From: Prorocentrum cordatum
Lineage: Eukaryota
Length of the DNA stretch: 64,000 nt
Reading direction: 5' to 3'
Assembly (NCBI GenBank): GCA_963575745.1
Contig: CAUYUJ010000002.1
Location: forward strand, 372,001-436,000
The position numbers and the translations under genes were made by a program. Positions 1-64,000 of this stretch are shown piece by piece. Under the pieces are notes generated by a model. That model saw only the letters and a program-made list of their open reading frames with translations. It was not told where the DNA came from and searched no databases. Position 1 is the stretch's first letter; the number at the start of each line of letters is the position of its first letter.

Positions 1-600
1 GCGGCGTGATGCAGGTTGAATGGACATAAAGTCTGGAGGCTCACAGGGTGGGATGATCATGGCCATGGCGGAGAAGACGATTTTGGACGGACATCGCACG
101 GCCGTGTCAGTAATACAAGGAGCTTCAAGGGGACTACCACGTGCGACGAGGAGTTCACTTATTGCTGACATTCAGATGAGGACGATTACAGGCAAGGCGC
201 AGGAGCACGCCAGACTGGCTTGGTTCGAGGTGCTCGCCGGGAGACCCATCAAGTATCAGGAGATCAGCGAGTGCATTCAGAAGGTTCCCGGGGCGTTGGT
301 TACCGATTGCAAGGCCATGTGCGACAGCGCGGTGCGAGCATGCGCGTCTGGGCATGGCTGCAACGACCAGCGATCTGCGATCGAAGCCCTCGCGCTGAAG
401 CAGAGCACGAGGCAGCACTTGCCTCGCTACGGTGGGTGCGCTCGGAGGCAATGGTTGCCGACGGCCTCGCCGAGCTGGAGACCCCAGCGTTGCAGATGAC
501 CCCAGCGTTGCGTTACAAGCAGGCATGGGCCCTAGTTCAGGATTCCAGTTTTACGCCAGCAGAGAAGAGGAATCTCATGCGCAAGGAAGTTCTGCACAGC
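1..600 (+). pseudogene. Decayed Ty1/copia-like pol C-terminus (RNase H region), frameshifted
   Basis: Pieces in ORFs 20..499 and 220..930 (ARLAWFEVL, ALVTDCKAMCD, DQRSAIEALALKQ, LRWVRSEAMVADGL) resemble the copia RNase H motifs VTDCKSLYD, KR..IE and LRWV....QLADGL. They are split across two frames. Confidence 0.6.
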
Positions 601-1173
601 ATGGGCAAGGAGGACAGCAGGCCCCCCGTCATCCCGAGTTTCAGCGACTCGGACCTCGAGGGTGACTTCGAGGATGCGCAGCAGGACAGCCAGCAAATGA
701 TGAGCCACAGTCTCAGGGCTCACACCTCTTCTTTTGCAGCTCTGTCTCACCTCATTTACTCTCGCACTCTCGTTTCAGGGCTGGCGACTTACAGCTTGAA
801 TAATAGGGGAACGCTGAACCCCCCGTGTCGTAGAACTCGGATTCCCCAGGGAGACATTCATAGGATTTCGGGAACTTCCGACCCGGTACCGTTTCAACGT
901 TTCAAGGAGATGTCCAGTCCGATTTCGTAATTATTTTCAATGCTCGAGCGTTTTGTGCGCGGTTTCGGATTACATGCTGATTTGGCTCGTGAACGAGCCC
1001 GCCTTTGTCCTGAGGAAAATATCTACCTTACCTATTTCATTGTACAGTTCGGTTGGTATCGACATCGGCCATATCTGCGAACTCTCGCGAGTTACCCCGA
1101 CGAGATCGACAAGAGATCCATATTGTCCTCCTCCTTGTCCTCCTCCTCGTCCTCTTCCTCCTCCTCCTCTTCC

Positions 1174-1228
1174 TGCTTCTTCTATTCTCTGTGAGCAAGC
1201 TCCTGCTGTCTCCGCAGCTTCTCTGCCC
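1174..1228 (+). repeat. Terminal repeat A1 of YR element 1 (55 bp)
   Basis: tgcttcttctattctctgtgagcaagctcctgctgtctccgcagcttctctgccc, identical at 11424-11478. Confidence 0.95.
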
Positions 1229-1264
1229 AAGTGCCCCCCCGTCGGCCGCGCGTGCGGACGCCTT

Positions 1265-1789
1265 ATGCAGGCGGTCGCACAAGCGGCTCTCGGGGGCGCT
1301 GGGGAGATCTTCTTCAGGGGGCTGCGGGCCGCGCTCTACGAGCGGCTCGTGTCTGCCCCCCTCTCTGTGCTTCAGGACCAAGGGCCTCCTGCGCCTGCCT
1401 GGTCCATCCAGCAGGCGGACTCGTCCGAGGGTGAGGGGGCTTACTGCCCCCTCCCTTCGGCGGGTTCCGCCTGCCCCACCGTCTGCCTCGGGCTGGCGGT
1501 GGATCTGAGCGGCGGGGTCTCTCCCTGGCTGCTCAGCACGGTCGTCGCCCTCCTTTGGGTGACGGCCGCGTGCAGCGCCTGCGCAGGCTGCTGCTTCGGG
1601 CTGCTGGGCCCGTACGTGTGGCGGAGGCTCAGGGCCTCCGCCTGGCCGCGCGGTGCGGTTCCTGCTTCCCCTGAGCAGGACCGCCGTGCGGCGCGAGCGC
1701 TGGCTTACGGGGTTCCGCCTCGGCCTCGAGCGCTCGAGCGGGCAGGCGCCCAGCATTCGGGCGGCAGTTCCCACGACAGCGCCCATTGA
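1265..1789 (+). CDS. Small upstream ORF0 of YR element 1, about 174 aa, with a predicted transmembrane helix
   Basis: First in-frame ATG inside the element is at 1265 (frame of track ORF 953..1789). Hydrophobic stretch WLLSTVVALLWVTAACSACAGCCFGLLGPYVW is followed by RRLR. The TGA overlaps the next ATG (TGATG). Confidence 0.55.
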   Translation: MQAVAQAALGGAGEIFFRGLRAALYERLVSAPLSVLQDQGPPAPAWSIQQADSSEGEGAYCPLPSAGSACPTVCLGLAVDLSGGVSPWLLSTVVALLWVTAACSACAGCCFGLLGPYVWRRLRASAWPRGAVPASPEQDRRAARALAYGVPPRPRALERAGAQHSGGSSHDSAH

Positions 1790-3729
1790 TGGCTGAGCTG
1801 CCACCAGTTGGCGGAGGGCCTCTATGGCCCGAGCTCTACCCATTCGCGGCTCCCACGGCTCGCGATTACGCACGATGGCGCCTAGACGACGGCGACACCA
1901 GCTGGGCAGCTATCCCCCTCGCGTCTCGAGAAGGGGGCATCCTTCTGGCCCTGCCTGGCGCCTTTCGCTCTACGGCGGAGCTCGTGGCTGCCGAGGCGGA
2001 TGGCTTTGCAGGAATGATAGGCCCTTTCCAGCTAGTGGACGTCCAGCTCCAGGGGGCCGCTTCACGGCCGCTCGCCACTACTGCATCCGTCCTCGTCGTA
2101 GACATCGAGGTTGCAGAGCTCGAGCTCGAGTCGCTTTACCCTCTAGAGGTCGGGGAGGACGCAGTCATCGTTCCCTTCGCCGAGGTGCGGGGCCGCGCCT
2201 ATTGGCCACATCTTTCGGGGGTTTGGGTGCTTCGCGAGGGCTACGCACGCTTGCACGGCGCCCCGCCTACTGCAGGAGAAGAGCCGCTCCCAGGGGCCGA
2301 TCGGGCTACTCCCTATCACTCTGCCGACGAGATGGAGGAACCCGAGGGGTTCGCGGCCGACGGGGAAGCCGACCGCACGGCCCCAAGTGCGCGATCTCCC
2401 GCGGACGCTGGAGCGCCGCGCGGCCCGCCCGCGAAGCGCGCGGGCACCGCCGCGCCGCCACGGGTTGCGGGTCCCGCTCCGATCGCTCCTGGTGCCCCTG
2501 CGGCGTCTCTGGACGACGGGGCTCCTATGACCCGTGCCGAAGTAGCTGCCGAAATGCGCGCCTTGCTTGCAGCCCACGCGGCCTCCACGATGGTCGGCAG
2601 ACCCGAGCCGCTGGGCCCCGCGCCGGCTGCCCGGAGCGATCGGCCCGAGGTGCCTCAGCTTTTCAGCGACGAAGCGGTGCGCCTCGGGCTGGATCCTGCG
2701 GGGATCGAGGCCGTCCTGTCTCACGCGCCCGTGGCCCCACAGCGGGTCTCCGCGCGTCCCAAGGGTCCGACCTCCGCGCTGGTCTCGGCGTGGGAAAAGG
2801 CGCGCTCTCTTGCTGTCCCTCGGGCCCCTTCGTCCGGTTTCGGAGCGATGGGCCCCCCGCCGCCACCTGGGCTAGCCCATCCCGCTGCGGCCGACGGCTT
2901 TGCCGAGGCGGGCGGCGCCGACGGGTCAGAGCCGCCCCATGCGGCCAATCCGACGGACTTCAGCCTCATGCTACAGTGCCTGCACCAGTCCCTCCTATTG
3001 CAGCAGGGGCGGGGCCATCGCCCAACCGTCCATCCGCTTCTGGGGACCCTGAGCGACTCAGCTCAAATTCCGCCCACGAGCTCGGGCGACCCCGCGCCCG
3101 CATCGGCCCAGATGGGGGGCATTGCTCGGAGGCGCGAGTGGCAGCAAGCGCTGCTACAGCACGGCCCCGATGTGCGAGGACTGATGAAGGAGAATTTGGC
3201 CCGTGTCCTGGGCGTGGAAGTCAGCGCCGTGACCCCCATGGCCATGCATCAGTATTTTCGGGAGCACAGTCCCTTGGGGGCTCAGCCGACGACGCACGAG
3301 TTGTTGACGCATTTCGCCTTCCTCAGCGCCGAGCTGTGGCGGGCCTGCGAAGAGGGCAACCCCGAGAGAGTCCAGACTTTACTGACGTGTCAGTGCATGT
3401 TCATCGACCAGCTGGCGGGGGACCGCGGCTATCTCGAGGCCGCCTGGTTCCTTACGGGGCTGGAGCCTCCCCCGTGTCGCGTGACCAGTCGTCGCACGGA
3501 GCGCGAGGCCCAGACCCCGTTCTCACCCCTGGTGGATCCTCGCTGGCTGTCGGCGCAGGGCGAATACGTGAAGGAGCTGCAAGCATTTCGGGCGCGTCTC
3601 GACGCCGAGCGCGCCGTCGCGCTCCCCAAGCATCCACCTCATCAGCCCAAGCAGCCCAAGGTTTCGAAGCCCCCCGCCAAGTCCCAGGGTGCGTCCAAGG
3701 CACCGAAGGCGGTGCCCAAGAAGGACTGA
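1789..3729 (+). CDS. Gag-like ORF1 of YR element 1 (646 aa)
   Basis: Position directly upstream of pol. Globular N- and C-terminal blocks (MFIDQLAGDRGYLEAAWFLTGLEPPP...PFSPLVDPRW) flank a Pro/Ala-rich linker, with a basic tail. Assigned by position, not by a search. Confidence 0.7.
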   Translation: MAELPPVGGGPLWPELYPFAAPTARDYARWRLDDGDTSWAAIPLASREGGILLALPGAFRSTAELVAAEADGFAGMIGPFQLVDVQLQGAASRPLATTASVLVVDIEVAELELESLYPLEVGEDAVIVPFAEVRGRAYWPHLSGVWVLREGYARLHGAPPTAGEEPLPGADRATPYHSADEMEEPEGFAADGEADRTAPSARSPADAGAPRGPPAKRAGTAAPPRVAGPAPIAPGAPAASLDDGAPMTRAEVAAEMRALLAAHAASTMVGRPEPLGPAPAARSDRPEVPQLFSDEAVRLGLDPAGIEAVLSHAPVAPQRVSARPKGPTSALVSAWEKARSLAVPRAPSSGFGAMGPPPPPGLAHPAAADGFAEAGGADGSEPPHAANPTDFSLMLQCLHQSLLLQQGRGHRPTVHPLLGTLSDSAQIPPTSSGDPAPASAQMGGIARRREWQQALLQHGPDVRGLMKENLARVLGVEVSAVTPMAMHQYFREHSPLGAQPTTHELLTHFAFLSAELWRACEEGNPERVQTLLTCQCMFIDQLAGDRGYLEAAWFLTGLEPPPCRVTSRRTEREAQTPFSPLVDPRWLSAQGEYVKELQAFRARLDAERAVALPKHPPHQPKQPKVSKPPAKSQGASKAPKAVPKKD

Positions 3730-6700
3730 GGGCGCCTTTGGCGCCCGCCTCCTGGAAGGGTGGGCCTTCGCGGGGCCGGGGTACGCCGCCGCACACAGTC
3801 TGCACCGACGCTGTTGCGGCTGCTAGGCGCGTTTGGGCTCAGCGAGGGCGTGAGGGTAGGAATGCGCTCTTCCAGCGATGCTGTTGCGGCCCCGCAGGGA
3901 GGAGTACGTTCCGCCACCACGCCCTTCGCTCTGCTCCGAACCGCTTCTCGGATCCCTTCGGCCATTTTGGCCGGCGCCTGCCTCAGTCGCGCGCGCCCTC
4001 CAGGGGGCCTGCAGCTCCTGAGGTTGGTGTCCCTGCTGGTGCCTGTTCTCCTTCAAGCACCCCTGCTGCACTTGCCAAAGTCGCGCCATTCGTCGCTGAC
4101 TTGTCTGCCTTGCTGCGCCTGTTTCCAGGCGCGAACATTGATATCACCCACTGGGCGGCAGCGCTGTCCCAGGTTGGGATGGGTGCTCGATGTTCTCTTG
4201 GATCTTTCTCCCGCTCATCTATGCGTGCAATGGACAGGGACGACCCGTACCTTTTGGGGCCGCCTCCCCGCGATCCTTGGCCGTGCCCGCCTGCTCCACC
4301 TCTTGGTCCCCCGCCTGACGGCTTGTCGGCGAGGCGCAGGGAGCGCTGGAGATTGCGGCGCGCGGCGCGGACGCTCGCGCAGTATTCTGTTATTGCGTTG
4401 AACTGGCTCACCTTGGGTCATCCTAGCCTCGCTCCCGCCGAGGCTCGCGTCCGCGCCACGGTCTCGCCCTGCCAGGAGGGCGTCCGCACCCGTATCGAAC
4501 GGTTGTGTCGGATCGCAGTTCGCCTCGCCCGTGGCGGCAAGAGCGACTTAGGTCGAGCCTTCGCCAAGTTCGACTCCACTGAGGTCTCGCTCCATGGCCT
4601 GGCCACCCATGTTGCAGCTTTGGAGGCCTCCTTCACTTCCTCTTCTTCCGTACCCGCCCCCATGCGGCACTGCCCGACCAGCGCTCCTTCTGTGCCTGGT
4701 TCGTTGGCGGCTGCGGCGGCTTGGGACTCCACCCAGGCCGAGCCCTTCGATTTGAAAGTCAGGGCGTCTCGCATCAAGTGGGATTATTCGCCAGAGTTTG
4801 ATCCCGTTCCCTTCCTCTCCGACGCTCGAGTCCGCGAAGCTTTCATCGATCCAGAGGTGATGCGGCTACCGGCATCAGAGTGGCCTGCTGGCCAGAAGGG
4901 AGCGCGCGTCCATATGGACCGCGCCGAGCTGTGGGCCCTACTCCAGAAGTGGGATGCCTGTGGCGCCCTGTACCTGACTCCTGCTTCGGACCTCGCCTGG
5001 GATGAAGCCTGTGGAGCTTTCAGGGTACCGAAGGACAGCGATTTCGACAGGCTGATCCTGAACCCCACGGTCGTGAACAGCCGCTGTGCTTCAATTTCGT
5101 CCAGCACCCAGCGCCTTGGCCAAGGTTTCCTGCTGTGCCGTTTGGGGCTGGCACCTGGGGAATGGCTGGCAGTTTCTTGTGACGACCTACGGGAGTTTTA
5201 CTACACTTTCCGCGTCCCTCCCGCGCGCGCCAGACGTAACGCCCTGCGCGTTCGTCTGCCATCATCTCGCTTCAAGGCCTTTCAAGCCTGGCGCCCCGAG
5301 CTTGAAGGTGTGGATGTTGCGCCCTGCCTCAATGCTCTGGCGATGGGCGACAACATGGCTGTGGAGATTGCCAACTCTGCGCATGAAGGCGTCTTGCACA
5401 GCTTCGGGGCTTTGCGGCCTCACGAGCAGGTTGTCCACCGCTCGCCCTTCCCGCGGGGCCCGTTTGTCGAGATGCTGAATATTGATGACCATACAGGTTT
5501 TCAGAAGCTCTCGTGGCGTGGCTCCGCTCCTCGCCCCGACGACCCGTGTCGCCGTGATCGTGAGGTCTTTGCCGCCTGTGATGCGGGCTACCCGCGCGTG
5601 GGCCTGATACAGCATCCAGGCAAGCGCGCGCGCGGCGAAACGCACAAGGTGGTGGTGGGCGCCGAGGTGGAGGGGCGCATAGGCATCGTCTGCGCTCCTC
5701 TTGTGCGGACGGTGGCCTTGTGCAGACTGACCCTGATCCAAATCTACCTCGGGATCACCACCCGCTCCCTGCTAGCCTCTCTTGTGGGCTGCTGGGTCCA
5801 GGTCTTCCTCTATCGCCGCCCGATGCTCGCCATCTTCACGCACGTCTACAACTTCTTGTCGCGCCTGGCGACCGAGGACGGCATCGAATACGACTTGCCC
5901 CCTTATGTTCGCGACGAGCTTCTGGCCTGCACCTTTTTAGCCTTTACGGCTATAACCGACCTTCGGGCGCAGCCTTGCCCCGAGGTGTTCGGTACGGACG
6001 CGTCTCTCGGCTGGGGGGGCGTTGTCCGCGCTCCTATCAGCCCGCAGCTCTCCGCCGAGCTGTGGCGCAGATCGGAGCACGGGGGGTGGCACACGATTCT
6101 GCACAATCGGAGCCTCCTCGCCGTACTCAGCCGCGGCGTGCCCTTGGGCCCTGAGCTCACCCAACTGCATCACGACCTGGGGCTCCCGTCTATTGAGCCC
6201 CCCGTCGCGCCGCGTTGGGTCACCGAGCTATCAGAGGCGCTGCGCTTTCGGCTCGCGTACAAATGGGAGTTTCGCATGCCTCGTCACATCAATATCCTTG
6301 AGACCACAGTGTATAAGAGTCTGTGCAAATACTGTTGTGTTCGCCTCCCTGACTCTCGTATCCCCGTTCTCCTGGATTCAAAAGTGGCTTTGGGCGCGAC
6401 CGCGCACGGGCGCAGCAGCTCTCCTGGTCTATCTCATGTTCTCTCGACCACTTTGCCCTATGTGATAGGAGGAGGTTTATATATGGGAGGCATGTACGTG
6501 CCCACGGACGTGCATAGGGCCGACGATCCCACGCGCAACCGTGCGGTGAGGCCCCCGTCTCGTGACCCTCCCGCCTGGTTAGTGGAAGCAGAGAGAGGAG
6601 AATTTACTCGCTTTGATTGCATCGCGTACGCCGACTCCCGCTCGTCATTCCCTACTTGTCTCTGGGGCCGATTTGTTGCGCAGCTTGTGGCTCGAGGCCC

Positions 6701-9700
6701 CGAGGGGTTGCTCAGCCACCGTTGGGCGGCCGCCCCCCCCCTCTCGGTGGGCGCGGGGATGGCCGCCGACGCCGCCGGCGACGGCGCCCAGGGCGAAGCC
6801 CTCGACCCCTCGGGCGCCGCCGAGAGCAGCAGCGAAGCTGCTCTCGCCAGCGGAGAGCGTCGCGGGCCTCGCAACGCGCTCTTCGCTGACAGCGACCGGC
6901 CTCTCACATCCACAGCAGACGCCACGCCCAAAGCGTCTGCGTCCTCGGAGGGCGGCTCGCACGGCCCCGACCCTGCCGCCGCCAGCGCTGGTTCGGCTCC
7001 CCCGGCCGCCAAGCGTGCTCCGCCTCTGGCCCTCCGCTCCAAGGCCGCGGCGGCCCCTCCGCCTGCGATCGGGGGGGGCTCGTCGCGCGTCGGCTCACGG
7101 GAAGCGCCAAAGGGGGCCACGGCTGCTACCCCCCGCATCTTCCAGCGAGCGGCCAGGGTGAGCGCCTCTCGCCAACTGCTTGGCGTCGTGGACGGGGCCT
7201 CGCGCAGCACCATCGAAGCCGCCTTCAGGCGCCAGTCCCTAGTCTACCATCCAGACAGGACTCCTGCGCACTTGGGGGCCGATGAGCGAGCAGCCCGCGC
7301 GCTCAACTGGAAGCAGCTCTGTGACGCCAAGTCAGTGTTGCTCCAGGCCCTCTCGCAGGCCGCCGCGCCGCCCGCTGGTCCTAGCACGGGCGGTGACGGT
7401 CCTGCCGCTCGCGCCTACGCCCAGGCAAAAGCGGCAGGGAAGGGCGCCCGCAAGGGCAAGCTGGCTCCTGGGTCGACCATGGCCCTTCAGGCGCTCGAAG
7501 AAGCGGTCTCTTCGCGGGTCGCCCTGGCGAGTGCCGAGCTGGCCCCTCGGGCTGCCCTCCCCGCCTCGGGCGCGCCTCTCCCAAGGAGCGGGGTTTCGTC
7601 TGCCCTCGCGACGCGGGCGGCTGAGTCTGATGCCATCCTCGCCTCCGCCGTGTCGCGCGGCCGCGTGGAGCTCGACGCACTCCGCGCCGCGCGTGCCGAC
7701 GCCACCAGGCGCACGGTGCAGGCTCCTGCACGCGGCGAAGGCGAGCGTGCCGTCGCTCGTGCCGAGCTCGCGGAAGGGATGGCCGATCGCGCCTACTTCC
7801 GACGCTTGCGCGAGGCCGCCAGTCGTGAGGCCGCGGGCTTGCCGCGTACGGCTCCCGTCCAGCTGGGTCGGGATTGGCGCAAAACTCTGCGCGCCGTCCT
7901 GCACAACGCTGAGGTCTCGACGGGCCTCGCCAACGCGGATCGTGCCGCTCGTGCTGGGGACGCCCCCGCGTCGTCCACTGGGCGCTCCCTGGCCGAGGTG
8001 GAAGCTGTGGACCCGCGCGCCTTGGCGAGACCTGCCGACGACCCAGCGTCCAGCTTCAGTCGTCGTGAGGGGCGCGCGGTCCGCGCCCGCCTGGGCCCGC
8101 GGGACGAAGCTGTCGAGGACCAGCCCAATCGCGGGGGTCACGCGCCGCACTCCGCCTCGCGCACGGGCGGCACGCGCAACAGGCGCGCCAAGAAGCAGCG
8201 GCGAGCTTCGACGGCGGCGCCCCCCGCCCCTGAGGGGGGGCCCGACACGACGCCGGGCCGCAGGGCGCGTCGCACTGCTAATGCGCGCCGCTGGGCAGGC
8301 GCGGCACGCCCCAGCTCCGCCGCGGGAGTGGGCCCTCCACCGCGGAGCCGCAGCCCTGCCCGCAGCCGCACGCGGTCTCCGAACCCGTACGGGACTGATC
8401 GCACCTCTCCCTCGGGAGGCTGCTCCTCGCCTCCCATCGACGGCTCGATCTCGCCTGAGGAGCCTTCGGGGCCGCCGGCGGGGGAGGCATCGGAGGGCCC
8501 GCACACTCCTGACGGGTCTCCGCCCGCGAGCGCCCGCAGCCGCTCGAGAGCGGAGCCCGCGTGCGAGGAGGACTCTCCGACGGAGCTCGAGGACGTCGTG
8601 CTGAGTGCCCTCGCTGACTCCTCGGTGGACCTCGAGCGCGTCGTGGCGGGCCTGAACCCCGAGGTCCTCCTCCGCTTGCAGGCGGCCTTCCCTCGCCGCG
8701 CGGAGGCCTCTCCGCCCGCCGCTCACGCCGCGGCTCGCAGCCGCTCTCGGGGCCGCGGCACGCGCGCAGGCTCCGAGACGCCGCGGCCCGTCCCCCCGCC
8801 GCCGCCACCACCCCGTCACCACTCTGGTGGGCGTGCGGCGTCGCGATCCCGCGGGTCGGCCGCCGGCCAGGGGCTTAGTCGAGCGAACGCGCGCGACTCC
8901 TCTCGTGCGCCTTCGCGTCAGGCGACGTCGCCTGGGCGTCGCGAGGTGCGCTCCCCTCGAGTCGCTCCGAAGCGTCGCCCGAGCCCCGCCACTTCGCAGC
9001 AGCCAGCCACGCCCCGCCATGGTGCGAGCTCGGACGTCGCCTTCGCAGGCAGCTCCCGCGCGGACTCCGCTGCTCAGGCCCCTCCGACTTCGGTAGGCAT
9101 GCGCTCTTCCAGCGATGCTGTTGCGGCCCCGCAGGGAGGAGGGCGTGCCGCCGAGGAAGGGGGGTCTTCGAGTGGCTTCGCGCTTGGCCGAGCTTCAGAG
9201 CCCGAGCTGCATCTCAGCGGCTCTCACAGCGGTGACGCTGGAAGCGCCGCGGCTGCAGCCTTCGCAGCGCGGCGCACGGCCTCTGCGGCCGCTGAGCAGC
9301 CCTTGCCTCCAGGGGCCGCCAGCGCCCTAGCGTGGCGCCTCAATATCGGCGGTGAGAAGATCACTGTGGTGAGGTGGGGACCCGCCTGGCAAGCTGCCTT
9401 CCAGAGCGCGGCGTCGTGGCTGAGGTCTTTCGCACCCGCAGGGGCCGCCGAGCCCGAGGGCAAGGATGACTTGCACTGCCTCCTGCGGGCCTTGCACGCC
9501 TACAAGCGCCTGTTTCAGACAGGCGGCGCCGAGCCGATCGACGAGGCCTCGTGGTTGCATCCTTACGTGGCCGTCGTCGAGCCCGAGGCTATCCCCGCGC
9601 ATGCTGACCTCCAAGCCATGGGGGCGGGCGCCATCCGTGGCATCGGGCTCGGCTCAAAGATCGAGCAGCGGCGGCGCGCGGGCAAATTGGCCTGCCTTTT

Positions 9701-11255
9701 CGACCTTCTGTACCATGTGCAGGACAGTCACGGCGCCATCCCAGCAGCGCTGTGGGGATCCCACTCCCCTCCGTCCGAGATCCTCGACGCCTTCGCGGAG
9801 GTGGTGCCCGTTCCACATCATTCGGGCTTCACGTCCTCGGCAGCTCGTTCCGAGCTCGCCGAAGCAGCCGCAGCTGCGCGTGCCGAGCCGCGCCCGCCTT
9901 TTGACTGGGCGACCCTCGAGGGAGGGGACGCTCTGCCAGCCGAGATCGAAGCAGGGGCTCGCCGTGCCTACCGTAACATGGGCGGATCCTTCAGCTCGGC
10001 GCGGGCGATGCTGGCGGAGGCGTCGGGGTTCGAGACCGACGGGCGGGACGCCCTCGTTCCGCCCTTCTACGCGTCCAGGCGCAGGAGGGCCGCCACGCTG
10101 ATCAGCTCTCCAAGCCCTGGCCGCCCTGCGCTCATCCTGTGGTGCGTCTGCGGCCTCTGCATCTCTCTGGGAGCCGCGGCGCCGACCGCAGGCCAAGGGC
10201 TTAGTCGGGCTGCGCCGTCCGCGCCCGCTCGCCCTCCGCGCACTCCCTTCGTGCGCGATTCTCACCTCACCTCCGCGTATCTCGACCGTCGCTCGAGATC
10301 GATTGATGCCTTCGAGCTGTGGTTAGCAGAACACACTGGCGTGCCACCCGCCACACTTTACCGAAGCGGGATACTTCTCGCCCGTTTCCTCGCGACCTTC
10401 GGCGTGTGGCTTCATGATGCAGGTTTCCCTCATTATATTTTGGTCCATGCCATCTTGGGAATCCAAAGCGCCCATCCGCATTGGAAGGCCTTTCTGACAG
10501 AAGCTTGGGACGTAGCGAAACAATGGAAGCTTGCGGAGCCGCCAAAGCTCCGTCCCCCCTTGCCACGCGCGCTGCTGCGCGCCATGGTCGGGCTCTGTCT
10601 CGCCTGGGACTGGCCGGTGATGGCGGCCCTGCTGCTCATGGGCTTCACAATGTTCCTCAGGCCTGGCGAACTGCTGGCGTCACGCCGCTGTGACCTGTCG
10701 CTTCCATGCGACCGTCTCGAAGTTGAAGGGGATGCTTTTCTTTCGATTCTTGTTCCAAAGACCAGAAGAACGTACCCGACGCAACATGCTCGCTGCTCCG
10801 ATCGGGGCACGGTGAAGGTATTGAATCAAGTGTTTGGGAGGTTGGCTTCCACCGATCCTCTCGCCCCCTTCGGCGCGAGCGGCTTCCGTACTCGGTGGAA
10901 TCATCTGCTTTTGGCTCTGGGCGTCCCTCTTGCCAAAGCAGGTCAGGGGCTCAACCTGACGCCCGCTTGTCTGCGGGGCTCTGGCGCAACAGACTTCTAT
11001 ATCGCTACGGAAGACGTCCCCCGCGTCTTCTGGCGAGGGCGCTGGCGTCAAGCTTCCAGTGCCGAGCGCTACCTGCAAGCCGCCGCCGCCTCCACAGTTC
11101 TTGCTGCGCTGCCCGAGCACGCACGGGCTCGTATCTTGTTCTTCGCCACCGCCAGCGACCGCCTTGTCGCTTCGTTCCTCCAAGTCGGCCCCGCCGCTTG
11201 GCCTGCCCTGCTTGCGGCCGCCCGCCAAAACCTTGTCACTTCGCAAGGTCCTTGA
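1824..11255 (+). CDS. Pol polyprotein of YR element 1: RT - RNase H - J-domain - low-complexity region - dsRBD-like - tyrosine recombinase (true start uncertain)
   Basis: RT: GAFRVPKD..DRLILN, DDLREFYY, LAMGD, NIDD (5478-5489). RNase H: TDAS (about 5994), HINILE, LLDS, ADDPTR. J-domain: HPD at 7248-7256. YR: FLRPGE, PKT, ACLRGSGAT, RGRW, RY (about 10650-11075). The frame is uninterrupted for 3143 codons. Confidence 0.9.
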   Translation: MARALPIRGSHGSRLRTMAPRRRRHQLGSYPPRVSRRGHPSGPAWRLSLYGGARGCRGGWLCRNDRPFPASGRPAPGGRFTAARHYCIRPRRRHRGCRARARVALPSRGRGGRSHRSLRRGAGPRLLATSFGGLGASRGLRTLARRPAYCRRRAAPRGRSGYSLSLCRRDGGTRGVRGRRGSRPHGPKCAISRGRWSAARPAREARGHRRAATGCGSRSDRSWCPCGVSGRRGSYDPCRSSCRNARLACSPRGLHDGRQTRAAGPRAGCPERSARGASAFQRRSGAPRAGSCGDRGRPVSRARGPTAGLRASQGSDLRAGLGVGKGALSCCPSGPFVRFRSDGPPAATWASPSRCGRRLCRGGRRRRVRAAPCGQSDGLQPHATVPAPVPPIAAGAGPSPNRPSASGDPERLSSNSAHELGRPRARIGPDGGHCSEARVAASAATARPRCARTDEGEFGPCPGRGSQRRDPHGHASVFSGAQSLGGSADDARVVDAFRLPQRRAVAGLRRGQPRESPDFTDVSVHVHRPAGGGPRLSRGRLVPYGAGASPVSRDQSSHGARGPDPVLTPGGSSLAVGAGRIREGAASISGASRRRARRRAPQASTSSAQAAQGFEAPRQVPGCVQGTEGGAQEGLRAPLAPASWKGGPSRGRGTPPHTVCTDAVAAARRVWAQRGREGRNALFQRCCCGPAGRSTFRHHALRSAPNRFSDPFGHFGRRLPQSRAPSRGPAAPEVGVPAGACSPSSTPAALAKVAPFVADLSALLRLFPGANIDITHWAAALSQVGMGARCSLGSFSRSSMRAMDRDDPYLLGPPPRDPWPCPPAPPLGPPPDGLSARRRERWRLRRAARTLAQYSVIALNWLTLGHPSLAPAEARVRATVSPCQEGVRTRIERLCRIAVRLARGGKSDLGRAFAKFDSTEVSLHGLATHVAALEASFTSSSSVPAPMRHCPTSAPSVPGSLAAAAAWDSTQAEPFDLKVRASRIKWDYSPEFDPVPFLSDARVREAFIDPEVMRLPASEWPAGQKGARVHMDRAELWALLQKWDACGALYLTPASDLAWDEACGAFRVPKDSDFDRLILNPTVVNSRCASISSSTQRLGQGFLLCRLGLAPGEWLAVSCDDLREFYYTFRVPPARARRNALRVRLPSSRFKAFQAWRPELEGVDVAPCLNALAMGDNMAVEIANSAHEGVLHSFGALRPHEQVVHRSPFPRGPFVEMLNIDDHTGFQKLSWRGSAPRPDDPCRRDREVFAACDAGYPRVGLIQHPGKRARGETHKVVVGAEVEGRIGIVCAPLVRTVALCRLTLIQIYLGITTRSLLASLVGCWVQVFLYRRPMLAIFTHVYNFLSRLATEDGIEYDLPPYVRDELLACTFLAFTAITDLRAQPCPEVFGTDASLGWGGVVRAPISPQLSAELWRRSEHGGWHTILHNRSLLAVLSRGVPLGPELTQLHHDLGLPSIEPPVAPRWVTELSEALRFRLAYKWEFRMPRHINILETTVYKSLCKYCCVRLPDSRIPVLLDSKVALGATAHGRSSSPGLSHVLSTTLPYVIGGGLYMGGMYVPTDVHRADDPTRNRAVRPPSRDPPAWLVEAERGEFTRFDCIAYADSRSSFPTCLWGRFVAQLVARGPEGLLSHRWAAAPPLSVGAGMAADAAGDGAQGEALDPSGAAESSSEAALASGERRGPRNALFADSDRPLTSTADATPKASASSEGGSHGPDPAAASAGSAPPAAKRAPPLALRSKAAAAPPPAIGGGSSRVGSREAPKGATAATPRIFQRAARVSASRQLLGVVDGASRSTIEAAFRRQSLVYHPDRTPAHLGADERAARALNWKQLCDAKSVLLQALSQAAAPPAGPSTGGDGPAARAYAQAKAAGKGARKGKLAPGSTMALQALEEAVSSRVALASAELAPRAALPASGAPLPRSGVSSALATRAAESDAILASAVSRGRVELDALRAARADATRRTVQAPARGEGERAVARAELAEGMADRAYFRRLREAASREAAGLPRTAPVQLGRDWRKTLRAVLHNAEVSTGLANADRAARAGDAPASSTGRSLAEVEAVDPRALARPADDPASSFSRREGRAVRARLGPRDEAVEDQPNRGGHAPHSASRTGGTRNRRAKKQRRASTAAPPAPEGGPDTTPGRRARRTANARRWAGAARPSSAAGVGPPPRSRSPARSRTRSPNPYGTDRTSPSGGCSSPPIDGSISPEEPSGPPAGEASEGPHTPDGSPPASARSRSRAEPACEEDSPTELEDVVLSALADSSVDLERVVAGLNPEVLLRLQAAFPRRAEASPPAAHAAARSRSRGRGTRAGSETPRPVPPPPPPPRHHSGGRAASRSRGSAAGQGLSRANARDSSRAPSRQATSPGRREVRSPRVAPKRRPSPATSQQPATPRHGASSDVAFAGSSRADSAAQAPPTSVGMRSSSDAVAAPQGGGRAAEEGGSSSGFALGRASEPELHLSGSHSGDAGSAAAAAFAARRTASAAAEQPLPPGAASALAWRLNIGGEKITVVRWGPAWQAAFQSAASWLRSFAPAGAAEPEGKDDLHCLLRALHAYKRLFQTGGAEPIDEASWLHPYVAVVEPEAIPAHADLQAMGAGAIRGIGLGSKIEQRRRAGKLACLFDLLYHVQDSHGAIPAALWGSHSPPSEILDAFAEVVPVPHHSGFTSSAARSELAEAAAAARAEPRPPFDWATLEGGDALPAEIEAGARRAYRNMGGSFSSARAMLAEASGFETDGRDALVPPFYASRRRRAATLISSPSPGRPALILWCVCGLCISLGAAAPTAGQGLSRAAPSAPARPPRTPFVRDSHLTSAYLDRRSRSIDAFELWLAEHTGVPPATLYRSGILLARFLATFGVWLHDAGFPHYILVHAILGIQSAHPHWKAFLTEAWDVAKQWKLAEPPKLRPPLPRALLRAMVGLCLAWDWPVMAALLLMGFTMFLRPGELLASRRCDLSLPCDRLEVEGDAFLSILVPKTRRTYPTQHARCSDRGTVKVLNQVFGRLASTDPLAPFGASGFRTRWNHLLLALGVPLAKAGQGLNLTPACLRGSGATDFYIATEDVPRVFWRGRWRQASSAERYLQAAAASTVLAALPEHARARILFFATASDRLVASFLQVGPAAWPALLAAARQNLVTSQGP

Positions 11256-11266
11256 GCACGGGTATG

Positions 11267-11670
11267 GCTGCCTCGCCGACATCGGCGACCAGACGGACTC
11301 CACCGTCTGACGCGCGGCGCCCCGGCTTGAGCGCGCGGGACGGGCCTGCCCATTTTGGGCCGCCCCGCGCGCGCACGCCGCGGCCGCGCTCGGAGACAGC
11401 TCGCTAGCGCGCGAGCGGGAGAATGCTTCTTCTATTCTCTGTGAGCAAGCTCCTGCTGTCTCCGCAGCTTCTCTGCCCCCCTCCCTCCTCTCCCACTCTA
11501 AGGCTGACGGGCGCTGCCTCGCCGACATCGGCGACCAGACGGACTCCACCGTCTGACGCGCGGCGCCCCGGCTTGAGCGCGCGGGACGGGCCTGCCCATT
11601 TTGGGCCGCCCCGCGCGCGCACGCCGCGGCCGCGCTCGGAGACAGCTCGCTAGCGCGCGAGCGGGAGAAT
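11267..11670 (+). repeat. 3' terminal block B1-A2-spacer-B2 of YR element 1
   Basis: 158-bp B copies at 11267-11424 and 11513-11670. The A copy (11424-11478) abuts B1. Confidence 0.95.
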
Positions 11671-12010
11671 CCTCGTCCTGCTCCTCCTCTTCCTCCTCCC
11701 TCTCCCGCTCCTTGTGCCCCTCTTCTTCCCTTTTTCCTCCCTTTTCCTCGTCCTCCTTTTTCCTCCGCGTCGGTCCATTTCGCCTCATGCGCATCGCCGT
11801 CCTCATCGTTCATCCGCCTCGTTCAGACTCCTCCTCGTTTACCTTCCTCTTCCTCCTTTCCTCCTCCTCCACTTCCTCTTCCGCCTCTTCACGATCCCCC
11901 ATCAATCCTCTCCTTCTCTCGCCTTTCGTCCCATTATTCCTCTCTCCTCCTCCCCCCCTCCTCCTCGTCCTCCTCCTCCACCTCCTTTTTCTCCCCTTCC
12001 TTCTCCTCCC
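11671..12010. repeat. CCT-rich polypyrimidine low-complexity tract
   Basis: Degenerate (CCT)n. It continues the tract at about 1125-1173 that YR element 1 interrupts. Confidence 0.85.
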
Positions 12011-12084
12011 ACTGCCGAACAATTACCTTGGCGAGGGACCCAACCATATGCAATTGTGAATACATCGCTTGTGATAATCTCCTT

Positions 12085-12720
12085 CGGCGGAGTTCCCCAG
12101 CCGCATGCGAGCGCAGACAGTGGGGGCCGTCGGTGGAGCTCCCCATGGGGCCACGACGCGTGCGAGGCGCGTGCCAACATTGCATTGGAATCGCATGCGA
12201 GCGCATCCACGGAGGCCTTCGGTGGAGCTCCCTATTTGGGTCACGAAACATGTGAGGGGTGTGCCGAAATGGGGGCGCAACCGCATGCGAACGTAACCAC
12301 GGGGGGCCGTATGTGGAGCTCCCTATGGGGCCACGAAGCGTGTGAGGGGTGTGCCGAAATGTGCGCGGAACCGATCGCGAACGCAGCCACTGGGGCTTTC
12401 GGTGGAGTTCCCTATGGGGCCACGAAGCGTGTGATGGGTGTAACAAAATAAGGGCGGAAACGCATGCGAACGCAGCCACTGGGGACCATCGGTGGAGCTC
12501 CCTATTGGGTTACGAAGCGTGTAAGGGGGGTGCCGAAATGGGCGGTGCAACCGCATGCGAACGCAGCCACTGGGGCATTCAGTGGAGCTCCCTATGGGGC
12601 CACGAAGCGTGTGGGGTGTGTGCCGAAATGTGTGCGGAACCGCATGCCAACGCAGCCATTGGGGCCTTCGGTGGAGTTCCCTATGATGGTGCCGCGAAGA
12701 ACGTGAGGGGTGTGCCGAGG
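12085..12720. repeat. Degenerate tandem repeat, unit about 90 bp, about 7 copies
   Basis: Core (c)ggtggagctccctatggggccacgaagcgtgtgaggggtgtgccgaaatg recurs at about 12131, 12220, 12311, 12400, 12490, 12580 and 12669. Confidence 0.9.
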
Positions 12721-12739
12721 GGCAAGGATGGAAAGAGTG

Positions 12740-12825
12740 AGGAAGAGGAGGGATGAGGCAGAGGAGGAGGAGGAGGAGGAGGAGGAGGAGGAGGAGGAGG
12801 AGGAGGAGGAGGAGGAGGAGGAGGG
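12740..12825. repeat. (GGA)n microsatellite
   Basis: Visible trinucleotide run. Confidence 0.95.
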
Positions 12826-13669
12826 GTGATCAGGAACGCAGGGCGCTGTCTCTCTAACCAAAGCGGGGGCCCAGCACGTCAGGATGGCTGGACAAGAAAA
12901 GGCCGTTCCCCCCTCCTCGCGCTCCCCCCGCCCCCGCGAGGAGCGCGACAGCCAAGGCGCGGGCCCCGAGGCGAGCCTGGTCGGCAGCGAGAGCGTGAGC
13001 GTCCCGACAATCAGCTTGCTCGGGGCGATCGACGACGAGCCGGAGCCGTCCATCCCTCCCCTTTCTTCCCCTTTTCCTTCCTCCTCTCCTCCTCCTCCTC
13101 CTCCTCCTCCTCCTCCTCCTCCTCCCCTTTTTCCCCCCATAGGGAGCGCTTCCCTGTCGCACGCCCAGACGCGTCGGCGGGGCGGGCGGGGCGTTTCGCC
13201 CGATACTTCGTGACCACGTATTCTCCATAACCTTGAAACTCGCAATAGTTTCCACTGGTGCAGCGCGGGCCGTTTACAACGTGTGGTTTTCGCATACGCG
13301 CAGCGCACAGTCGTCTTCAAAACTGGAAGACGTTAGGGTTTCAACTTGTGGTTTCCGCCTCAGCACCGCGCCGCGCGTGCGCGACCTCGTAGCAACTTTT
13401 GTATTGACCACAATAGGAAAATCGACGCGCGCGTTGGTCTGGCAACTACGGTGGACCCGTAGCGGTGACCTGTTGGACCTGGAATTGAACCTGGGTTCTG
13501 GAGTACGATTTCACGCATGATCCTGCTGAAATCCTTTTCGCGCGTGCGCGTGAGGAGTTTGTTTTGCCCACAGTCGGAAAGTCGCCAGGCTGGCTTGAAA
13601 ATCCATGTGGCCTTTTAGCCGTGACCGACCCGATTTCGGATGACCGCTTTGTTGTTCGAGGTCCCACAG

Positions 13670-14080
13670 TGGGGCGCCTCTTGGGGCCGTCTTGGAACCA
13701 TTTTGGCCCGTCCGGGTTTTTTTTCCGGGCCGTCACGGGGCCTTCCTGGGCAATGCTGGGATTTTGTTGGGTTGTTGTTGGCCGTCTTGGGACGGTTTCG
13801 GGGACCGTTTGAGCCGTTTTGGATAGTCGGAAAAACGAAAAGGCGAGAGAGCCAACAATTTTCAAAAACCGAAGGAGGAACCATGATGTTGGCCGCTTGG
13901 AGCCTTCTCGGGAAGCCCGTTGGAGGCCTCCAGGACCGTCTTGGAGGCCTCTTGGGCCGTCTTGGAACCAGCTTGGGCGCCTTCGGACGCTGCTTGGGCG
14001 CATCGGGGCCCGCACGGGCCATCTTGGGGACTTCCTGGAGCTCTCTTGGCCAAGCTTGGAGCCGTCGTGGGCCCGAAACA
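13670..14080 (-). repeat. Dispersed degenerate repeat built on ccaagacggcc/ccaagagg units
   Basis: Repeated ggccgtcttgg and cctcttgg. The same units occur in the opposite orientation at about 60500-61900. Confidence 0.65.
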
Positions 14081-14507
14081 GTGAGCGACAAGCCGCGACG
14101 GGGAGCGGGAAACCCCAGCGGAACAGCGCCAAGCCCTGGGAGATTTAAGCACTTTTGGGGCCCAGTCCCTTACGGAACTCTTCAGGAGGGAGGCGTGAGG
14201 TTTAGAGGATGGCGCAAAGGACCTGAGGACACGCCCACTTCGTGCTCAAAGATTCACAGACCTACCCTTCCCACCCCTACGCTCCACCGGGAAGGGTGCC
14301 AGTTTTTTTGTTGTTTTTGGATTTTCCTTAGGTTTTTTTTTTTTTTTTCTTTCCCCCCCCCCCCCCCTTAGGTGTTTCTATGGTTTTCGACTCCAGCCCT
14401 TTGGTTTCTTTGGTTTTGTTTGGTTTTCCGTTTGGTTTTCTTTGGTTTTCTTGCCGTTGTGGAAGGAGGAGGAGGAGCAGGAGGAGGAGGAGGAGGGGAG
14501 GGAGGGA

Positions 14508-14544
14508 TCCGTAGCCATTTTGGTTCAAGCCATTTTGGCTCAAG
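14508..14544 (+). other. Dinoflagellate spliced leader plus tandem relic leader
   Basis: TCCGTAGCCATTTTGGTTCAAG (14508-14529) is one mismatch from DCCGTAGCCATTTTGGCTCAAG. It is followed directly by CCATTTTGGCTCAAG (14530-14544). Confidence 0.93.
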
Positions 14545-14651
14545 TAATCCATTTCTCGAGGTGGCTTACAGTGAACTATTGAGTTTTGCGCGATCTCCTG
14601 CTCGAGCCTGCCCAGGCCTTGCAGATTCTTTTCGTAGCCAGCGTCACATTC

Positions 14652-15916
14652 ATGGGTGAGCGCAGTGCTCGCAATGATGTGTGGTGTTGTCCGAAGAAGA
14701 AGTGTGGTTTCAAGACGAACTTCTCTTGGAAGCAGCACTGCTACAAGTGTGGCACTGCACGCCCTCTTGCGCCTGCTCCGGTGCAGCAACTGCGTGGGCC
14801 GCAAGGTGTATGGGCGAACGGGCCGCCTCGCTCAGCCGCTGCACGGCCCAAGCACAAGCATCTGGAGCCTGCGCAGCTTGAGAAGATTGTGCGCATGTCC
14901 AACGACGACTTCGAGGTGTGCAAAGGGCTTCTCTCGCCGTCCCAGCGCGCCAGAGTCGTGGCTCAGCGTGCTCTCGCTGCTGGCGACCCTCGTGCTGTTC
15001 AGCGTCATGCGCAGTCTGTGCTGGACGATCTCAAGAAGCAGATCGGCCACGTATCTAAGCAGATTCAGAAGGTCGAGTCAGACATGTAGAGCAAGGTCCT
15101 GGAGCTCGTCAAGCTCAAGGACAACCTCACGTCGCTTGAGGGCCAGGAGCGCGTCGCCTCCGCCAAGGCCTCGGCGGCATGGGCACAGTGTGCTGCTGGG
15201 GGTGCGGGAGCGGTCGACGCCTCTGGCGCAGCGGTTGCAGCCGACGACCCCGCCTTCGCGTTGCTCATGCAGTTCCAGTCTTTGGATGCAGATTTGGCTC
15301 GCTCGCTCCGCTCGTTGTTGGAGACGCGTGACTCGCTTCTGCCTCCTGCTCATCCTGATGACGAGGCTGCCACCGATGCGGCTACGAGACCGACGACCTG
15401 GACGACCTCAGTGGCGACGGTGATGCCATGGAGGATGCTCCACCTGGACAACCGCGTGCTGAACCCGCCCCAGCCAACGTTCGTGATGTGGAGGCTGCTG
15501 CGCTGGCAGTCTTCGGTCGTCCGCCATCTGAGTCCCCGTTTGCGCCTGGAGCCTCGCCTGTCGACTCGCCTCGTGGAGGGGGGACGGGTTTGGACGTGGG
15601 GCGGGGGCGGGATGGGACTGGGGCGACAGCGGCCTGTGCAGGCCCGCCGCCCGCAGCTCGCGTGCTCTCAGGATTTCTCAAGAAGCTGTCCACTGAGCAA
15701 GGTTTCAATGCCTTCCTTGCGCAGCACAAGATTCCGCGAACGCATGCGGAAAACATTCTTGGAGGTATCATCTCTGCTGCGCAGAAGAAGTCTCGGCTGA
15801 CTCCCTTCAGTGAGGGAGACGGCGCGGCCAGCAGGCCCCCGTCAAAGTCCGAGTGCTGGCCGCGCCAGGGAGTGGACCCTGATCACCGCCAATGTTGGAG
15901 GGCAGATCGGGCTTGA
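14652..15916 (+). pseudogene. LINE ORF1 with RanBP2-type zinc finger and coiled coil; premature stop at 15087-15089 and a frameshift near 15400
   Basis: WCCPKKKCGFKTNFSWKQHCYKC fits W-x-C...C...N...C-x2-C. Heptad-like LDDLKKQIGHVSKQIQKVE. The same frame continues after the TAG. Confidence 0.7.
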
Positions 15917-16739
15917 CGCCTACTTGGGTGAGTGCGTTGCTTGTGGCGTTCTCCTCGCGCAGGAGACCAGAATCCCTATCTCGTCGGTGGAGCCGACTGA
16001 GGCGCGCCTCCGTCAGATTGGCTGGTCGGCCGCTCTCACGGCCGCGCTGCCCACTCACGGCAACCCCACTGGCGGGCTGATCACGGCTACGCCCAAGAGG
16101 ATTGGTCTTGGAGTGCTTGAGAGTGTCTCGCCTGTGCTGCAGCCTGCGCGTGCCAGTCTTCACTATGTGGGAGGGGTGATTCGCGGTGGATTCCTGGTTG
16201 CGAACCTCTATTTGGTGCATTCCGTCGGGGTGAATGAGGTCAACTGGGACATATTGTGCCGCGTCGGCAGGGCCCTCAAGGCAGCTGGCACAGCGTTCGC
16301 GATTGGTGGCGATTGGAATATACAACACACTGATCTTCAGCAGACTGGGTGGGTTGATGCTATGGATGCTGTCATTGTTGCTCCCGCTGGCGGTGCGCGC
16401 CGCCCAGCCATGAGGTGCGTCGACTTTTTCGTCGTCCCGAGGGTCATTGCAGGTGCGGCCATGGCGGAAATCGTTCAGGACATCCCTATTTCCCCCCATT
16501 GCCCTGTTAGGCTCGTCTTTCCCCGTGTTGAGCCAGTTGCCGATGTCAAGTTCGTTAAGGTGCCCAAGCGTTTCCCCCTTGAGCGCCCCGTTGGTTGTCT
16601 GGGGCCCCCTGTCGAGGGTTGGCGGGGGCCCGTGGCCGCGCTTTGTTCTGATCCTCACGCCACCGCGCAGGGCAAATGGAATAGCTTCCTTCGTGCGGCG
16701 GAGACCGAGTGGCTTTATGTTTTGTTCCCCATATCCTAA
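15810..16739 (+). CDS. APE-type (exonuclease/endonuclease/phosphatase) endonuclease of the truncated LINE
   Basis: LITANV, LAQET, GGDWN, VDFFV, SPHCPV in the expected order. Confidence 0.85.
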   Translation: MRETARPAGPRQSPSAGRAREWTLITANVGGQIGLDAYLGECVACGVLLAQETRIPISSVEPTEARLRQIGWSAALTAALPTHGNPTGGLITATPKRIGLGVLESVSPVLQPARASLHYVGGVIRGGFLVANLYLVHSVGVNEVNWDILCRVGRALKAAGTAFAIGGDWNIQHTDLQQTGWVDAMDAVIVAPAGGARRPAMRCVDFFVVPRVIAGAAMAEIVQDIPISPHCPVRLVFPRVEPVADVKFVKVPKRFPLERPVGCLGPPVEGWRGPVAALCSDPHATAQGKWNSFLRAAETEWLYVLFPIS

Positions 16740-16814
16740 GGACTGGGGTTCTTGTTATTACTCTGACGCCTCCCACTGCTCCTCCTTCCTCCCGCTCGCG
16801 CCTCCCCCCTCCCA

Positions 16815-17015
16815 ATGATAATCACCAGATAAGACAAGACAAGATAATATACTACAAGATAAGATAAGATAGCACAATATATGATAAGGTAAGATAAGAT
16901 ATATGACAAGGTAGGATAATATATAAGATAAGGCAGCCTATGGAGTAATAAGATATGACAAGATATGCTGCGATAAGATGAGTTGATATAAGATAAGCTA
17001 AGACAAGATAAGAGA
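16815..17015. repeat. Degenerate (GATAA)n pentamer tract
   Basis: Repeated gataa/gacaa units forming an AT-rich island. Confidence 0.85.
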
Positions 17016-17030
17016 TTTCACTCACACTCT

Positions 17031-18190
17031 CTCATGATCACAAAACGCTGCCAGGGGCATCATTTGGGAGCCCCAAGGGGGAGCCGCCCTGGCTGATATC
17101 ACGAGCCCGTTCGCGCCGATTTTGGTGGGACGTCTCAGCTAAAATTGCCGTTTGGCCTCCCCAACATGTCTCTCTTGAGAGCCTCATGATCACAAAACGC
17201 TGCCAGAGGCATCATTTGGGAGCCCCAAGGGGGGCCACCCTGGCTGATATCACGAGCCCGTTCGCGCCGATTTTGGTGGGACGACTCAGCTAAAATTGCC
17301 GCTTGGCCTCCCCAACATGTCTCTCTTGAGAGCCTCATGGTCACAAAACGCTGCCAGGGGCATCATTTGGGAGCCCCAAGGGGGAGCCACCCTGGCTGAT
17401 CTCACGAGCCCGTTCGCGCCGATTTTGGTGGGACGCCTCAGCTAGAATTGCCGTTTGGCCTCCCCAACATGTATCTCTTGAGAGCCTCATGGTCACAAAA
17501 CGCTGCCAGGGGCATCATTTGGGAGCCCCAAGGGGGAGCCACCCTGGCTGATATCACGAGCCCGTTCGCGCCGATTTTGGTGGGACGTCTCAGCTAAAAT
17601 TGCCGTTTGGCCTCCCCAACATGTCTCTCTTGAGAGCCTCATGGTCACAAAACGCTGCCAGGGGCATCATTTGGGAGCCCCAAGGGGGAGCCACCCTGGC
17701 TGATCTCACGAGCCCGTTCGCGCCGATTTTGGTGGGACGTCTCAGCTAAAATTGCCGTTTGGCCTCCCCAACATGTCTCTCTTGAGAGCCTCATGGTCAC
17801 AAAACGCTGCCAGGGGCATCATTTGGGAGCCCCAAGGGGGAGCCACCCTGGCTGATCTCACGAGCCCGTTCGCGCCGATTTTGGTGGGACGCCTCAGCTA
17901 GAATTGCCGTTTGGCCTCCCCGACATGTGTCTCTTGAGAGCTTCATGGCCACAAAACGCTGCCAGGGGCATCATTTGGGGGCCCCAAGGGGGGGCCACCC
18001 TGGCTGATCTCACGAGCCCGTTCGCGCCGATTTTGGTGGGGCGCCTCAGCTAGAATTGCCGTTTGGCGTCCCCAACATGTATCTCTTGAGAGCCTCATGG
18101 TCACAAAACGCTGCCAGGGGCATCATTTGGGAGCCCCAGGGGGGGTCCACCAGGGGCTTCATAGTCACCAAACGCTGCCAGGGGCAGCAT
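17031..18190. repeat. 152-bp satellite, about 7.5 near-identical copies
   Basis: Unit starts (ctcatg) at 17031, 17183, 17334, 17486, 17638, 17790, 17942 and 18094. Confidence 0.97.
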
Positions 18191-18417
18191 TTTGGCTTCC
18201 CAAAGAGGAGTCGACCCGGGCCTCCTAGTCGCCAGACACTGCCAGGGGCACCATTGGGATTCAGACTCGCACCCAGACTCACTCACACACAAGCTCACTC
18301 ACACTCAGATTCATTTCTTCAGAGTCAGGCACACACAGACGTACCCATACTCAGACTCACCCACGCTCAGGTTCACCTAACCCAGACTCCGTCAGAAGCC
18401 AGTAGCGAAGAGAGCAG

Positions 18418-18421
<4 letters not shown>

Positions 18422-18491
<70 letters not shown>
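18422..18491. repeat. (GA)n microsatellite at the 3' end of LINE copy A
   Basis: Pure dinucleotide run. Confidence 0.97.
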
Positions 18492-18493
<2 letters not shown>

Positions 18494-18859
18494 GGACAGG
18501 TAGGCGGACCAGGGTCCGTCCGCGAGGCGCACTGCGGTGCGACAACTCGCATGCACTATTTGCGGCGGTGCAGCCTTTAGATACGAGGGCGGGCAACAAA
18601 AAAAACCCTCCCCCGGCGCAGTGCGACAGACGCTACAGACGGCGGACAGACGATGAAGATCTCACCTGACAGACCGCGTGAGGAAAAAGGCCCCAACAAG
18701 AAAGGCGACGTGCTGGCACGTGGCTAGGCGGCTTGGCGGACCGCCTGTTGGGCGCTTGGCCGCTAAGCGGCGCGCAGTGACGGGGCACCCCCCGCCCCCA
18801 CGCCCTGACACCGTGGACGCGGAGCCACACGTACACACGGGCAGGCAGAAAGGAGGAGA

Positions 18860-21800
18860 TTAGCGCGGGGCACCGGGTGGAGCGCCGCGGAACGATGACA
18901 ACATAGCTTGGATGTTGAGTGACGGCACGGCACCATCGGGCGAGGCCGTGAGCAGCTCGGCGAAGGCTCGCCCAGCACTGTGGAGGCGCTGGAGTAGAGG
19001 GCCTTGACGAGCTTGGGCGGCGGCGAGGTCCGCGGCGAGAGCTAAGCACCTCTGCTGGAGGGCAGCCATAGCCTGTGACAGCTCGGTTTCGCGGTCGGTG
19101 AGGGGTGGCTGCTCAGTACCAGCAGCCGAGGGCCTCGAGACAGAGGCGGGGTCCTCGGTACGCCTGTCCAAATGGTGGACTAGCGTAGTGTGGGACCCTG
19201 TACGCTGACGTCCGTCACCCTTGGAGGGTGATTGGAGGGGCCGGCGCGACCCCAGGGCTGGAGCCGCTAGGGCCGCGCCCCGAGAGGTCAGGGGAGCCGC
19301 TTCCTCTCGCTCAGCAACGAAGGAAGCGTGGGTGGGGCACGAGGGCCTGTCTGGTTTAGTACCCTGCGGGGGGGCTGAAGCCGCCCCCGCGGGCTGCTGG
19401 CGGTGGGGAGGTGGAGTGGTTTGCGCGGTGGGACCAGTCGTGATGCCGTGCAAGGCCGCTGAGGTCGGTCGCGTAGCAGGTTGGCGTCTCGGTGGGGCGG
19501 CATGGTCGGCAGCGTGTGGTATCGGCGGTGCGTCCTCAATGCCACTCAGTCCTCGGGGGTCGCCCAGGTCATGGTTGGCGTCTTGGCGGTGGCCGATATC
19601 ATGGTATGTGGGCGTTAACGCTCTTGGGGACGAAGTCGCAGTAGGGGTCGAGAGGTTTCCCGACGGGGCGGGGTTTTCGCTGGCTGGTCCGTCGTCCAAA
19701 GCGTCCGATCCCCCACCGAAGCTGAACAGGTCATCGTCCTGCTCATCAGCGTCTTGAAAAGGAACGGCGTTGTCATGTGGGTGCGCTGCCGCACTCAATG
19801 GCGGAGTCGGGGGCGCCGTGCGGGTACCCGACGGGGCAGGGTTGGCGCTGGCTGGCCCGTCGCCCAGGAAGTCCAGGCCTCCACCAAAGCCGAACGGGTC
19901 GTCCTCCTGTTCGTCGAATAACACCCGTTGGGCCTCGGCCCAGAGCTCGTCGGGGTCTTGTGGGATGTCTGGTCCAGCCGCGGGTGGTGCCTGGTCAGAC
20001 AGCAGGGGATTTGGTTCCATTTTGTTTAGTTCCGCAGCTGTGAACCCAGCTCTGCGGTGTGGGAGGGGGAGTGTACGATGTCTACGCTCGTAGATGGCGA
20101 CAGCGACTCCATGAAGCACGGTCGCTTGGCGATGTCGTGATTTGGCAGCTTCGACGATGTCGTCTGGAAGGTTATGAGTACGTGCCGCCGCTGTGGCGAG
20201 GGCGTCAGCCTGACGATTGAACTCCTCCGCGATGGGCCCGATGAGCCCGAGGTCGATGCCCGTGTCGCCCTGGTGGCTAGCGACTTTCTCGACGCGGAAC
20301 ATGTTTGGCTTGGCCATGACACATCGGTGGACCTTTTCCCAGAGCTCCACGTGCGTGCCCTGCGGTGGTGAGTGTCCGTCGATGATCCTTTGGAAACCGT
20401 CAACCACCGCCTGGTTGTCCACGAAGACGTGTACGGGCCGTTCGGCACATGCCGTGAGGTGGACAATGGCGAGGGTCTCCGCAAGCTGTGCGTTCTGTGT
20501 GATGCCGTGAACGCGCGCACTGTAGTTCATGCGGTGGTCGATGCCGTAGTAGACGCCGTAGCCCGCTCTTGCAAGCAATGGGATGGCTTGGTTGGTGCAT
20601 GCACCGTCCGTGGCAGCGTAGACCCATGTCCAACCAGTGTCATGGTCAAGGTAGGTGGTGTAGGAGTCCTGGGCTGAAGCCGCAGGATCTCCCTCAGGTG
20701 GGGGCCGCGGTATGGGCTGAGGTAGCGGGTCCCTCGCGAGGTCGGCCTGCAGGTCGAGGAGGGCTGGGTCTTCATCGAAGAGCCCGCAGTGTCTTGTGTG
20801 CGGTGGAAGACGGGCCCACTGCTCGTCACTGATGAGGGTGGTAAGAGGGACTCTTTCTCGGGCCCAGCACTTGCAGTCGCGAACAGTGTGCTCCTGAGTT
20901 TCCTCTTCCTCGTCGCAGTAACGGCAGATGGGGCTGGGGTCAGCGGACGTGTTTGATCGAGATCGTCGCTGTTGGGTGTGGTCCCCGCCCGACAGGTAGT
21001 TGAGGAGGAGCGCCAGCTGCCATGCGTTGCATTTGGCTGCTCCTTTCGTGCGGGCGAGCCACGTGCTGGCGAAAAGGTCGAGGCCCTGTCTGACCGAAGC
21101 CAGGTGTCCAAGGTCATGCGCCGTGGCTTGATTTTTCTCAGAAAGGCTCTGCGTTGTGAGGCGCGCAGCATGTGAAGGAAGGCGTTTTGGGGAAGGTTCA
21201 GCCAACTGATCTGACAGCCCCAGTCGTCGTACATGATGCCAAATGTGGGCCAGGTCCAACGGAGCTGCTGAAGCGTCTGGACAAGTCGTCCAACAGGTCC
21301 TCCCCCGAAAAGGGTCTGGACATGGTGTTGGAGATCCCTGACAAGACCGCAGAGAGTGGCGTCGCGGTTGACCTGTCGCCGCAGGCACAGGAAGACTTCA
21401 CGCTGCATAATGGCGTCAATCTCCAGGGCGTGTCCTGGGACGCACACGGCCATGAGAGTCCAAAACTCGACCCACCTGTTTCCCTTGGGGCGGATAGCCG
21501 CCTTAAGGGCATGGTTGTAGGCAGTTTTGACGGGGCCTGATGGGGCTTGAATGTCAGTGCCCGTGGTACAGACGCTGGCAGCAAGGGAGCGGGCGTGCCG
21601 CGCCTTAATAAGCATCGGTGATGGGAGCTTGCCAATGCGCGGCAGGCGACTAGTCGCCCTGCGAACACGGGCGTCAGCGGTGGCCGTGAGGTTAAGCGCG
21701 GCTGGAGCCGGCGCTGCCTCGGCGTTGATGTAACTTCCGACGAGCTTAAAGGAGTCGACCACGCGTAAGGGCCGTTCCGCCAAAGTGAGCTGGGTAACGG

Positions 21801-24800
21801 CGGTGTGAAGCTCGTCAGTGAGCGCCCACCCCGCCACTTTTCCAGGATGAATGCGTTGACCAGAAAATCGATCAAACTTGGCGGTTTCATCAAGAGATTT
21901 CTGCAACTCGGGCGCGGTGTGGGTAGTGGAGTTGCTGTCGTCAACAAAGGTAGTGCTGAGTGATCGCGGAACGTATCGATGCTGTCTCTTGGTCCAACAC
22001 ACATGAGCAGCTTAATGTCGTCCAGGGACCAAGAGCTTCCCTGGAGGTGACCGTTTGTCCTGGCCAGTTCCTTAGAGTACGCACCGTTCATGCGGATGTA
22101 GCGTTTGTGGCGCCTGTAGAAGTTTCTGCGGACAGTAACGATGTCTTGGGGACACCCCGCGTGAAGCGCAAGGTTAAGGCATATGTCCGTGATGAGATAG
22201 TCGAAACACTTCTGTCGGTCCAGGGCAGCTCCAGCTAAGGGAAGGAGTAAGGCCCTGGCGTGTTCGATGCGCAGGGCAAGAGAAGTGCTGACGTCCCCAA
22301 TGGTAGCTTTGGGGACAGCGCCAAAACTCGTGGCGTGGGTCCATCCTTTCCGCCAGTCCGTGAGGCTGCGGTAAGCTGGCGCTTCCCACGCATACATCCA
22401 AACGGAAAGCACCGAGAGAAGTCGTTGGTCCGTTGGGAGTTCGCCTCGGCCTTTTCGGAGGCACGGGTTTGGCACGTGGAGGAGGGGTTCTGGGATGGTG
22501 CCAGTGCGTTGCATAGCTCGTAGGACGCTGGCGAAGAGGCGAAGAATGTCGTCGGGAAGCTCCTTTGCCTCCTTAGTAGTCCAGCCGTCCAGTCCCCCCG
22601 CGCGGCGCGGTGAACGGGTGCGAATGAAGTGGATGAGTTGGTCGTCGGTGAGGTGGAAAGGGGTAGCTGGTGATGGCGTAGGCAGCTCCTGTCGGTACTC
22701 GTCGTAGAAGTCGGCCCACGTCGGCATGGCTTCGGCGTCATGTCCCGCACGTGCACGGTACCTGCCCAAGATGGGCTCCCAGGTGTCGACCATGAGCTTC
22801 AGCATGTCCTTGGTGTTAGCAACAATGGCGTTGGCAGGGAGGATGTCGGGGACTTGCGCAGGTGGTGGTTCACGAGTGTGGTCTTCGTCGCTGTCCGTGA
22901 CGGGCGAACTACCGTCGCTGGGGCTGAAGCCGCCAGCTTCGGTGTCGGCGTCACTGTCGTCCGTGCAAGCTTCGTCAGGTTTAAAGGCGTTGGTGTCGCA
23001 GTGGAGTTGCGTATCGTCAGGAGTGGTAGGCGTGCGGAGATACGCCGTGGGCGAGCTGTCAGCAGCCCGTGCGTATATGGCCGCCTTTCGCCCGCTTGGC
23101 TCACGGACGCCCTCAGCCCATATCCTGATGCGTTCAGCTTTGGCACGGTTCGCGCGTCGCGCCAGCTCCAAGTCGAGGTGTTGGATCAAAAGGTCAAGGT
23201 GCTCTCCGTGCGGCACTGGCTCGTCGGGGGACCAGGCCTCGGGGAAGTCTAGGAGAACCGTGGGGCGCAGTTTGTGGCATAAGAGGCGGGCCGCGGCCCA
23301 CGTGCAGTCGATGCGCTGCGCGAGGTACGGCGGGATGGCACGGCAATCCAAGTGATGGTGCTGTCCGATGAAACGGAGCTCGCAGAGTTGCCGATGGAGC
23401 TTGCGCAGTCGGTTCATGTGTATCGTGGAAGCTCCGTAGGTGGGGAAGGCGCGGGGGACAACTGGTCGATCTTCGAACGTGGGCGTGAGCCCGTGCATGG
23501 TGGGGGGCTTCTTTTTTGGGTGGTCGGGCGGTGGAGGTGGCAGGTCGCGCAGACGGGTGAGATGGTACTCATGACTGGCCTCGTTAGCCAGGGCGAACAT
23601 GCGCTCCACGTCGTCTCGTGTGTCGGCCTGCTCCATGCGGTCCTGATATCGCTCAGCGATGAGGGTCCCTAGTGCCTGCAGCTCGTGCCCCTCATGAGCT
23701 CCATCGTCGGGCGGATAGGGCGTGGGGGCAAGAAGACGTCGGGCCGTATGGTCGAGGCGACTGAGGTCAAGAGTGACCTGCAGGCCAACGTGAGACTTCG
23801 CAGGCAAGTCGCGAAGGTAGCAGAAGTCGGTGACAAGGGATCGCGCCGCTTGGTTGGCAATGATATAGTCGATGCGCGAAGTGCGGGGGCACTTGGTGAC
23901 GCGGTCCCAGTCAGGGATATTGCCGTAAGTGTGCATGGTGTGGTCTGGTGTGCCCTCAGCAACGTTGAACCATCCGTGCTGCAACATGTGCAGAAGGTGT
24001 GGATTGTCGTCAATGTTCGTATTGGCGTCCATGCAAATGAAGTAAGGGGCTGAGCCGACCCTAGCGGCGGCGCAGTCAGCGAGCCGAAAAAGAGCTGTGC
24101 TGTCTCCTCCAGCAATCCCGTAGAGGCTCGCTATGTAGATCCCCGCGGGCCCGTGGTTGTTTCGTCGCCGCCTGCGGCGGTGTTGAGTGCAGAGCGGGAG
24201 AAAGACCTCGTGCCATCTTTTCTTGGCCTTGAGGGCGGCGATACAGGGCGCATTGTCGTCGACAGTGGAGTCGACAATGGCATCCTTAGAGAGGATGGCG
24301 ACCCCTCCCGAGGCGCCAGTGCTGCCCACAACGGTGTGGTCTGTGCCGCCGTGGGCAGCTCTGCGCTGGGCTCGCGCCAGATCAAGGTCAGGTCCAAGAC
24401 TGGCGTGGTATCCTCCGTGGAGTGGATTGGCGGCGCTGGTAGCGATGGCTTGCCTAGTCGGCTTGGCATGTCGGGTCTCCTGCAGTGCTATGACTGCGGC
24501 GTTGTGGTCGACACCAAGGGCGGTGATGGTTGGCCAATTCGCTGAGAGACTGGTGATGTTAAGGCTGACGAGGTGTATGGAGCGACCTGGCCCGTCTCCA
24601 TCGGTGGAGCTGGGGTTTGCACGCCCCGCACGGTGAAGGTCAGCTTGACCCTCGCCCAGGTAGGAGGCTTGGCCACAGTAGGAGTTCGTGGCGTTCCTAT
24701 GGATTAGCTTGACCGGGGCTGAAGCCGCCGTCAGGCTAGAAATATAGGCGGGACACGGTCGGCACTGCGCTAGGGGGGGTTCATAAATGTCAGTAAAAAT

Positions 24801-26054
24801 GTTACGAAAATTCCTCCTCACTCCAGTACCGTAGGGGACGAGGGGAGGAGAAGTGAGACGGCAGCAGAGGGAGGGGGAGGCGACTCCTCGATCCGTCCTG
24901 CCGAGCACAAAAACAAAAGCGAAACAGCGGCGGCGGCTAGGCGCGGCGGCGGCACAACGCACGCGCATGTACTGCGCACGCGACACCGCTGGTCCCTCCT
25001 GCGGTGGCGCGCCCGCCCCGTCAGTATCTTGATGAGCAGCATCTGGTGGAACAGCTCCAGCAGCACGGTCGGAGGCCTGGCGCTGGGCCTCGTCCATGCC
25101 CGCTGCCGTGAGGCCCACGTTGCGGACAGGGCTGATTCCCCGCGGGGCCGCCGCCGCCGCAGCAGCCGAGGTGGCGGGGGCTCCGCCCCGACTCTGAGGT
25201 GAGAGCGGTGAGCCCCCGCCGAAACCCGCCACAAGGTTCTTGACGCGGTACGTGTTCTTGAACGGGTCGAAGGTTGGCGCCTCGTCGATGGGGACGATCA
25301 CGCGGGTGGGCAGCGGCGGCTCGTGGTCCGTGGACGGTGTCGGCGAGAGGTCGACCTGGCCAGGATCGATGACGCTGGCTCCGAAACGTGGCACCACTTC
25401 GGGGGCTCGGCCATCGGCCTGAGTCTCGCGAGGCGGCGAGCTCGTGGAGCTCCCTGGGGCCTTGCGTGAACTGTGGCGGCTGCAGGTCCTGCTGCGCGGG
25501 ACGCGCCCGCCCGTGTGGCGGTCGCGTGGCGAGGTCGCCTGGGCATTAGCGCGCTCGGAATCCGCCCTGCTCGGGGATCGGATCGGCGCCGCGCAGGGTG
25601 ATGGGCTGGGCTGGCGAGAGGCGCTCGTGCCGCCTTCCGCCGTGGCTGTGGCCTGGTCGGGGTCGACCGCGTCGGGGCGGGGGCTGACGTGATGGGCGCT
25701 TCCCTCGCTGTGCCGCGGGGAGGCGCTGTGATGCGCCTGGATGTGCGTGAGGACGAGCGGGGTAAGCGGCTGCCTCTCCCGCTCAGGTGGGGCAGGTTTT
25801 GCCTGGGCAGGGCGCAGTGCTGCAGCTACGTTTGGCGGGGGCGTGTGCTGGCGAGGTTGCCAAGCGCGCACGTTCGCATCACGCCATCCTTCGGGGCGCC
25901 CAGCCCTGCCACGGTTTGTTGCAGCCCCCTGGGCTGAAGCCGCAGGGGTTATCACTGCGGGCTGGTTGCTGGAGGGGCCATCATGTCGGCCTGAGTAAAG
26001 GCCCCAGGCGCGCGTGGACCCTGGCACTGGCGAGGTGGCCCTTAGGGCCTGCAC
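18860..26054 (-). CDS. LINE pol (ORF3): APE endonuclease - RT - Zn finger - RNase H; two 1-nt frameshifts (about 22000 and 21120)
   Basis: APE: SLNITSL, ALQET, CMDAN, RIDY, SHVGL. RT: GGLDGW, LDRQKCFD, LQGSSWS, FVDD. Zn finger: CRYC...HTVRDC. RNase H: TDGAC, QLAE, VDN, NRQAD. Joins track ORFs 21198..26054, 20527..22002 and 18860..21388; copy C is in frame at both breaks. Confidence 0.88.
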
Positions 26055-26152
26055 GGGTGCACGCGGGTAGCCGATGACCGCTGGGTGTACCCTGGCGTGG
26101 GGGGCGTGGCCGTAGCTGGAGGCGGCTGCTCCAGCAGCCGCGGGCCTGGCGC

Positions 26153-29100
26153 CTATGGGGCCACGGTAGTAGGCGGCAACCCCGTCGTAGGCCGTGTTGC
26201 CGCCTGTCGGGACTCGCGCGGGGGAGCGGAAGCGTGGCGTGCCGTGCTGTCCTGCGTCACGTGGTCCCGCTGCTGGATGCGCTGCTGGTGCTGTTGGTGA
26301 CGCTGCCAGTCGGCTCTCGAGAGGGGACGGGTGTCGGGAAGGATGGTGGGCACGTCGGGCCGCTGCCAGCCCCGATAAACGTGCTCGAAGGCGTGGTCAG
26401 GGTAGGTCCTCCCTACGGGTGAGTATCGCCGCACATGCTCCATGTAGTCGATGTTCTGCGGCTCTGCGATCGCCGTGATGTTGACGGCTCGCTGGTGCGC
26501 TGGTCCATAGAGGCAGAAACTACCACGGTTGCTGCGGTCGTGGTTTAGCTCGGCTTCGGTCGTGGCGCGGCTCACCATGGCGTCGCAGAGTCGCATGTCG
26601 TAGTCGAGGGCTTGAGGCCCAGGACCACCCTCGGCGTCCCAGTACAGTACCACATCTCGCCAACGGGTGCGGGTAATGTGGATGCGCTCGGCGATCAACT
26701 CGCAGACGGTCCTGACCGTGACACGATCCCTGTACATGTTAGTAATGGCTAGGGAGTAGGGTCGGCGGACCGTCTTGTTGAAGGTGAGTTCCTCCTTGAG
26801 GGCCTGGTGGGGACTGAAGAGCACGAAGCCTTCCCTCCAAAGCGGTTGGTCGGGGGAAGGTTCTTCGGGCATCCCCGTTCCTGTGAATCCAGGTGGCCGC
26901 CTTGTGCCGTCAGGCAGTCCCTGCCTGGGGACGCGCCGCGGCTGCGGTGGGAAGTACCATTGACCCTGGTAGCCTGCTTGCCCTGGTTGTGGAGGTTCCC
27001 CCCCGGGGCCTGAAGGCGCTCGGGGGGGTTCCTTGAGGTCGTGGAGGGCTGGCGCGTTGCCGAATTGGCGGGCAAGGATGTGCGGCGGCATCCCTGTGGC
27101 ACGGACGTCGAGCAGGTTGTGTGGCCTGGGGGGGTGGGGGCACCTGCTGGACAGGCAGCATGTGTCGGAGTCCCTGTTGTTGGTGCTGTATGCACACGTC
27201 CAACTGTTGCACGAGTAGTCCGTGGACCAGTCCATGAGTGTACGCAGTCCGCTGCGGCCGCAGTCTGGGCACGTTGGTTGGCCCGAGGTGCCGAGCTGCG
27301 TGTTGCGGCGAGCCGCACAGTACTGACAGCATTGGAATCGACACTGTAGGCAAGACCAGCGTCCTGGTAGAGGCGGGAGCGCATGCTCATTTGTGCCTGG
27401 GTCGTCTGGGTGGGGTCTCGGGCGGTCCCACAAGGGCCAGACGTCAGCAAACCAGGATTGGCCAGTAGTGCGGACAACCTCGGCGGGGAGGCGTGCGTCC
27501 TCGGCATGGCAACTGATCCACTGGGGCCCCATGTCCGCTGGAACCATGACGGTGCGCCAGGAGTCGTCCGCTTTGACGTGGACTTGGGTTGGTGCCCAGA
27601 GCTTAGTAGTGGTGTCGCCGTGGTCGTGGTGGAGGATGACCCAGCCGTCACGCCCGTCCACCGCAGGGTCAGTAACGCGGTGGCCCATGACTGTCGTCCC
27701 CCACGGTAAGTAGGCACCATCGTGGTGATCCCCAGGGTCGAGCCAGACCTCGATGCCAGGGGCATTGACACGGGACCGCACATCACGAACGTGGTAGGCG
27801 AGGACGTGGTAGGCAGTCGGCTCCTCCTCCGTCACAATGTGCTCCCACGTCTCGATGCCGCTGTTGTCTGAGGTGGAGTTCCCGTCACTCTGTCGTGACG
27901 AGCGAGAGGCAGATCGTCGTGGACGGGCACGGCCTCGGGCGAGGGCGGCGGCTGCGCTGATGAGGGAAGGCGTACGGCGTTCGTCGACTCCAGATGACGT
28001 CGATGAGCGGTCTGGACTGTACGCTAAGGCTGTGCCTGACTTGTACGTGCGAGGTGGGCCCGACGCGGCCCCAGGGCTGGAGCCGCTGGGGCGCGACCCG
28101 CGTGCGTCAGGGTGCCCCCGCACGGGGACAGCTTGCAAGCCAGTGTACACCAGGTCGATGAGTGGTTTCGGGTCCAGCTGGAGTATGTGAAGCGAGACGC
28201 GTGGGCGGGGCTGGTTAGGGTCATCCCTGGTGGCTGCTTCCGTGTCGTAGTGCTGTTTGGCCCATGCTCGCGCTGCCTCTGGCGCGTATAGCGCCTGCGG
28301 CGGTGGCCATGCTGCCGCGATGGCTGGTCTGCGCCTGGTGCTAGCTTCCTGGTCGTGAGCTTCAGCCGCCTCACGGAGATCTGGATGATCGTAGCCAGCG
28401 ATGTGGAGGGCGTGCGCGCAGTCGCCCATGCCATAGGCGTGTGGAAGGGCACGGCACCTGGAAGCAGCTTCTGTGGGGGCGCACCAGTCCATGCGGATGA
28501 GGAGGCTCAGGACCCGAGGGTAAATGAGGCGCGCTCCGTGGGCCTCCCCTTTCACGTAGTTGTGCCTGTTTTCCCCCCGCGGTGGTTGGGTGGCCTCGCA
28601 CATCCAGAGTGCGATGGGTCCCCACGCGAGGGTGTCATCTTCAAGACTGTAAGGCGGGTGGGGCGGCATTGCGTACCACGCGGCCAGCGAAGGGTGCACG
28701 CTCGCGTACGTGCGGCCAACGTTGGTGCCAGTTCGGCCCTTCGCTTCACGGCGGGGGCCTGGCAAGAGGTGCCCTCCACTGGCAGCAAGACGGGCCGCAA
28801 GGTCGCCGCGGGTCCCATGCCAGAAGACAGTGGGCGCGTCGGTGATGGGTTGGCGGAGGTCCCACGTGAGGTATGGGAAGATTGTCTCGCCCGAGTTCCC
28901 GCCCGAGTCTTCCAGCACCCAAGTGAGGCGGTTCGGTGGCCTCTGCATGATGTCCGTCCACGGCCCCAGCGCTTGGAGTGTTGGATCATGAGTGAATCGA
29001 GGATGGTCGTGGAGTCGTAGAGCGTCCTTGATGTCCTCTGTAGACACGCCACTGTTCCCTAGCGCAAAGCCGTTTTGATACAGGGCGTTAAGTATGCTCT

Positions 29101-31651
29101 TCGGCGGCTCGGGGACCGCTGGGTCGCGCTGGATGGTGTTGCGTAAGTTGCGTGTCGGTGGCTTGAGGGCAGTGTAAGGCATACCAGGGCCTGAAGGCGC
29201 CTGGGGCCTGTCGGGGGATGCATAGCGTGCCCGCCGTCGTGGTGGTTGGGTGTCCGCGTCGGGGGATGGACCACGAGCGTCAGCGTGTCGGAAGATAGAC
29301 CACGGGCTATCATGGGTGCGCTCACGCGTTTCCCTTGCCTCGGTGTCGCTGCCGTGTGCTGTGGCGTCCTCGTTAGTAGGTAGGTTACCGACTGTTGCGC
29401 CGCTCTTGGAGCCGTCTCGTGGAGTCGGGCTGGTCGATCTTGGTGTGACAGACGAGGCTCGCGATACGGCGGCTGTGACTTCGACAGTGGCGGCGGTGGT
29501 GGCGGTGGTGACGTCGGCGACCGCGGCGGCAACTGCTGCGGCGTAGTGTTCCTGTAGCAGCGGATGTCGGAGTGCGTGCACATGCTGGTCGTCGTGTTCG
29601 TCGGCGAGCGTGCACGGCATTTTGTATGTGACCTCGTCCCTCGGCCTCCTGCTCGGTTGGCAACAGCGGAGGCACCACTGGGCAGTGGATGAGTCCAGGG
29701 CCCGCGCACAGATGCGGGCTCCAACGTGTCCGACAGCTCCCTGGGCAAGAAGTTTGGCACCAACGAGTAGAAGACCACACACGACTCCACCCGTGGCAAT
29801 AGCCCCTAGCTTGCCGCTGGCCCATTTAAGGGCACCCCCGAGGCCGCCCACGACTGCAGTGGCTCCGCCCGAGACGCTATCTCTGAGTTTGACGCTGGTC
29901 CATTTGAGAGTGGCCCTCAATGTGGACGTGACATTGTATGTCGTTTTGCGTCGGGGTGTGGTGGACACCGATGGGCCTGGTGCCGTCGCTTGGCGTCGTC
30001 GTCGTTGTCGGTAGCTGGGGTCTCGGCTCGGTGTCGGCAAGTACCCATCGATCTGGTCCTTGTACGGCATTGCTATCGCGATGACGTACGTGGCCACCAA
30101 GAGGCAGATGAGGCAGCCACAGTGTCGTGATGCCGCTGCGCTGTGCTGGGGCTCGTGGGGACCGCTGGCATCTGGGTACTCATCATCGATGGGATCGCTG
30201 TCGATGTCGGCCTGCCCGTGGTCAGTGGCACTGGAGTTGGAGTCGGTCACGCTGTCACGGTGCACGGAGGTGAAGGGCGTGGTGCTGCCAACTGCGGTCT
30301 GGGGATGTCCAGGTCTAGCCAGTGGTGCAGCGGGGCTGAAGCCGCCACTGCCCGAGCTGGCATGAGCTGGCGATGCAGTGGAATGGCTTGGCACGTCAGC
30401 GGCAGTGACGCCTTCAGCGTCGTTGAGCCGAGCGCTGGGGTCGGCCTGAGCTGAGGTGTGGGGCGGACTGCTTTGCAACGAGGTGTGCCCAAAGTAGGGT
30501 TCACTGTCGCGGTCACTCTGGGCCGAGTTGCCTAGTGGTATCGTGTCGTCTCGATCCTGGGTATCGATGCCGTCCTGGCTGTCCTCCGACGCGTGGAACG
30601 AGTCCATGGATGTGTTGCCGATGTCGCTGGCCGCGATGTGCTGAAGCAGCCATGATACAGGGTCATCTGCGGCCTGATCGGTGGCGTCCATCGGCGCCGC
30701 GGCGAGCTCCGCCTCGACGAGCGGCAGCATGTCTGGCGGTTGGTGCAGGATCACGTCGGCGAGGTACGCCATGGCGTCTTGGTCGGGTGGAGGGAGGCCT
30801 CTTGGCAGCAGAGCATGGGCCCGTGAGAGGTATGGCGGCAAAGGTGCCGTATAAGCCTCAGGGCCGACGAGAGTGGCACGAGCACCCTGGTATTCCAGAA
30901 GGAGGCCAAAGTAGCGGGTGGCGTACTCTCGGCTGCTCTGGATACGAGTGAGGTTGCGGTTGATGCGCTGCCTGTCGGGGCCCGCTCTGTGCCAGATGTC
31001 CTCGCACATGTCGACCGCGGTGCGCTGACGCAGGGCGTCGGTTGTGTCCTCAGACTCCTCCTGAAAGAGGTGATCGTACTGTGGCAGATGGAGCGTCGCC
31101 AGGATGTACGGGACGCAGTCCTCGAGCCATGCCCAGAACATGTCCTGGTTGTCCTCACCTGGTGCCCACGCCGCAGCACACGGTATGAGCCGGGCGCGGA
31201 TCATCATCAGGTGCCAGAAAGCAGGGTCCTCCTCAGGTTCGCCCCTAACGCACAGGGGAGTGGTGAGACCCGTAGGGCGATAGCGGGGCACAACAGCGGG
31301 GCTGAAGCCGCCACTGTGTGTCTGGCCAATGCCGCACGGACCCGCGGCAACGGTGCCGTTCACGATCGGGTCCAAAATGGTGCAGTGATCATACTTGTAG
31401 ATGCTGTCATCGTAGAGGTAGAAAAGGGTCCCACGTTCAGCGTGTCGCAGGAGAACCTCACCTCCATGCTGGGGCGCACCGCCTGAAGACGGGTGTGCTC
31501 CAGCGAGCGAGGGGAGGGCCAGGCTGCAGGCAAGGCGCCACATGATGGCGAGGCCTGGCGGGCGGCGCGAGCGATGAGCCAAAAGCTGCGTGTCAGCACG
31601 CATCCTTAGATACCCTTGCATGCTCATGTACATTGCAACAAACACACCCAC
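26153..31651 (-). CDS. Accessory ORF2 of the 16-kb LINE (up to 1832 aa): signal/TM segments, PARP/ART-like domain, SH3-like, Cys-rich Zn finger, ubiquitin-like
   Basis: Intact 5.5-kb frame between ORF1 and pol. Motifs FWHGT...TYAS..PSLAAWYA, several CxxC pairs, and TVRTVCELIAERIHI...LYW...LDYDMRLCD. Confidence applies to coding status; the domain names are tentative. Confidence 0.75.
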   Translation of the reverse strand: MGVFVAMYMSMQGYLRMRADTQLLAHRSRRPPGLAIMWRLACSLALPSLAGAHPSSGGAPQHGGEVLLRHAERGTLFYLYDDSIYKYDHCTILDPIVNGTVAAGPCGIGQTHSGGFSPAVVPRYRPTGLTTPLCVRGEPEEDPAFWHLMMIRARLIPCAAAWAPGEDNQDMFWAWLEDCVPYILATLHLPQYDHLFQEESEDTTDALRQRTAVDMCEDIWHRAGPDRQRINRNLTRIQSSREYATRYFGLLLEYQGARATLVGPEAYTAPLPPYLSRAHALLPRGLPPPDQDAMAYLADVILHQPPDMLPLVEAELAAAPMDATDQAADDPVSWLLQHIAASDIGNTSMDSFHASEDSQDGIDTQDRDDTIPLGNSAQSDRDSEPYFGHTSLQSSPPHTSAQADPSARLNDAEGVTAADVPSHSTASPAHASSGSGGFSPAAPLARPGHPQTAVGSTTPFTSVHRDSVTDSNSSATDHGQADIDSDPIDDEYPDASGPHEPQHSAAASRHCGCLICLLVATYVIAIAMPYKDQIDGYLPTPSRDPSYRQRRRRQATAPGPSVSTTPRRKTTYNVTSTLRATLKWTSVKLRDSVSGGATAVVGGLGGALKWASGKLGAIATGGVVCGLLLVGAKLLAQGAVGHVGARICARALDSSTAQWCLRCCQPSRRPRDEVTYKMPCTLADEHDDQHVHALRHPLLQEHYAAAVAAAVADVTTATTAATVEVTAAVSRASSVTPRSTSPTPRDGSKSGATVGNLPTNEDATAHGSDTEARETRERTHDSPWSIFRHADARGPSPDADTQPPRRRARYASPDRPQAPSGPGMPYTALKPPTRNLRNTIQRDPAVPEPPKSILNALYQNGFALGNSGVSTEDIKDALRLHDHPRFTHDPTLQALGPWTDIMQRPPNRLTWVLEDSGGNSGETIFPYLTWDLRQPITDAPTVFWHGTRGDLAARLAASGGHLLPGPRREAKGRTGTNVGRTYASVHPSLAAWYAMPPHPPYSLEDDTLAWGPIALWMCEATQPPRGENRHNYVKGEAHGARLIYPRVLSLLIRMDWCAPTEAASRCRALPHAYGMGDCAHALHIAGYDHPDLREAAEAHDQEASTRRRPAIAAAWPPPQALYAPEAARAWAKQHYDTEAATRDDPNQPRPRVSLHILQLDPKPLIDLVYTGLQAVPVRGHPDARGSRPSGSSPGAASGPPRTYKSGTALAYSPDRSSTSSGVDERRTPSLISAAAALARGRARPRRSASRSSRQSDGNSTSDNSGIETWEHIVTEEEPTAYHVLAYHVRDVRSRVNAPGIEVWLDPGDHHDGAYLPWGTTVMGHRVTDPAVDGRDGWVILHHDHGDTTTKLWAPTQVHVKADDSWRTVMVPADMGPQWISCHAEDARLPAEVVRTTGQSWFADVWPLWDRPRPHPDDPGTNEHALPPLPGRWSCLQCRFQCCQYCAARRNTQLGTSGQPTCPDCGRSGLRTLMDWSTDYSCNSWTCAYSTNNRDSDTCCLSSRCPHPPRPHNLLDVRATGMPPHILARQFGNAPALHDLKEPPRAPSGPGGEPPQPGQAGYQGQWYFPPQPRRVPRQGLPDGTRRPPGFTGTGMPEEPSPDQPLWREGFVLFSPHQALKEELTFNKTVRRPYSLAITNMYRDRVTVRTVCELIAERIHITRTRWRDVVLYWDAEGGPGPQALDYDMRLCDAMVSRATTEAELNHDRSNRGSFCLYGPAHQRAVNITAIAEPQNIDYMEHVRRYSPVGRTYPDHAFEHVYRGWQRPDVPTILPDTRPLSRADWQRHQQHQQRIQQRDHVTQDSTARHASAPPRESRQAATRPTTGLPPTTVAP

Positions 31652-31804
31652 AGCAAGATGACAGGTGTCCCTACACCAGATAGCTTGCTCGTGCTGCTGC
31701 CAAAACTGACATGATATAACAAGAAGGAGATATGACGCGAAGTGAGAAGAGATGCCTCTGAAGGCGCTTCCTCGGAGGGCTGAGGCAGGCTCTCTGAGGC
31801 ACCT

Positions 31805-34375
31805 TCAATAGGGTTCCTGAGTGGCCCGACCCTTGTCTTTGCCTTTGTCAGCCCCTGGGGGCCCCGTCCCTGGGGTGACCTGGCCTGGCTGGTCAATCCA
31901 CCCGCAGACAGCCACGGGATCGGCAACTGATGCAGCTTCCTCCTTTTTGGTTTCGAGGGTGGCCACCTGTGGCAGGTGGATGGTGCCCCCCGTGAGGTGC
32001 CCGAGGAGGGCCTGGATGTCGCCACGCAGTGCAGCAGCTTCGGTAGTTGCCGTCTGTTGCTGAGTGACGACGGTGGCAAGCCCTCGTTCCAAACCTGAAA
32101 CGTGCTCCGTGAGTGTGGCCTGGGATGAGAGAACGCCCGCAAGCTGGACCTGCATGTTATCCACCGTGTTCGCAAGCAGCTCGTGCTGTTGTTCCATGTG
32201 TTGGATGCGGGTCGTGGCGGCCTCTGACAGTTTAGGGGCCGTAGCGAAGCGTTCGTCGAGGGTGTTCAGTTCGCGAGATGCCACGCTGAATTCGTCTCCT
32301 GATGAGAGGATCTCGACGTCGTCATTGTCGCCTGGTACCTCGGCGGCTGTGGCAACGTCCCCTTCCGTGTGGCCCCCGCCTTCAGCCGCCACCGTGCCTA
32401 GTTGCGGGTCATGCCCACCTGGTCCTTGGACGGCCGTCTGCTCGGCAGCTCCATCCGTGCCGTGCTGGGGTGCAGAGGAGCTGCGGCCTGGGGCGCCGTG
32501 TGATCTTGCGTGCGGCGTGGCGTCGCGTTTCCCGCTGGAGGATCGGTGGCGCTTGGCTAGAGGCTCCTCCTTGGGGATCGGGAGCGGTGCGACGCCCTTG
32601 CCTTTGGGCGTGGCAGTCATGAGGTCGTGGAGGTAAGGGCTCTGGGCCGCTTTGGTTAGGAGTGTGCCCGTGGCGGGGCTGAAGCCGCCACCACGGGCTG
32701 GCGGCGTCACAGGCTCTGTGATAGTGGTAGGGGTGACAATGGTAACGTTGTCCCTCTTCGGCACCACCTCAGCCAACGGGGCCTCGGTGATGCTCCACGG
32801 GATGGGGCACCCTGCGACCTGTACCGTATATGTGGGTGGGGGACGATGGGCGCGCACTAAGGCAAACTGAGCCGAAGTGGCTGGGTCCCAGGCGGTGTGG
32901 TAGACCTCACAGTCCCATTTGACGGACGGGCCCGTGAGAGTCTTAGCAAGCTGGGTCAGCGTGGCGTGGCGTGCCGCAATGCCAGTAATGCGGTATCGCG
33001 TCTTGGCGAGGGTGGCTTCACAGCCACGGATGCTGACGGCAGCAGCCTTGGCGGCGTCTGACCCTCGTGCAACACGGATCCCCAATAAGCCTGACTTGCC
33101 GTGCCTGACGACTCCTAGGGCCTTGAAGTCCACCGACTTCTGGAACGCATCTGCCATCGTGATGGGCTGGTCCTCAGGGAACCACACGGTCTGGTACTTG
33201 TCTGCAGTGGGCTCGTCTGCACCTACGTTGCTGAGGTCGTAGGTGGCGCCGAGTTGCCCTGAACCCGCCAAGACCTTGTCAACCGCTTGAAGACTGACGC
33301 CGAAGGTGGCAGCCAGGGACCTCTTTCCGACGCCTGATCCGTACCTGCCTAGGCTTTTGCAGGGTTCGAGGATGGTGACGGCTTTAAAGTTGCCGTGGAA
33401 GAGGGCCTTGAAGGTGTCCTGGAGCTGACTATCGAGCTCCTGGCGGCGAGCGTCTTTCTTGGACTCCCTGTGCTTTTGGTTTTGGCGCGCCTTGTCCTGT
33501 GGAGCGGTGTCCTTTCGGAAAGGACCCTTGGCGCGTGGACCACCGTTCACGGGGGCACCTCCCGAGAACTGATCCTCGAAGGCCTGATGCATGGAGGGGA
33601 CTGCGGCGATGGCTTCGGTTTCATGTATGGTCACCCGAATCCAGCATACGTGGTCGGCAGGATCGATGGTGGCGACGGCAACTTTTTCCGTGCAGGCGAC
33701 TTCCTTGGTGCCCAGCTGGTACACGGTCACGGGGACGTGCGTGTGGACCACTTTGGGCGCCTTGGGGTGGCGCTTCAGCACGGGGACGGCGAGCTCGGTA
33801 CCGACGTAGTTATCGTTTTTTGGGCCCATGACAGCAATCGCAAGCTGACCCGTGGTACGCTTACCCTGCTCGAGATGGTGCTGCAGCAGCCGTTCACCGC
33901 TCTCGTAGTCGTGGAGGCTGATGCTGGGCTTGTACGTCTTGCCGTCATCGAGTGATGTGGGTTCGGCCAGGACTGGGACCTTCCAGAAGGCCGGGTCCAA
34001 GGCAATGAATTGGGCGTCCGCAGCCTGAAGACGTGCGGACGCAGCTGGTGGGTAGGGTGTGTCACCACCACTGCGCTTAGGCTTGCTGCGCTGGTGGTGA
34101 TCCAGCGTGTAGCTGATCTGGTTGGCGGCACACATGCGGATCAAGGCACTGCCGAGCTTCTTTGTGTTGGTCTTGTGCATGTCGTACGTGGCCTGCAGCT
34201 CGTCCGCGTTCAGCTCGGCGAGCCCGTTGTATGCGGCCGTGGGGCGGTCAGACCCCGCTTGCTTGAAAGCTGCAATGCAGTCCTGTTTGCGTTGGAGGAG
34301 AGACCCTTCAGCTGCAGGACGTGAGCTCGGCGGCTGCTTGGAAGAGCGACGGCGCTCCGGCTTGGCGGGGGCCAT
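31805..34375 (-). CDS. LINE ORF1 (gag-like nucleic-acid-binding protein with C-terminal coiled coil)
   Basis: First ORF, ATG about 160 nt from the 5' end, about 856 aa. Globular core (YQTVWFP, LGVVRHG..LGIRV, YRITGI) and heptad region IQHMEQQHELLANTVDNMQVQL. Confidence 0.75.
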   Translation of the reverse strand: MAPAKPERRRSSKQPPSSRPAAEGSLLQRKQDCIAAFKQAGSDRPTAAYNGLAELNADELQATYDMHKTNTKKLGSALIRMCAANQISYTLDHHQRSKPKRSGGDTPYPPAASARLQAADAQFIALDPAFWKVPVLAEPTSLDDGKTYKPSISLHDYESGERLLQHHLEQGKRTTGQLAIAVMGPKNDNYVGTELAVPVLKRHPKAPKVVHTHVPVTVYQLGTKEVACTEKVAVATIDPADHVCWIRVTIHETEAIAAVPSMHQAFEDQFSGGAPVNGGPRAKGPFRKDTAPQDKARQNQKHRESKKDARRQELDSQLQDTFKALFHGNFKAVTILEPCKSLGRYGSGVGKRSLAATFGVSLQAVDKVLAGSGQLGATYDLSNVGADEPTADKYQTVWFPEDQPITMADAFQKSVDFKALGVVRHGKSGLLGIRVARGSDAAKAAAVSIRGCEATLAKTRYRITGIAARHATLTQLAKTLTGPSVKWDCEVYHTAWDPATSAQFALVRAHRPPPTYTVQVAGCPIPWSITEAPLAEVVPKRDNVTIVTPTTITEPVTPPARGGGFSPATGTLLTKAAQSPYLHDLMTATPKGKGVAPLPIPKEEPLAKRHRSSSGKRDATPHARSHGAPGRSSSAPQHGTDGAAEQTAVQGPGGHDPQLGTVAAEGGGHTEGDVATAAEVPGDNDDVEILSSGDEFSVASRELNTLDERFATAPKLSEAATTRIQHMEQQHELLANTVDNMQVQLAGVLSSQATLTEHVSGLERGLATVVTQQQTATTEAAALRGDIQALLGHLTGGTIHLPQVATLETKKEEAASVADPVAVCGWIDQPGQVTPGTGPPGADKGKDKGRATQEPY

Positions 34376-34533
34376 TGCGGCGGGCACTCTGGTGGGGGGG
34401 ATAGGAGGTGACGCGAATCAGTAGGGTCCTGCTGGGACCCCTCCGGTCTCGCGAGGCCTGGGAGACTGACTCCGAGGCGGGGCGCTTCGCGTCGCGGCTG
34501 CGGTCTGAGTGCAGGGCACTCTCGAGCCGAGAC

Positions 34534-34534
<1 letters not shown>

Positions 34535-34574
<40 letters not shown>

Positions 34575-34580
34575 GGAGAG

Positions 34581-34622
<42 letters not shown>

Positions 34623-34664
34623 CGCGAGCGCGAGCGCGAGCGCGAGCGAGCGAGCGAGCGAGCG

Positions 34665-34708
<44 letters not shown>
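34535..34708. repeat. (GA)n/(GAGC)n spacer between elements A and B
   Basis: Visible run. Confidence 0.95.
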
Positions 34709-34710
<2 letters not shown>

Positions 34711-35818
34711 GACAAGTAGGCGGACCAGGGTCCGTCCGCGAGGCGCACTGCAGTGCGACAACTCGCAAAACACTATTTGCGGCGGTGCAGCCTTTAGATA
34801 CGAGGGCGGGCAACAAAAACCCCCTCCCCCGGCGCAATGCGTCTGAAGCTACTGACGGCGGACAGACTGTGAAGATCTCACGTGTCAGACCGCGTGAAGA
34901 AAAAGGCCCCAACGCAAGTGGCGACGTGAAAAACGAGGCTAAGGCGGCTTGGCGGACCGCCGGTTGGGCGCTTGGCCGCTGCGCGGCGCGCAGAGACGGG
35001 GCACCCCCCGCCCCCGCGCCCAGGCCCCGTGGACGCGGTGCCTCGCGGGCGCACGGGCTGGCGAAAAGAGAAAAGGTGCACCAGCTGGGAGCCGCATGGC
35101 CCAGCACAGTGCGCAGTGACAGAGTCCGCGGCGAGGCGGCGGACGGCAGAGGGGCGCCAGACGCGCCGAGGAAAAGGTGCACCAGCTGGGAGCCGTATGG
35201 CCCAGCACAGTGCGCACAGGCCGAGAACCCCAACAGGAGCGGCAAAAGCTAGCCGACAGCACAGCGGCACCAGCCGCTGCCAGCTAACCTTTAGCCCCCA
35301 TTGGCGGACCTCGAAAGTGACAGAGTCCGCGGCCAGGCGGCGGACGGCAGAGGGGCGCCAGACGCGCTGAGGAAAAGGTGCACATGCTGGGAGCCGAATG
35401 GCCCAGCATGCGCACAGGCGGGGACAGTGCAAGGGTGCAGAGGAGGCCCTCACAGCGGATGCACCCGCTGCCCTTAAGGGAAAGACCTGTACCCCCTTAA
35501 AATCCCGATCGCATCACTGAATGCTGCTGCTCCCAATCACTTCGCCAGGAGCTGTGGCGGAATACACTAATGAGATACAAGTCGACACGAAAATGCATGC
35601 CGCGGGACCTTGCGAAAAACGACCCCTTTTAGCAGAAATGGGTCGTTTTCTCCGGCGGCACACATTCGTGAGGCGTGATGTCAATTACACACGGGTGCGT
35701 GGGGCGGGGCTGGAGCCGCCACCCCCGCCAGCAGGCGCGGCACACCAGGGAACAGCAGCGCCCGGGTGAGCGAGGCAGGACGCGCACATGCGGCGAGGGC
35801 GAGGCCGTACCACGCTGG

Positions 35819-38641
35819 TCAGGATGAGGGCAAAGTGAATGAGAAGCCCCAGCGTTCTTCAAAAGCGTCGGACCACGTAAGAAACTGAAGAAGGAAAACA
35901 GTATCAGTGCGCAGACGCTTGAGAGTGGCGCGGTGGATGAGGCCTGCTGTGCGGCCGTGCGGGAGGCCGAGGGCCGCGTCCACGCAGGTTAGGAGCATGT
36001 CCGAACTGCGGGCCAGAGTCGGGCGGGGGCCAGGAGCTCTCAGACTCCATAGGCGGAGCTCGATGCATCGGTGGGCAGTCGGCTGCGCGTCGGCCTTTCT
36101 CGGTCCGTCGTACTGTGGTCCAGCTTCGCGGAACCAGTGGGTGTGCCTAGCGGGGCGGCGGTCGGGGACCGCCACAAGAGGCGGCAGGTACGCGGCCAAC
36201 ACCCATGACAAGAGGATCCGCTTGGCCCGGCGGAGCGCAGGAGCCGGAGCATCCTGGTAGGGTGGCTCCTCCTGGGCCTGCGCGGCGTCCCCGCCGCCCC
36301 CCTCGGCGGCTGCTGCGGCCTTGCGTTTGGCCCTCAGCCTCCTCAGCCTCCTCCTGTCGGAGCGCTCCTCAGCCTCCAGTCGTTGGAGCAGGTCCTGCTC
36401 CTTCAGGTGCGACAGCATCTCCGCGACCTCTCGCAGCGTGTCCGCACCCTGGAAATTGCGGCCGCTAGGGTCGGCGTCCTGCCTCCCAGCGGCGACGCTG
36501 CTGCTCACGGGCTTCGCCGCAGAGGGGCCGGCCGTAGGGGGGCCGTAGCTGGGGCCGTCGGCTGTGTACCCGATCGGGTCCCAGAAGCCCACGGGCGCTG
36601 GCACCCCGAGGTCGTGGTGGAGGTAGTGGTCGTCGGCGCCGTCGTCGCGTGAGTCTCGGAGTCCGACTTCACAGTCAGCTGTGCGTTCAGTCTGGGCGCG
36701 GCTGCCTGGTGGGACGGTCGGCGCAGGTGGCCTGCAGGGTACTGCTGCCGTGACGTCAGGGCGCTGTGCTGCTGAGGTACGGTGGCGTGGGTCCACTGCT
36801 GGGCCGGGCTGGGGTCCCTGAGTTTGGGCCTTGGTCTGAGCGCCCGTACTGGGGGACGGCATCTCGGCGCGGAGCGCAGGTGCAGAGACGGTCAGACTGG
36901 AGCAGCTCAGGTGGGCGGTGTCCCCAGACGACAGCGTGACGGTCCAGTGGCCGGGGTGCTCGCTGGACTGCCCCCGTACGATACCTCGGAGGCCGTTGAT
37001 GGGGTTGTGGACTTGGCCCTGGACGATGACCGCTGTGCCCGCGTGGAGCCGTGGTGGGATCCAAGCGGCCAAACGGCAGTTTACGGCTCGGAGGTGACCG
37101 ATGGTGGCTGGTTGCGGTCCGAGGAAGCGCTCGAAGTGCTCCCGTACAGTCACAGTGCTAGTGCTGGCAGTGCTGGTGCTAACACGCGAGGTTGCGAGGG
37201 AGCCAGGACCCAGGGCAGGCGTGTGAGCATGCGAGACGGCCGAGGCTGGCCCCGCTGCCGTGCTACCAGGTTGTGGCGGGGAGGTCACCCCAGGGCTCGA
37301 GGCAGCGTGGGGACCGATGACAGGAATGGCAGGCGTGGCGCCATGCGGGGGGGCTGAAGCCGCCCCCGCCGGCGCGCTACCAGGTTTTGGCGGGGGGGGC
37401 GACTCGAGGCTTGAGGCAGTGTGGGGGCCGATGACAGGAATGGCAGGCGTGGTGCCATGCGGGGGGGCTGAAGCCGCCCCCGCTGGCGTGCTACCAGGTT
37501 TTGGAAGGGAGGTCGGCTCGAGGCTCGAGGCAGTGTGGGGGCTGATGCCAGGGCGGCCCTGGGCGGCCGTCTGGTGGCCTAGAGGGCGTCTGCGGTCGAC
37601 GTCGCCCCCGCGCTGTCGGCGTCGCCGCCGCGCTGTAGCTGCGCTCCGTCGCCGCCACTCGTCGCGGAAGCCGATGAAGAAGGAGTACATGACGTACGTG
37701 GCGCACAGGGTGGCCCACGTGGACGGTGACACCACGTTGTACCACTCGATGACCTCCAACCACACACGCTCCACGAACGCTGCCGTGTAGGCTGACGTGG
37801 GTGCCACCTTTGGTGCCGCCGCGGACGACTCAGGGCGTGCTGAATCTGGCAGGGTTGGCGTGAGAGTTGTCGTCGGCGATGACGTCTCGGCTGCGCTCGG
37901 TGCCGGCGTTGGTGCTGGTGTCAACGTTGGTGCCCGCGTAGGCGTGGGCGTGGGTGCTGCCGCTGGCAGTGCTGGTGTCGAAGCTATGGCGATGCTGCCA
38001 TGGATGCGAGCGTCGATGCAGACGGCGGAGTTGGCGTAGATGCTGGCTGCAACTCTGGCGTGGGTACCGGCGTAGGCGCGGGCGTGGGTGGTGACGCTGG
38101 CGGTGCTGGCGTCGGAGCTGTCGTCGGTGCTGGCCTCACTGTTGACGTCGGGGTGGGTGTCGGGTCTGACGTCGCTGCTGCCTGTGACTCTGGCTTTGGT
38201 GCCGGCGTGGTGGGGGCGGCCGCTGGCGCTGGAGGTGCTGGTGTCAGAGCTGTCGTCAGTGCTGGCGTCGGTGCGGGCGTCGACAGGGACGTCGGTGCTG
38301 CCTTCGGCTCTGACGTCGCCGTCCAGGGGGCAGGCGTGGATGCTGACACTGCCGATGCTGGCGTCGGAGCTGCTGTCATTGGTGCTGACGTCTCGGCTGC
38401 ACTCGGGGCCGGCGCTGTCGCTGGTGTCGGAGCTGCGTGCGGGTCTGGAGTTGGTGGCGCCGTAGTCGTGGGCGTAGGTGTTACTTGTGAGGCTGTTTTC
38501 GCTGGTATGTAGTTGTTGCCCCACGGGGTGTCGCAGTGGGTGCCCATGGGGTACTGAGCACAGCACTGCCCTGACACGGTCTTGAAAAGTAGAACGCATT
38601 TTGTCCCACCTATTTGCTCTGATACGTTCAGTGGTACGCAT
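35819..38641 (-). CDS. Element B ORF: Ser/Thr/Pro-rich region, TM helix, SH3/KOW-like segment, LHC-like fragment
   Basis: 940-codon frame. TWATLCATYVMYSFFIGF followed by an Arg cluster; GTAVIVQG...INGLRGIV...HWTVTL; DLGVPAPVGFWDPIGYTADG. Confidence 0.55.
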   Translation of the reverse strand: MRTTERIRANRWDKMRSTFQDRVRAVLCSVPHGHPLRHPVGQQLHTSENSLTSNTYAHDYGATNSRPARSSDTSDSAGPECSRDVSTNDSSSDASIGSVSIHACPLDGDVRAEGSTDVPVDARTDASTDDSSDTSTSSASGRPHHAGTKARVTGSSDVRPDTHPDVNSEASTDDSSDASTASVTTHARAYAGTHARVAASIYANSAVCIDARIHGSIAIASTPALPAAAPTPTPTRAPTLTPAPTPAPSAAETSSPTTTLTPTLPDSARPESSAAAPKVAPTSAYTAAFVERVWLEVIEWYNVVSPSTWATLCATYVMYSFFIGFRDEWRRRSAATARRRRRQRGGDVDRRRPLGHQTAAQGRPGISPHTASSLEPTSLPKPGSTPAGAASAPPHGTTPAIPVIGPHTASSLESPPPPKPGSAPAGAASAPPHGATPAIPVIGPHAASSPGVTSPPQPGSTAAGPASAVSHAHTPALGPGSLATSRVSTSTASTSTVTVREHFERFLGPQPATIGHLRAVNCRLAAWIPPRLHAGTAVIVQGQVHNPINGLRGIVRGQSSEHPGHWTVTLSSGDTAHLSCSSLTVSAPALRAEMPSPSTGAQTKAQTQGPQPGPAVDPRHRTSAAQRPDVTAAVPCRPPAPTVPPGSRAQTERTADCEVGLRDSRDDGADDHYLHHDLGVPAPVGFWDPIGYTADGPSYGPPTAGPSAAKPVSSSVAAGRQDADPSGRNFQGADTLREVAEMLSHLKEQDLLQRLEAEERSDRRRLRRLRAKRKAAAAAEGGGGDAAQAQEEPPYQDAPAPALRRAKRILLSWVLAAYLPPLVAVPDRRPARHTHWFREAGPQYDGPRKADAQPTAHRCIELRLWSLRAPGPRPTLARSSDMLLTCVDAALGLPHGRTAGLIHRATLKRLRTDTVFLLQFLTWSDAFEERWGFSFTLPSS

Positions 38642-39708
38642 GTTAACGTAGACGATGATGCCGCCGGCGAGTCCGACATGGCTGCCGCCGTGGGCGGCCG
38701 CCCGAAAACTGGCACTGCCGATGCGGCCGTCACAGCTGCCGTCCGTGCTGTCGTCGAGGACTGTGGAGGGATCGGGAATTTAAGGGGGTACAGGTGCGAT
38801 CGGGAATTTAAGCGGGTACAGCCCCACTCGGACTGAGTGGCCTGCCCGCCCCACCAGGCCTTGAGCCAGCCTTGAGCAGACTGTGCCGATGCTGTCGTCG
38901 ATGTTGTCGTCGATGCAGACTGTGCCGCAGTCTTCAGCTCTGACGTTTCCGTCCAGGGGGCAGGCGTGGATGCTGACACTGCCGATGCTGGCGTCGGAGC
39001 TGCTGTCATTGGTGCTGACGCCTCGGCTGCACTCGGGGCCGGCGCTGTCACTGGTGTCAGAGCTGTCGTCAGTGCTGGCGTCGGGGCTGGCGTCGACAGG
39101 GACGTCGGTGCTGCCTTCGACGCTGACGTTGCCGTCCAGGGGGCAGGCGTGGATGCTGACGCTGCCGATGCTGGTGTCGGAGCTGCTGTCAGTGCTGGCG
39201 TCGGTGCTCGCGCCTCAACTGACGTCAGTGCTGACTGCGACGCTGACGTTGGCGCCCGCGTAGGCGTAGGCGTGGGTGCTGCCGTTGGCCGTGCTCGCGT
39301 CGACGCTGTGGTTGGTGCTGCCGTCGATGCTAGCGTCGATGCAGCCGTCGAAGCTGGCGTCAATGCTGGCTGCAACTCTGGCGTGGGTACCGGCATAGGC
39401 GCAGGCGAGGGAGCTGACGTCGGCGTTGCTGGTGTCAGAGCTGTCGTCGGTGCTGGCCTCGCTGCTGACGTCGAGGTGGATGTCGGGTCTGGTGTCGATG
39501 CTGACTGCGACACTGGCGTCTGTAGGTCACCATGCTTCGGCGGGCCTGAAGGCGCCGCCGAGCGAGTGGCCATACAGGGAGCACAGGAGTGGCTGTTACT
39601 GGTGCTGGCGTCACTTGCGGCCAAATGCCGATGACAGGATCCTGTGTGGGCGCTTGCGGGTGAGGCCGCCGATGGAGGCGTATCGCAGTGGGGTGTGGAT
39701 GTAAGCAT
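37984..39708 (-). CDS. Element B mucin-like Pro/Thr/Ala-rich ORF
   Basis: 574-codon frame of TAAPTPA-type repeats with internal duplications. It may be a frameshifted part of one long protein. Confidence 0.4.
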   Translation of the reverse strand: MLTSTPHCDTPPSAASPASAHTGSCHRHLAASDASTSNSHSCAPCMATRSAAPSGPPKHGDLQTPVSQSASTPDPTSTSTSAARPAPTTALTPATPTSAPSPAPMPVPTPELQPALTPASTAASTLASTAAPTTASTRARPTAAPTPTPTRAPTSASQSALTSVEARAPTPALTAAPTPASAASASTPAPWTATSASKAAPTSLSTPAPTPALTTALTPVTAPAPSAAEASAPMTAAPTPASAVSASTPAPWTETSELKTAAQSASTTTSTTASAQSAQGWLKAWWGGQATQSEWGCTRLNSRSHLYPLKFPIPPQSSTTARTAAVTAASAVPVFGRPPTAAAMSDSPAASSSTLTCVPLNVSEQIGGTKCVLLFKTVSGQCCAQYPMGTHCDTPWGNNYIPAKTASQVTPTPTTTAPPTPDPHAAPTPATAPAPSAAETSAPMTAAPTPASAVSASTPAPWTATSEPKAAPTSLSTPAPTPALTTALTPAPPAPAAAPTTPAPKPESQAAATSDPTPTPTSTVRPAPTTAPTPAPPASPPTPAPTPVPTPELQPASTPTPPSASTLASMAASP

Positions 39709-39743
39709 GGCCGCTGTAGGCGTGCAGACGTGGCTCCCTCTGT

Positions 39744-41543
39744 TTACGCGGTTTCCGCCAACAATGATGTTGTGGGCATGGTCGCTGTGGACATCGGAGC
39801 CGCCGCTGGCAGTGCTGGCGTCGCTGCCGTCGATGCTGACGTCGGAGCCGGCGAAGCTATCGATGCTGCCGTCGGAGTCGGTGAAACTGTAGGCGGAGCC
39901 GTCGTCGCTGCCGTCGATGCTGCTGTCGGAGCCGGCGATGCTAACGATGCTGACGTCGGAGCCGGCGATGCTAGCGATGCTGCCGTCGGCGCTGGCGATG
40001 CGAACGATGCTAACGGAGCTGCCGTCGGAGCCGTCATCGCTGCCGTTGATGCAGCCGTCGGAGTCGGCGAAGCTGTGGTCGTTGCTGCCGTCGATGCGAG
40101 CGTCGATGCTGACATCGGAGCCGGCGTCGGTGCAGCGTCGTCATGGTCGTCGTGGTCGTCGTCGTCTCCTCCTCCTCCATCGGGGCGGGGCGAGGGAGGG
40201 GGCGGGGATGGTGTCGAATCTGTGCCCCCCGCTGGCGTCGAGGCTGCCTGCAGTGCCGTCGTTAGAGCTGGCTTCGGTGCTGTCTGCGGTGCTGGGGTGT
40301 GGTCCGTCATGGACGTGGGCGTGGGTGCTGCCGAGGACGATGCTGGCGTCGATATTGACGTCGATGCGGGCATTGGCACGGACGCTGGTGTCGACAAGGC
40401 GGACGGGTCATAGCATGGCAGGGCGGCCCCACTGGCGTCAGGTGCGCCTGAAGACTGCACCCTCGCCAGCGGCCCTGGGCGAAGCGTCAGGACAGAAGAT
40501 GTTGAAAGGCTCATCAATGCAGGTGCCGAGGACATGACATATCGTGGCATGGCGGCCCCAGCAGCCGAAGGTGCGCCTGAAGACTGCACCCTCGCTGGCG
40601 GGCACGGGCGAGGGGGCAGGGCAGGTGATGACGGTGGGCTCGTCGGGGCTGGCGTCAATGCGGTCGGCAGTGCTGGTGTCGATGCTGAGGTCGATGCGAC
40701 GACAAGCATGACGGCGGCGAAAATGGTGGCCCGTTTGGGGCGGGCCCGACGCGCCGTGCCCTTGGAGCCGCAGGCGGTGCCGATGGCGCCGAAGATCATG
40801 CTGCCGACCTTGACGGCCCTTTTAGGGTGGGCTGGACCCGCCGTGCTGGTGGAGTCGACGATGTTGTTGACGACGCTCCTGGTGCCCGTGCCGATGGTGC
40901 GCAGGACCGCGTCGACGATGCCGAGAACGATGCCGAAAGTGGGGCCGAGGACGCACCCGAAGTTCAGCGGGATAATGCCGGTGAAGGTGAGGGCGGTGCT
41001 GGCGAGGCCGCGGAAGCGCTCCCGGGGGGGGGTCGGGGTCCGGCTGCTTGTCGCGCACGGCGCGACGACGGCAGGCGTGGGAACAGCCCGACCGCTCTCA
41101 GCACCGTCTCCCTCAGCAGTCGGGAGCCCGACCCCCCCCCGATTACCTGGCCGTAGCGGGGTGGGCAAGTGCTGGACGAAGTCGTCGGTGTCGGCGTTAG
41201 TGCCGTGTGGGTGAGCGTGGTGGTCAGCTCGGTGCGCGCGCAGCTCAGCGCGCAGGTGGTACACGTCGTGCTCTAGAATGCGGAGATCTTCGCGAAGATT
41301 CGCTCGAAGCACGCGTGGGGCGTGGCCAGGTGGTTCAGGAAGGTCGCGCCCGTGCAGGACGGGCACGTAGATGACAAGGTTCTGGTGCCTATGCTCGATG
41401 AATTGGCAGTGGTATTCTCGAAGTGGGCCAGGCAGTAGCTGAGGGTGAAACGAACTGCATGTGCGGGCATTGCGGCGCTGGGCTGGTGGCTCCATGGCGG
41501 CAGTACCTGCGAAGACTTGGGATGGGGCAGGAGGCATCGGCAT
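39744..41543 (-). CDS. Element B first ORF (about 599 aa): short coiled coil, hydrophobic segments, Pro/Thr/Ala-rich tail
   Basis: ATG at 41543 directly follows the 5' terminal stem. LREDLRILEHDVYHLRAEL; FGIVLGIVDAVL; IFAAVMLVVA. Confidence 0.55.
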   Translation of the reverse strand: MPMPPAPSQVFAGTAAMEPPAQRRNARTCSSFHPQLLPGPLREYHCQFIEHRHQNLVIYVPVLHGRDLPEPPGHAPRVLRANLREDLRILEHDVYHLRAELRAHRADHHAHPHGTNADTDDFVQHLPTPLRPGNRGGVGLPTAEGDGAESGRAVPTPAVVAPCATSSRTPTPPRERFRGLASTALTFTGIIPLNFGCVLGPTFGIVLGIVDAVLRTIGTGTRSVVNNIVDSTSTAGPAHPKRAVKVGSMIFGAIGTACGSKGTARRARPKRATIFAAVMLVVASTSASTPALPTALTPAPTSPPSSPALPPRPCPPARVQSSGAPSAAGAAMPRYVMSSAPALMSLSTSSVLTLRPGPLARVQSSGAPDASGAALPCYDPSALSTPASVPMPASTSISTPASSSAAPTPTSMTDHTPAPQTAPKPALTTALQAASTPAGGTDSTPSPPPPSPRPDGGGGDDDDHDDHDDAAPTPAPMSASTLASTAATTTASPTPTAASTAAMTAPTAAPLASFASPAPTAASLASPAPTSASLASPAPTAASTAATTAPPTVSPTPTAASIASPAPTSASTAATPALPAAAPMSTATMPTTSLLAETA

Positions 41544-41609
41544 GACAGTCTCGCCGCGCGAAGGCTGCCTCCTGGGGCTCGCTCTGAGTGGATACTCTCG
41601 AGCCGAGAC

Positions 41610-42233
<624 letters not shown>

Positions 42234-45200
42234 TCGGACAAGTAGGCGGACCAGGGTCCGTCCGCGAGGCGCACTGCGGTGCGACAACTCGCAAACACTA
42301 TTTGCGGCGGTGCAGCCTTTAGATACGAGGGCGGGCAACAAAAACCCCCTCCCCCGGCGCAGTGCGACAGACGCTACAGACGGCGGACAGACGATGTGAT
42401 CTCACCTGTCAGACCGCGTGAGGAAAAAGGCCCCAACAAGAAAGGCGACGTGCTGACACGTGGCTAGGCGGCTTGGCAGACCGCCAGTTGGGCGCTTGGC
42501 CGCTAAGCGGCGCGCAGTGACGGGGCACCCCCCGCCCCCACGCCCTGACACCGTGGACGCGGAGCCGCGCGTACACACGGGCAGGCAGAAAGGAGGGGAT
42601 TAGCGCGGGGCACCAGGTGGAGCGCCGCGGAACGATGACAACATAGCTTGGATGGTGAGTGACGGCACGGCACCATCGGGCGAGGCCGTGAGCAGCTCGG
42701 CAAAGGCTCGCCCAGCGCTGTGGAGGCGCTGGAGTAGAGGGCCTTGACGAGCTTGGGCGGCGGCGAGGTCCGCGGCGAGAGCTAAGCACCTCTGCTGGAG
42801 AGCAGCCATAGCCTGTGACAGCTCGGTTTCGCGGTCGGTGAGGGGTGGCTGCTCAGTGCCAGCAGCCGAGGGCCTCGAGACAGAGGCGAGGTCCTCGGTA
42901 CGCCTGTCCAAATTGTGGCCTAGCGTAGTGCGGGACCCTGTACGCTGACGTCCGTCACCCTTGAAGGGTGACTGGAGGGGCCGACGCGACCCCAGGGCTG
43001 GAGCCGCTAGGGCCACGCCCCGAGAGGTCGGGAGAGCCGCTTCCTCTCGCTCAGCAACGATGGAAGCGTGGATGGGGCACGAGGGCCTGTCTGGTTTAGT
43101 ACCCTGCGGGGGGGCTGAAGCCGCCCCCGCGGGCTGCCGGCGGTGGGGGGGCGGAGTGGTTTGCGCGGTGGGACCAGTCATGATGCCGTGCAAGGGCTCT
43201 GAGGTCGGTCGCGTAGAAGGTTGGCGTCTCGGTAGGGCGGCATGGTCGGCAGCGTGTGGTATCGGCGGTGCGTCCTCCATGCCACTCAGTCCGCGGGGGT
43301 CACCCAGGTCATGGTCGGCGTCTTGGCGGTGGCCGATATCATCGTATGTGGGCGATATCGCTCTCGGGGACGGAGTCGCAGTAGGAATCGAGAGGTTTCC
43401 CGACGGGGCGGGGTTTTCGCTGGCTGGTCCGTCGTCCAAAGCGTCCGATCCCCCACCGAAGCTGAACAGGTCATCCTCCTGTTCGTCAGCATCTTGAAAA
43501 TGAGCGGCGTTGTCATGTGGGTGCGCTGCCGCTCTCAATGGCGGAGTCGGGGGCGCCGTGCGGGTGCCCGACGGGGCAGGGTTGGCGCTGGCTGGCCCGT
43601 CGCCCAGGAAGTCCAGGCCCCCACCAAAGCCGAACGGGTCGTCCTCCTGTTCGTCGAATATCGCTCGTTGGGCCTCGGCCCAGAGCTCGTCCGGGTTCTG
43701 TGGGATGTCTGGTCCAGCCGCGGGTGGTGCCTGGTCAGACAGCAGGGGATTTGGTTCCATTTTGTTTAGTTCCGCAGCTGTGAACCCAGCCCTGCGGTGT
43801 GGGAGGGGGAGTGTACGGTGTCTACGCTCGTAGATGGCGACAGCGACTCCATGAAGCACGGTCGCTTGGCGATGTCGTGATTTGGCAGCTTCGACAATGT
43901 CGTCTGGAAGGTTATGAGTACGTGCCGCCGTTGTGGCGAGGGCGTCAGCCTGACGATTGAACTCCTCCGCGATGGGCCCGATGAGCCCGAGGTCGATGCC
44001 CATGTCGCCCTGGTGGCTAGCGACTTTCTCGACGCGGAACATGTTGGGCTTGGCCATGACGCATCGGTGGATCTTTTCCCAGAGCTCCACGTGCGTGCCC
44101 TGCGGTGGTGAGTGTCCGTCGATGATCCTTTGGAAACCATCAACCACCGCCTGGTTGTCCACGAAAACGTGTACGGGCCGTTCAGCACATGCCGTGAGGT
44201 GGACAATGGCGAGGGTCTCCGCAAGCTGTGCGTTCTGCGTAATGACGTGAACGCGTGCACTGTAGTTCATGCGGCACATGCCGTGAGGTGGACAATGGCG
44301 AGGGTCTCCGCAAGTTGTGCGTTCTGCGTGATGCCGTGAACGCGTGCACTGTAGTTCATGCGGTGGTCGATGCCGTAGTAGACGCCGTAGCCCGCTCGTG
44401 CAAGCAATGGGATGGCTTGGTTGGTGCAACACCGTCCGTGGCAGCGTAGACCCATGTCCAACCAGTGTCATGGTCAAGGTAGGGGGTGTAGGAGTCCTGG
44501 GCTGAAGCCGCAGGATCTCCCTCAGGTGGGGGCCGCGGTATGGGCTGAGGTAGCGGGTCCCTCGCGAGGTCGGCCTGCAGGTCGAGGAGGGCTGGGTCTT
44601 CATCGAAGAGCCCGCAGTGTCTTGTGCGCGGCGGAAGACGGGCCCACTGCTCGTCAATGATGAGGGTGGTAAGAGGGACTCTTTCTCGGGCCCAGCACTT
44701 GCAGTCGCGGACAGTGTGCTCCTGAGTTTCCTCTTCCTCATCGCAGTATCGGCAGATGGGGCTGGGGTCAGCGGACGTGTTTGATCGGGATCGTCGCTGT
44801 TGGGTGTGGTCCCCGCCCGACAGGTAGTTAAGGAGGAGCGCCAGCTGCCATGCGTTGCATTTGGCTGCTCCTTTCGTTCGGGCGAGCCACGTGCTGGCGA
44901 AGTGTCGAGGCCCTGTCTGACAGAGGCCAGGTGTCCAAGGTCATGACGCCGTGGCTTGATTTTTCTCAGAAAGGCTCTGCGTTGTGAGGCTCGCAGCATG
45001 TGAAGGAAGGCGTTTTGGGGAAGGTTCAGCCAACTGATCTGACAGCCCCAGTCGTCGTACATGATGCCAAATGTGGCCAGGTCCAACGGAGCTGCTGAAG
45101 CGTCTGGACAAGTCGTCCAACAGGTCCTCCCCCGAAAAGGGTCTGGACATGGTGTTGGAGATCCCTGACGAGACCGCAGAGAGTAGCGTCGCGGTTAACC

Positions 45201-45389
45201 TGTCGCCGCAGACACAGGAAGACTTCACGCTGCATAATGGCGTCAATCTCCAGGGCGTGTCCTGCGACGCACACGGCCATGAGAGTCCAAAACTCGACTC
45301 ACCTGTTTCCCTTGGGGCGGATAGCCGCCTCTTTGGTTTTCTTTTGTTTTTTTTTTTTTTTTTTTTGTTTATTTTTTTTTTTTTTTTTT

Positions 45390-45424
<35 letters not shown>

Positions 45425-45425
45425 T

Positions 45426-45463
<38 letters not shown>

Positions 45464-48400
45464 TTTTTTTTCTTCTTTTTCTTTTTTTTTTTTTATTTTT
45501 TTTTTTTTTTTTTAAGGGCATGGTTGTAGGCAGGTTTGACGGGGCCTGATGGGGCTTGAATGTCGGTGCCCGTGGTACAGACGCTGGCAGCAAGGGAACG
45601 GGCGTGCCGCGCCTTAATAAGCATCGGTGATGGAAGCTTGCCAATGCGCGGCAGGCGACTAGTCGCCCTGCGAACACGGGCGTCAGCGGTGGCCGTGAGG
45701 TTAAGCGCGGCTGGAGCCGGCGCTGCCTCGGCGTTGATGTAACTCCCGACGAGCTTGAAGGAGTCGACCCCGCGTAAGGGCCGTTCCGCCAGAGTGAGCT
45801 GGGTAACGGCGGCGTGAAGCTCGTCGGTGAGCGCCCACCCCGCCACTTTGCCAGGGTGAATGCGTTGACCTGAAAATCGATCAAACCTGGCGGTTTCATC
45901 AAGAGATTTCTGCAACTCAGGCGCGGTGTGGGTAGTGGAGTTGCTGTCGTCAACAAAGGTAGTGCTGAGTGATCGCGGAACGTATCGATGCTGTCTCTTG
46001 GTCCACACATACATGAGCAGCTTAATGTCGTCCAGGGACCAAGAGCTTCCCTGGAGGTGACCGTTTGTCCTGGCCAGTTCCTTAGAGTACGCACCATTCA
46101 TGCGGATGTAGCGTTTGTGGCGACTGTAGAAGTTTCTGCGGACAGTAACGATGTCTTGGGGACACCCCGCGTGAAGCGCAAGGTTAAGGCAGATGTCCGT
46201 GATGAGGTAGTCGAAACACTTCTGTCGGTCCAGGGCGGCTCCAGCTAAGGGAAGGAGTAAGGCCCTGGCGTGTTCGATGCGCAGGGCAAGAGAGGTGCTG
46301 ACGTCCCCAATGGTAGCTTTGGGGACAGCGCCAAAACTCGTGGCATGGGTCCATCCTTTCCGCCAGTCTGTGAGGCTGCGGTAAGCTGGCGCTTCCCACG
46401 CATACATCCAAACGGAAAGCACCGAGAGAAGTCGTTGGTCCGGTGGGAGTTCGCCTCGGCCTTTTCGGAGGCACGGGTTTGGCACGTGGAGGAGGGGTTC
46501 TGGGATGGTGCCAGTGCGTTGCATAGCGCGTAGGACGCTGGCGAAGAGGCGAAGAATGTCGTCGGGTAGCTCCTTAGCCTCCTTAGTAGTCCAGCCGTCC
46601 AGTCCCCCCGCGCGGCGCGGTGAACGGGTGCGAATGAAGAGGATGAGTTGGTCGTCGGTGAGGTGGAAAGGGGGAGCTGGTGATGGCGTAGGCAGCTCTT
46701 GTCGGTACTCGTCGTAGAAGTCGGCCCACGTCGGCATGGCTTCGGCGTCATGTCCCGCATGTGCACGGTACCTGCCCAAGATGGGCTCCCAGGTGTCGAC
46801 CATGAGCTTAAGCATGTCCTTGGTGTTAGCAACAATGGCGTTGGCAGGGAGGATGTCGGGGACTTGCACAGGTGGTGGTTCACGAGTGTGGTCTTCGTCG
46901 CTGTCCGTGTCGGGCGAACTACCGTCGCTGGGGCTGAAGCCGCCAGCTTCGGTGTCAGCGTCGCTGTCGTCCGTGCTAGCTTCGTCAGGTTTAAAGGCGT
47001 TGGTGTCGCAGTGGAGTTGCGTATCGTCAGGTGTGGTAGGCGTGCGGAGATACGCCGTGGGCGAGCTGTCAGCAGCCCGTGCGTATATGGCCGACTTTCG
47101 CCCGCTTGGCTCGCGGACGCCCTCAGCCCATATCTTGATGCGTTCAGCTTTGGCACGGTTCGCACGTCGCGCCAGCTCCAAGTCGAGGTGTTGGATCAAA
47201 ACGTCAAGGTGCTCTCCGTGAGGTGCTGGCTCGTCGGGGGCCCAGGCTTCGGGGAAGTCTAGGAGAACCGTGGGGCGCAGCTTGTGGCATAGGAGGCGGG
47301 CCGCGGTCCACGTGCAGTCGATGCGCTGCGCGAGGTACGGCGGGATGGCACGGCAATCTAAATGATGGTGCTGTCCGATGAAACGAAGCTCACAGAGTTG
47401 CCGATGGAGCTTGCGCAGTCTGTTCATGTGTATCGTGGAAGCTCCGTAGGTGGGGAAGGCGCGGGGGACAACTGGTCGCTCTTCGAACATGGGCGTGAGC
47501 CCGTGCATGGTGGGGGGCTTCTTTTTTGGGGGGTCGGGCGGTGGAGGTGGCAGGTCGCGCAGACGGGTGAGATGGTACTCATGACTGGCCTCGTTAGCCA
47601 GGGCGAACATGCGCTCCACGTCGTCGCGTGTGTCGGCCTGTTCCATGCGGTCATGATATCGCCCAGCGATGAGGGTCCCTAGTGCCTGCAGCTCGTGACC
47701 CTCATGAGCTCCATCGTCGGGAGGGTAGGGCGTGGGGGCAAGAAGACGTCGGGCCGTATGGTCGAGGCGACTGAGGTCTAGCGTGACCTGCAGGCCAACA
47801 TGAGACTTCGCTGGCAAGTCGCGAAGGTAGCAGAAGTCGGTGACAAGGGATCGCGCCGCTTGGTTGGCAATGATATACTCGATGCGCGAAGTGCGGGGGC
47901 ACTTGGTGACGCGGTCCCAGTCAGGGATATTGCCGTATGTGTGCATGGTGTGGTCTGGTGTGCCCTCAGCGACGTTGAACCATCCGTGCTGCAACATGTG
48001 CAGAAGGTGTGGATTGTCATCGATGTTGGTATTGGCGTCATGCAGATGAAATAGGGGGCTGAGCCGACCCTAGCGGCGGCGCAGTCAGCGAGCCGAAAAA
48101 GAGCTGTGCTGTCTCCTCCAGCAATCCCGTAGAGGCTCGCTATGTAGATCCCCGCGGGCCCATGGTTGTTTCGTCGCCGCCTGCGGCGGTGGTGAGTGCA
48201 GAGCGGGAGAAAGACCTCGTGCCATCTTTTCTTGGCCTTGAGGGCGACGATACAGGGCGCATTGTCGTCGACAGTGGAGTCGACAATGGCATCCTTAGAG
48301 AGGATGGCGACCCCTCCCGAGGCGCCAGTGTTGCCCACAACGGTGTGGTCTGTGCCGCCGTGGGCAGCTCTGCGCTGGGCTCGCGCCAGATCTAGGTCAG

Positions 48401-48538
48401 GTCAAGACTGGCGTGGTATCCTCCGTGGAGTGGATTGGCGGCGCTGGTAGCGATGGCTTGTCTAGTCGGCTTGGCATGTCGGGTCTCCTGCAGTGCTATG
48501 ACTGCGGCGTTGTGGTCGACACCAAGGGCGGTGATGGT
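42234..48538 (-). mobile_element. Second copy (C) of the 16-kb LINE; 3' 6.3 kb only, cut by the assembly gap; pol disrupted
   Basis: Colinear with and highly similar to about 18492-24530. It has its own frameshifts, an 89-bp tandem duplication (44185/44274) and a T-rich insert at 45331-45512. Confidence 0.93.
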
Positions 48539-48638
48539 NNNNNNNNNNNNNNNNNNNNNNNNNNNNNNNNNNNNNNNNNNNNNNNNNNNNNNNNNNNNNN
48601 NNNNNNNNNNNNNNNNNNNNNNNNNNNNNNNNNNNNNN
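48539..48638. other. Assembly gap (100 N)
   Basis: Run of n. Contiguity across it is not established. Confidence 0.99.
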
Positions 48639-48776
48639 GGGCCACGCTCGGCCGACTGATTCTGATCAGCCTCGCTGGCAGCCTTACTGGGTTGAGGGGA
48701 GCGAAGACCTGGCTGGGAGACGAGGATCCCGGGCGCGGGTCGCCCCTCTCCCGCGGAGCTGCTGGCGAGGAGCCCG

Positions 48777-50219
48777 ATGGAGCGGGCAGCCCCGGCAGCG
48801 GTCGGGTGGCCCTTCCCGCGGGGGGCCTGGCTCGACGCAGCGCTGAACGGCGAGCTGGTGCCGGGGCTGCCGCTGGCGGCTGGAGCTCGGGTCCTGGCGC
48901 GGGTCAAGGACGACTACGGGGCGCCACAGGGCGTCGAGATGCTCGAGGTGGAGGTCGCCTACCAGGCAGACGCATTCGGCCGGTACTTCAAGGGCCGGCA
49001 TGTGGGCGCCAGCGACCCGTACTACTCGGGGTATGCAGCCTCCTGCGGGCAGCGGGGCGCGCGGTCCCTGGCCACGGTCTTCCACCTCTGCAAGTGCAGC
49101 GCCGACGAGTGCGGGGCGGTCGCGCCTGTGGGCGCAGTGGTCGAGCACTTGGACGTGTGGCAGGTGGTGGACCCCCGCGACGTGGCCCGCGAGCAGGCGA
49201 AACTCATCTGCCCGGCCGCGGATCCTGGAGCGCTTGTGATGACCGATGCGCCCGCGGCCGAGCCATTGCCTGGAGAGCTCGGCGGCTGGCCGCTCGGGGA
49301 TGGGGGCAACGAGGACGAGGAGGAGCCTCGAGGGCCGCCGCGCAAGCGGGCCCACGAGGTGGAGGGCACCCCGACCCCAGGCGGACCAGGAGAGGCGAGC
49401 CCTCTCGACCAGGAGATTGCAGGGCTCGAGGAGACTGCCGAGGACCCAGAGCTCGAGGCGCGGCTGGCGCGGCTCGGGGGCAGGGCAGCTCGTGGTGTGC
49501 CGAGGCAGGGCACGCCCAAGAACGCTGCGCGCCCAGCAGGTGCGGTAGGCGAGCGCCTGGCGCAGGTGGTGGCCGGCCGAGCTGCCGCTGCTGCCCCTGC
49601 GCGCCCAGGCGCCGCTGGGTCGAGGTCCAGGCTGGCATCAGCCTTGACCGCGGCGCTCCTGGGCCGCGACGACGACGACGCGGAGGACGGCGCGGAGAGC
49701 GACACGGAGCGCCTTGGGGGCCGCGACCGCTACCAGGGCGTGGGCATCAAGCGGGACTTGTTCCGCAGGATCGCTCGGCAGCGGCCCGGCGCTCTCCTCG
49801 AGAACGGGCTCGGCCACCTGCGCAGCCAGTTCGCCCAGCAGTTGTCCGCAGGCGAGGCCGACCCTCTGGCCCCGTGTGTCACGCAGTTCTTGAACACGGT
49901 GTTCTTCGTTGCTCACCCGCCGCGGACGCTGGGGACGGACGAGGTGCGGGTCCTCCGCGCGCTGGGACTGGCGCTCGACGGCATCCTGCGCGGAGAGGTC
50001 GTCGAGACTGCGGATCTGCTCATGCAGGAGTTCAAGGCGCGGACGATGGCCATCCGCGACGGGAACTGGCGGTCGGCACGGTGGCTCACGCTGGTCGCAC
50101 AGGAACAGCTTCCATCAGGCGCCTCTCTGGACGAGGAGAACGCTGCCGAGAAGGTCGAGGCCCGAGAGCTGAAGGTCGCCGAACTCCGCCAGCGACTTGC
50201 AGACCGCAGGCCGGGCTAG
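48777..50219 (+). CDS. Gag-like ORF of YR element 2 (480 aa)
   Basis: Position upstream of pol. HLCKC...C...H motif; helical C-terminal block ALDGILRG...DLLMQEFKA...WRSARWL. Confidence 0.72.
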   Translation: MERAAPAAVGWPFPRGAWLDAALNGELVPGLPLAAGARVLARVKDDYGAPQGVEMLEVEVAYQADAFGRYFKGRHVGASDPYYSGYAASCGQRGARSLATVFHLCKCSADECGAVAPVGAVVEHLDVWQVVDPRDVAREQAKLICPAADPGALVMTDAPAAEPLPGELGGWPLGDGGNEDEEEPRGPPRKRAHEVEGTPTPGGPGEASPLDQEIAGLEETAEDPELEARLARLGGRAARGVPRQGTPKNAARPAGAVGERLAQVVAGRAAAAAPARPGAAGSRSRLASALTAALLGRDDDDAEDGAESDTERLGGRDRYQGVGIKRDLFRRIARQRPGALLENGLGHLRSQFAQQLSAGEADPLAPCVTQFLNTVFFVAHPPRTLGTDEVRVLRALGLALDGILRGEVVETADLLMQEFKARTMAIRDGNWRSARWLTLVAQEQLPSGASLDEENAAEKVEARELKVAELRQRLADRRPG

Positions 50220-50776
50220 GGGTCTGGCCGGGAGCCGTCTCCGTTGCAGGGGGGGACGGCACCTGCAGGCCTTGGGCGCGCGGAGGCGCGCCCCCCGCCC
50301 CCTGCTCCCGGGACGCCAGTCTCGGGATCGCCCGAGGCGATGAGGATCCTTGCCGGACGAGTTCCAGGCGACGGTCCCGCAGTTCCCCCCGCCGGGAGGG
50401 GGAGGAAGGAAGAAGCCCAGCTGAGCCGGGAGCGTTAAGGACCAGCGCAGTCACACGCTGGTTACTCCAGCTTCCTGAGCGACCCACTGGCGTCGGACTA
50501 CCTGGAGACCTGCGAGTAGCGCCGCCGCCACGGCAGTGCCACCAGACGCGGACGCAAGGCTGCAGGCCGGAGCTAGGCGCTAGCACACACCAAGGCGGCC
50601 ACCCGAGAGGCGGAGGGCGAGAACCAGGCTGAATGGAACGGCGAGCATTCGGGAGGGAGGCCGATTACTGGCTAGGCCTAGTGCCGAGTGGCAAAAGGCA
50701 AGACGGGGAGGGAAAAGAGCCGCGGCACGGAGCGCCTGCTCGCTGACGGCCTGGCACTTGCTGATGGGGTTCGGGC

Positions 50777-53700
50777 GTGAGGGCCGACGCGGCTAAGGCC
50801 GCGGCCCCGAGCACGCCCCTGCCTGCCCTCCGCCCGCCTGAGCGGCAGCTTCGCGGCAGCTCGCAGGCTCGGCGGTGGCGCCAGATGCTAGCCGAGGTGG
50901 GCACGGGCGTCAGCTCCAAGTTCAGGCTCGCCCTCGCGGTCCACGAGGCGGTGCACGGTTCGCCAGGGGCGATCGGGCGGTACGTTCGTAAGATGTGCAC
51001 TTCGCCAGACCCCGCGGCCAGCTTCGCGCGGCTGCGCGAGGTGTTGCCGTTACCGCTGCCCGACGCCCCGCTCTTCGAGAGGTACCGTGCCGCCTGGTAC
51101 CTACACCAGCAGCTGCCGGAGACCTGCGAGGTGGACGCCGCCACGGCGCAGGGGTGGGCCCAGCTCGTGGTCTTCAGCCTGAACTACCAGTACACGGGGC
51201 ACATGCGTTGTCCAACCGTCGCCGCGAGGCGGCCCACGGCAAGTCAGATCAGTGCGCTCGGCATTGTGCAGGAGGCCTGTGAGTATTTCGTTCAGGATGC
51301 CGCCACATCTTTCGAGCTCCCGGACTGGGACCAGGTCATCGCGTCGAGGACCGTCTCCTACGGGGGCGAGGAGACGTCCCGCGCCCTGCCACTCTCGCTT
51401 GCGGGGATCATGCCAGGCCTCCCCGCGCGGGGCGTCGCCGCCTCTGTCAAGGCGCTCGACATCGCGGATGCTCAGGTGGGCGGGTGGAATTTTTTGTTTT
51501 TTGGTTTTTTTGGTTTTTTTTTTTTTTTTGGGATTGCGACCACCTCGCTTGCTTTGGCCTCTCTTTGCTACATCGTGATGAGTGGTGGCCTCTGCCTCCT
51601 TTGCATGCTGCAGTACGAGGTTCACGCGGGCGGCGATCAGGCACGTCCAAGCTAGGGAGTGGTCAGTGGTTGTTGGTTTTACAGTATCGCGGTCCAAGCT
51701 CGTCGTGAGCTGGGGATCATGGCTGCTGCCTGTCGCCTGCGCCGATACCGCCAGTCTCGACCTAATCCGAATCTCTTCAAGGTTTCGGGTAACCCCCCCC
51801 CACCAAGGTGCTCGCCGGGGCGTTTGGTGTCGCCAAGGGTGGCACGCCGTCACCTGGCCAGGCGTGCGCCCAGCGCCTGATCATCAACATGGTCCCGGCC
51901 AACAGCTACCAGCGCATCATGAGGGACGACATCGGGACCCTTAGCGCGTCGCCCTCGTGGGTCGCCATCCCGCTCCCAGAGGGCCACATGCTGCTTTGGT
52001 CGTCAGATGACCAAGCCTCCGCTTTCTACTGCTACGAGCTGCCCGAGGCTTGGCAGCCGTACATGACCCTCGCGGAGGCGATCCCGAACGAGCTCATCGG
52101 CGTGCCGGGTCCTGGGAAGACACACCTCGCGCTGCGCGTCATCCCGATGGGCTGGATCAACGCGGTCACGGTGTTTCAGCACTGCCACAGGCGCCTCGGG
52201 TTCGGCTCTCGCCCCCTCGCTGCGGGGTCCGCGGAGCTCGAGTGGCGCAAGGACCGGCCACTTCCGTTCAAGTCGAAGGAGCTCGAGCAGCAGTGGATCC
52301 AGTACTACATCGACGACTGGGACCATGGCGAGGTGGTGCCCAACGCGATGGTCGCGGAGCTCCTCGGCACGATGAGCTGCGCGCAGGAGGAGCAGAGGGC
52401 CGCCTACGGCCGCTCGGGGATCAGCGTCGCCCCCGGCAAGGCCAAGCACCGCGCGCTGGTCCTGGAGCGGATGGGCGCGGGTCTTGACGGGGCCGTCGGC
52501 CGGGTCGGGGTCACGACCGAGAAGCTTCACCAGCTGCTGGCGTTCATCCTGTGGGGCATGGGCAGACAGGGCCTCTCGTCGCAGGGCATGCTCATGATCC
52601 TAGGCAGGTGCGTCAGGGCAGCGGAGTTCAGGAGGCCTTTCATGGGGTTCCTCAACAGCGTGTGGGCTGCTGGGCGCTGGACGCGCCCGCAGGCTGTTCC
52701 CCTTGGCATGTGCGACGAGCTCTTGGGCTTCGCGATGGCGCTGCCGCTGGCATACACCGACCTGCGCGCAAGGATCGACACTTGTGTCATTGCGACCGAT
52801 GCCAGCGAGCGCGCCGGGGGCATCTGCCACACGGCCGGGCTCTCGGCGCAGGGCGTTGCCTGCGCGAGAGGGGGAGCATCAGCAGTGACTTTGCGGCCTG
52901 GTGCAGTTGCGGCTCCTGTGCGTGGTGTGCGGTGGCGCCCTCGCATAGTTCTCATCGAGCTCTTCGCTGGCGCTGCTGGGGCCGCGGTGGCGGCCTCCAG
53001 ACTCCCGATCGACGTGATGGCCCACGTCAGCTGCGAGGTCGAGCCCGCTGCCCGGCGACTGGTGCGTCGCCGCTGGGCGGGCGTGATTGAGCTTGGCAAC
53101 ATCGAGGCCGTCGACGCGGCGCGGTTTACTGAGATGCTGAAGGGCTACGCGCGGGACGCCGACTGGGTCGTCTTGACCGCGGGGAGCCCGTGCCAAGACC
53201 TTGCGAGCATCAATGTCGTGGGGACCGGCCTAGAGGGGTCGAGGTCGAGGCTCTTCTTCCGGGTCCCCGAGCTGATCCAGGCAGCGGAGGCTGCCTTTCC
53301 CAAGCGCACCATGTGGTTCGTCGAGAACGTGTTCAGCATGACCCTAGAGTCGAGGGCAAAGTTCACCAGGGCGCTTGGAGTCACGCCCGTGTTCCTCGAT
53401 GCCAGGTGTCTCACTCACGTCAGGCGGCCCCGCCTGCACTGGTGCTCGTGGCCGGTCACGGCGTTCTTGGCGTCCGACGCCACCGTCGAGACCAAGGGTG
53501 TGGGAGAAGCCGCGTACTTCAAGGTCTCGCTTGCGGTGGAGAGGCTCCCACTGAGTGCCTCGCTCCTGGAGGGCTGGTCGACGCTGGACCCTGAGGCAGA
53601 CCTCCCTTGCTTCACGAGGCCAATCCCGCGACGCCACCCGCCGTTCCGGCCCGTGGGCCTCGACCGCGCCTCGGTGCTGGCCGCGGAGCGCTGGGCTGCC

Positions 53701-54705
53701 GACAGCTACCGCTACCAGGTCAACAACTACGAGGACGGCAGCCTCATCTGGGACGCGAGGCGTGAGCGGGGCCGGCTGCCCGTGCCTGAGGAGCGTGCTG
53801 CTCTGATGGGGTTCGACCGTCTCTATTTCCAGGCCGCTGTAAAAGATAGTGCCCCCGCCGCCGAGCGAGACAGCGTCATTGAGTCCCTGATCGGGAATAC
53901 GTTCTGCGTCCAGGCTGTCATGTATCTTCTCGGCTCGTGGCTCGCTCAAGTGGGGGCGCTAGCGGCCGCCATCCCAGGCAGCAGCTGCCTCGCTGTGGGC
54001 ACGTGCGAGGCGAACTGGAACGTGGTCCCCGACTTCCAGCAGCCGGGACATCACGACCCGCAGTTGGAACGCAGCCTGATCGTAGAGTTCCTGCGGGTCG
54101 CGGACCGCGGGGGCACGGACGTCCGGCTTGACACCGGGGCGCCCTACCGCGCCCGCGCGTGGCCGCGGGCAGCACTCCGTACGCACCTCTGGGCCTGGCG
54201 GATCGCCAAAGGCTTTCGCTGGCAGCGGCCTGGGCACATCTCGGCGCTGGAGCTGGAGGCTGCGGTGGCTGGAGCGCGCTGGAGGTGCCGGGCAGTTGAG
54301 AACCACCGCTGCCGCTACCTGCACATTCTGGATGCCCAAGCGATCGCGGCAGTCAGCACCAAGGGCAGATCGAGCGCGAGGGCTTTGCAGCCAGCGCTCC
54401 GCCGGCTCAACTCCCTGCTCCTCGCGACGGCAGGGTACCCGCTGTACGGCTACTGCGACACCGACGACATGCCCGCCGACACGCCGTCCCGCTGGAGCTT
54501 CGGCCGCCGCTGCCACGCTCCCAGTGCTGCCGCCGGCGAGGGCCAGGAGGGCCGCCCCCGGCAAGCGTGCAGCGCAAGCAGCAGCAAAGGTGAGCCGGGT
54601 CACGGCCCAGGCGATGGCGCGACGAGCTGCAGCGAGGTCCCAACCGCTGAGGGAGGCGATGGTCACGCCGCTCACCCTGCAGCGGTACCGTGCGGCGGTC
54701 GATGA
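50777..54705 (+). CDS. Pol of YR element 2: RT - RNase H interrupted by a Dnmt3-like C5 methyltransferase; frame scrambled at about 51490-51805
   Basis: RT: GAFGVAK, QRLIIN, IPMGW, YIDD (52306-52317). RNase H: TDAS (about 52795)...HISALE...ILD...PADTPSR. DNMT: ELFAG, CEVE, GSPCQDL, VENV, RRPRLHW, IGNTF (about 52940-53940). Confidence 0.9.
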
Positions 54706-55528
54706 TGTCGTTGATTTCTGGATCCAGGAGCACCGGCAGCCGCAGACGCCCGCTCAGGTCGACGCTGGCGTGGCCGCCTTCATCGAGAGCCGTTGGCTGA
54801 GCGGAGGATCTTTATTTGAGATTAATAATGCAATCGCAGGCATCACGCACGCATTCCCGCCCGTGCGAGGGCACCTGCGGGACAGCTGGCGCTTGGCCAA
54901 GACGTGGCAACGCCTGGAGCCAGCTGGGCGGGCGCTGCCGATCGGGCCGCTGATTGCGGCAGCGTTCGCAGGGGCATTTGCGGCCGTGGGCCAGCTCGGC
55001 GCTGCGGCGGTGCTGGCAGCAGGCTACGACGCTTTCCTCCGGACGGGTGAGATGACCTCGCTCGTGTGGTCCGACGTGCAGCTGTATCCACTCCGCCAAA
55101 TGGCCGTGCTGCAGCTGCGCAACACCAAGAGCCAGCATCAGACTGGTGCCCGAGAGTTCGTGCTCGTGCGGAGCGGCGTAGCGGTCGCCCTCCTCGCCAG
55201 GGCAAAGGCTCAGGCGCACAAGCAGGACTTGTGCCTCGGGATGGAGCCAAGCAGTTTCATGAGCACCTTTGGCCGCGTGCGTGAGCTGCTGGAGCTGCAA
55301 GATGCGAAGCTCACCCTCTACAGCTGGCGTCGGGGCGGCGCGTCCGCCGACTTCCGCAGCCACGGCTCCATGGAGCAGACGCTGCTCCGAGGCAGGTGGG
55401 CCTCGGCGCGCACGGCCCGCTTGTATGTCCAGGATGCCGTCGCCGAGGCCACTCAATTAAATCTCTCGCCCACGCAGCGGAGGCGCTGCGGCCTGCTCGC
55501 GTCCCGACTGCGAGCAGAAGCGAGATGA
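54128..55528 (+). CDS. Tyrosine recombinase of YR element 2 (probable start near 54614)
   Basis: FLRTGE, NTKS, YSWRRGGAS, RGRW, ARLYV. It overlaps the end of pol in another frame. Confidence 0.9.
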   Translation: MTPGRPTAPARGRGQHSVRTSGPGGSPKAFAGSGLGTSRRWSWRLRWLERAGGAGQLRTTAAATCTFWMPKRSRQSAPRADRARGLCSQRSAGSTPCSSRRQGTRCTATATPTTCPPTRRPAGASAAAATLPVLPPARARRAAPGKRAAQAAAKVSRVTAQAMARRAAARSQPLREAMVTPLTLQRYRAAVDDVVDFWIQEHRQPQTPAQVDAGVAAFIESRWLSGGSLFEINNAIAGITHAFPPVRGHLRDSWRLAKTWQRLEPAGRALPIGPLIAAAFAGAFAAVGQLGAAAVLAAGYDAFLRTGEMTSLVWSDVQLYPLRQMAVLQLRNTKSQHQTGAREFVLVRSGVAVALLARAKAQAHKQDLCLGMEPSSFMSTFGRVRELLELQDAKLTLYSWRRGGASADFRSHGSMEQTLLRGRWASARTARLYVQDAVAEATQLNLSPTQRRRCGLLASRLRAEAR

Positions 55529-55663
55529 ACTGTTCTTGCTTTGTACTGCCTGTCTGTCTGTCCCGCCCATCCTCCACCTTTCCTCCCTCATTTCATTAAA
55601 GCAGGGTGGAGGGAATAGGTAAGAGCAAGAGGGAGCGGCTATTGCCAGGGTAGGGACCGTGGA

Positions 55664-56332
55664 GAGAGCTAGGGGGTTCAGGGGTTGGTGACGTTAACCT
55701 CCCGGCGGTGCAAGTGTGTCAGCTCGTCTGGGATGCAGCGCGGGTGCTTAAGCGCCACGGCTGTGCCAGGCGGGTTGGGAGGCCCTTGGTTGCCGCTGAC
55801 GGGACGGGACCTCTCCCAACTCCTGGGTTGACCCCTGAGTAGCCCCCAGAGGTCCTGGCCTGACAAGCTCCCTGGCGGAGTGCACAAAAACAGGTGAGAG
55901 AAGCATATATGAACCTTCCAAGGAAACCTATGCGGAGTCCACCTGAGCGTGCGCGACGCCGTTGATGGATAACGGTTGAGTTTCATCCATCTTCCGTAGC
56001 TGTGTTGGCCCACCCACAGACAGGGGGCAGCATAGCTACCGTCTCGCGCGTGGCCGTGCCTGCCTCCGCGCGAGTGATTGCCAGGACGAGAGCTAGGGGG
56101 TTCAGGGGTTGGTGACGTTAACCTCCCGGCGGTGCAAGTGTGTCAGCTCGTCTGGGATGCAGCGCGGGTGCTTAAGCGCCACGGCTGTGCCAGGCGGGTT
56201 GGGAGGCCCTTGGTTGCCGCTGACGGGACGGGACCTCTCCCAACTCCTGGGTTGACCCCTGAGTAGCCCCCAGAGGTCCTGGCCTGACAAGCTCCCTGGC
56301 GGAGTGCACAAAAACAGGTGTAGAGAAGCATA

Positions 56333-56335
<3 letters not shown>
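55664..56335 (+). repeat. 3' split direct repeats B1 (55664-55910) and B2 (56088-56335) of YR element 2
   Basis: About 247-bp near-identical copies separated by 177 bp. Confidence 0.95.

Positions 56336-56395
<60 letters not shown>
56330..56395. repeat. (TA)n/(TATG)n microsatellite
   Basis: Visible run abutting B2. Confidence 0.95.
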
Positions 56396-56397
<2 letters not shown>

Positions 56398-57599
56398 TAT
56401 CCCCGAAATCAAGCGATCAGGCGATCACTTTCCTTATCCAATTTTCCATCCCAGTTACCTTCCCACACACTTCCGCTTTCTCTCAGGCTGGTCGCACCGT
56501 TTTGGGCAGGTATGGCGGACGAGTATAAACAAACATGTAAAAGTCACGGCGGTCACACTGGGTCCACGCCGGAAAAACAGAAGAAGAACAAAGAGGAGGA
56601 TATTAGAGGTGGACTCGGTTCAGCAAGTGATTCAAGTATGGGGCCAGGTGGTGGGGTGCTAGTTGCGCATTCTCCCCCGCAGTGGTTCCGGGATTTTGAG
56701 AAGCGTTTCTCCGGCCAGATCCAAGGCATCTCTACAGACCTGAATGATATCGGAGAGCCTGGGGAAGGCGCAGCAGCAGGCGGGAGAAGCAAAGAAACTA
56801 GTCAAGGAGGTCGAGGAGCGCACGGATGAGGTCGAGTCAGGCATGGAGTATCTCAAAATTGAGCTCCATGAAGATCACGTCAGCAGGCAGGACTTGAAGG
56901 AATAGGCCGTAGCAATAGTTCAGGAGAAGATGAAATAAGTTGCGAAGAAAGACTTTCCACGGGTAGATAATCCAGCAGCCGATGAACATGATGACGAGCG
57001 AAGGCGCTTGTTTTTTTGGGGGCCGGCCTGAAGGCGGAAACAGGAGAGCGCATCGTCGTCGCGAAGGTCGCGGAGATCACGAGCGCCATGCGCGTCTCCA
57101 ATAAAGCCCTCAAGATTTTCACTTGTACTCAGCCTGCCCGCGTTGGCGTCGTGCAAGTCAAGACTGCTCCAAGCAATAATGGCGCAACGAAGAGAACGCG
57201 GACGAGCAATCGCAAATGGAATGATGCAGGTCAGTCTTGACGCAAAAGTAACGCGACGTCTGAGCAGCGCTGCGTCGACAAGACTTTCGGACAGATCAAG
57301 CAAGAGATGATACAGAAGGGTATTGACAAGCGTGCGATAATAATTGATTGAGAACAACAAGGTGGAACTACGTGGAAAACCTGTTGCGGGCGCTGGAACC
57401 GACGGGGCCATACTGACACACAACGAAGGCAAGGATGTCCACCAGGAGGTCGAACAGCATATGGGCGAATGGCGAAAGGCAGGCGACAGTGGGATGTGAT
57501 CACTGCGATCACTAACGACGCGCGCGTGCCCCTTTTTAGAACGGCCAAAACAAACTGGGGGGGGCGTGCATTGCACAAACATGCTAGCAGCGATTTCCC

Positions 57600-60210
57600 C
57601 ATTCATTCTCTACGGCATTCTCACACTACCGACAATGTATCATATACTCCAGGGTTTGCGACCGGGCAGAAAGAGAACTCCGGGGATGCGACAACCGGCG
57701 CAAACATCAAAGCTTTTGAGCACAATGGGCGTCGCTGCTTTGACGTCGTCGCGTTCACCGCTAGAGGTCTTGCCAGCGATGATTGGATCGGGGAGTTGAT
57801 GATCGGGCTGGGATCGACAAAATGAGGTGACATGTTACTTGCGGAGACATGGGGAGTCCAGAAGGCGGAGCTCTCCCCGACCACTCGAGGCCATGTCGCA
57901 GGATCCGCGGGGGCTCCTGATGGAAAATTGGGCTTTGTCATCATCATCGGCAAATCATGCAAACTTATCGAGTCTGCTTCATTGAATGCAAGAGTGACGC
58001 ATGCATATATCAAATGTGATTTGCATGACTTGAGAGAGTCGGAGTTGCGTAGCTCCCGGATGCCGCGCGCAAGGGCGTGGATGCGCAGCAGTTGCACGCA
58101 GTGCTCTCCACGGCCAAGCTGGAAACAAAGAAGGAACTAACGCGTTTGATAGGTCGAGATTGCAACGCGCAAGATGGAAGCATAATATCAGGCGATAACA
58201 GCGGCGCCATCGGACGCCGTGGATTCGGAGCAGAGGTTCTGACGGGGCCAGCGGCTTAAAGAATGGCGCTCGCTGCGCGATCTCAGCATGGCGAACATTT
58301 TCCTTTCCAAGCCTCCGCTGAGGAAGATCGCCCGCTACCTCAGCAACGGTCAGCCGCGGCAAATCGCGCGCGGTCTTGTCTGTAAACGTTCGCGCTGGCA
58401 CGCGAAAAACTCGGGGCCCGCTGACATGGCGGACCTGGGGCTCGACCATTTGCCTGCGCGTTCTTCTTCTTCTTCGGGTCGCCGTTGGGGCCAACGCGCA
58501 AGAGGGACTTGCCGCGGAGGAGACGACAACGTACAGGTTTTCTGCTACAGCGACGCTTCTGCGCAACATGGCGATGTGCATTTCAAGGGGTGCCCCGGCA
58601 GTGGTGCCGCGTAGCATTGACGATGTTTGCGCTCAAATTGAGTCGGCTTTTGAATCGCGCCAACGCGTCGCGCATCGCAGCGTCTTCGCTGGGCCCTGCA
58701 TCGGCGCCGAACTTGACTGGCGAAGAAGCGGAACTGCGACGGTCGATGCATGCGCGGCGCACACCGCGCCACTAGGATGGCAGCAAGCGCGCGGGGCTCG
58801 GCAAACATATTCGCGTCAAAGTGAAGACCATCGCAGCTGAAGCGCGCAGACCACACATCAAGCATATATTGCGTTCTTCTTTCTGGGCCGAAGCACGTCG
58901 AGACAGCCGAGTCGAGGTGCAATCGTAGAATGATTGCCAGAATGGTGGTTGAGAGCGGGGTGGAGTGCGCATGCCTCACAGATATCGCAAACATTCTCTC
59001 TGAGTTCTATTTCGACCCTCATGCCGCAGAGCGCGAAGTTCTTGATCAAGCAGCAATGGTCGACGACTACCCCGCGGCGCGCGCCCCGCAGCTTACCTGC
59101 GATCAGCTCGAAAAAGCTGCAAATTTTGCAAGACGGGCAAAGCGCCGAACTCTACCGGAATAGTTGCGGGCATGTTTGAATTTGGGGGGCGAAGTGGCGC
59201 GACGTGCTGTTCTAGACATGCGCAGCGCGATCATCAAGCCTGGCGGTTCAACTTGCAACAATACTGCAATGAAAGCGTTGTTCAAAGATGGTGGCCCCGC
59301 GCAGCCGCCCAACTGCAGTCCTACAGGCCCATGTCAACAATGCCGACGCTATATAGATCATCCGGTCGCCTGCCGCGCCAGAGGTTGGAGAAGTTGTTGG
59401 GCCAGGAGCAGTCGGCCGACCAAGCTGGTTTCAGGAATGGTTATTCGACCGTTGGTCGCCTGTTTACTTTGCCGCGCGCCCAGGAAACAGCGCGCGAATT
59501 CCTGCAAATCGCCCGGCATTGCGCGCTCGATTTCCGGAAGGCTTTCGACGCTGTTAAGCGCGATTCTCTCTGGGAAGCCCATCGCAGCCAAGACTTGCCA
59601 GAACAACAGATTCGGCTTCTGCGCTCTCTGTGCGCGGGCCAGCGCTGCCAGGTGCGGGCGGGCGTCCTCGGCGAAGAATTCCACGTTCAACGCGGGGCCA
59701 TGCAGGGTGACCCATTGTCTTCTTGGCTTTTCAATGCTGCGCTTAAGCGCTGTCTGCGGCCATGCGAAAAGACTTGGTCCACGAGGAAGTGAGGCTTAAG
59801 ATTGGACCCTTGGACGGCGCTACGTTGACCAACTTACGCCCCGCGGACGACGCGCTTGCCGCGGCGAACGCGCTGCGCCAAATCAAGCAGATGTTGACGG
59901 GCATCAAGAAAGCCGCGACTTCAGTGGGCTTATCTTTGCACCCGGGCAAACAAAGACATTCCAACCGAATCGAGCAAGTTTGGCAAGCAAGCCGCCGCCG
60001 CGGTGCACTTCGATGACGCGGAGATTAAGATCATCCCACGGACAGCATCAATCAACTATTTGGGGCGTCTCGTATCATGCGACACACCGTTCGAGTGCGA
60101 ACGCGGCAATGACATCCGGAAAGCTTGGGCAGCTTACGGGGTGCACAAACAAGAGTTGACAAGCCGATCGCGTCCGCTTCGAGACCGCATTCGGCTGCTG
60201 TTGTGAAGAG
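57600..60210 (+). pseudogene. Heavily decayed RTE-like LINE pol
   Basis: DQAGFRNGYST, LDFRKAFDAV, RGAMQGDPLS..LFN, LTNLRPADD, YLG and KAWAAY, scattered over frames with many stops. Confidence 0.8.
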
Positions 60211-60479
60211 GGAGCAGCTCTGAGCATCTTCCCCTTTTTTCCGTCTCATTGTGATTTTCTGCCTCACAGTCGCGGGGCGTTCCGTTGCTTTGGCTTCGCA
60301 GTCGCGATGCGCTTCTCTTCCTGCCTGTATGTGCGCAGCTCTCTCTGCGCTACCTCCTATTGTCCACATTGTGTACCAAGTATATTCCTCTGCGCCCGTT
60401 GACAGGACTGCGCGTCCCATGCACCTACCCTCGTAGAGGACTGCCCCATCGGGGCTGGGATGTGGGTCGCATCGCATCG

Positions 60480-61900
60480 CGTCGCAATTCTTGCAGCGGC
60501 CGCGACGGCCCCAAGGCTCCCCACATCGGACCCGGACGACCCAAGAGGCCTCCAAGAGGGCCCCATGACAGCCTCAAGAGAGCTTCGAGCAGCGCAAGAC
60601 AAGAGAGCTCCAAGACGGCCCAAGAGAGTCCCCAGGGGGTGCAGCGAAGGATCCCTACATGGTCGGAGAGGGTCCCAAGAGGATTCCAAGACGGGCTCAG
60701 CTCCCCATGACGGGCCAAGAGGGACCCGGGACAGCCTGCATGGGTCCCCAGACGGGTCAACAATAGCTTAAAAGGATGTCCTCTAGACAGTCCAAGAAGC
60801 CGCCAAGAAGGCCCCCCAAGGGCAAAAATCAAGCGTTCCTGTTTGGAAAAGCGCATAGTTTCGGGGCATTCGCTTCTTCAGTCCTCGCAGCGGCCACGAC
60901 GGCCTCAAAGGCACCCCAAATCGGCCCCAGGCAGGCCAAGAGGCTTCCAAGAGGGCCCCAAGACGGCCTGGCGAGAGCTTCAAGCAGCACGTGAGAGCTC
61001 CAAGACGGCCCAAGAGAGTCCCCAGGGGGGCCGAGGGGTCCACCGGGGGATCCCTACACGGTCGGAGAGGACCCCAAGAGGGCCCCAAGACGGGCTCAGC
61101 TCAATATGACAGGCCAAGAGGGACCCCCGCAATACACATTCGCAGCGAGAGACGGGTTCGCCCGTCATTCCGTTGAAGAACTTCAGCGATGGCGATTTCG
61201 ATAACATGCTTGACTTTAGTGTCTTTTACTTAGTCGTGGCGGAAAACCAGGGGGCCAACCGCGTACAGTGTGCAGGAATGATGGATTGATCTTCGCTCGT
61301 CCACCAGGGACGCCTGCGTCGTGGGGGGGGGGAACGGACGGCCCAAGAGGCACCCAGGACCACAGAGCCCCATCATGGGCCCCGCAGGGAGAATGGTAAC
61401 CCACTCTTCGAGGCCTCCGCCCGAAAAGGACCCACGATCGCCAGCAGGCCCCCAGGATGCCCCAAGACGGCTCCAAGAAGACCCTCAAAAGAACTCGAAG
61501 AGGCAAAATCGCCCCGCTTCCGTGGGAAAGCGCACATTTCTATCGCAATCGTTCTTCCACGCACCCAGCGTCCAAGACGGGCCCAGAGGCCCCCCCTAGG
61601 AGAGCCCCCCAACGGCCGAAGGGGTCCCTCAGAGGGCCCCACAACGGCCCAAGAGTGCCCCAAGACGGCCCAAATGGCACCCAGAACCGCCCAAGAAGGC
61701 CCAAGGGGGGTTCGTGTGGGGGGGAAGCGAACCCATATTTCGAGGCCTCGGCTCCGAGCGTTCCCCGAAGATCGCCAGCAGGCCCCCAAGGACCCCCCTC
61801 CCCGAGAGGACCCAAGAGAGCCACAAGAGATCCCGAAGAGGCCCCGAAAAGCATCCCAAGAGGCTTCACATTTGTTTCCAGCAGGCTGCCCAGAGGGTTC
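60480..61900 (+). repeat. Dispersed degenerate ccaagacggcc/ccaagagg repeat cluster with an internal duplication
   Basis: gagagctccaagacggcccaagagagtccccaggggg at about 60603 and 60993, plus many shorter units. Confidence 0.7.
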
Positions 61901-63359
61901 CCCAGATATGCGAACAGGCATTCACGAAGTCTCACATTAACAACGCAGGCTCGGTGGCAGGATGTGCAGATGGCCACCAGGACGGGCACACGTGGACGAG
62001 GGGCACGGATGCCCCTCCTCTTTGTGGATTCCTCCTGATGTTCGTCTTCACGGACTCCACTTCTCCTTCTGCTCCTGTCCCTCCTTCCCGTTCAGCCCTC
62101 GTCTTCGCCGCCGTCATGCTCCTGGGCTGGTGCCAGGAACCAACCTCGGATCGACACGACGCGAACCCGCGGTACGGTCAGGAATTCTGCTGCTTCAGAT
62201 TCTGAGCCCAGGCTCGGTGTGTTCGCCTTCCTGGCCAGGCCAGGTGGGGCATTCAGCGGCGCGCCAATTGGGGGGGAGACGGAGGGGACGGGCCTTCCCA
62301 GAAGGCTCAGGAGACCTTCTGAGAAGCTTCCGGAGCTCCCCTTCGGGTAGGACTTCTTCGAAGCCCCGCCGCCTCCCGGGGAGGCCTGCCCCCGCTTCCT
62401 TCCCCCCCTCTTGGCGCCCTAGCCGAGCGCAGCCACCGGTCCCAGGCCCAGGGTGGAGGCGGTGAGGATCGGGGCAAACTCCGGCGCCCCTCGAGGAGTG
62501 GAGCCCGGGGCCGGAGTGATCGACCGGCGGTCCTTCTTGCAGTTCCCCCCGCTTCTGATCCTGCTCCTCCTCTTGCGCCTCTGGAGCGCTTGCTGCTCCT
62601 CCCTCCGCCTGCTCTTCCTGCTCCTCCCGCCCCTGCACTTCCTTCGCCTGCTTCGCCTCCTGCTCCTCGTGCCCACAGTGCTCCTCCTCGTGCGCATCTT
62701 GCTCCTGCTCTTCCTCCTCCCCCCTCCTCCCCCCCCTACTCCTTCTCCTCCCCCCTCTTCTTTCTGCCTTCTTTTTCCGCGCGCTCCCCCTCCTTCCTTC
62801 TCCTCGGCGTCCTCACCCCGCTCGCTGTGGGCCTGGGCTCCTTTGTCCCCCTCCTCCCTCTCCCTCCCGACCCTGCCGTGCTGCTGGCTCCTCGGCTCTG
62901 GCAGCGCCGCAACCCGCCTCGCCCTGCCGCCCCCACCCCCCCGGCCCCTCCTGGCGGAGCACACGGCTCGCGCGCTCCCCGTGCCGCCGCGTGGAGCTTC
63001 CCCGGCGGCCCCCGGTTACCCATCTCGGCTCGCCTTGTGGACGACGATCCGTGGAGAGGACGCACGTTGCCAAGTAAGTCCCAGATGTCTGAAGCATGCT
63101 CAAAACATGTCTTGAGCATGCTAAGCATCATGTCTTCAGACAGTGTCAGCGCATTTTCTGACATGTTTTTAATCCACATTCTCAACTCAATGATCGGATC
63201 GTTACGGTGTCCATTGTCAAGGGTGCCCTCGAGGGCGCGAAGTTCTTCGCGCTTCGCGGTTCGGCTCCGATTCCTCCTCATCTTCCTCTTCTCCCCTAGA
63301 AGGCGGCGCGAGAGCGCGAAGTTATTCGCATTTCGGGCTTCGCGCGGGAGCCCTTGCTG

Positions 63360-63950
63360 CCCTCGCATGCCGCCCCCCGCCCACGACGTCTCACCGCTCA
63401 CACGTTTCGTGCACCCTCAGCGGGAGCTCCACTTACGGCCCAAGCGGCAACCTTCGCATGAAGCCCCCCGCCCGTTTTGGCACACTCCTCACATGGATCG
63501 TGCCCCATAGGGAGCTCCACAGCGTTCGCATGCCGCCCCCTCGTTCATTTTGTCACACCCCTCGCACGGGTCGTGCCCCACAGGAAGCTCCGCCCACGCG
63601 GTCCCGCAGGAAGCGTTCGCATGCCGCCCCCGCCGACGTCGATCTTCCCTTCACGTTCCGCGCGCCGTCACAGGAAGCTCCACAAGTAGCCCCAGCGACA
63701 ACTTCCCCGTGCAGCCCTCCGCCCGCTTCGGCACTCGGAGTTTGATGGACCTCCTACCCTGGCGTCGATTATTGAATTGGCCGTTTTCGGTTCACGAGAT
63801 TGCGTCGCGACCGTCATTTTTGCGGGTCCAGGTCCGTAGATCTCGGTCCTAGGCCGTTTTCATGAAAGGGAGGTTGCCAAAGGGAGGTTTGTCCCCGCCG
63901 AAGCACACCTCGCACGGCGGCTCGTGTCCCGCAGGGAGCCCCGCCCACGG
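63360..63950 (-). repeat. Degenerate inverted copies of the 90-bp tandem repeat family
   Basis: ccccatagggagctccac...gttcgcatgc is the reverse complement of the 12085-12720 core. Confidence 0.65.
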
Positions 63951-64000
63951 CGCTAGAGACAATACAGTGCCGTTTTTAATACATGCTCCGCGTGCGGAGC

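Follow-up and report, generated by a model that had tools for sequence, protein, structure and literature searches.

A retrotransposon of Prorocentrum cordatum encodes a genuine Hsp40-type J-domain within its pol frame, between the RNase H-like part and the tyrosine recombinase. The window, to which all coordinates refer, is a 64,000-nt stretch of P. cordatum DNA (assembly GCA_963575745.1, contig CAUYUJ010000002.1, positions 372,001 to 436,000, forward strand). The identity and fold of the domain, its position, the type of the element and the presence of the domain in many copies and relatives were all established in this work. With slightly more than even confidence we regard it as a real accessory domain borne by the element and gained by a sublineage of dinoflagellate DIRS/Ngaro-like elements; the domain would bind Hsp70 and may benefit transposition.

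7161..7350, + strand: J-domain (Pfam match at 7176-7340; HPD at 7248-7256; model and fold matches)

The translation of 7161-7350 is SASRQLLGVVDGASRSTIEAAFRRQSLVYHPDRTPAHLGADERAARALNWKQLCDAKSVLLQA, in the frame of the ORF 1824..11255, and the HPD tripeptide is encoded by CAT CCA GAC. The original prediction, made from the letters alone, of a J-domain with HPD at 7248-7256 in an intact 3143-codon ORF was borne out by Pfam, PDB and fold comparisons, all of which agree. The Pfam check that it proposed returned PF00226 (DnaJ) at 33.5 bits (E 4.5e-8) on an excised piece of 63 residues and at 31.9 bits on a piece of 103 residues; the cut-off of 27.8 bits was passed by these pieces and just missed in the context of the whole 3143-residue ORF (25.1 bits, E 1.9e-5), in which PF00226 was the sole Pfam family at E ≤ 1. 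The match covers positions 5-53 of the 63 in the Pfam model and leaves helix IV of the canonical J-domain unmatched. When the PDB was searched with phmmer (E ≤ 1), 44 of 45 sequences were J-domain proteins, headed by DNAJB1 (6z5n, E 8.2e-6), the outlier being an unrelated methyltransferase (E 0.45). A profile built from the module family found 12 PDB sequences at E ≤ 1e-3, each of the 12 a J protein, and none of 135 control six-frame ORFs (150-700 aa) from the same GC-rich window matched DnaJ at E ≤ 0.01.

The fold is consistent with this assignment. The AlphaFold model predicts the domain with pLDDT of 83-98, placing helices at ORF residues 1769-1786, 1794-1808 and 1819-1847 and the HPD in the loop past helix II (in the numbering of the model query, after the helix 95-109 and before the helix 120-148). 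Foldseek with the 443-residue model query gave J-domains in about 45 of the best 50 rows (rmsd 1.4-3.3 Å over 58 columns), among them the DnaK-bound J-domain of DnaJ (5nro_B), with a best E of 0.049 and none under 0.001. The VIA fold comparison with J-domains gave Z of 8.6 (1wjz), 8.5 (2guz_B) and 7.4 (5nro_B). The segment combines three features by which a J-domain is recognised: the Pfam profile (on excised pieces), the HPD in the II/III loop and the fold of helices I-III.

The element spans 1174-11673 (10.5 kb) and is composed, outside the insert that carries the J-domain, of the following parts.

1174..1228, + strand: left-hand terminal repeat A1 of the element, 55 nt, 100% identical to 11424-11478
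1265..1789, + strand: ORF1 of 174 codons; a single hydrophobic segment looks membrane-like; no Pfam match
1789..3729, + strand: gag-like ORF of 646 codons, shifted by +1 against the long ORF (homology and GC periodicity)
1824..11255, + strand: long ORF, 3143 codons, no stop; pol proper from about 4059
3845..3925, + strand: hairpin 1, in the gag-pol interval (81 nt), containing a copy of a 61-nt repeat
4746..6113, + strand: putative reverse-transcriptase (RT) region, ORF residues 975-1430 (alignment of relatives, motif residues)
5988..6701, + strand: putative RNase H-like region (D1392, E1493, D1518, D1567)
10215..11213, + strand: putative tyrosine-recombinase region (R2946, E2949, K2979, H2988, R3051, W3070, Y3083)
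11267..11427, + strand: repeat B1, 160/161 identical to B2
11424..11478, + strand: repeat A2, 55/55 identical to A1
11513..11673, + strand: repeat B2, right-hand terminus of the element, pairing with B1

The terminal arrangement is that of split direct repeats, A-coding-B-A-B, 99-100% identical, with no target-site duplication evident at the element ends. Apparently it is a young, intact tyrosine-recombinase retrotransposon of the DIRS/Ngaro-like type. The flank at the left end (A1) is a TCC-rich microsatellite, and positions 1-13000 matched no Rfam family at E ≤ 0.1.

The stop codon of ORF1 overlaps the start of the gag-like ORF (TGATG, 1787-1791). The latter shares homology with the N-terminal portions of the relatives P0037, P0039, P0041, P0054 and P0057 and with the gag pieces of P0066, P0070 and P0076, and the GC periodicity in 1789-3729 agrees with the gag frame. 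The 3143 codons had originally been taken as pol throughout; the frame is indeed intact, but its first ~740 codons overlap gag and do not belong to pol, the first in-frame ATG past the gag stop lying at 4179. The overlap is kept stop-free in the long frame far above chance (no stops versus 16.8 expected, a result reached by none of 2000 codon shuffles). Inspection by eye revealed no convincing slippery -1 site or intron joining gag to pol. Long spurious ORFs are frequent in the window. The 61-nt repeat of hairpin 1 (-51.4 kcal/mol, z -5.7) occurs a second time in a hairpin within the insert, and when the two copies were compared 29 of 35 pairs were found kept in both, seven of them through compensatory changes. 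The second hairpin motif also occurs with other flanks in contigs, with loose ends at 9091-9092 and 9151-9153.

Among the enzyme regions the RT has the Asp of motif A at residue 1121 and the I-D-D of motif C at residues 1220-1222; none of the 23 aligned members deviates at this Asp or at the [I/Y]DD. Relatives of the RT region number 58 (E 2e-155 to 2e-4), the best being Symbiodinium/Cladocopium gene models with 39-47% identity, and the Atlas clusters nearest to the RT part scored 0.97, with 17 of 30 matches falling in the set that carries RVT_1. Pfam RVT_1 matched neither the window nor any of 30 family members, and the family profile matched no RT, RNase H or recombinase among PDB sequences. 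The region 5988-6701 was named RNase H-like from its motif pattern alone: its four acidic residues, each invariant in 23/23, appear in RNase H-like order and contexts, at a spacing of ~100 residues between the first Asp and Glu that presumably exceeds the one usual in RNase H, and the region has no Pfam or PDB sequence match. In the recombinase region, the relatives of which align at E as low as 3e-59, 22-23 of 23 members keep the catalytic-type residues, the exception being the first Arg (R in 8, H in 15); K, W and Y are invariant across the family and the second Arg is kept in 22/23, a pattern that we take to resemble that of Cre. PF00589 was matched by one of 30 members (P0059), at 25.9 bits against a cut-off of 27.1 bits. 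The family-invariant RT, RNase H-like and recombinase residues are all intact in the copy in the window. In the element itself, the RT, RNase H and recombinase parts all go unrecognised by Pfam. With the D-E-D-D residues at 1392-1567 and the recombinase spanning roughly 2798-3130, the J-domain lies between RNase H and recombinase, as had been predicted.

The J-domain belongs to a lineage-specific insert at this junction, the parts of which are given below.

6657..6707, + strand: degenerate remnant of the 2A leader of relatives, lacking NPGP (alignment); the insert begins just after it
6708..10208, + strand: lineage-specific insert, ~1,150 codons, separating the RNase H-like part from the recombinase
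7746..8249, + strand: conserved C-terminal block of the J-module, predicted helical
8250..9242, + strand: low-complexity Arg/Ser/Pro/Ala-rich stretch, matched by P0077 only
9082..9162, + strand: hairpin 2, within the insert, second copy of the 61-nt repeat (-53.2 kcal/mol, z -5.3)
9243..10127, + strand: pre-recombinase domain (homologues P0061, P0065, P0067, P0069, P0072-75, P0079, P0080)
10128..10184, + strand: hydrophobic maximum of the ORF, where relatives have their 2A leader, just before the recombinase

The insert thus runs in the order J-domain, helical block, low-complexity linker and pre-recombinase domain. No RT relative aligns with ORF residues 1663-2713, and PF00226 is listed for none of the 58 RT relatives and was matched in none of the 22 scanned. 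The frame of the insert contains no stops, whereas each of the other five has 6-25 (on shuffling: mean 17.2, minimum 8), and 734 of its 1167 residues are A, R, S, P or G. The C-terminal block of the J-module shares 92/148 residues with P0062 and 40/66 with P0064, and the modelled helical part after the J-domain gave only generic coiled-coil hairpin matches (Z 8-9). The pre-recombinase domain, which in P0061 and P0073 continues into the recombinase, has no Pfam match and no usable Atlas match, and its hhalign comparison with the methylase-like spacer of relatives gave a probability of 0.2%. At this junction 30 of the 58 relatives have a canonical 2A and nothing more, a methylase-like spacer is present in others, and a J-domain in none; in related elements a methylase-like domain at the junction comes with a 2A-like motif. 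The 2A motif D(V/I)ExNPGP is absent in every frame of the window, and the hydrophobic stretch 10128-10184 may be what is left of a 2A.

It had been proposed that the finding would fall if PF00226 did not match or if the domain were present in this copy only and decayed neutrally. PF00226 does match, and nine database proteins (27-73% identity over the aligned part) and contigs of four sequencing runs share the module. Three P. cordatum gene models (P0066, P0070 and P0076) join the gag of this family to the J-module, which is linked to the gag or the recombinase of the family wherever the flank suffices. P0070 and P0076 are near-duplicates. Five of the seven relatives spanning the J region matched DnaJ unaided (17-28 bits), P0062 being the sole one to reach the PF00226 cut-off (27.9 bits). 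Variant contigs in the four runs together cover the element from end to end, the J region included; in the identity classes from at least 99% down to below 90%, run X1 contained 2831, 2590, 1494 and 122 contigs. The insert junctions are bridged by independent contigs of other runs (6585-7174, 6189-6741 and 10153-10531), the first of which, 590 nt long and ~94% identical, connects the end of RNase H with the J-domain. In DNA, two metagenome scans, one genome-contig scan and one viral-contig scan gave no relatives of the J-module, and a database search at 777-2215 aa found no full-length protein with RT and J-module, which is weak evidence; a 'near' search yielded P0063 and P0064 only.

Since the J-domain sits in an extra module, the family seems to hold its own handle on the host Hsp70. 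According to the reading that we favour, a sublineage would have acquired a module of ~1,150 residues at the RNase H-like/recombinase junction. Because the 2A is gone in this copy, the J-domain would be produced either within the undivided Pol polyprotein or as the leading part of its recombinase-bearing portion. The HPD loop would dock host Hsp70 and trigger its ATPase in cis, by which Hsp70 would be delivered to a very large, partly disordered polyprotein, where it could help to fold or activate the recombinase and RT or remodel their nucleoprotein complexes, a mode of action proposed for the J-domains of polyomavirus T antigens and RNA-virus polyproteins. Of the original interpretation, the domain and its setting are supported; a role in RT activation or particle remodelling and a link to heat stress would be speculative. 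More tentatively, the junction may be a modular cargo slot, once bounded by 2A and filled with either a methylase-like domain or the J-module; the latter would then be the first Hsp70 recruiter encoded by a retrotransposon, selected because the recombinase/RT complex needs Hsp70 to fold, to assemble or to disassemble after integration.

The main alternative, which we consider possible though doubtful, is that the module, or at least its J-domain, is passenger cargo: template switching would have captured part of a host J-protein gene, which a recently successful subfamily has since carried along and tolerated without its being of use. Its absence from all 58 RT relatives and the low-complexity composition of the insert would suit such an origin, and in so young a copy an open frame says little about selection. 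No host source gene was found for the module, however, since all 20 homologues of the insert in the protein library are themselves module fragments, and in every sufficiently flanked case the module is tied to the gag or recombinase of the family. The comparison with public contigs gave synonymous to non-synonymous ratios of 4:6 in the insert and 9:1 in the enzymes (RT-RNase H 6:1, recombinase 3:0), small numbers drawn from the 40 best-supported differences only, with two sites in the J-domain; taken as a whole, the insert looks less constrained than the enzymes, as expected of a passenger. Within the insert the J-domain stands out, ranking best or second-best conserved in relatives that are only 27-54% identical overall (P0064: 44/60 in the J-domain versus 10/44 in the flank; P0070: 34/60 versus 16/66 and 13/58). 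The HPD reads RPD in three of the seven covering relatives (P0066, P0070 and P0076), but it is retained in the other four as well as in the window. There are two distinct in-frame deletion variants, the existence of which speaks for dispensable cargo, yet the J-domain, the C-terminal block and the frame survive in both.

It is unlikely that the J-module works instead in trans, released, e.g. from the Met at 6759, as a host-manipulating factor directed at silencing or stress proteins. P0062 begins with a Met aligned to Met 1646 of the window, although this start may be a gene-calling artefact on a 4.2-kb contig. The remnants of 2A-type leaders flanking the insert may once have released the module, but in this copy neither end of the insert has a stop, a 2A or a visible protease site. 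The T antigen of polyomaviruses, which applies its J-domain to host targets, is a precedent for such an activity; in the J-module, Pfam and fold comparison recognised no client-binding domain. Chance resemblance in GC-rich open frames, or an assembly chimera or misjoin, is very improbable and was rejected: the spurious ORFs of the window and the whole-ORF Pfam score under the cut-off would allow it, but Pfam, PDB, family profile, model, Foldseek and VIA all indicate a J-domain, the control ORFs gave no match and contigs of other runs bridge both insert junctions.

The setting of the J-domain can be compared with several known systems. The element resembles Ngaro, of the order DIRS, in the arrangement A1...B1 A2 B2, the order gag / RT-RNase H / YR and the lack of an evident target-site duplication, and it differs in having the extra ORF1 and the 3.5-kb insert; its placement within the order is tentative. 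The usual size of Ngaro elements is about half of the 10.5 kb of this element. Retrotransposons of the non-LTR type that bear 2A have it at the N-terminus of LINE ORFs. As in these LINEs, the canonical 2A of the relatives of our element splits one frame into two proteins, but its place is at the junction of RNase H-like part and recombinase rather than N-terminal, and the J-bearing copy has lost it.

From Symbiodiniaceae, de Mendoza et al. (2018, PMC5890265) described DIRS-like elements both with a methyltransferase (SymbioDIRS-Dnmt3) and without one (DNMT-less). As far as the excerpts of that description go, Symbiodinium DIRS have the A-coding-B-A-B arrangement and dinoflagellate DIRS RTs do not fit Pfam (PMC5890265). 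The SymbioDIRS-like elements and the P. cordatum element are alike in split repeats, a Pfam-silent divergent RT, a tyrosine recombinase and accessory domains in Pol. In the same excerpts the cargo of SymbioDIRS-Dnmt3 is a cytosine methyltransferase, whereas that of the P. cordatum element is a J-domain module, lying, unlike the former, past the RNase H-like part and ahead of the recombinase, in one frame with both; they make no mention of a J-domain or of 2A peptides (PMC5890265).

J-domains within polyproteins have been reported for 11 families of RNA viruses and proposed to aid polyprotein folding, processing or assembly (Neri et al., bioRxiv 10.1101/2022.02.15.480533). These viruses and the P. 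cordatum element are alike as selfish replicators with a J-domain in a large polyprotein, and they differ in that the viruses use RdRPs and the element is a genome-integrated retrotransposon with RT and tyrosine recombinase. The large and small T antigens of polyomaviruses, as cited in the same work, have a virus-encoded J-domain whose HPD engages host Hsc70 (bioRxiv 10.1101/2022.02.15.480533). In polyomaviruses the J-domain forms the N-terminus of a replication helicase and targets cell-cycle proteins of the host; that of the element is internal, 1,000 residues upstream of the recombinase. The hepadnaviral reverse transcriptase needs Hsp70/Hsp40 for activity (PMC2094093), a precedent for an RT that depends on chaperones. 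The hepadnavirus borrows the host Hsp40 and is not known to encode a J-domain, whereas the P. cordatum element encodes its own.

Full-text searches, judged by title, found no report of a J-domain encoded by a retrotransposon. Retrotransposons depend on host chaperones, and DIRS-like elements make up a large share of the enormous dinoflagellate genomes. If the domain works, it would represent a mobile element that hard-wires Hsp70 recruitment into its polyprotein, as polyomaviruses and some RNA viruses do, and the second host function, after DNA methyltransferases, captured by dinoflagellate DIRS-like elements. Being young and apparently intact, the element is a compact, testable case for HPD function. 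The family profile also matched a second, DNMT-bearing element in the same window, a further likeness to SymbioDIRS; in it PF00145 is located between the RT and RNase H-like parts.

An apparently intact, young tyrosine-recombinase (YR) retrotransposon encodes, in the reading frame of its enzymes, a structurally sound J-domain with the HPD motif, as does the multi-copy family to which the element belongs. The J-domain corresponds to the 63-residue translation of 7161-7350, with His-Pro-Asp at 7248-7256 in the frame of the long ORF (1824..11255). The excised piece matched Pfam DnaJ (PF00226) with 33.5 bits (E 4.5e-8); in the whole long ORF the match was 25.1 bits (E 1.9e-5), slightly below the 27.8-bit cut-off, and DnaJ was the sole Pfam family matched there at E<=1. 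The GC-rich background was controlled for with a further 135 six-frame ORFs of the window, 150-700 residues long, and DnaJ matched none of them (E<=0.01). When PDB sequences were searched with the J stretch, J-domain proteins made up 44 of the 45 distinct sequences at E<=1 (best DNAJB1, E 8.2e-6). An AlphaFold2 model of residues 1700-2142 of the long ORF, built on an alignment with nine relatives, gave three helices in the J region (pLDDT 83-98) and placed HPD in the loop after helix two. Foldseek with this 443-residue query returned no match at E<=0.001 (best E 0.049); some 45 of the 50 best rows were J-domains (rmsd 1.4-3.3 Å, 58 columns), the DnaK-bound J-domain of DnaJ among them, and VIA-align of the model against J-domains gave Z of 7.4-8.6. 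No counterpart of the canonical helix IV was matched in the window's J-domain. The J-domain which the original prediction had placed here, proposing PF00226 as a check, is thus borne out by the Pfam scores, the PDB matches and the modelled fold.

A single retroelement, 10.5 kb long (1174-11673) and bearing split direct repeats, lies within a TCC microsatellite. No base differs between repeats A1 (1174-1228) and A2 (11424-11478), B1 (11267-11427) and B2 (11513-11673) match at 160 of 161 bases, and the order A1 - coding - B1 A2 B2 is the Ngaro-type arrangement. De Mendoza et al. (PMC5890265) describe the same repeat arrangement in Symbiodinium DIRS elements, and an RT which misfits the Pfam model. 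Since the repeats are near-identical, a recent insertion is suggested by analogy with LTR dating. The features of the element referred to below are:

1265-1789, ORF1, with a membrane-like segment
1789-3729, gag-like ORF, beginning at the ORF1 stop (TGATG)
3845-3925, hairpin 1, -51.4 kcal/mol, z -5.7
6657-6707, degenerate copy of a 2A leader, immediately before the insert
6708-10208, insert of about 1,150 residues
7161-7350, J-domain, part of the J-module
7746-8249, conserved helical block, part of the J-module
8250-9242, low-complexity Arg/Ser/Pro/Ala stretch
9082-9162, hairpin 2, -53.2 kcal/mol, z -5.3
9243-10127, pre-recombinase domain
10128-10184, most hydrophobic stretch of the long ORF, matching in position the 2A leader of relatives

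At 1787-1791 the sequence TGATG combines the stop of ORF1 with the start of gag, a classic termination-reinitiation layout. Codon-position GC supports the gag frame, as does homology with N-terminal regions in five relatives. Homology of pol to its relatives starts at ORF residue ~746-770 (nt ~4059-4130) and the first in-frame ATG downstream of the gag stop lies at 4179, so that the predicted intact pol of 3143 codons holds as an open frame and fails as an all-pol reading: about 2,400 codons are pol and the remainder overlaps gag. Over gag (1797-3729) the pol frame has no stop in 643 gag codons and the third frame has 17; shuffles of the gag codons averaged 16.8 stops, the lowest count being 6, and none of 2000 reached zero. 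Three database relatives (P0016, P0029 and P0038) have long Arg/Ser/Gly-rich, junk-like N-termini before pol which resemble such overlaps. This pattern suggests that a gag/pol overlap of ~1.9 kb is maintained; either pol translation would begin upstream and pass through gag, or the frame would have to stay open for frameshifting.

Fifty-eight relatives were found with the RT-RNase H query (E 2e-155 to 2e-4), the named ones being Symbiodinium, Cladocopium, 'Skav' and Prorocentrum gene models. Pfam gave no match for RT, RNase H or recombinase in the window element, and in 30 family members PF00589 was the sole match, found once with 25.9 bits; the family profile matched nothing relevant among PDB sequences. 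The following residues are shared by 22-23 of the 23 members aligned and are intact in the window: the Asp of RT motif A and the [I/Y]DD of motif C, four RNase H-type acidic residues, and E, K, H, R, W, R and Y of the recombinase. In the protein Atlas the RT-RNase H part adjoins RVT_1-bearing clusters (score 0.97), with 17 of 30 matches in that set. The putative RT, RNase H-like and recombinase assignments rest on these invariant residues, the Atlas neighbours and the family-profile match to a second element.

In the closest relatives the recombinase begins 20-60 residues after the RNase H-like part; here the insert at 6708-10208 separates the two, which agrees with the predicted position of the J-domain between RNase H and recombinase. 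None of the 58 relatives gave an alignment over ORF residues 1663-2713, and PF00226 was listed for none of them and matched in none of 22 scanned directly. As judged from these comparisons, the J-domain belongs to a lineage-specific insert. The insert has no stop in its own frame, 6-25 in the other five, and a mean of 17.2 (minimum 8) in mononucleotide shuffles.

Precisely at the RNase H-recombinase junction, 30 of the 58 relatives (in the range P0005-P0036, and P0057) have the canonical 2A skipping motif, in which GD[IV]ExNPGP comes after a Leu-rich leader; the window lacks this motif in all frames. The literature searched yielded no paper describing 2A in a YR retrotransposon. More distant relatives carry a spacer of ~400 residues with methyltransferase-like motifs, recognized by eye and with no Pfam match, then a 2A-like GE..[N/H/K]PGP and the recombinase. 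In the closest relatives a domain of ~300 residues with the methyltransferase-like motifs FxGxG, GPPC and EQP, also with no Pfam match, separates the RT from the RNase H-like part; distant relatives carry a similar one after RNase H. The window element is without this domain and is therefore a methylase-less family member.

The insert was searched with full HMMER against 1.84 billion representative proteins, which gave 20 homologues, nine over the J-module (J-domain plus helical C-terminal block) and 11 over the linker or pre-recombinase domain. Scored on their own, five of the seven proteins spanning the J region matched Pfam DnaJ (27.9, 25.7, 19.9, 19.7 and 17.3 bits), and the 12 PDB sequences which a profile of ten module sequences matched at E<=1e-3 are J proteins without exception. 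Three homologues are Prorocentrum cordatum gene models, each fusing a piece of the family gag to the J-module: P0066 joins gag residues 101-152 to it, and P0070 and P0076 carry gag residues 567-599 (85% identity) with the J-domain directly after. The three resemble copies with internal deletions that gene prediction has absorbed. In two others, P0061 and P0073, the pre-recombinase domain continues into the recombinase. When aligned to 1001-11900, contigs from four public runs left no part of the element uncovered, the J region included; they number in the thousands (in run X1, 2831 at >=99% identity, 2590 at 95-99%, 1494 at 90-95% and 122 lower), and since depth is not copy number and the data are contigs, these figures speak for presence and continuity. 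A marine metagenome contig of 590 nt, ~94% identical, links the end of the RNase H-like part to the J-domain (6585-7174), and further contigs bridge 6189-6741 and 10153-10531. Confinement of the J-domain to this copy, a possibility raised with the original prediction, is contradicted by the nine module proteins and the run contigs; the finding is real and goes beyond a one-copy accident.

The signals of constraint on the J-domain and the insert are mixed. Relatives conserve the J-domain more than its surroundings: identity over the J-domain versus flanking sequence is 44/60 versus 10/44 (preceding flank) in the homologue P0064, 34/60 versus 16/66 and 13/58 in P0070, and 30/60 versus 24/67 in P0062, where the C-terminal block is higher (92/148). 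HPD is retained in the window and in four of seven relatives covering the site. An in-frame deletion in P0064 removes ORF residues ~1843-2074, and one contig of run X4 skips 7499-8106 (exactly 606 nt, 202 codons, in frame) right after the J-domain; both leave the J-domain and the C-terminal block in place. This conservation, the retention of HPD and the sparing deletions would count for constraint. The other three relatives, P0066 and the near-duplicates P0070 and P0076, have RPD instead. Among the 40 best-supported copy-versus-contig differences, with 802 further ones outside the scoring, synonymous and non-synonymous changes number 4 and 6 in the insert, 6 and 1 in RT-RNase H, 3 and 0 in the recombinase, 7 and 7 in gag and 1 and 5 in ORF1; the J-domain holds two of the 40, one of each kind. 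The 4:6 ratio in the insert and RPD in three relatives would count against constraint.

In J-proteins generally the HPD loop docks Hsp70 and triggers ATP hydrolysis. The HPD loop of the element may dock Hsp70 likewise, and the ensuing ATP hydrolysis would load Hsp70 onto a nearby protein, here the element's own polyprotein. The J-module occupies the place of the 2A which splits Pol from the recombinase in relatives; because it replaces 2A and adjoins the recombinase in independent fragments, we favour the recombinase-bearing portion as the probable client, on which Hsp70 could act in folding, in assembly on DNA or in disassembly of the product complex. Activation of the RT is a possible alternative by analogy with hepadnaviruses, whose RT reportedly depends on chaperones. 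The possible link of transposition to heat stress raised with the original prediction found no support in these data. Among published cases the J-domain has its closest analogues in J-domains of RNA viruses, and a further one in the polyomavirus T antigen. A preprint (bioRxiv 10.1101/2022.02.15.480533) places the RNA-virus J-domains inside the polyproteins of 11 families, with help in polyprotein folding, processing or assembly proposed. Read from its sequence, the element is a dinoflagellate DIRS-like retrotransposon with a predicted co-chaperone module as cargo. No report of a retrotransposon-encoded J-domain was found in openly available full-text literature, as judged by the titles of the papers listed.

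A 61-nt repeat at 3855-3915 and 9092-9152 (93% identical) forms the core of the two 81-nt hairpins, the outer stems of which are formed from unrelated flanks. Of 35 pairs, 29 are common to both copies, seven via compensatory changes, six of these in the outer stems. The motif has other flanks in public contigs, and the hairpins had no Rfam match. Hairpin 1 lies upstream of pol and hairpin 2 upstream of the pre-recombinase domain, neither downstream region having an early ATG.

Further features of the window are:

12145-12718, tandem repeat of ~90 bp in seven copies, immediately downstream of the element
50765-55525 (+), second DIRS-like element, matched by the family profile (E 1e-38 and 1e-22)
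59046-59789 (+), retroelement fragment ORF, Pfam RVT_1, 49.5 bits

The ORF at 51793-54702 of the second element encodes, in this order, RT, a C5 DNA methylase (PF00145, 32.6 bits) and an RNase H-like part, and the next ORF (54086-55525) holds the recombinase; this is the published SymbioDIRS-Dnmt3 layout. A minus-strand run of very long ORFs at 18860-48000, the longest of 1832 codons, has Pfam matches to Exo_endo_phos and RNase_H and is probably a giant LINE. The sequence at 14507-14545 (+), which we take to be the dinoflagellate spliced leader, is followed by a truncated second copy, together a mark of recycled cDNA. Its 11-nt core occurs also at 3961-3971 (+), between hairpin 1 and pol, giving two matches versus 0.06 expected.

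Follow-up and report, generated by a model that had tools for sequence, protein, structure and literature searches.

LINEs are normally thought to have just an RNA-binding ORF1 and an endonuclease/reverse transcriptase. Dinoflagellate LINEs with a cytosine methyltransferase have been described as SymbioLINE-Dnmt (de Mendoza et al. 2018, PMC5890265). The element reported here is similar in that it, too, is a dinoflagellate LINE that encodes endonuclease, reverse transcriptase and RNase H and has a captured enzyme domain of host type under purifying selection, but differs in that this domain is PARP-like as opposed to DNMT and is located in a separate 1832-aa ORF, or at the front of pol, rather than in ORF1. 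The terms PARP and ADP-ribosylation have 0 occurrences in PMC5890265, and searches of a limited literature collection found no description of a retrotransposon-encoded PARP or ART domain. The microsatellite-targeting AP-endonuclease LINEs (Kibi, Koshi, Dong and others) may be comparable, in that the present LINE has a (TC)n tail and lies in a (TC)n/(CT)n repeat beside the tail of an older copy; it is ~3x longer and has an extra ORF.

The PARP catalytic domain (PF00644) and the domain of the LINE have the same predicted fold (Z 6.1-6.7, 119-152 residues aligned), and are in register across the His-Gly-Thr and Tyr strands and at a second Tyr. In contrast with PARPs, the LINE domain is retrotransposon-encoded, 10-20% identical and under the PF00644 cut-off, has a PGPRRE loop, many invariant Arg and its own C-terminal helical extension, and was found with no detectable WGR, regulatory, macro or WWE domain. 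PARP10, PARP14, PARP15 and PARP16 are mono-ADP-ribosylating enzymes with triads from which the catalytic Glu is absent, and in the LINE domain, too, no Glu was found conserved at the corresponding place.

Involvement of PARPs with LINEs has been noted in two host settings. Host PARP1/PARP2 promote human LINE-1 integration (PMC8535693, section 3), and a PARP-type activity tied to the nick of the LINE endonuclease would provide a functional rationale for the present domain, with the difference that the host enzyme is a poly-ADP-ribose polymerase recruited in trans whereas here the predicted domain is element-encoded and without a conserved Glu for polymer elongation. TASOR, the pseudo-PARP of the HUSH complex (PMC7532188), likewise connects the PARP fold with LINE biology, and it was among the structural matches of the LINE domain (6tl1, Z 4.5). 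Unlike TASOR, which is a host silencer, the domain described here belongs to the element and has kept His and Tyr.

Organization, coding status and abundance of the element

The window, i.e., the whole 64,000-nucleotide stretch of dinoflagellate DNA that was analysed, contains a LINE of ~16.1 kb in the order ORF1, 1832-aa ORF, endonuclease, reverse transcriptase, RNase H and (TC)n tail. Its parts, and related sequences in the window, are as follows.

18409..34530, minus strand: giant LINE, full-length copy, with 5' UTR, ORF1, 1832-aa ORF, pol, 3' UTR and (TC)n tail
18409..18859, minus strand: 3' UTR ending in the (TC)n tail, which is (GA)n on the plus strand
18860..26054, minus strand: pol, in three frames in the window copy, with AP endonuclease, reverse transcriptase, RNase H and a C-terminal zinc knuckle
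20183-20614, minus strand: RNase H (PF00075 32.1 bits, cut-off 25.8)
21937-21948, minus strand: reverse transcriptase FVDD motif
23844-24512, minus strand: AP endonuclease (PF03372 25.0 bits, cut-off 24.5)
26153..31651, minus strand: 1832-aa ORF (P0001), which bears the PARP-like domain
26261..26262, minus strand: site of one extra base in many other copies, which joins the 1832-aa ORF to the pol frame
31805..34387, minus strand: ORF1, 860 aa, in frame with the 1832-aa ORF and separated from it by one stop
34535..35070, minus strand: 3'-end fragment of the same element, older and with 87% identity, immediately upstream of the LINE
42151..48538, minus strand: copy 2 of the same LINE, 5'-truncated, from about residue 509 of pol to the tail, with 96-97% DNA identity

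Assignment to the LINEs was indicated by the succession of AP endonuclease, reverse transcriptase and RNase H along a single strand, where the reverse transcriptase was recognized only from its FVDD motif and, in copy 2, from an RVT_1 match below threshold (15.1 bits). A 5'-truncated copy, a simple-repeat 3' tail and an absence of LTRs were also noted, target-site duplications being unreadable within the repeat. Copy 2 stops short of the PARP-like ORF and has the same 3' end and (GA)n/(TC)n tail; the point where its match ends was taken as the 3' end of the full-length copy (18409), while the 5' end was placed from a (CT)n run and the older 3'-end fragment that follows immediately upstream. 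The position of this fragment shows that the LINE, as the arrangement is read, inserted into the tail repeat of a previous copy. No family match was obtained for ORF1.

The coding status of the 1832-aa frame was evident from a comparison with L001, a 1423-bp contig that contains another copy of the ORF region (DNA identity 95.9%) and that was the sole find in a genome collection, where it sits in a bacterial bin and is probably mis-binned. Over 474 codons, 42 synonymous and 17 non-synonymous differences were counted (dN/dS 0.13; 0.12 across residues 850-1097). This ratio marks the frame as genuine coding sequence and not a chance frame of GC-rich DNA. Neither JGI metagenome contigs nor viral contigs yielded a related locus together with its flanks, and two loci that matched a degenerate WHGTR...PGPRRE pattern were rejected as chance matches by tblastn.

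Differences between the window copy and other copies were noted at single bases. The extra base at 26261 accounted for 628 of a total depth of 1244 in X1, 1500 of 2619 in X2, 43 of 52 in X14 and 82 of 82 in X3, so that the 1832-aa ORF is fused in frame to pol in about half of the other copies compared, or more; translation with X at this break read through 3484 codons with zero stops. Further one-base differences in pol were located at 21996 and 21118, and at the former the broken, window-like state was the majority in two runs. Because of the one-base frame breaks in pol, the window copy is probably dead. An earlier note on this DNA had spoken of an extra ORF of a LINE, and the present results bear out the LINE membership; they bear out the separate ORF as regards the window copy but not as regards the many copies in which fusion to pol was observed.

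The family is very abundant, with 90,476 matching contigs in one sequencing run. Repeat contigs of 4 sequencing runs covered 30/30 bins of the whole element, and pieces of the 1832-aa ORF were present in 20 sequencing runs from 15 studies, there being no RNA runs among those listed with ORF pieces. Two short EukProt peptides, P0029 and P0030 (91% and 84% identical), retain FWHGTR but were not counted as evidence of expression.

Conserved residues and predicted fold of the PARP-like domain

Translation of 26153-31651 on the minus strand confirmed the HGT that the earlier note had placed at 28811-28819, together with TVFWHGT (residues 941-947 of P0001) and IALWMCE (1013-1019); GRTYASV occupies residues 979-985. 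The domain and its conserved residues were located as follows.

28475..28972, minus strand: PARP-like core with predicted ADP-ribosyltransferase fold, from the AF2 model and structural matches (P0001 residues ~894-1059, model residues ~50-215)
28808..28819, minus strand: H945-G-T-R948, end of the first core strand, with H945 on the PARP NAD-binding His (H 12/13, G 11/13, R 13/13)
28745..28762, minus strand: PGPRRE loop, residues 964-969, family-specific, between the His and Tyr strands
28706..28708, minus strand: Y982 (RTYAS), on the Tyr of PARP 'GIYFA' (11/13)
28673..28675, minus strand: Y993 (AAWYA), on the second PARP Tyr (14/15)
28595..28597, minus strand: E1019 (MCE), conserved 14/16, on a non-catalytic PARP strand
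28517..28540, minus strand: H1038-G-A-R-L-I-Y-P1045, conserved strand at the expected place of the third triad residue
28217..28474, minus strand: conserved helical extension after the core, with RxDW, SRxR and GD motifs

Searches with residues 845-1180 gave 23 cluster representatives at E<=1e-3 and 12 at E<=1e-10, one of the latter (P0016, a repeat protein of 1574 aa with E 5.4e-12) being rejected as a spurious, low-complexity match. Domain order was preserved in a relative with 28% identity; long homologs (1007-3206 aa) were not found in the initial search. Conservation was counted in a 20-row alignment, each denominator being the number of rows with a residue in that column. The His and Tyr motifs were conserved across the family to a degree not expected by chance, and the aromatic-Ala that the earlier note had placed downstream was present as the conserved AAWYA. 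Conservation was also high in the PGPRRE loop (P964 13/15, G965 14/15, P966 14/15, R967 14/15, R968 14/14) and in the H1038-P1045 strand (H1038 12/14, A1040 11/14, P1045 13/15).

When the family was compared by hhalign with six bacterial PARPs (PF00644 92-161 bits), H945, Y982 and Y993 were in register (P 0.0047-0.014, at an hhalign probability of just 3-7%). In these comparisons FWHGTR was aligned to LWHGT / LFHGSR, and Y982 and Y993 fell on Y82 and Y93, which are invariant among the aligned PARPs. E1019, on the other hand, was aligned with the PARP strand 'MFLAEAALG', off the position of the catalytic Glu. No conserved acidic residue was found in residues 1035-1041, and no Glu, Asp or Gln was conserved where the catalytic residue would be expected, a trait shared with some inactive pseudo-PARPs. 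When just the C-terminal strands were compared by hhalign, A1040 fell on the PARP Glu, but not significantly (P 0.52). The H-Y-E signature claimed previously therefore stands as regards the His and both Tyr but not as regards the Glu of IALWMCE, and the domain is at best H-Y-x because E1019 is misplaced and 1035-1041 contains no conserved acidic residue.

An AF2 model of residues 845-1180 (pLDDT 75, pTM 0.70) predicted a PARP-type ADP-ribosyltransferase fold for this region. The underlying alignment is shallow (20 rows), and the prediction may be biased by the abundance of PARP structures known to AlphaFold. In VIA-align of the model against 48161 chains, ranks 1-14 were all PARP-type (Z 6.3-5.1), followed by other ART-fold proteins; the match to PARP1 4dqy extended over 145 residues with an rmsd of 4.1. 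In a second pass, PARPs made up 50/50 rows among the matches listed (Z 6.1-6.7, values of 6-7 being under 8, the level called safe by the tool). Pseudo-PARPs were also matched, with Z values of 5.9 for PARP13, 5.1 for RCD1 and 5.0 for SRO1. Foldseek against PDB gave PARP or tankyrase in 38/40 among the matches listed, with a best E of 1.8e-3 and thus zero matches at E<=1e-3. BFVD gave several viral PARP-like proteins with weak E-values, and in ESM Atlas a viral PARP cluster ranked second for the domain (0.86), which is taken as a lead only. Tpt1 chains matched the core only and below the PARPs (7kw9 Z 3.4, 7yw2 Z 3.2; 8tg3 at Foldseek rank 50), with no Pfam match; Tpt1/KptA proteins have a catalytic Arg-His-Arg-Arg tetrad and an N-terminal winged-helix lobe.

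Nothing significant was found for the domain of P0001 in Pfam, NCBIfam, PADLOC or PDB sequence searches. Sub-threshold PF00644 matches were noted for 2/20 family members, the best being P0011 (16.9 bits, E 0.0047; gathering cut-off 26.7 bits), residues 81-139 of which were matched to positions 47-102 of the Pfam model. The ADP-ribosyltransferase fold suggested in the earlier note thus agrees with what AF2, VIA-align and Foldseek predict, of PARP type, at moderate Z and with the PF00644 threshold unreached.

Alternative readings and a possible mode of action

Taken as a whole, the reading that we prefer is that a very divergent PARP-type domain, selected and integral in a ~16-kb LINE, is an NAD+-binding mono-ADP-ribosyltransferase, and we give this joint claim an even chance of being right. 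The possibility that the 1832-aa ORF is not the LINE's, but a host gene or the remnant of another element between ORF1 and pol, would fit the single full-length copy within the window and the ending of copy 2 before this ORF. It is hard to reconcile with the shared strand, tight spacing and common frame with ORF1 (one stop between), with the one extra base, common elsewhere, that joins the ORF to pol, with repeat contigs that cover the ORF like the rest of the element in 4/4 runs and with the presence in the ORF of the element's strand-specific GGCTTCAGCC motif. We consider it extremely improbable; that the ORF belongs to the LINE is supported by these features of sequence. We also judge it very unlikely that the PARP likeness is an artefact in which a coincidental HGT...Y...Y steered AlphaFold, the real fold and function being different. 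Every statistic is weak (Foldseek 1.8e-3, VIA Z <8, hhalign 3-7%, ESM Atlas 0.86) and alignment depth is 20 rows only, as an artefact would have it, but a sub-threshold Pfam PARP match was obtained for two relatives, three key residues are in register in the profile alignment, the structural match list is almost wholly ART-fold and conservation is centred on the aligned residues. Because these independent kinds of evidence converge on the PARP family, an artefact is disfavoured.

Doubtful, but of greater weight, is the reading of the domain as an ART-fold module without catalysis that binds or scaffolds (RNA, ADP-ribose or a host factor) in the manner of the pseudo-PARP domains of TASOR, ZAP/PARP13 and plant RCD1/SRO1. 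Consistent with it are the lack of Glu conservation where PARPs have their catalytic residue, the unreached PF00644 threshold, the occurrence of PARP13, RCD1, SRO1 and TASOR in the structural match list and the family-specific PGPRRE loop in place of the donor-loop region. Against it, the residues that contact NAD, His and the two Tyr, are retained (12/13, 11/13 and 14/15), whereas the known pseudo-PARPs are generally described as having lost them; in TASOR the NAD-binding residues are lost. Furthermore, active mono-ART PARPs are likewise without the catalytic Glu. Because His and both Tyr are kept and no Glu is conserved at the catalytic place, the preferred reading is of a mono-ADP-ribosyltransferase of the PARP10/14/15/16 type and not a polymer-forming enzyme. 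Judged by these residues, NAD+ binding is probable and activity would not go beyond mono-transfer, and the domain may be inactive.

The mode of action proposed for such a transferase starts from the LINE, which inserts into (CT)n repeats, and from the frame that endonuclease, reverse transcriptase and RNase H share, in many copies, with the PARP-like domain. Given this shared frame, the domain would be the front of a pol polyprotein and would therefore accompany the integration machinery. While reverse transcription is primed at the target, it could then work in cis on the nicked site and modify itself, neighbouring host proteins or a nucleic-acid end, so providing a break signal of PARP type, which in the case of human L1 comes from host PARP1/PARP2. 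In its strongest form, offered tentatively and with some leaning against it, the proposal is of an active retrotransposon-encoded ADP-ribosyltransferase, the first found, that would use NAD+ to mark the nick, cDNA end or host proteins either as a break signal or as a block to repair or silencing, with H1038 or E1019 replacing Glu. A captured PARP-like domain, if true, would add NAD+/ADP-ribose signalling to the host functions that retrotransposons have taken over; in human cells LINE-1 is partly dependent on host PARP1/PARP2 at the nick, and an element that brings a PARP-like module itself would serve as a natural experiment on this dependence. Since the family is very abundant, the action of the domain, whatever its nature, would be large-scale in marine plankton genomes.

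Outside the PARP-like domain, residues 1580-1775 gave no lead in ESM Atlas (best score 0.79) and single-sequence AF2 of residues 1270-1500, which are beta-rich and Cys-rich, was unusable (pLDDT 36). In the searches with the domain, a weak YbeY match (E 0.23-0.29; TIGR00043 E 0.085) was rejected on the grounds that its His motif, HALHIAGYDH, is unconserved in relatives. One relative, P0022, is a chimera with quinone oxidoreductase.

Coding status and conservation of the domain

Translation of the minus strand gave 1832 open codons at window 31651-26153 (P0001), and the motifs that the earlier note had reported were all present in this frame, with the codons of H945-G-T at 28819-28811, exactly where HGT had been placed.

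P0001 residues 941-947, minus strand: TVFWHGT, from translation
P0001 residues 979-985, minus strand: GRTYASV, from translation
P0001 residues 1013-1019, minus strand: IALWMCE, from translation

P0001 is coding and under selection. Contig L001 (1423 bp, from a public bacterial bin) shares 95.9% DNA identity with window 29782-28360, and synonymous differences outnumbered non-synonymous ones in each region compared. This contig is probably eukaryotic and mis-binned, i.e., a contaminant of the Myxococcales metagenome-assembled genome to which it is assigned.

Table. Codon differences between L001 and the window copy
Region; codons; synonymous; non-synonymous; dN/dS
Whole overlap; 474; 42; 17; 0.13
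Upstream linker; 226; 27; 11; 0.134
Residues 850-1097; 248; 15; 6; 0.124

Elsewhere, P0001 contains an N-terminal helical region, two hydrophobic stretches (around 515-535 and 590-650), a beta-rich region (1280-1400), a Cys-rich region (1430-1500) and then a C-terminal region.

With residues 845-1180 as query against 1.84 billion cluster representatives, 23 proteins were found at E<=1e-3, of which 12 were at E<=1e-10; all were short fragments except P0016 (1574 aa), which was rejected as a spurious repeat protein. Three more sequences, a fragment of 98% identity and two short peptides from EukProt, came from word-indexed searches. The family alignment (A2, 20 rows) comprised the window's segment and 19 of the 25 proteins collected by then, with omission of P0016, P0004 (near-identical to the window segment), P0024 and P0025 (very short) and P0026 and P0028 (C-terminal part only). 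P0026, a 28% identical relative, was colinear with residues 1013-1328 and so reaches from the C-terminal half of the core through the helical extension and the linker into the beginning of the next domain.

Conservation of the His and Tyr residues across homologs was evident from A2, in which H945 was kept in 12/13, Y982 in 11/13 and Y993 in 14/15 of the rows with a residue in the respective column. Counted in the same way, other conserved positions were R948 (13/13), R968, R1053 and S1064 (each 14/14), G965, P966 and R967 (each 14/15), D1055 (13/14), P964 (13/15), E1019 (14/16), H1038 (12/14), G946 (11/13) and A1040 (11/14). Conserved Arg residues included R948, R967, R968 and R1053 together with R1065 and R1067, and position 980 was either R or K.

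Predicted fold and residue register

No significant match to the window's own domain was obtained in Pfam, NCBIfam or PADLOC, or among PDB sequences searched by phmmer or with the family profile. Matches to the Pfam PARP family (PF00644) were sub-threshold and limited to two of 20 family members, the best being between P0011 residues 81-139 and model positions 47-102 (E 0.0047, 16.9 bits, cut-off 26.7).

For residues 845-1180, an AlphaFold2 model derived from A2 had a mean pLDDT of 75 and a pTM of 0.70. Foldseek comparison of this model with the PDB gave nothing at E<=1e-3, the top match being PARP4 (8swy, E 1.8e-3), and PARP or tankyrase catalytic domains accounted for 38 of the best 40 matches listed. 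In VIA-align against 48161 representative chains, ranks 1-14 were all PARP-type domains (PARP1, 10, 16, 4, 2, 15, 13 and 3, tankyrases and plant RCD1), whose alignments spanned 119-149 residues at rmsd 4.0-4.9, and in a second look at Foldseek's best 1000 the best 50 listed were all PARPs; the Z values, 6.3-5.1 and 6.1-6.7 respectively, are below the level treated as safe by the tool's own note. After rank 14 came other ART-fold proteins, namely an ADPR complex, an Rhs toxin, an exotoxin-A-like protein, TASOR, the catalytic domains of pertussis and diphtheria toxins, Tpt1 and Arr. Several viral PARP-like proteins were among the BFVD matches, with weak E-values, and a viral PARP cluster at rank 2 in the ESM Atlas (score 0.86) is a lead only. 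The weight of the fold evidence comes from a match list that is almost purely one superfamily and from its agreement with the sequence register. The PARP-type fold claimed earlier is upheld for a predicted model, at moderate scores.

The register was determined against genuine PARPs from a PF00644 search of 401 bacterial genomes, which yielded six WGR / regulatory-domain / PARP proteins (92-161 bits) whose aligned catalytic domains form A4. Comparing the A2 and A4 profiles gave P 0.014 and, in a scripted run, P 0.0047, with a probability of only 3-7%, and placed FWHGTR on LWHGT / LFHGSR, RTYAS on GIYFA / GIYLAS and AAWYA on the second invariant PARP Tyr. This register puts H945, Y982 and Y993 at the positions of the NAD-binding His and two Tyr residues of PARPs.

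The third member of the H-Y-E signature, which the earlier note had assigned to the Glu of IALWMCE, was not sustained. A permissive alignment extends the register so that GPIALWMCEA is paired with the PARP strand MFLAEAALG / FMALARVALG, and E1019, whose column reads E, E, R, R, N, R in the six bacterial PARPs, is consequently on a different strand from the triad Glu. The PARP catalytic Glu resides in S-x-F-x-x-x-E-Y-V-I-Y, for which the counterpart strand in the LINE domain is the conserved H1038-x-A-x-L-I-Y-P. Profile alignment of this part placed A1040 on the PARP Glu, non-significantly (P 0.52), while the end points of the structural alignments would place the Glu position at residues 1035-1037. 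Under either mapping, no conserved Glu, Asp or Gln was present in residues 1035-1041 of A2, which indicates a putative H-Y-x domain with the conserved H1038 near the third position.

The LINE and its other copies

The LINE unit extends from about 18409 to 34530 (16.1 kb), with all parts on the minus strand. ORF1 (860 aa, no family match) lies upstream of P0001, and pol lies downstream on the same strand, with an AP endonuclease (PF03372, 25.0 bits, cut-off 24.5), a reverse transcriptase with an FVDD motif in the second frame, and, in the third, RNase H (PF00075, 32.1 bits) together with a zinc knuckle. This arrangement supports the assignment of P0001 to the LINE. ORF1 and P0001 share a frame and are separated by one stop (window 31805-31807) and approximately 50 open codons; this layout could reflect read-through, a nonsense mutation of the window copy or chance in GC-rich DNA.

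A second copy (42151-48538), 96-97% identical and 5'-truncated within pol, has a sub-threshold reverse transcriptase match (RVT_1, 15.1 bits) and shares with the full-length copy its 3' end as well as a (GA)n tract, i.e., (TC)n on the element strand. ORF1 is bordered on its upstream side by a (CT)n run and a fragment 87% identical to the 3' end of the element itself, which indicates that the full-length copy was inserted into an older copy's tail repeat. Other features in and around these copies were as follows.

17031-18151: 152-bp tandem repeat, 7.4 copies, 96% matching, just past the 3' tail of the LINE
45337-45513: 177-bp T-rich run (A-rich on the element strand) inserted within pol of the second copy
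19373-32686 (8 sites), 43113-46941 (3) and 37352-37475 (2), minus strand: 10-mer GGCTTCAGCC, a small GGC/GCC hairpin often encoding G-G-F-S-P in ORF1, P0001 and pol; 13 occurrences, 13/13 on the element strand, vs 0.47 expected

Parts of P0001 were present in 20 public runs from 15 studies. Contigs from four of these aligned to 18300-35300 covered 30/30 bins in each case, one run contributing 90,476 contigs at 85-100% identity. P0001 was covered by repeat contigs as was the remainder of the element, at depths unfit for ranking genes.

Table. One-base insertions relative to the window (depth with extra base / total depth) in four sequencing runs
Position; X1; X2; X14; X3
21118 (+A); 925/1347; 3497/5460; 32/54; 197/330
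21996 (+C); 817/3192; 1533/7341; 59/59; 124/346
26261 (+T); 628/1244; 1500/2619; 43/52; 82/82

Positions 21118 and 21996 are the points at which pol of the window copy shifts frame, and this copy is thus probably dead. At 21996, 74% and 79% of the depth in two of the four runs was without the extra C, and this window-like state, which interrupts the reverse transcriptase frame, is either a break common to many copies or something else, e.g., recoding. The extra base at 26261 shifts the frame of P0001 into that of pol, and read-through with X at this break was open over 3484 codons. The frequency of this insertion places the PARP-like domain within the pol polyprotein in about half or more of the copies compared, so that the 'extra ORF' of the earlier note is a separate ORF in the window copy but is fused in frame to pol in these others.

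Possible role, precedents and neighboring features

The evidence shows a selected, conserved domain of predicted PARP-like fold, with putative NAD-holding His and Tyr residues, that is physically linked to the enzymes by which a LINE integrates. Such a domain would bind NAD+. Human PARPs that lack the Glu transfer single ADP-ribose units, and the LINE domain, since it lacks the Glu, would likewise transfer single units at most. The many conserved Arg residues would suit a phosphate-rich substrate, either NAD+ itself or a nucleic-acid end. The main rival reading is a catalytically dead pseudo-PARP that serves as a binding module. As an active transferase, the domain may supply the element's own version of a PARP signal at the nick; host PARP1 and PARP2 are described as gathering at the human L1 nick, with their loss lowering retrotransposition (reviewed in PMC8535693).

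Capture of host enzymes by dinoflagellate LINEs is already known. SymbioLINE-Dnmt is an example, and its paper makes no mention of PARP (PMC5890265). No retrotransposon-encoded PARP or ART domain was found in a full-text literature search, in which the PARP-plus-transposon papers found concerned host proteins, e.g., TASOR and ZAP, and PARP was absent from the text of a 2026 preprint on retrotransposon adenine methyltransferases.

Three further features were noted on the plus strand of the window.

1824-11255 (+): 3143-aa open frame; only DnaJ, sub-threshold (25.1 bits vs 27.8)
14515-14544 (+): two tandem partial spliced-leader copies, the first or second exact and the other with one mismatch
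51808-54705 (+): 965-aa ORF with a C-5 cytosine DNA methylase match (PF00145, 32.6 bits, cut-off 22)

The motif at 14515-14544, the dinoflagellate spliced-leader sequence, gave 2 matches vs 0.07 expected; such tandem relics agree with a dinoflagellate source and are a retrogene signature. The 965-aa ORF may belong to an element that, like SymbioLINE-Dnmt, carries a DNMT.
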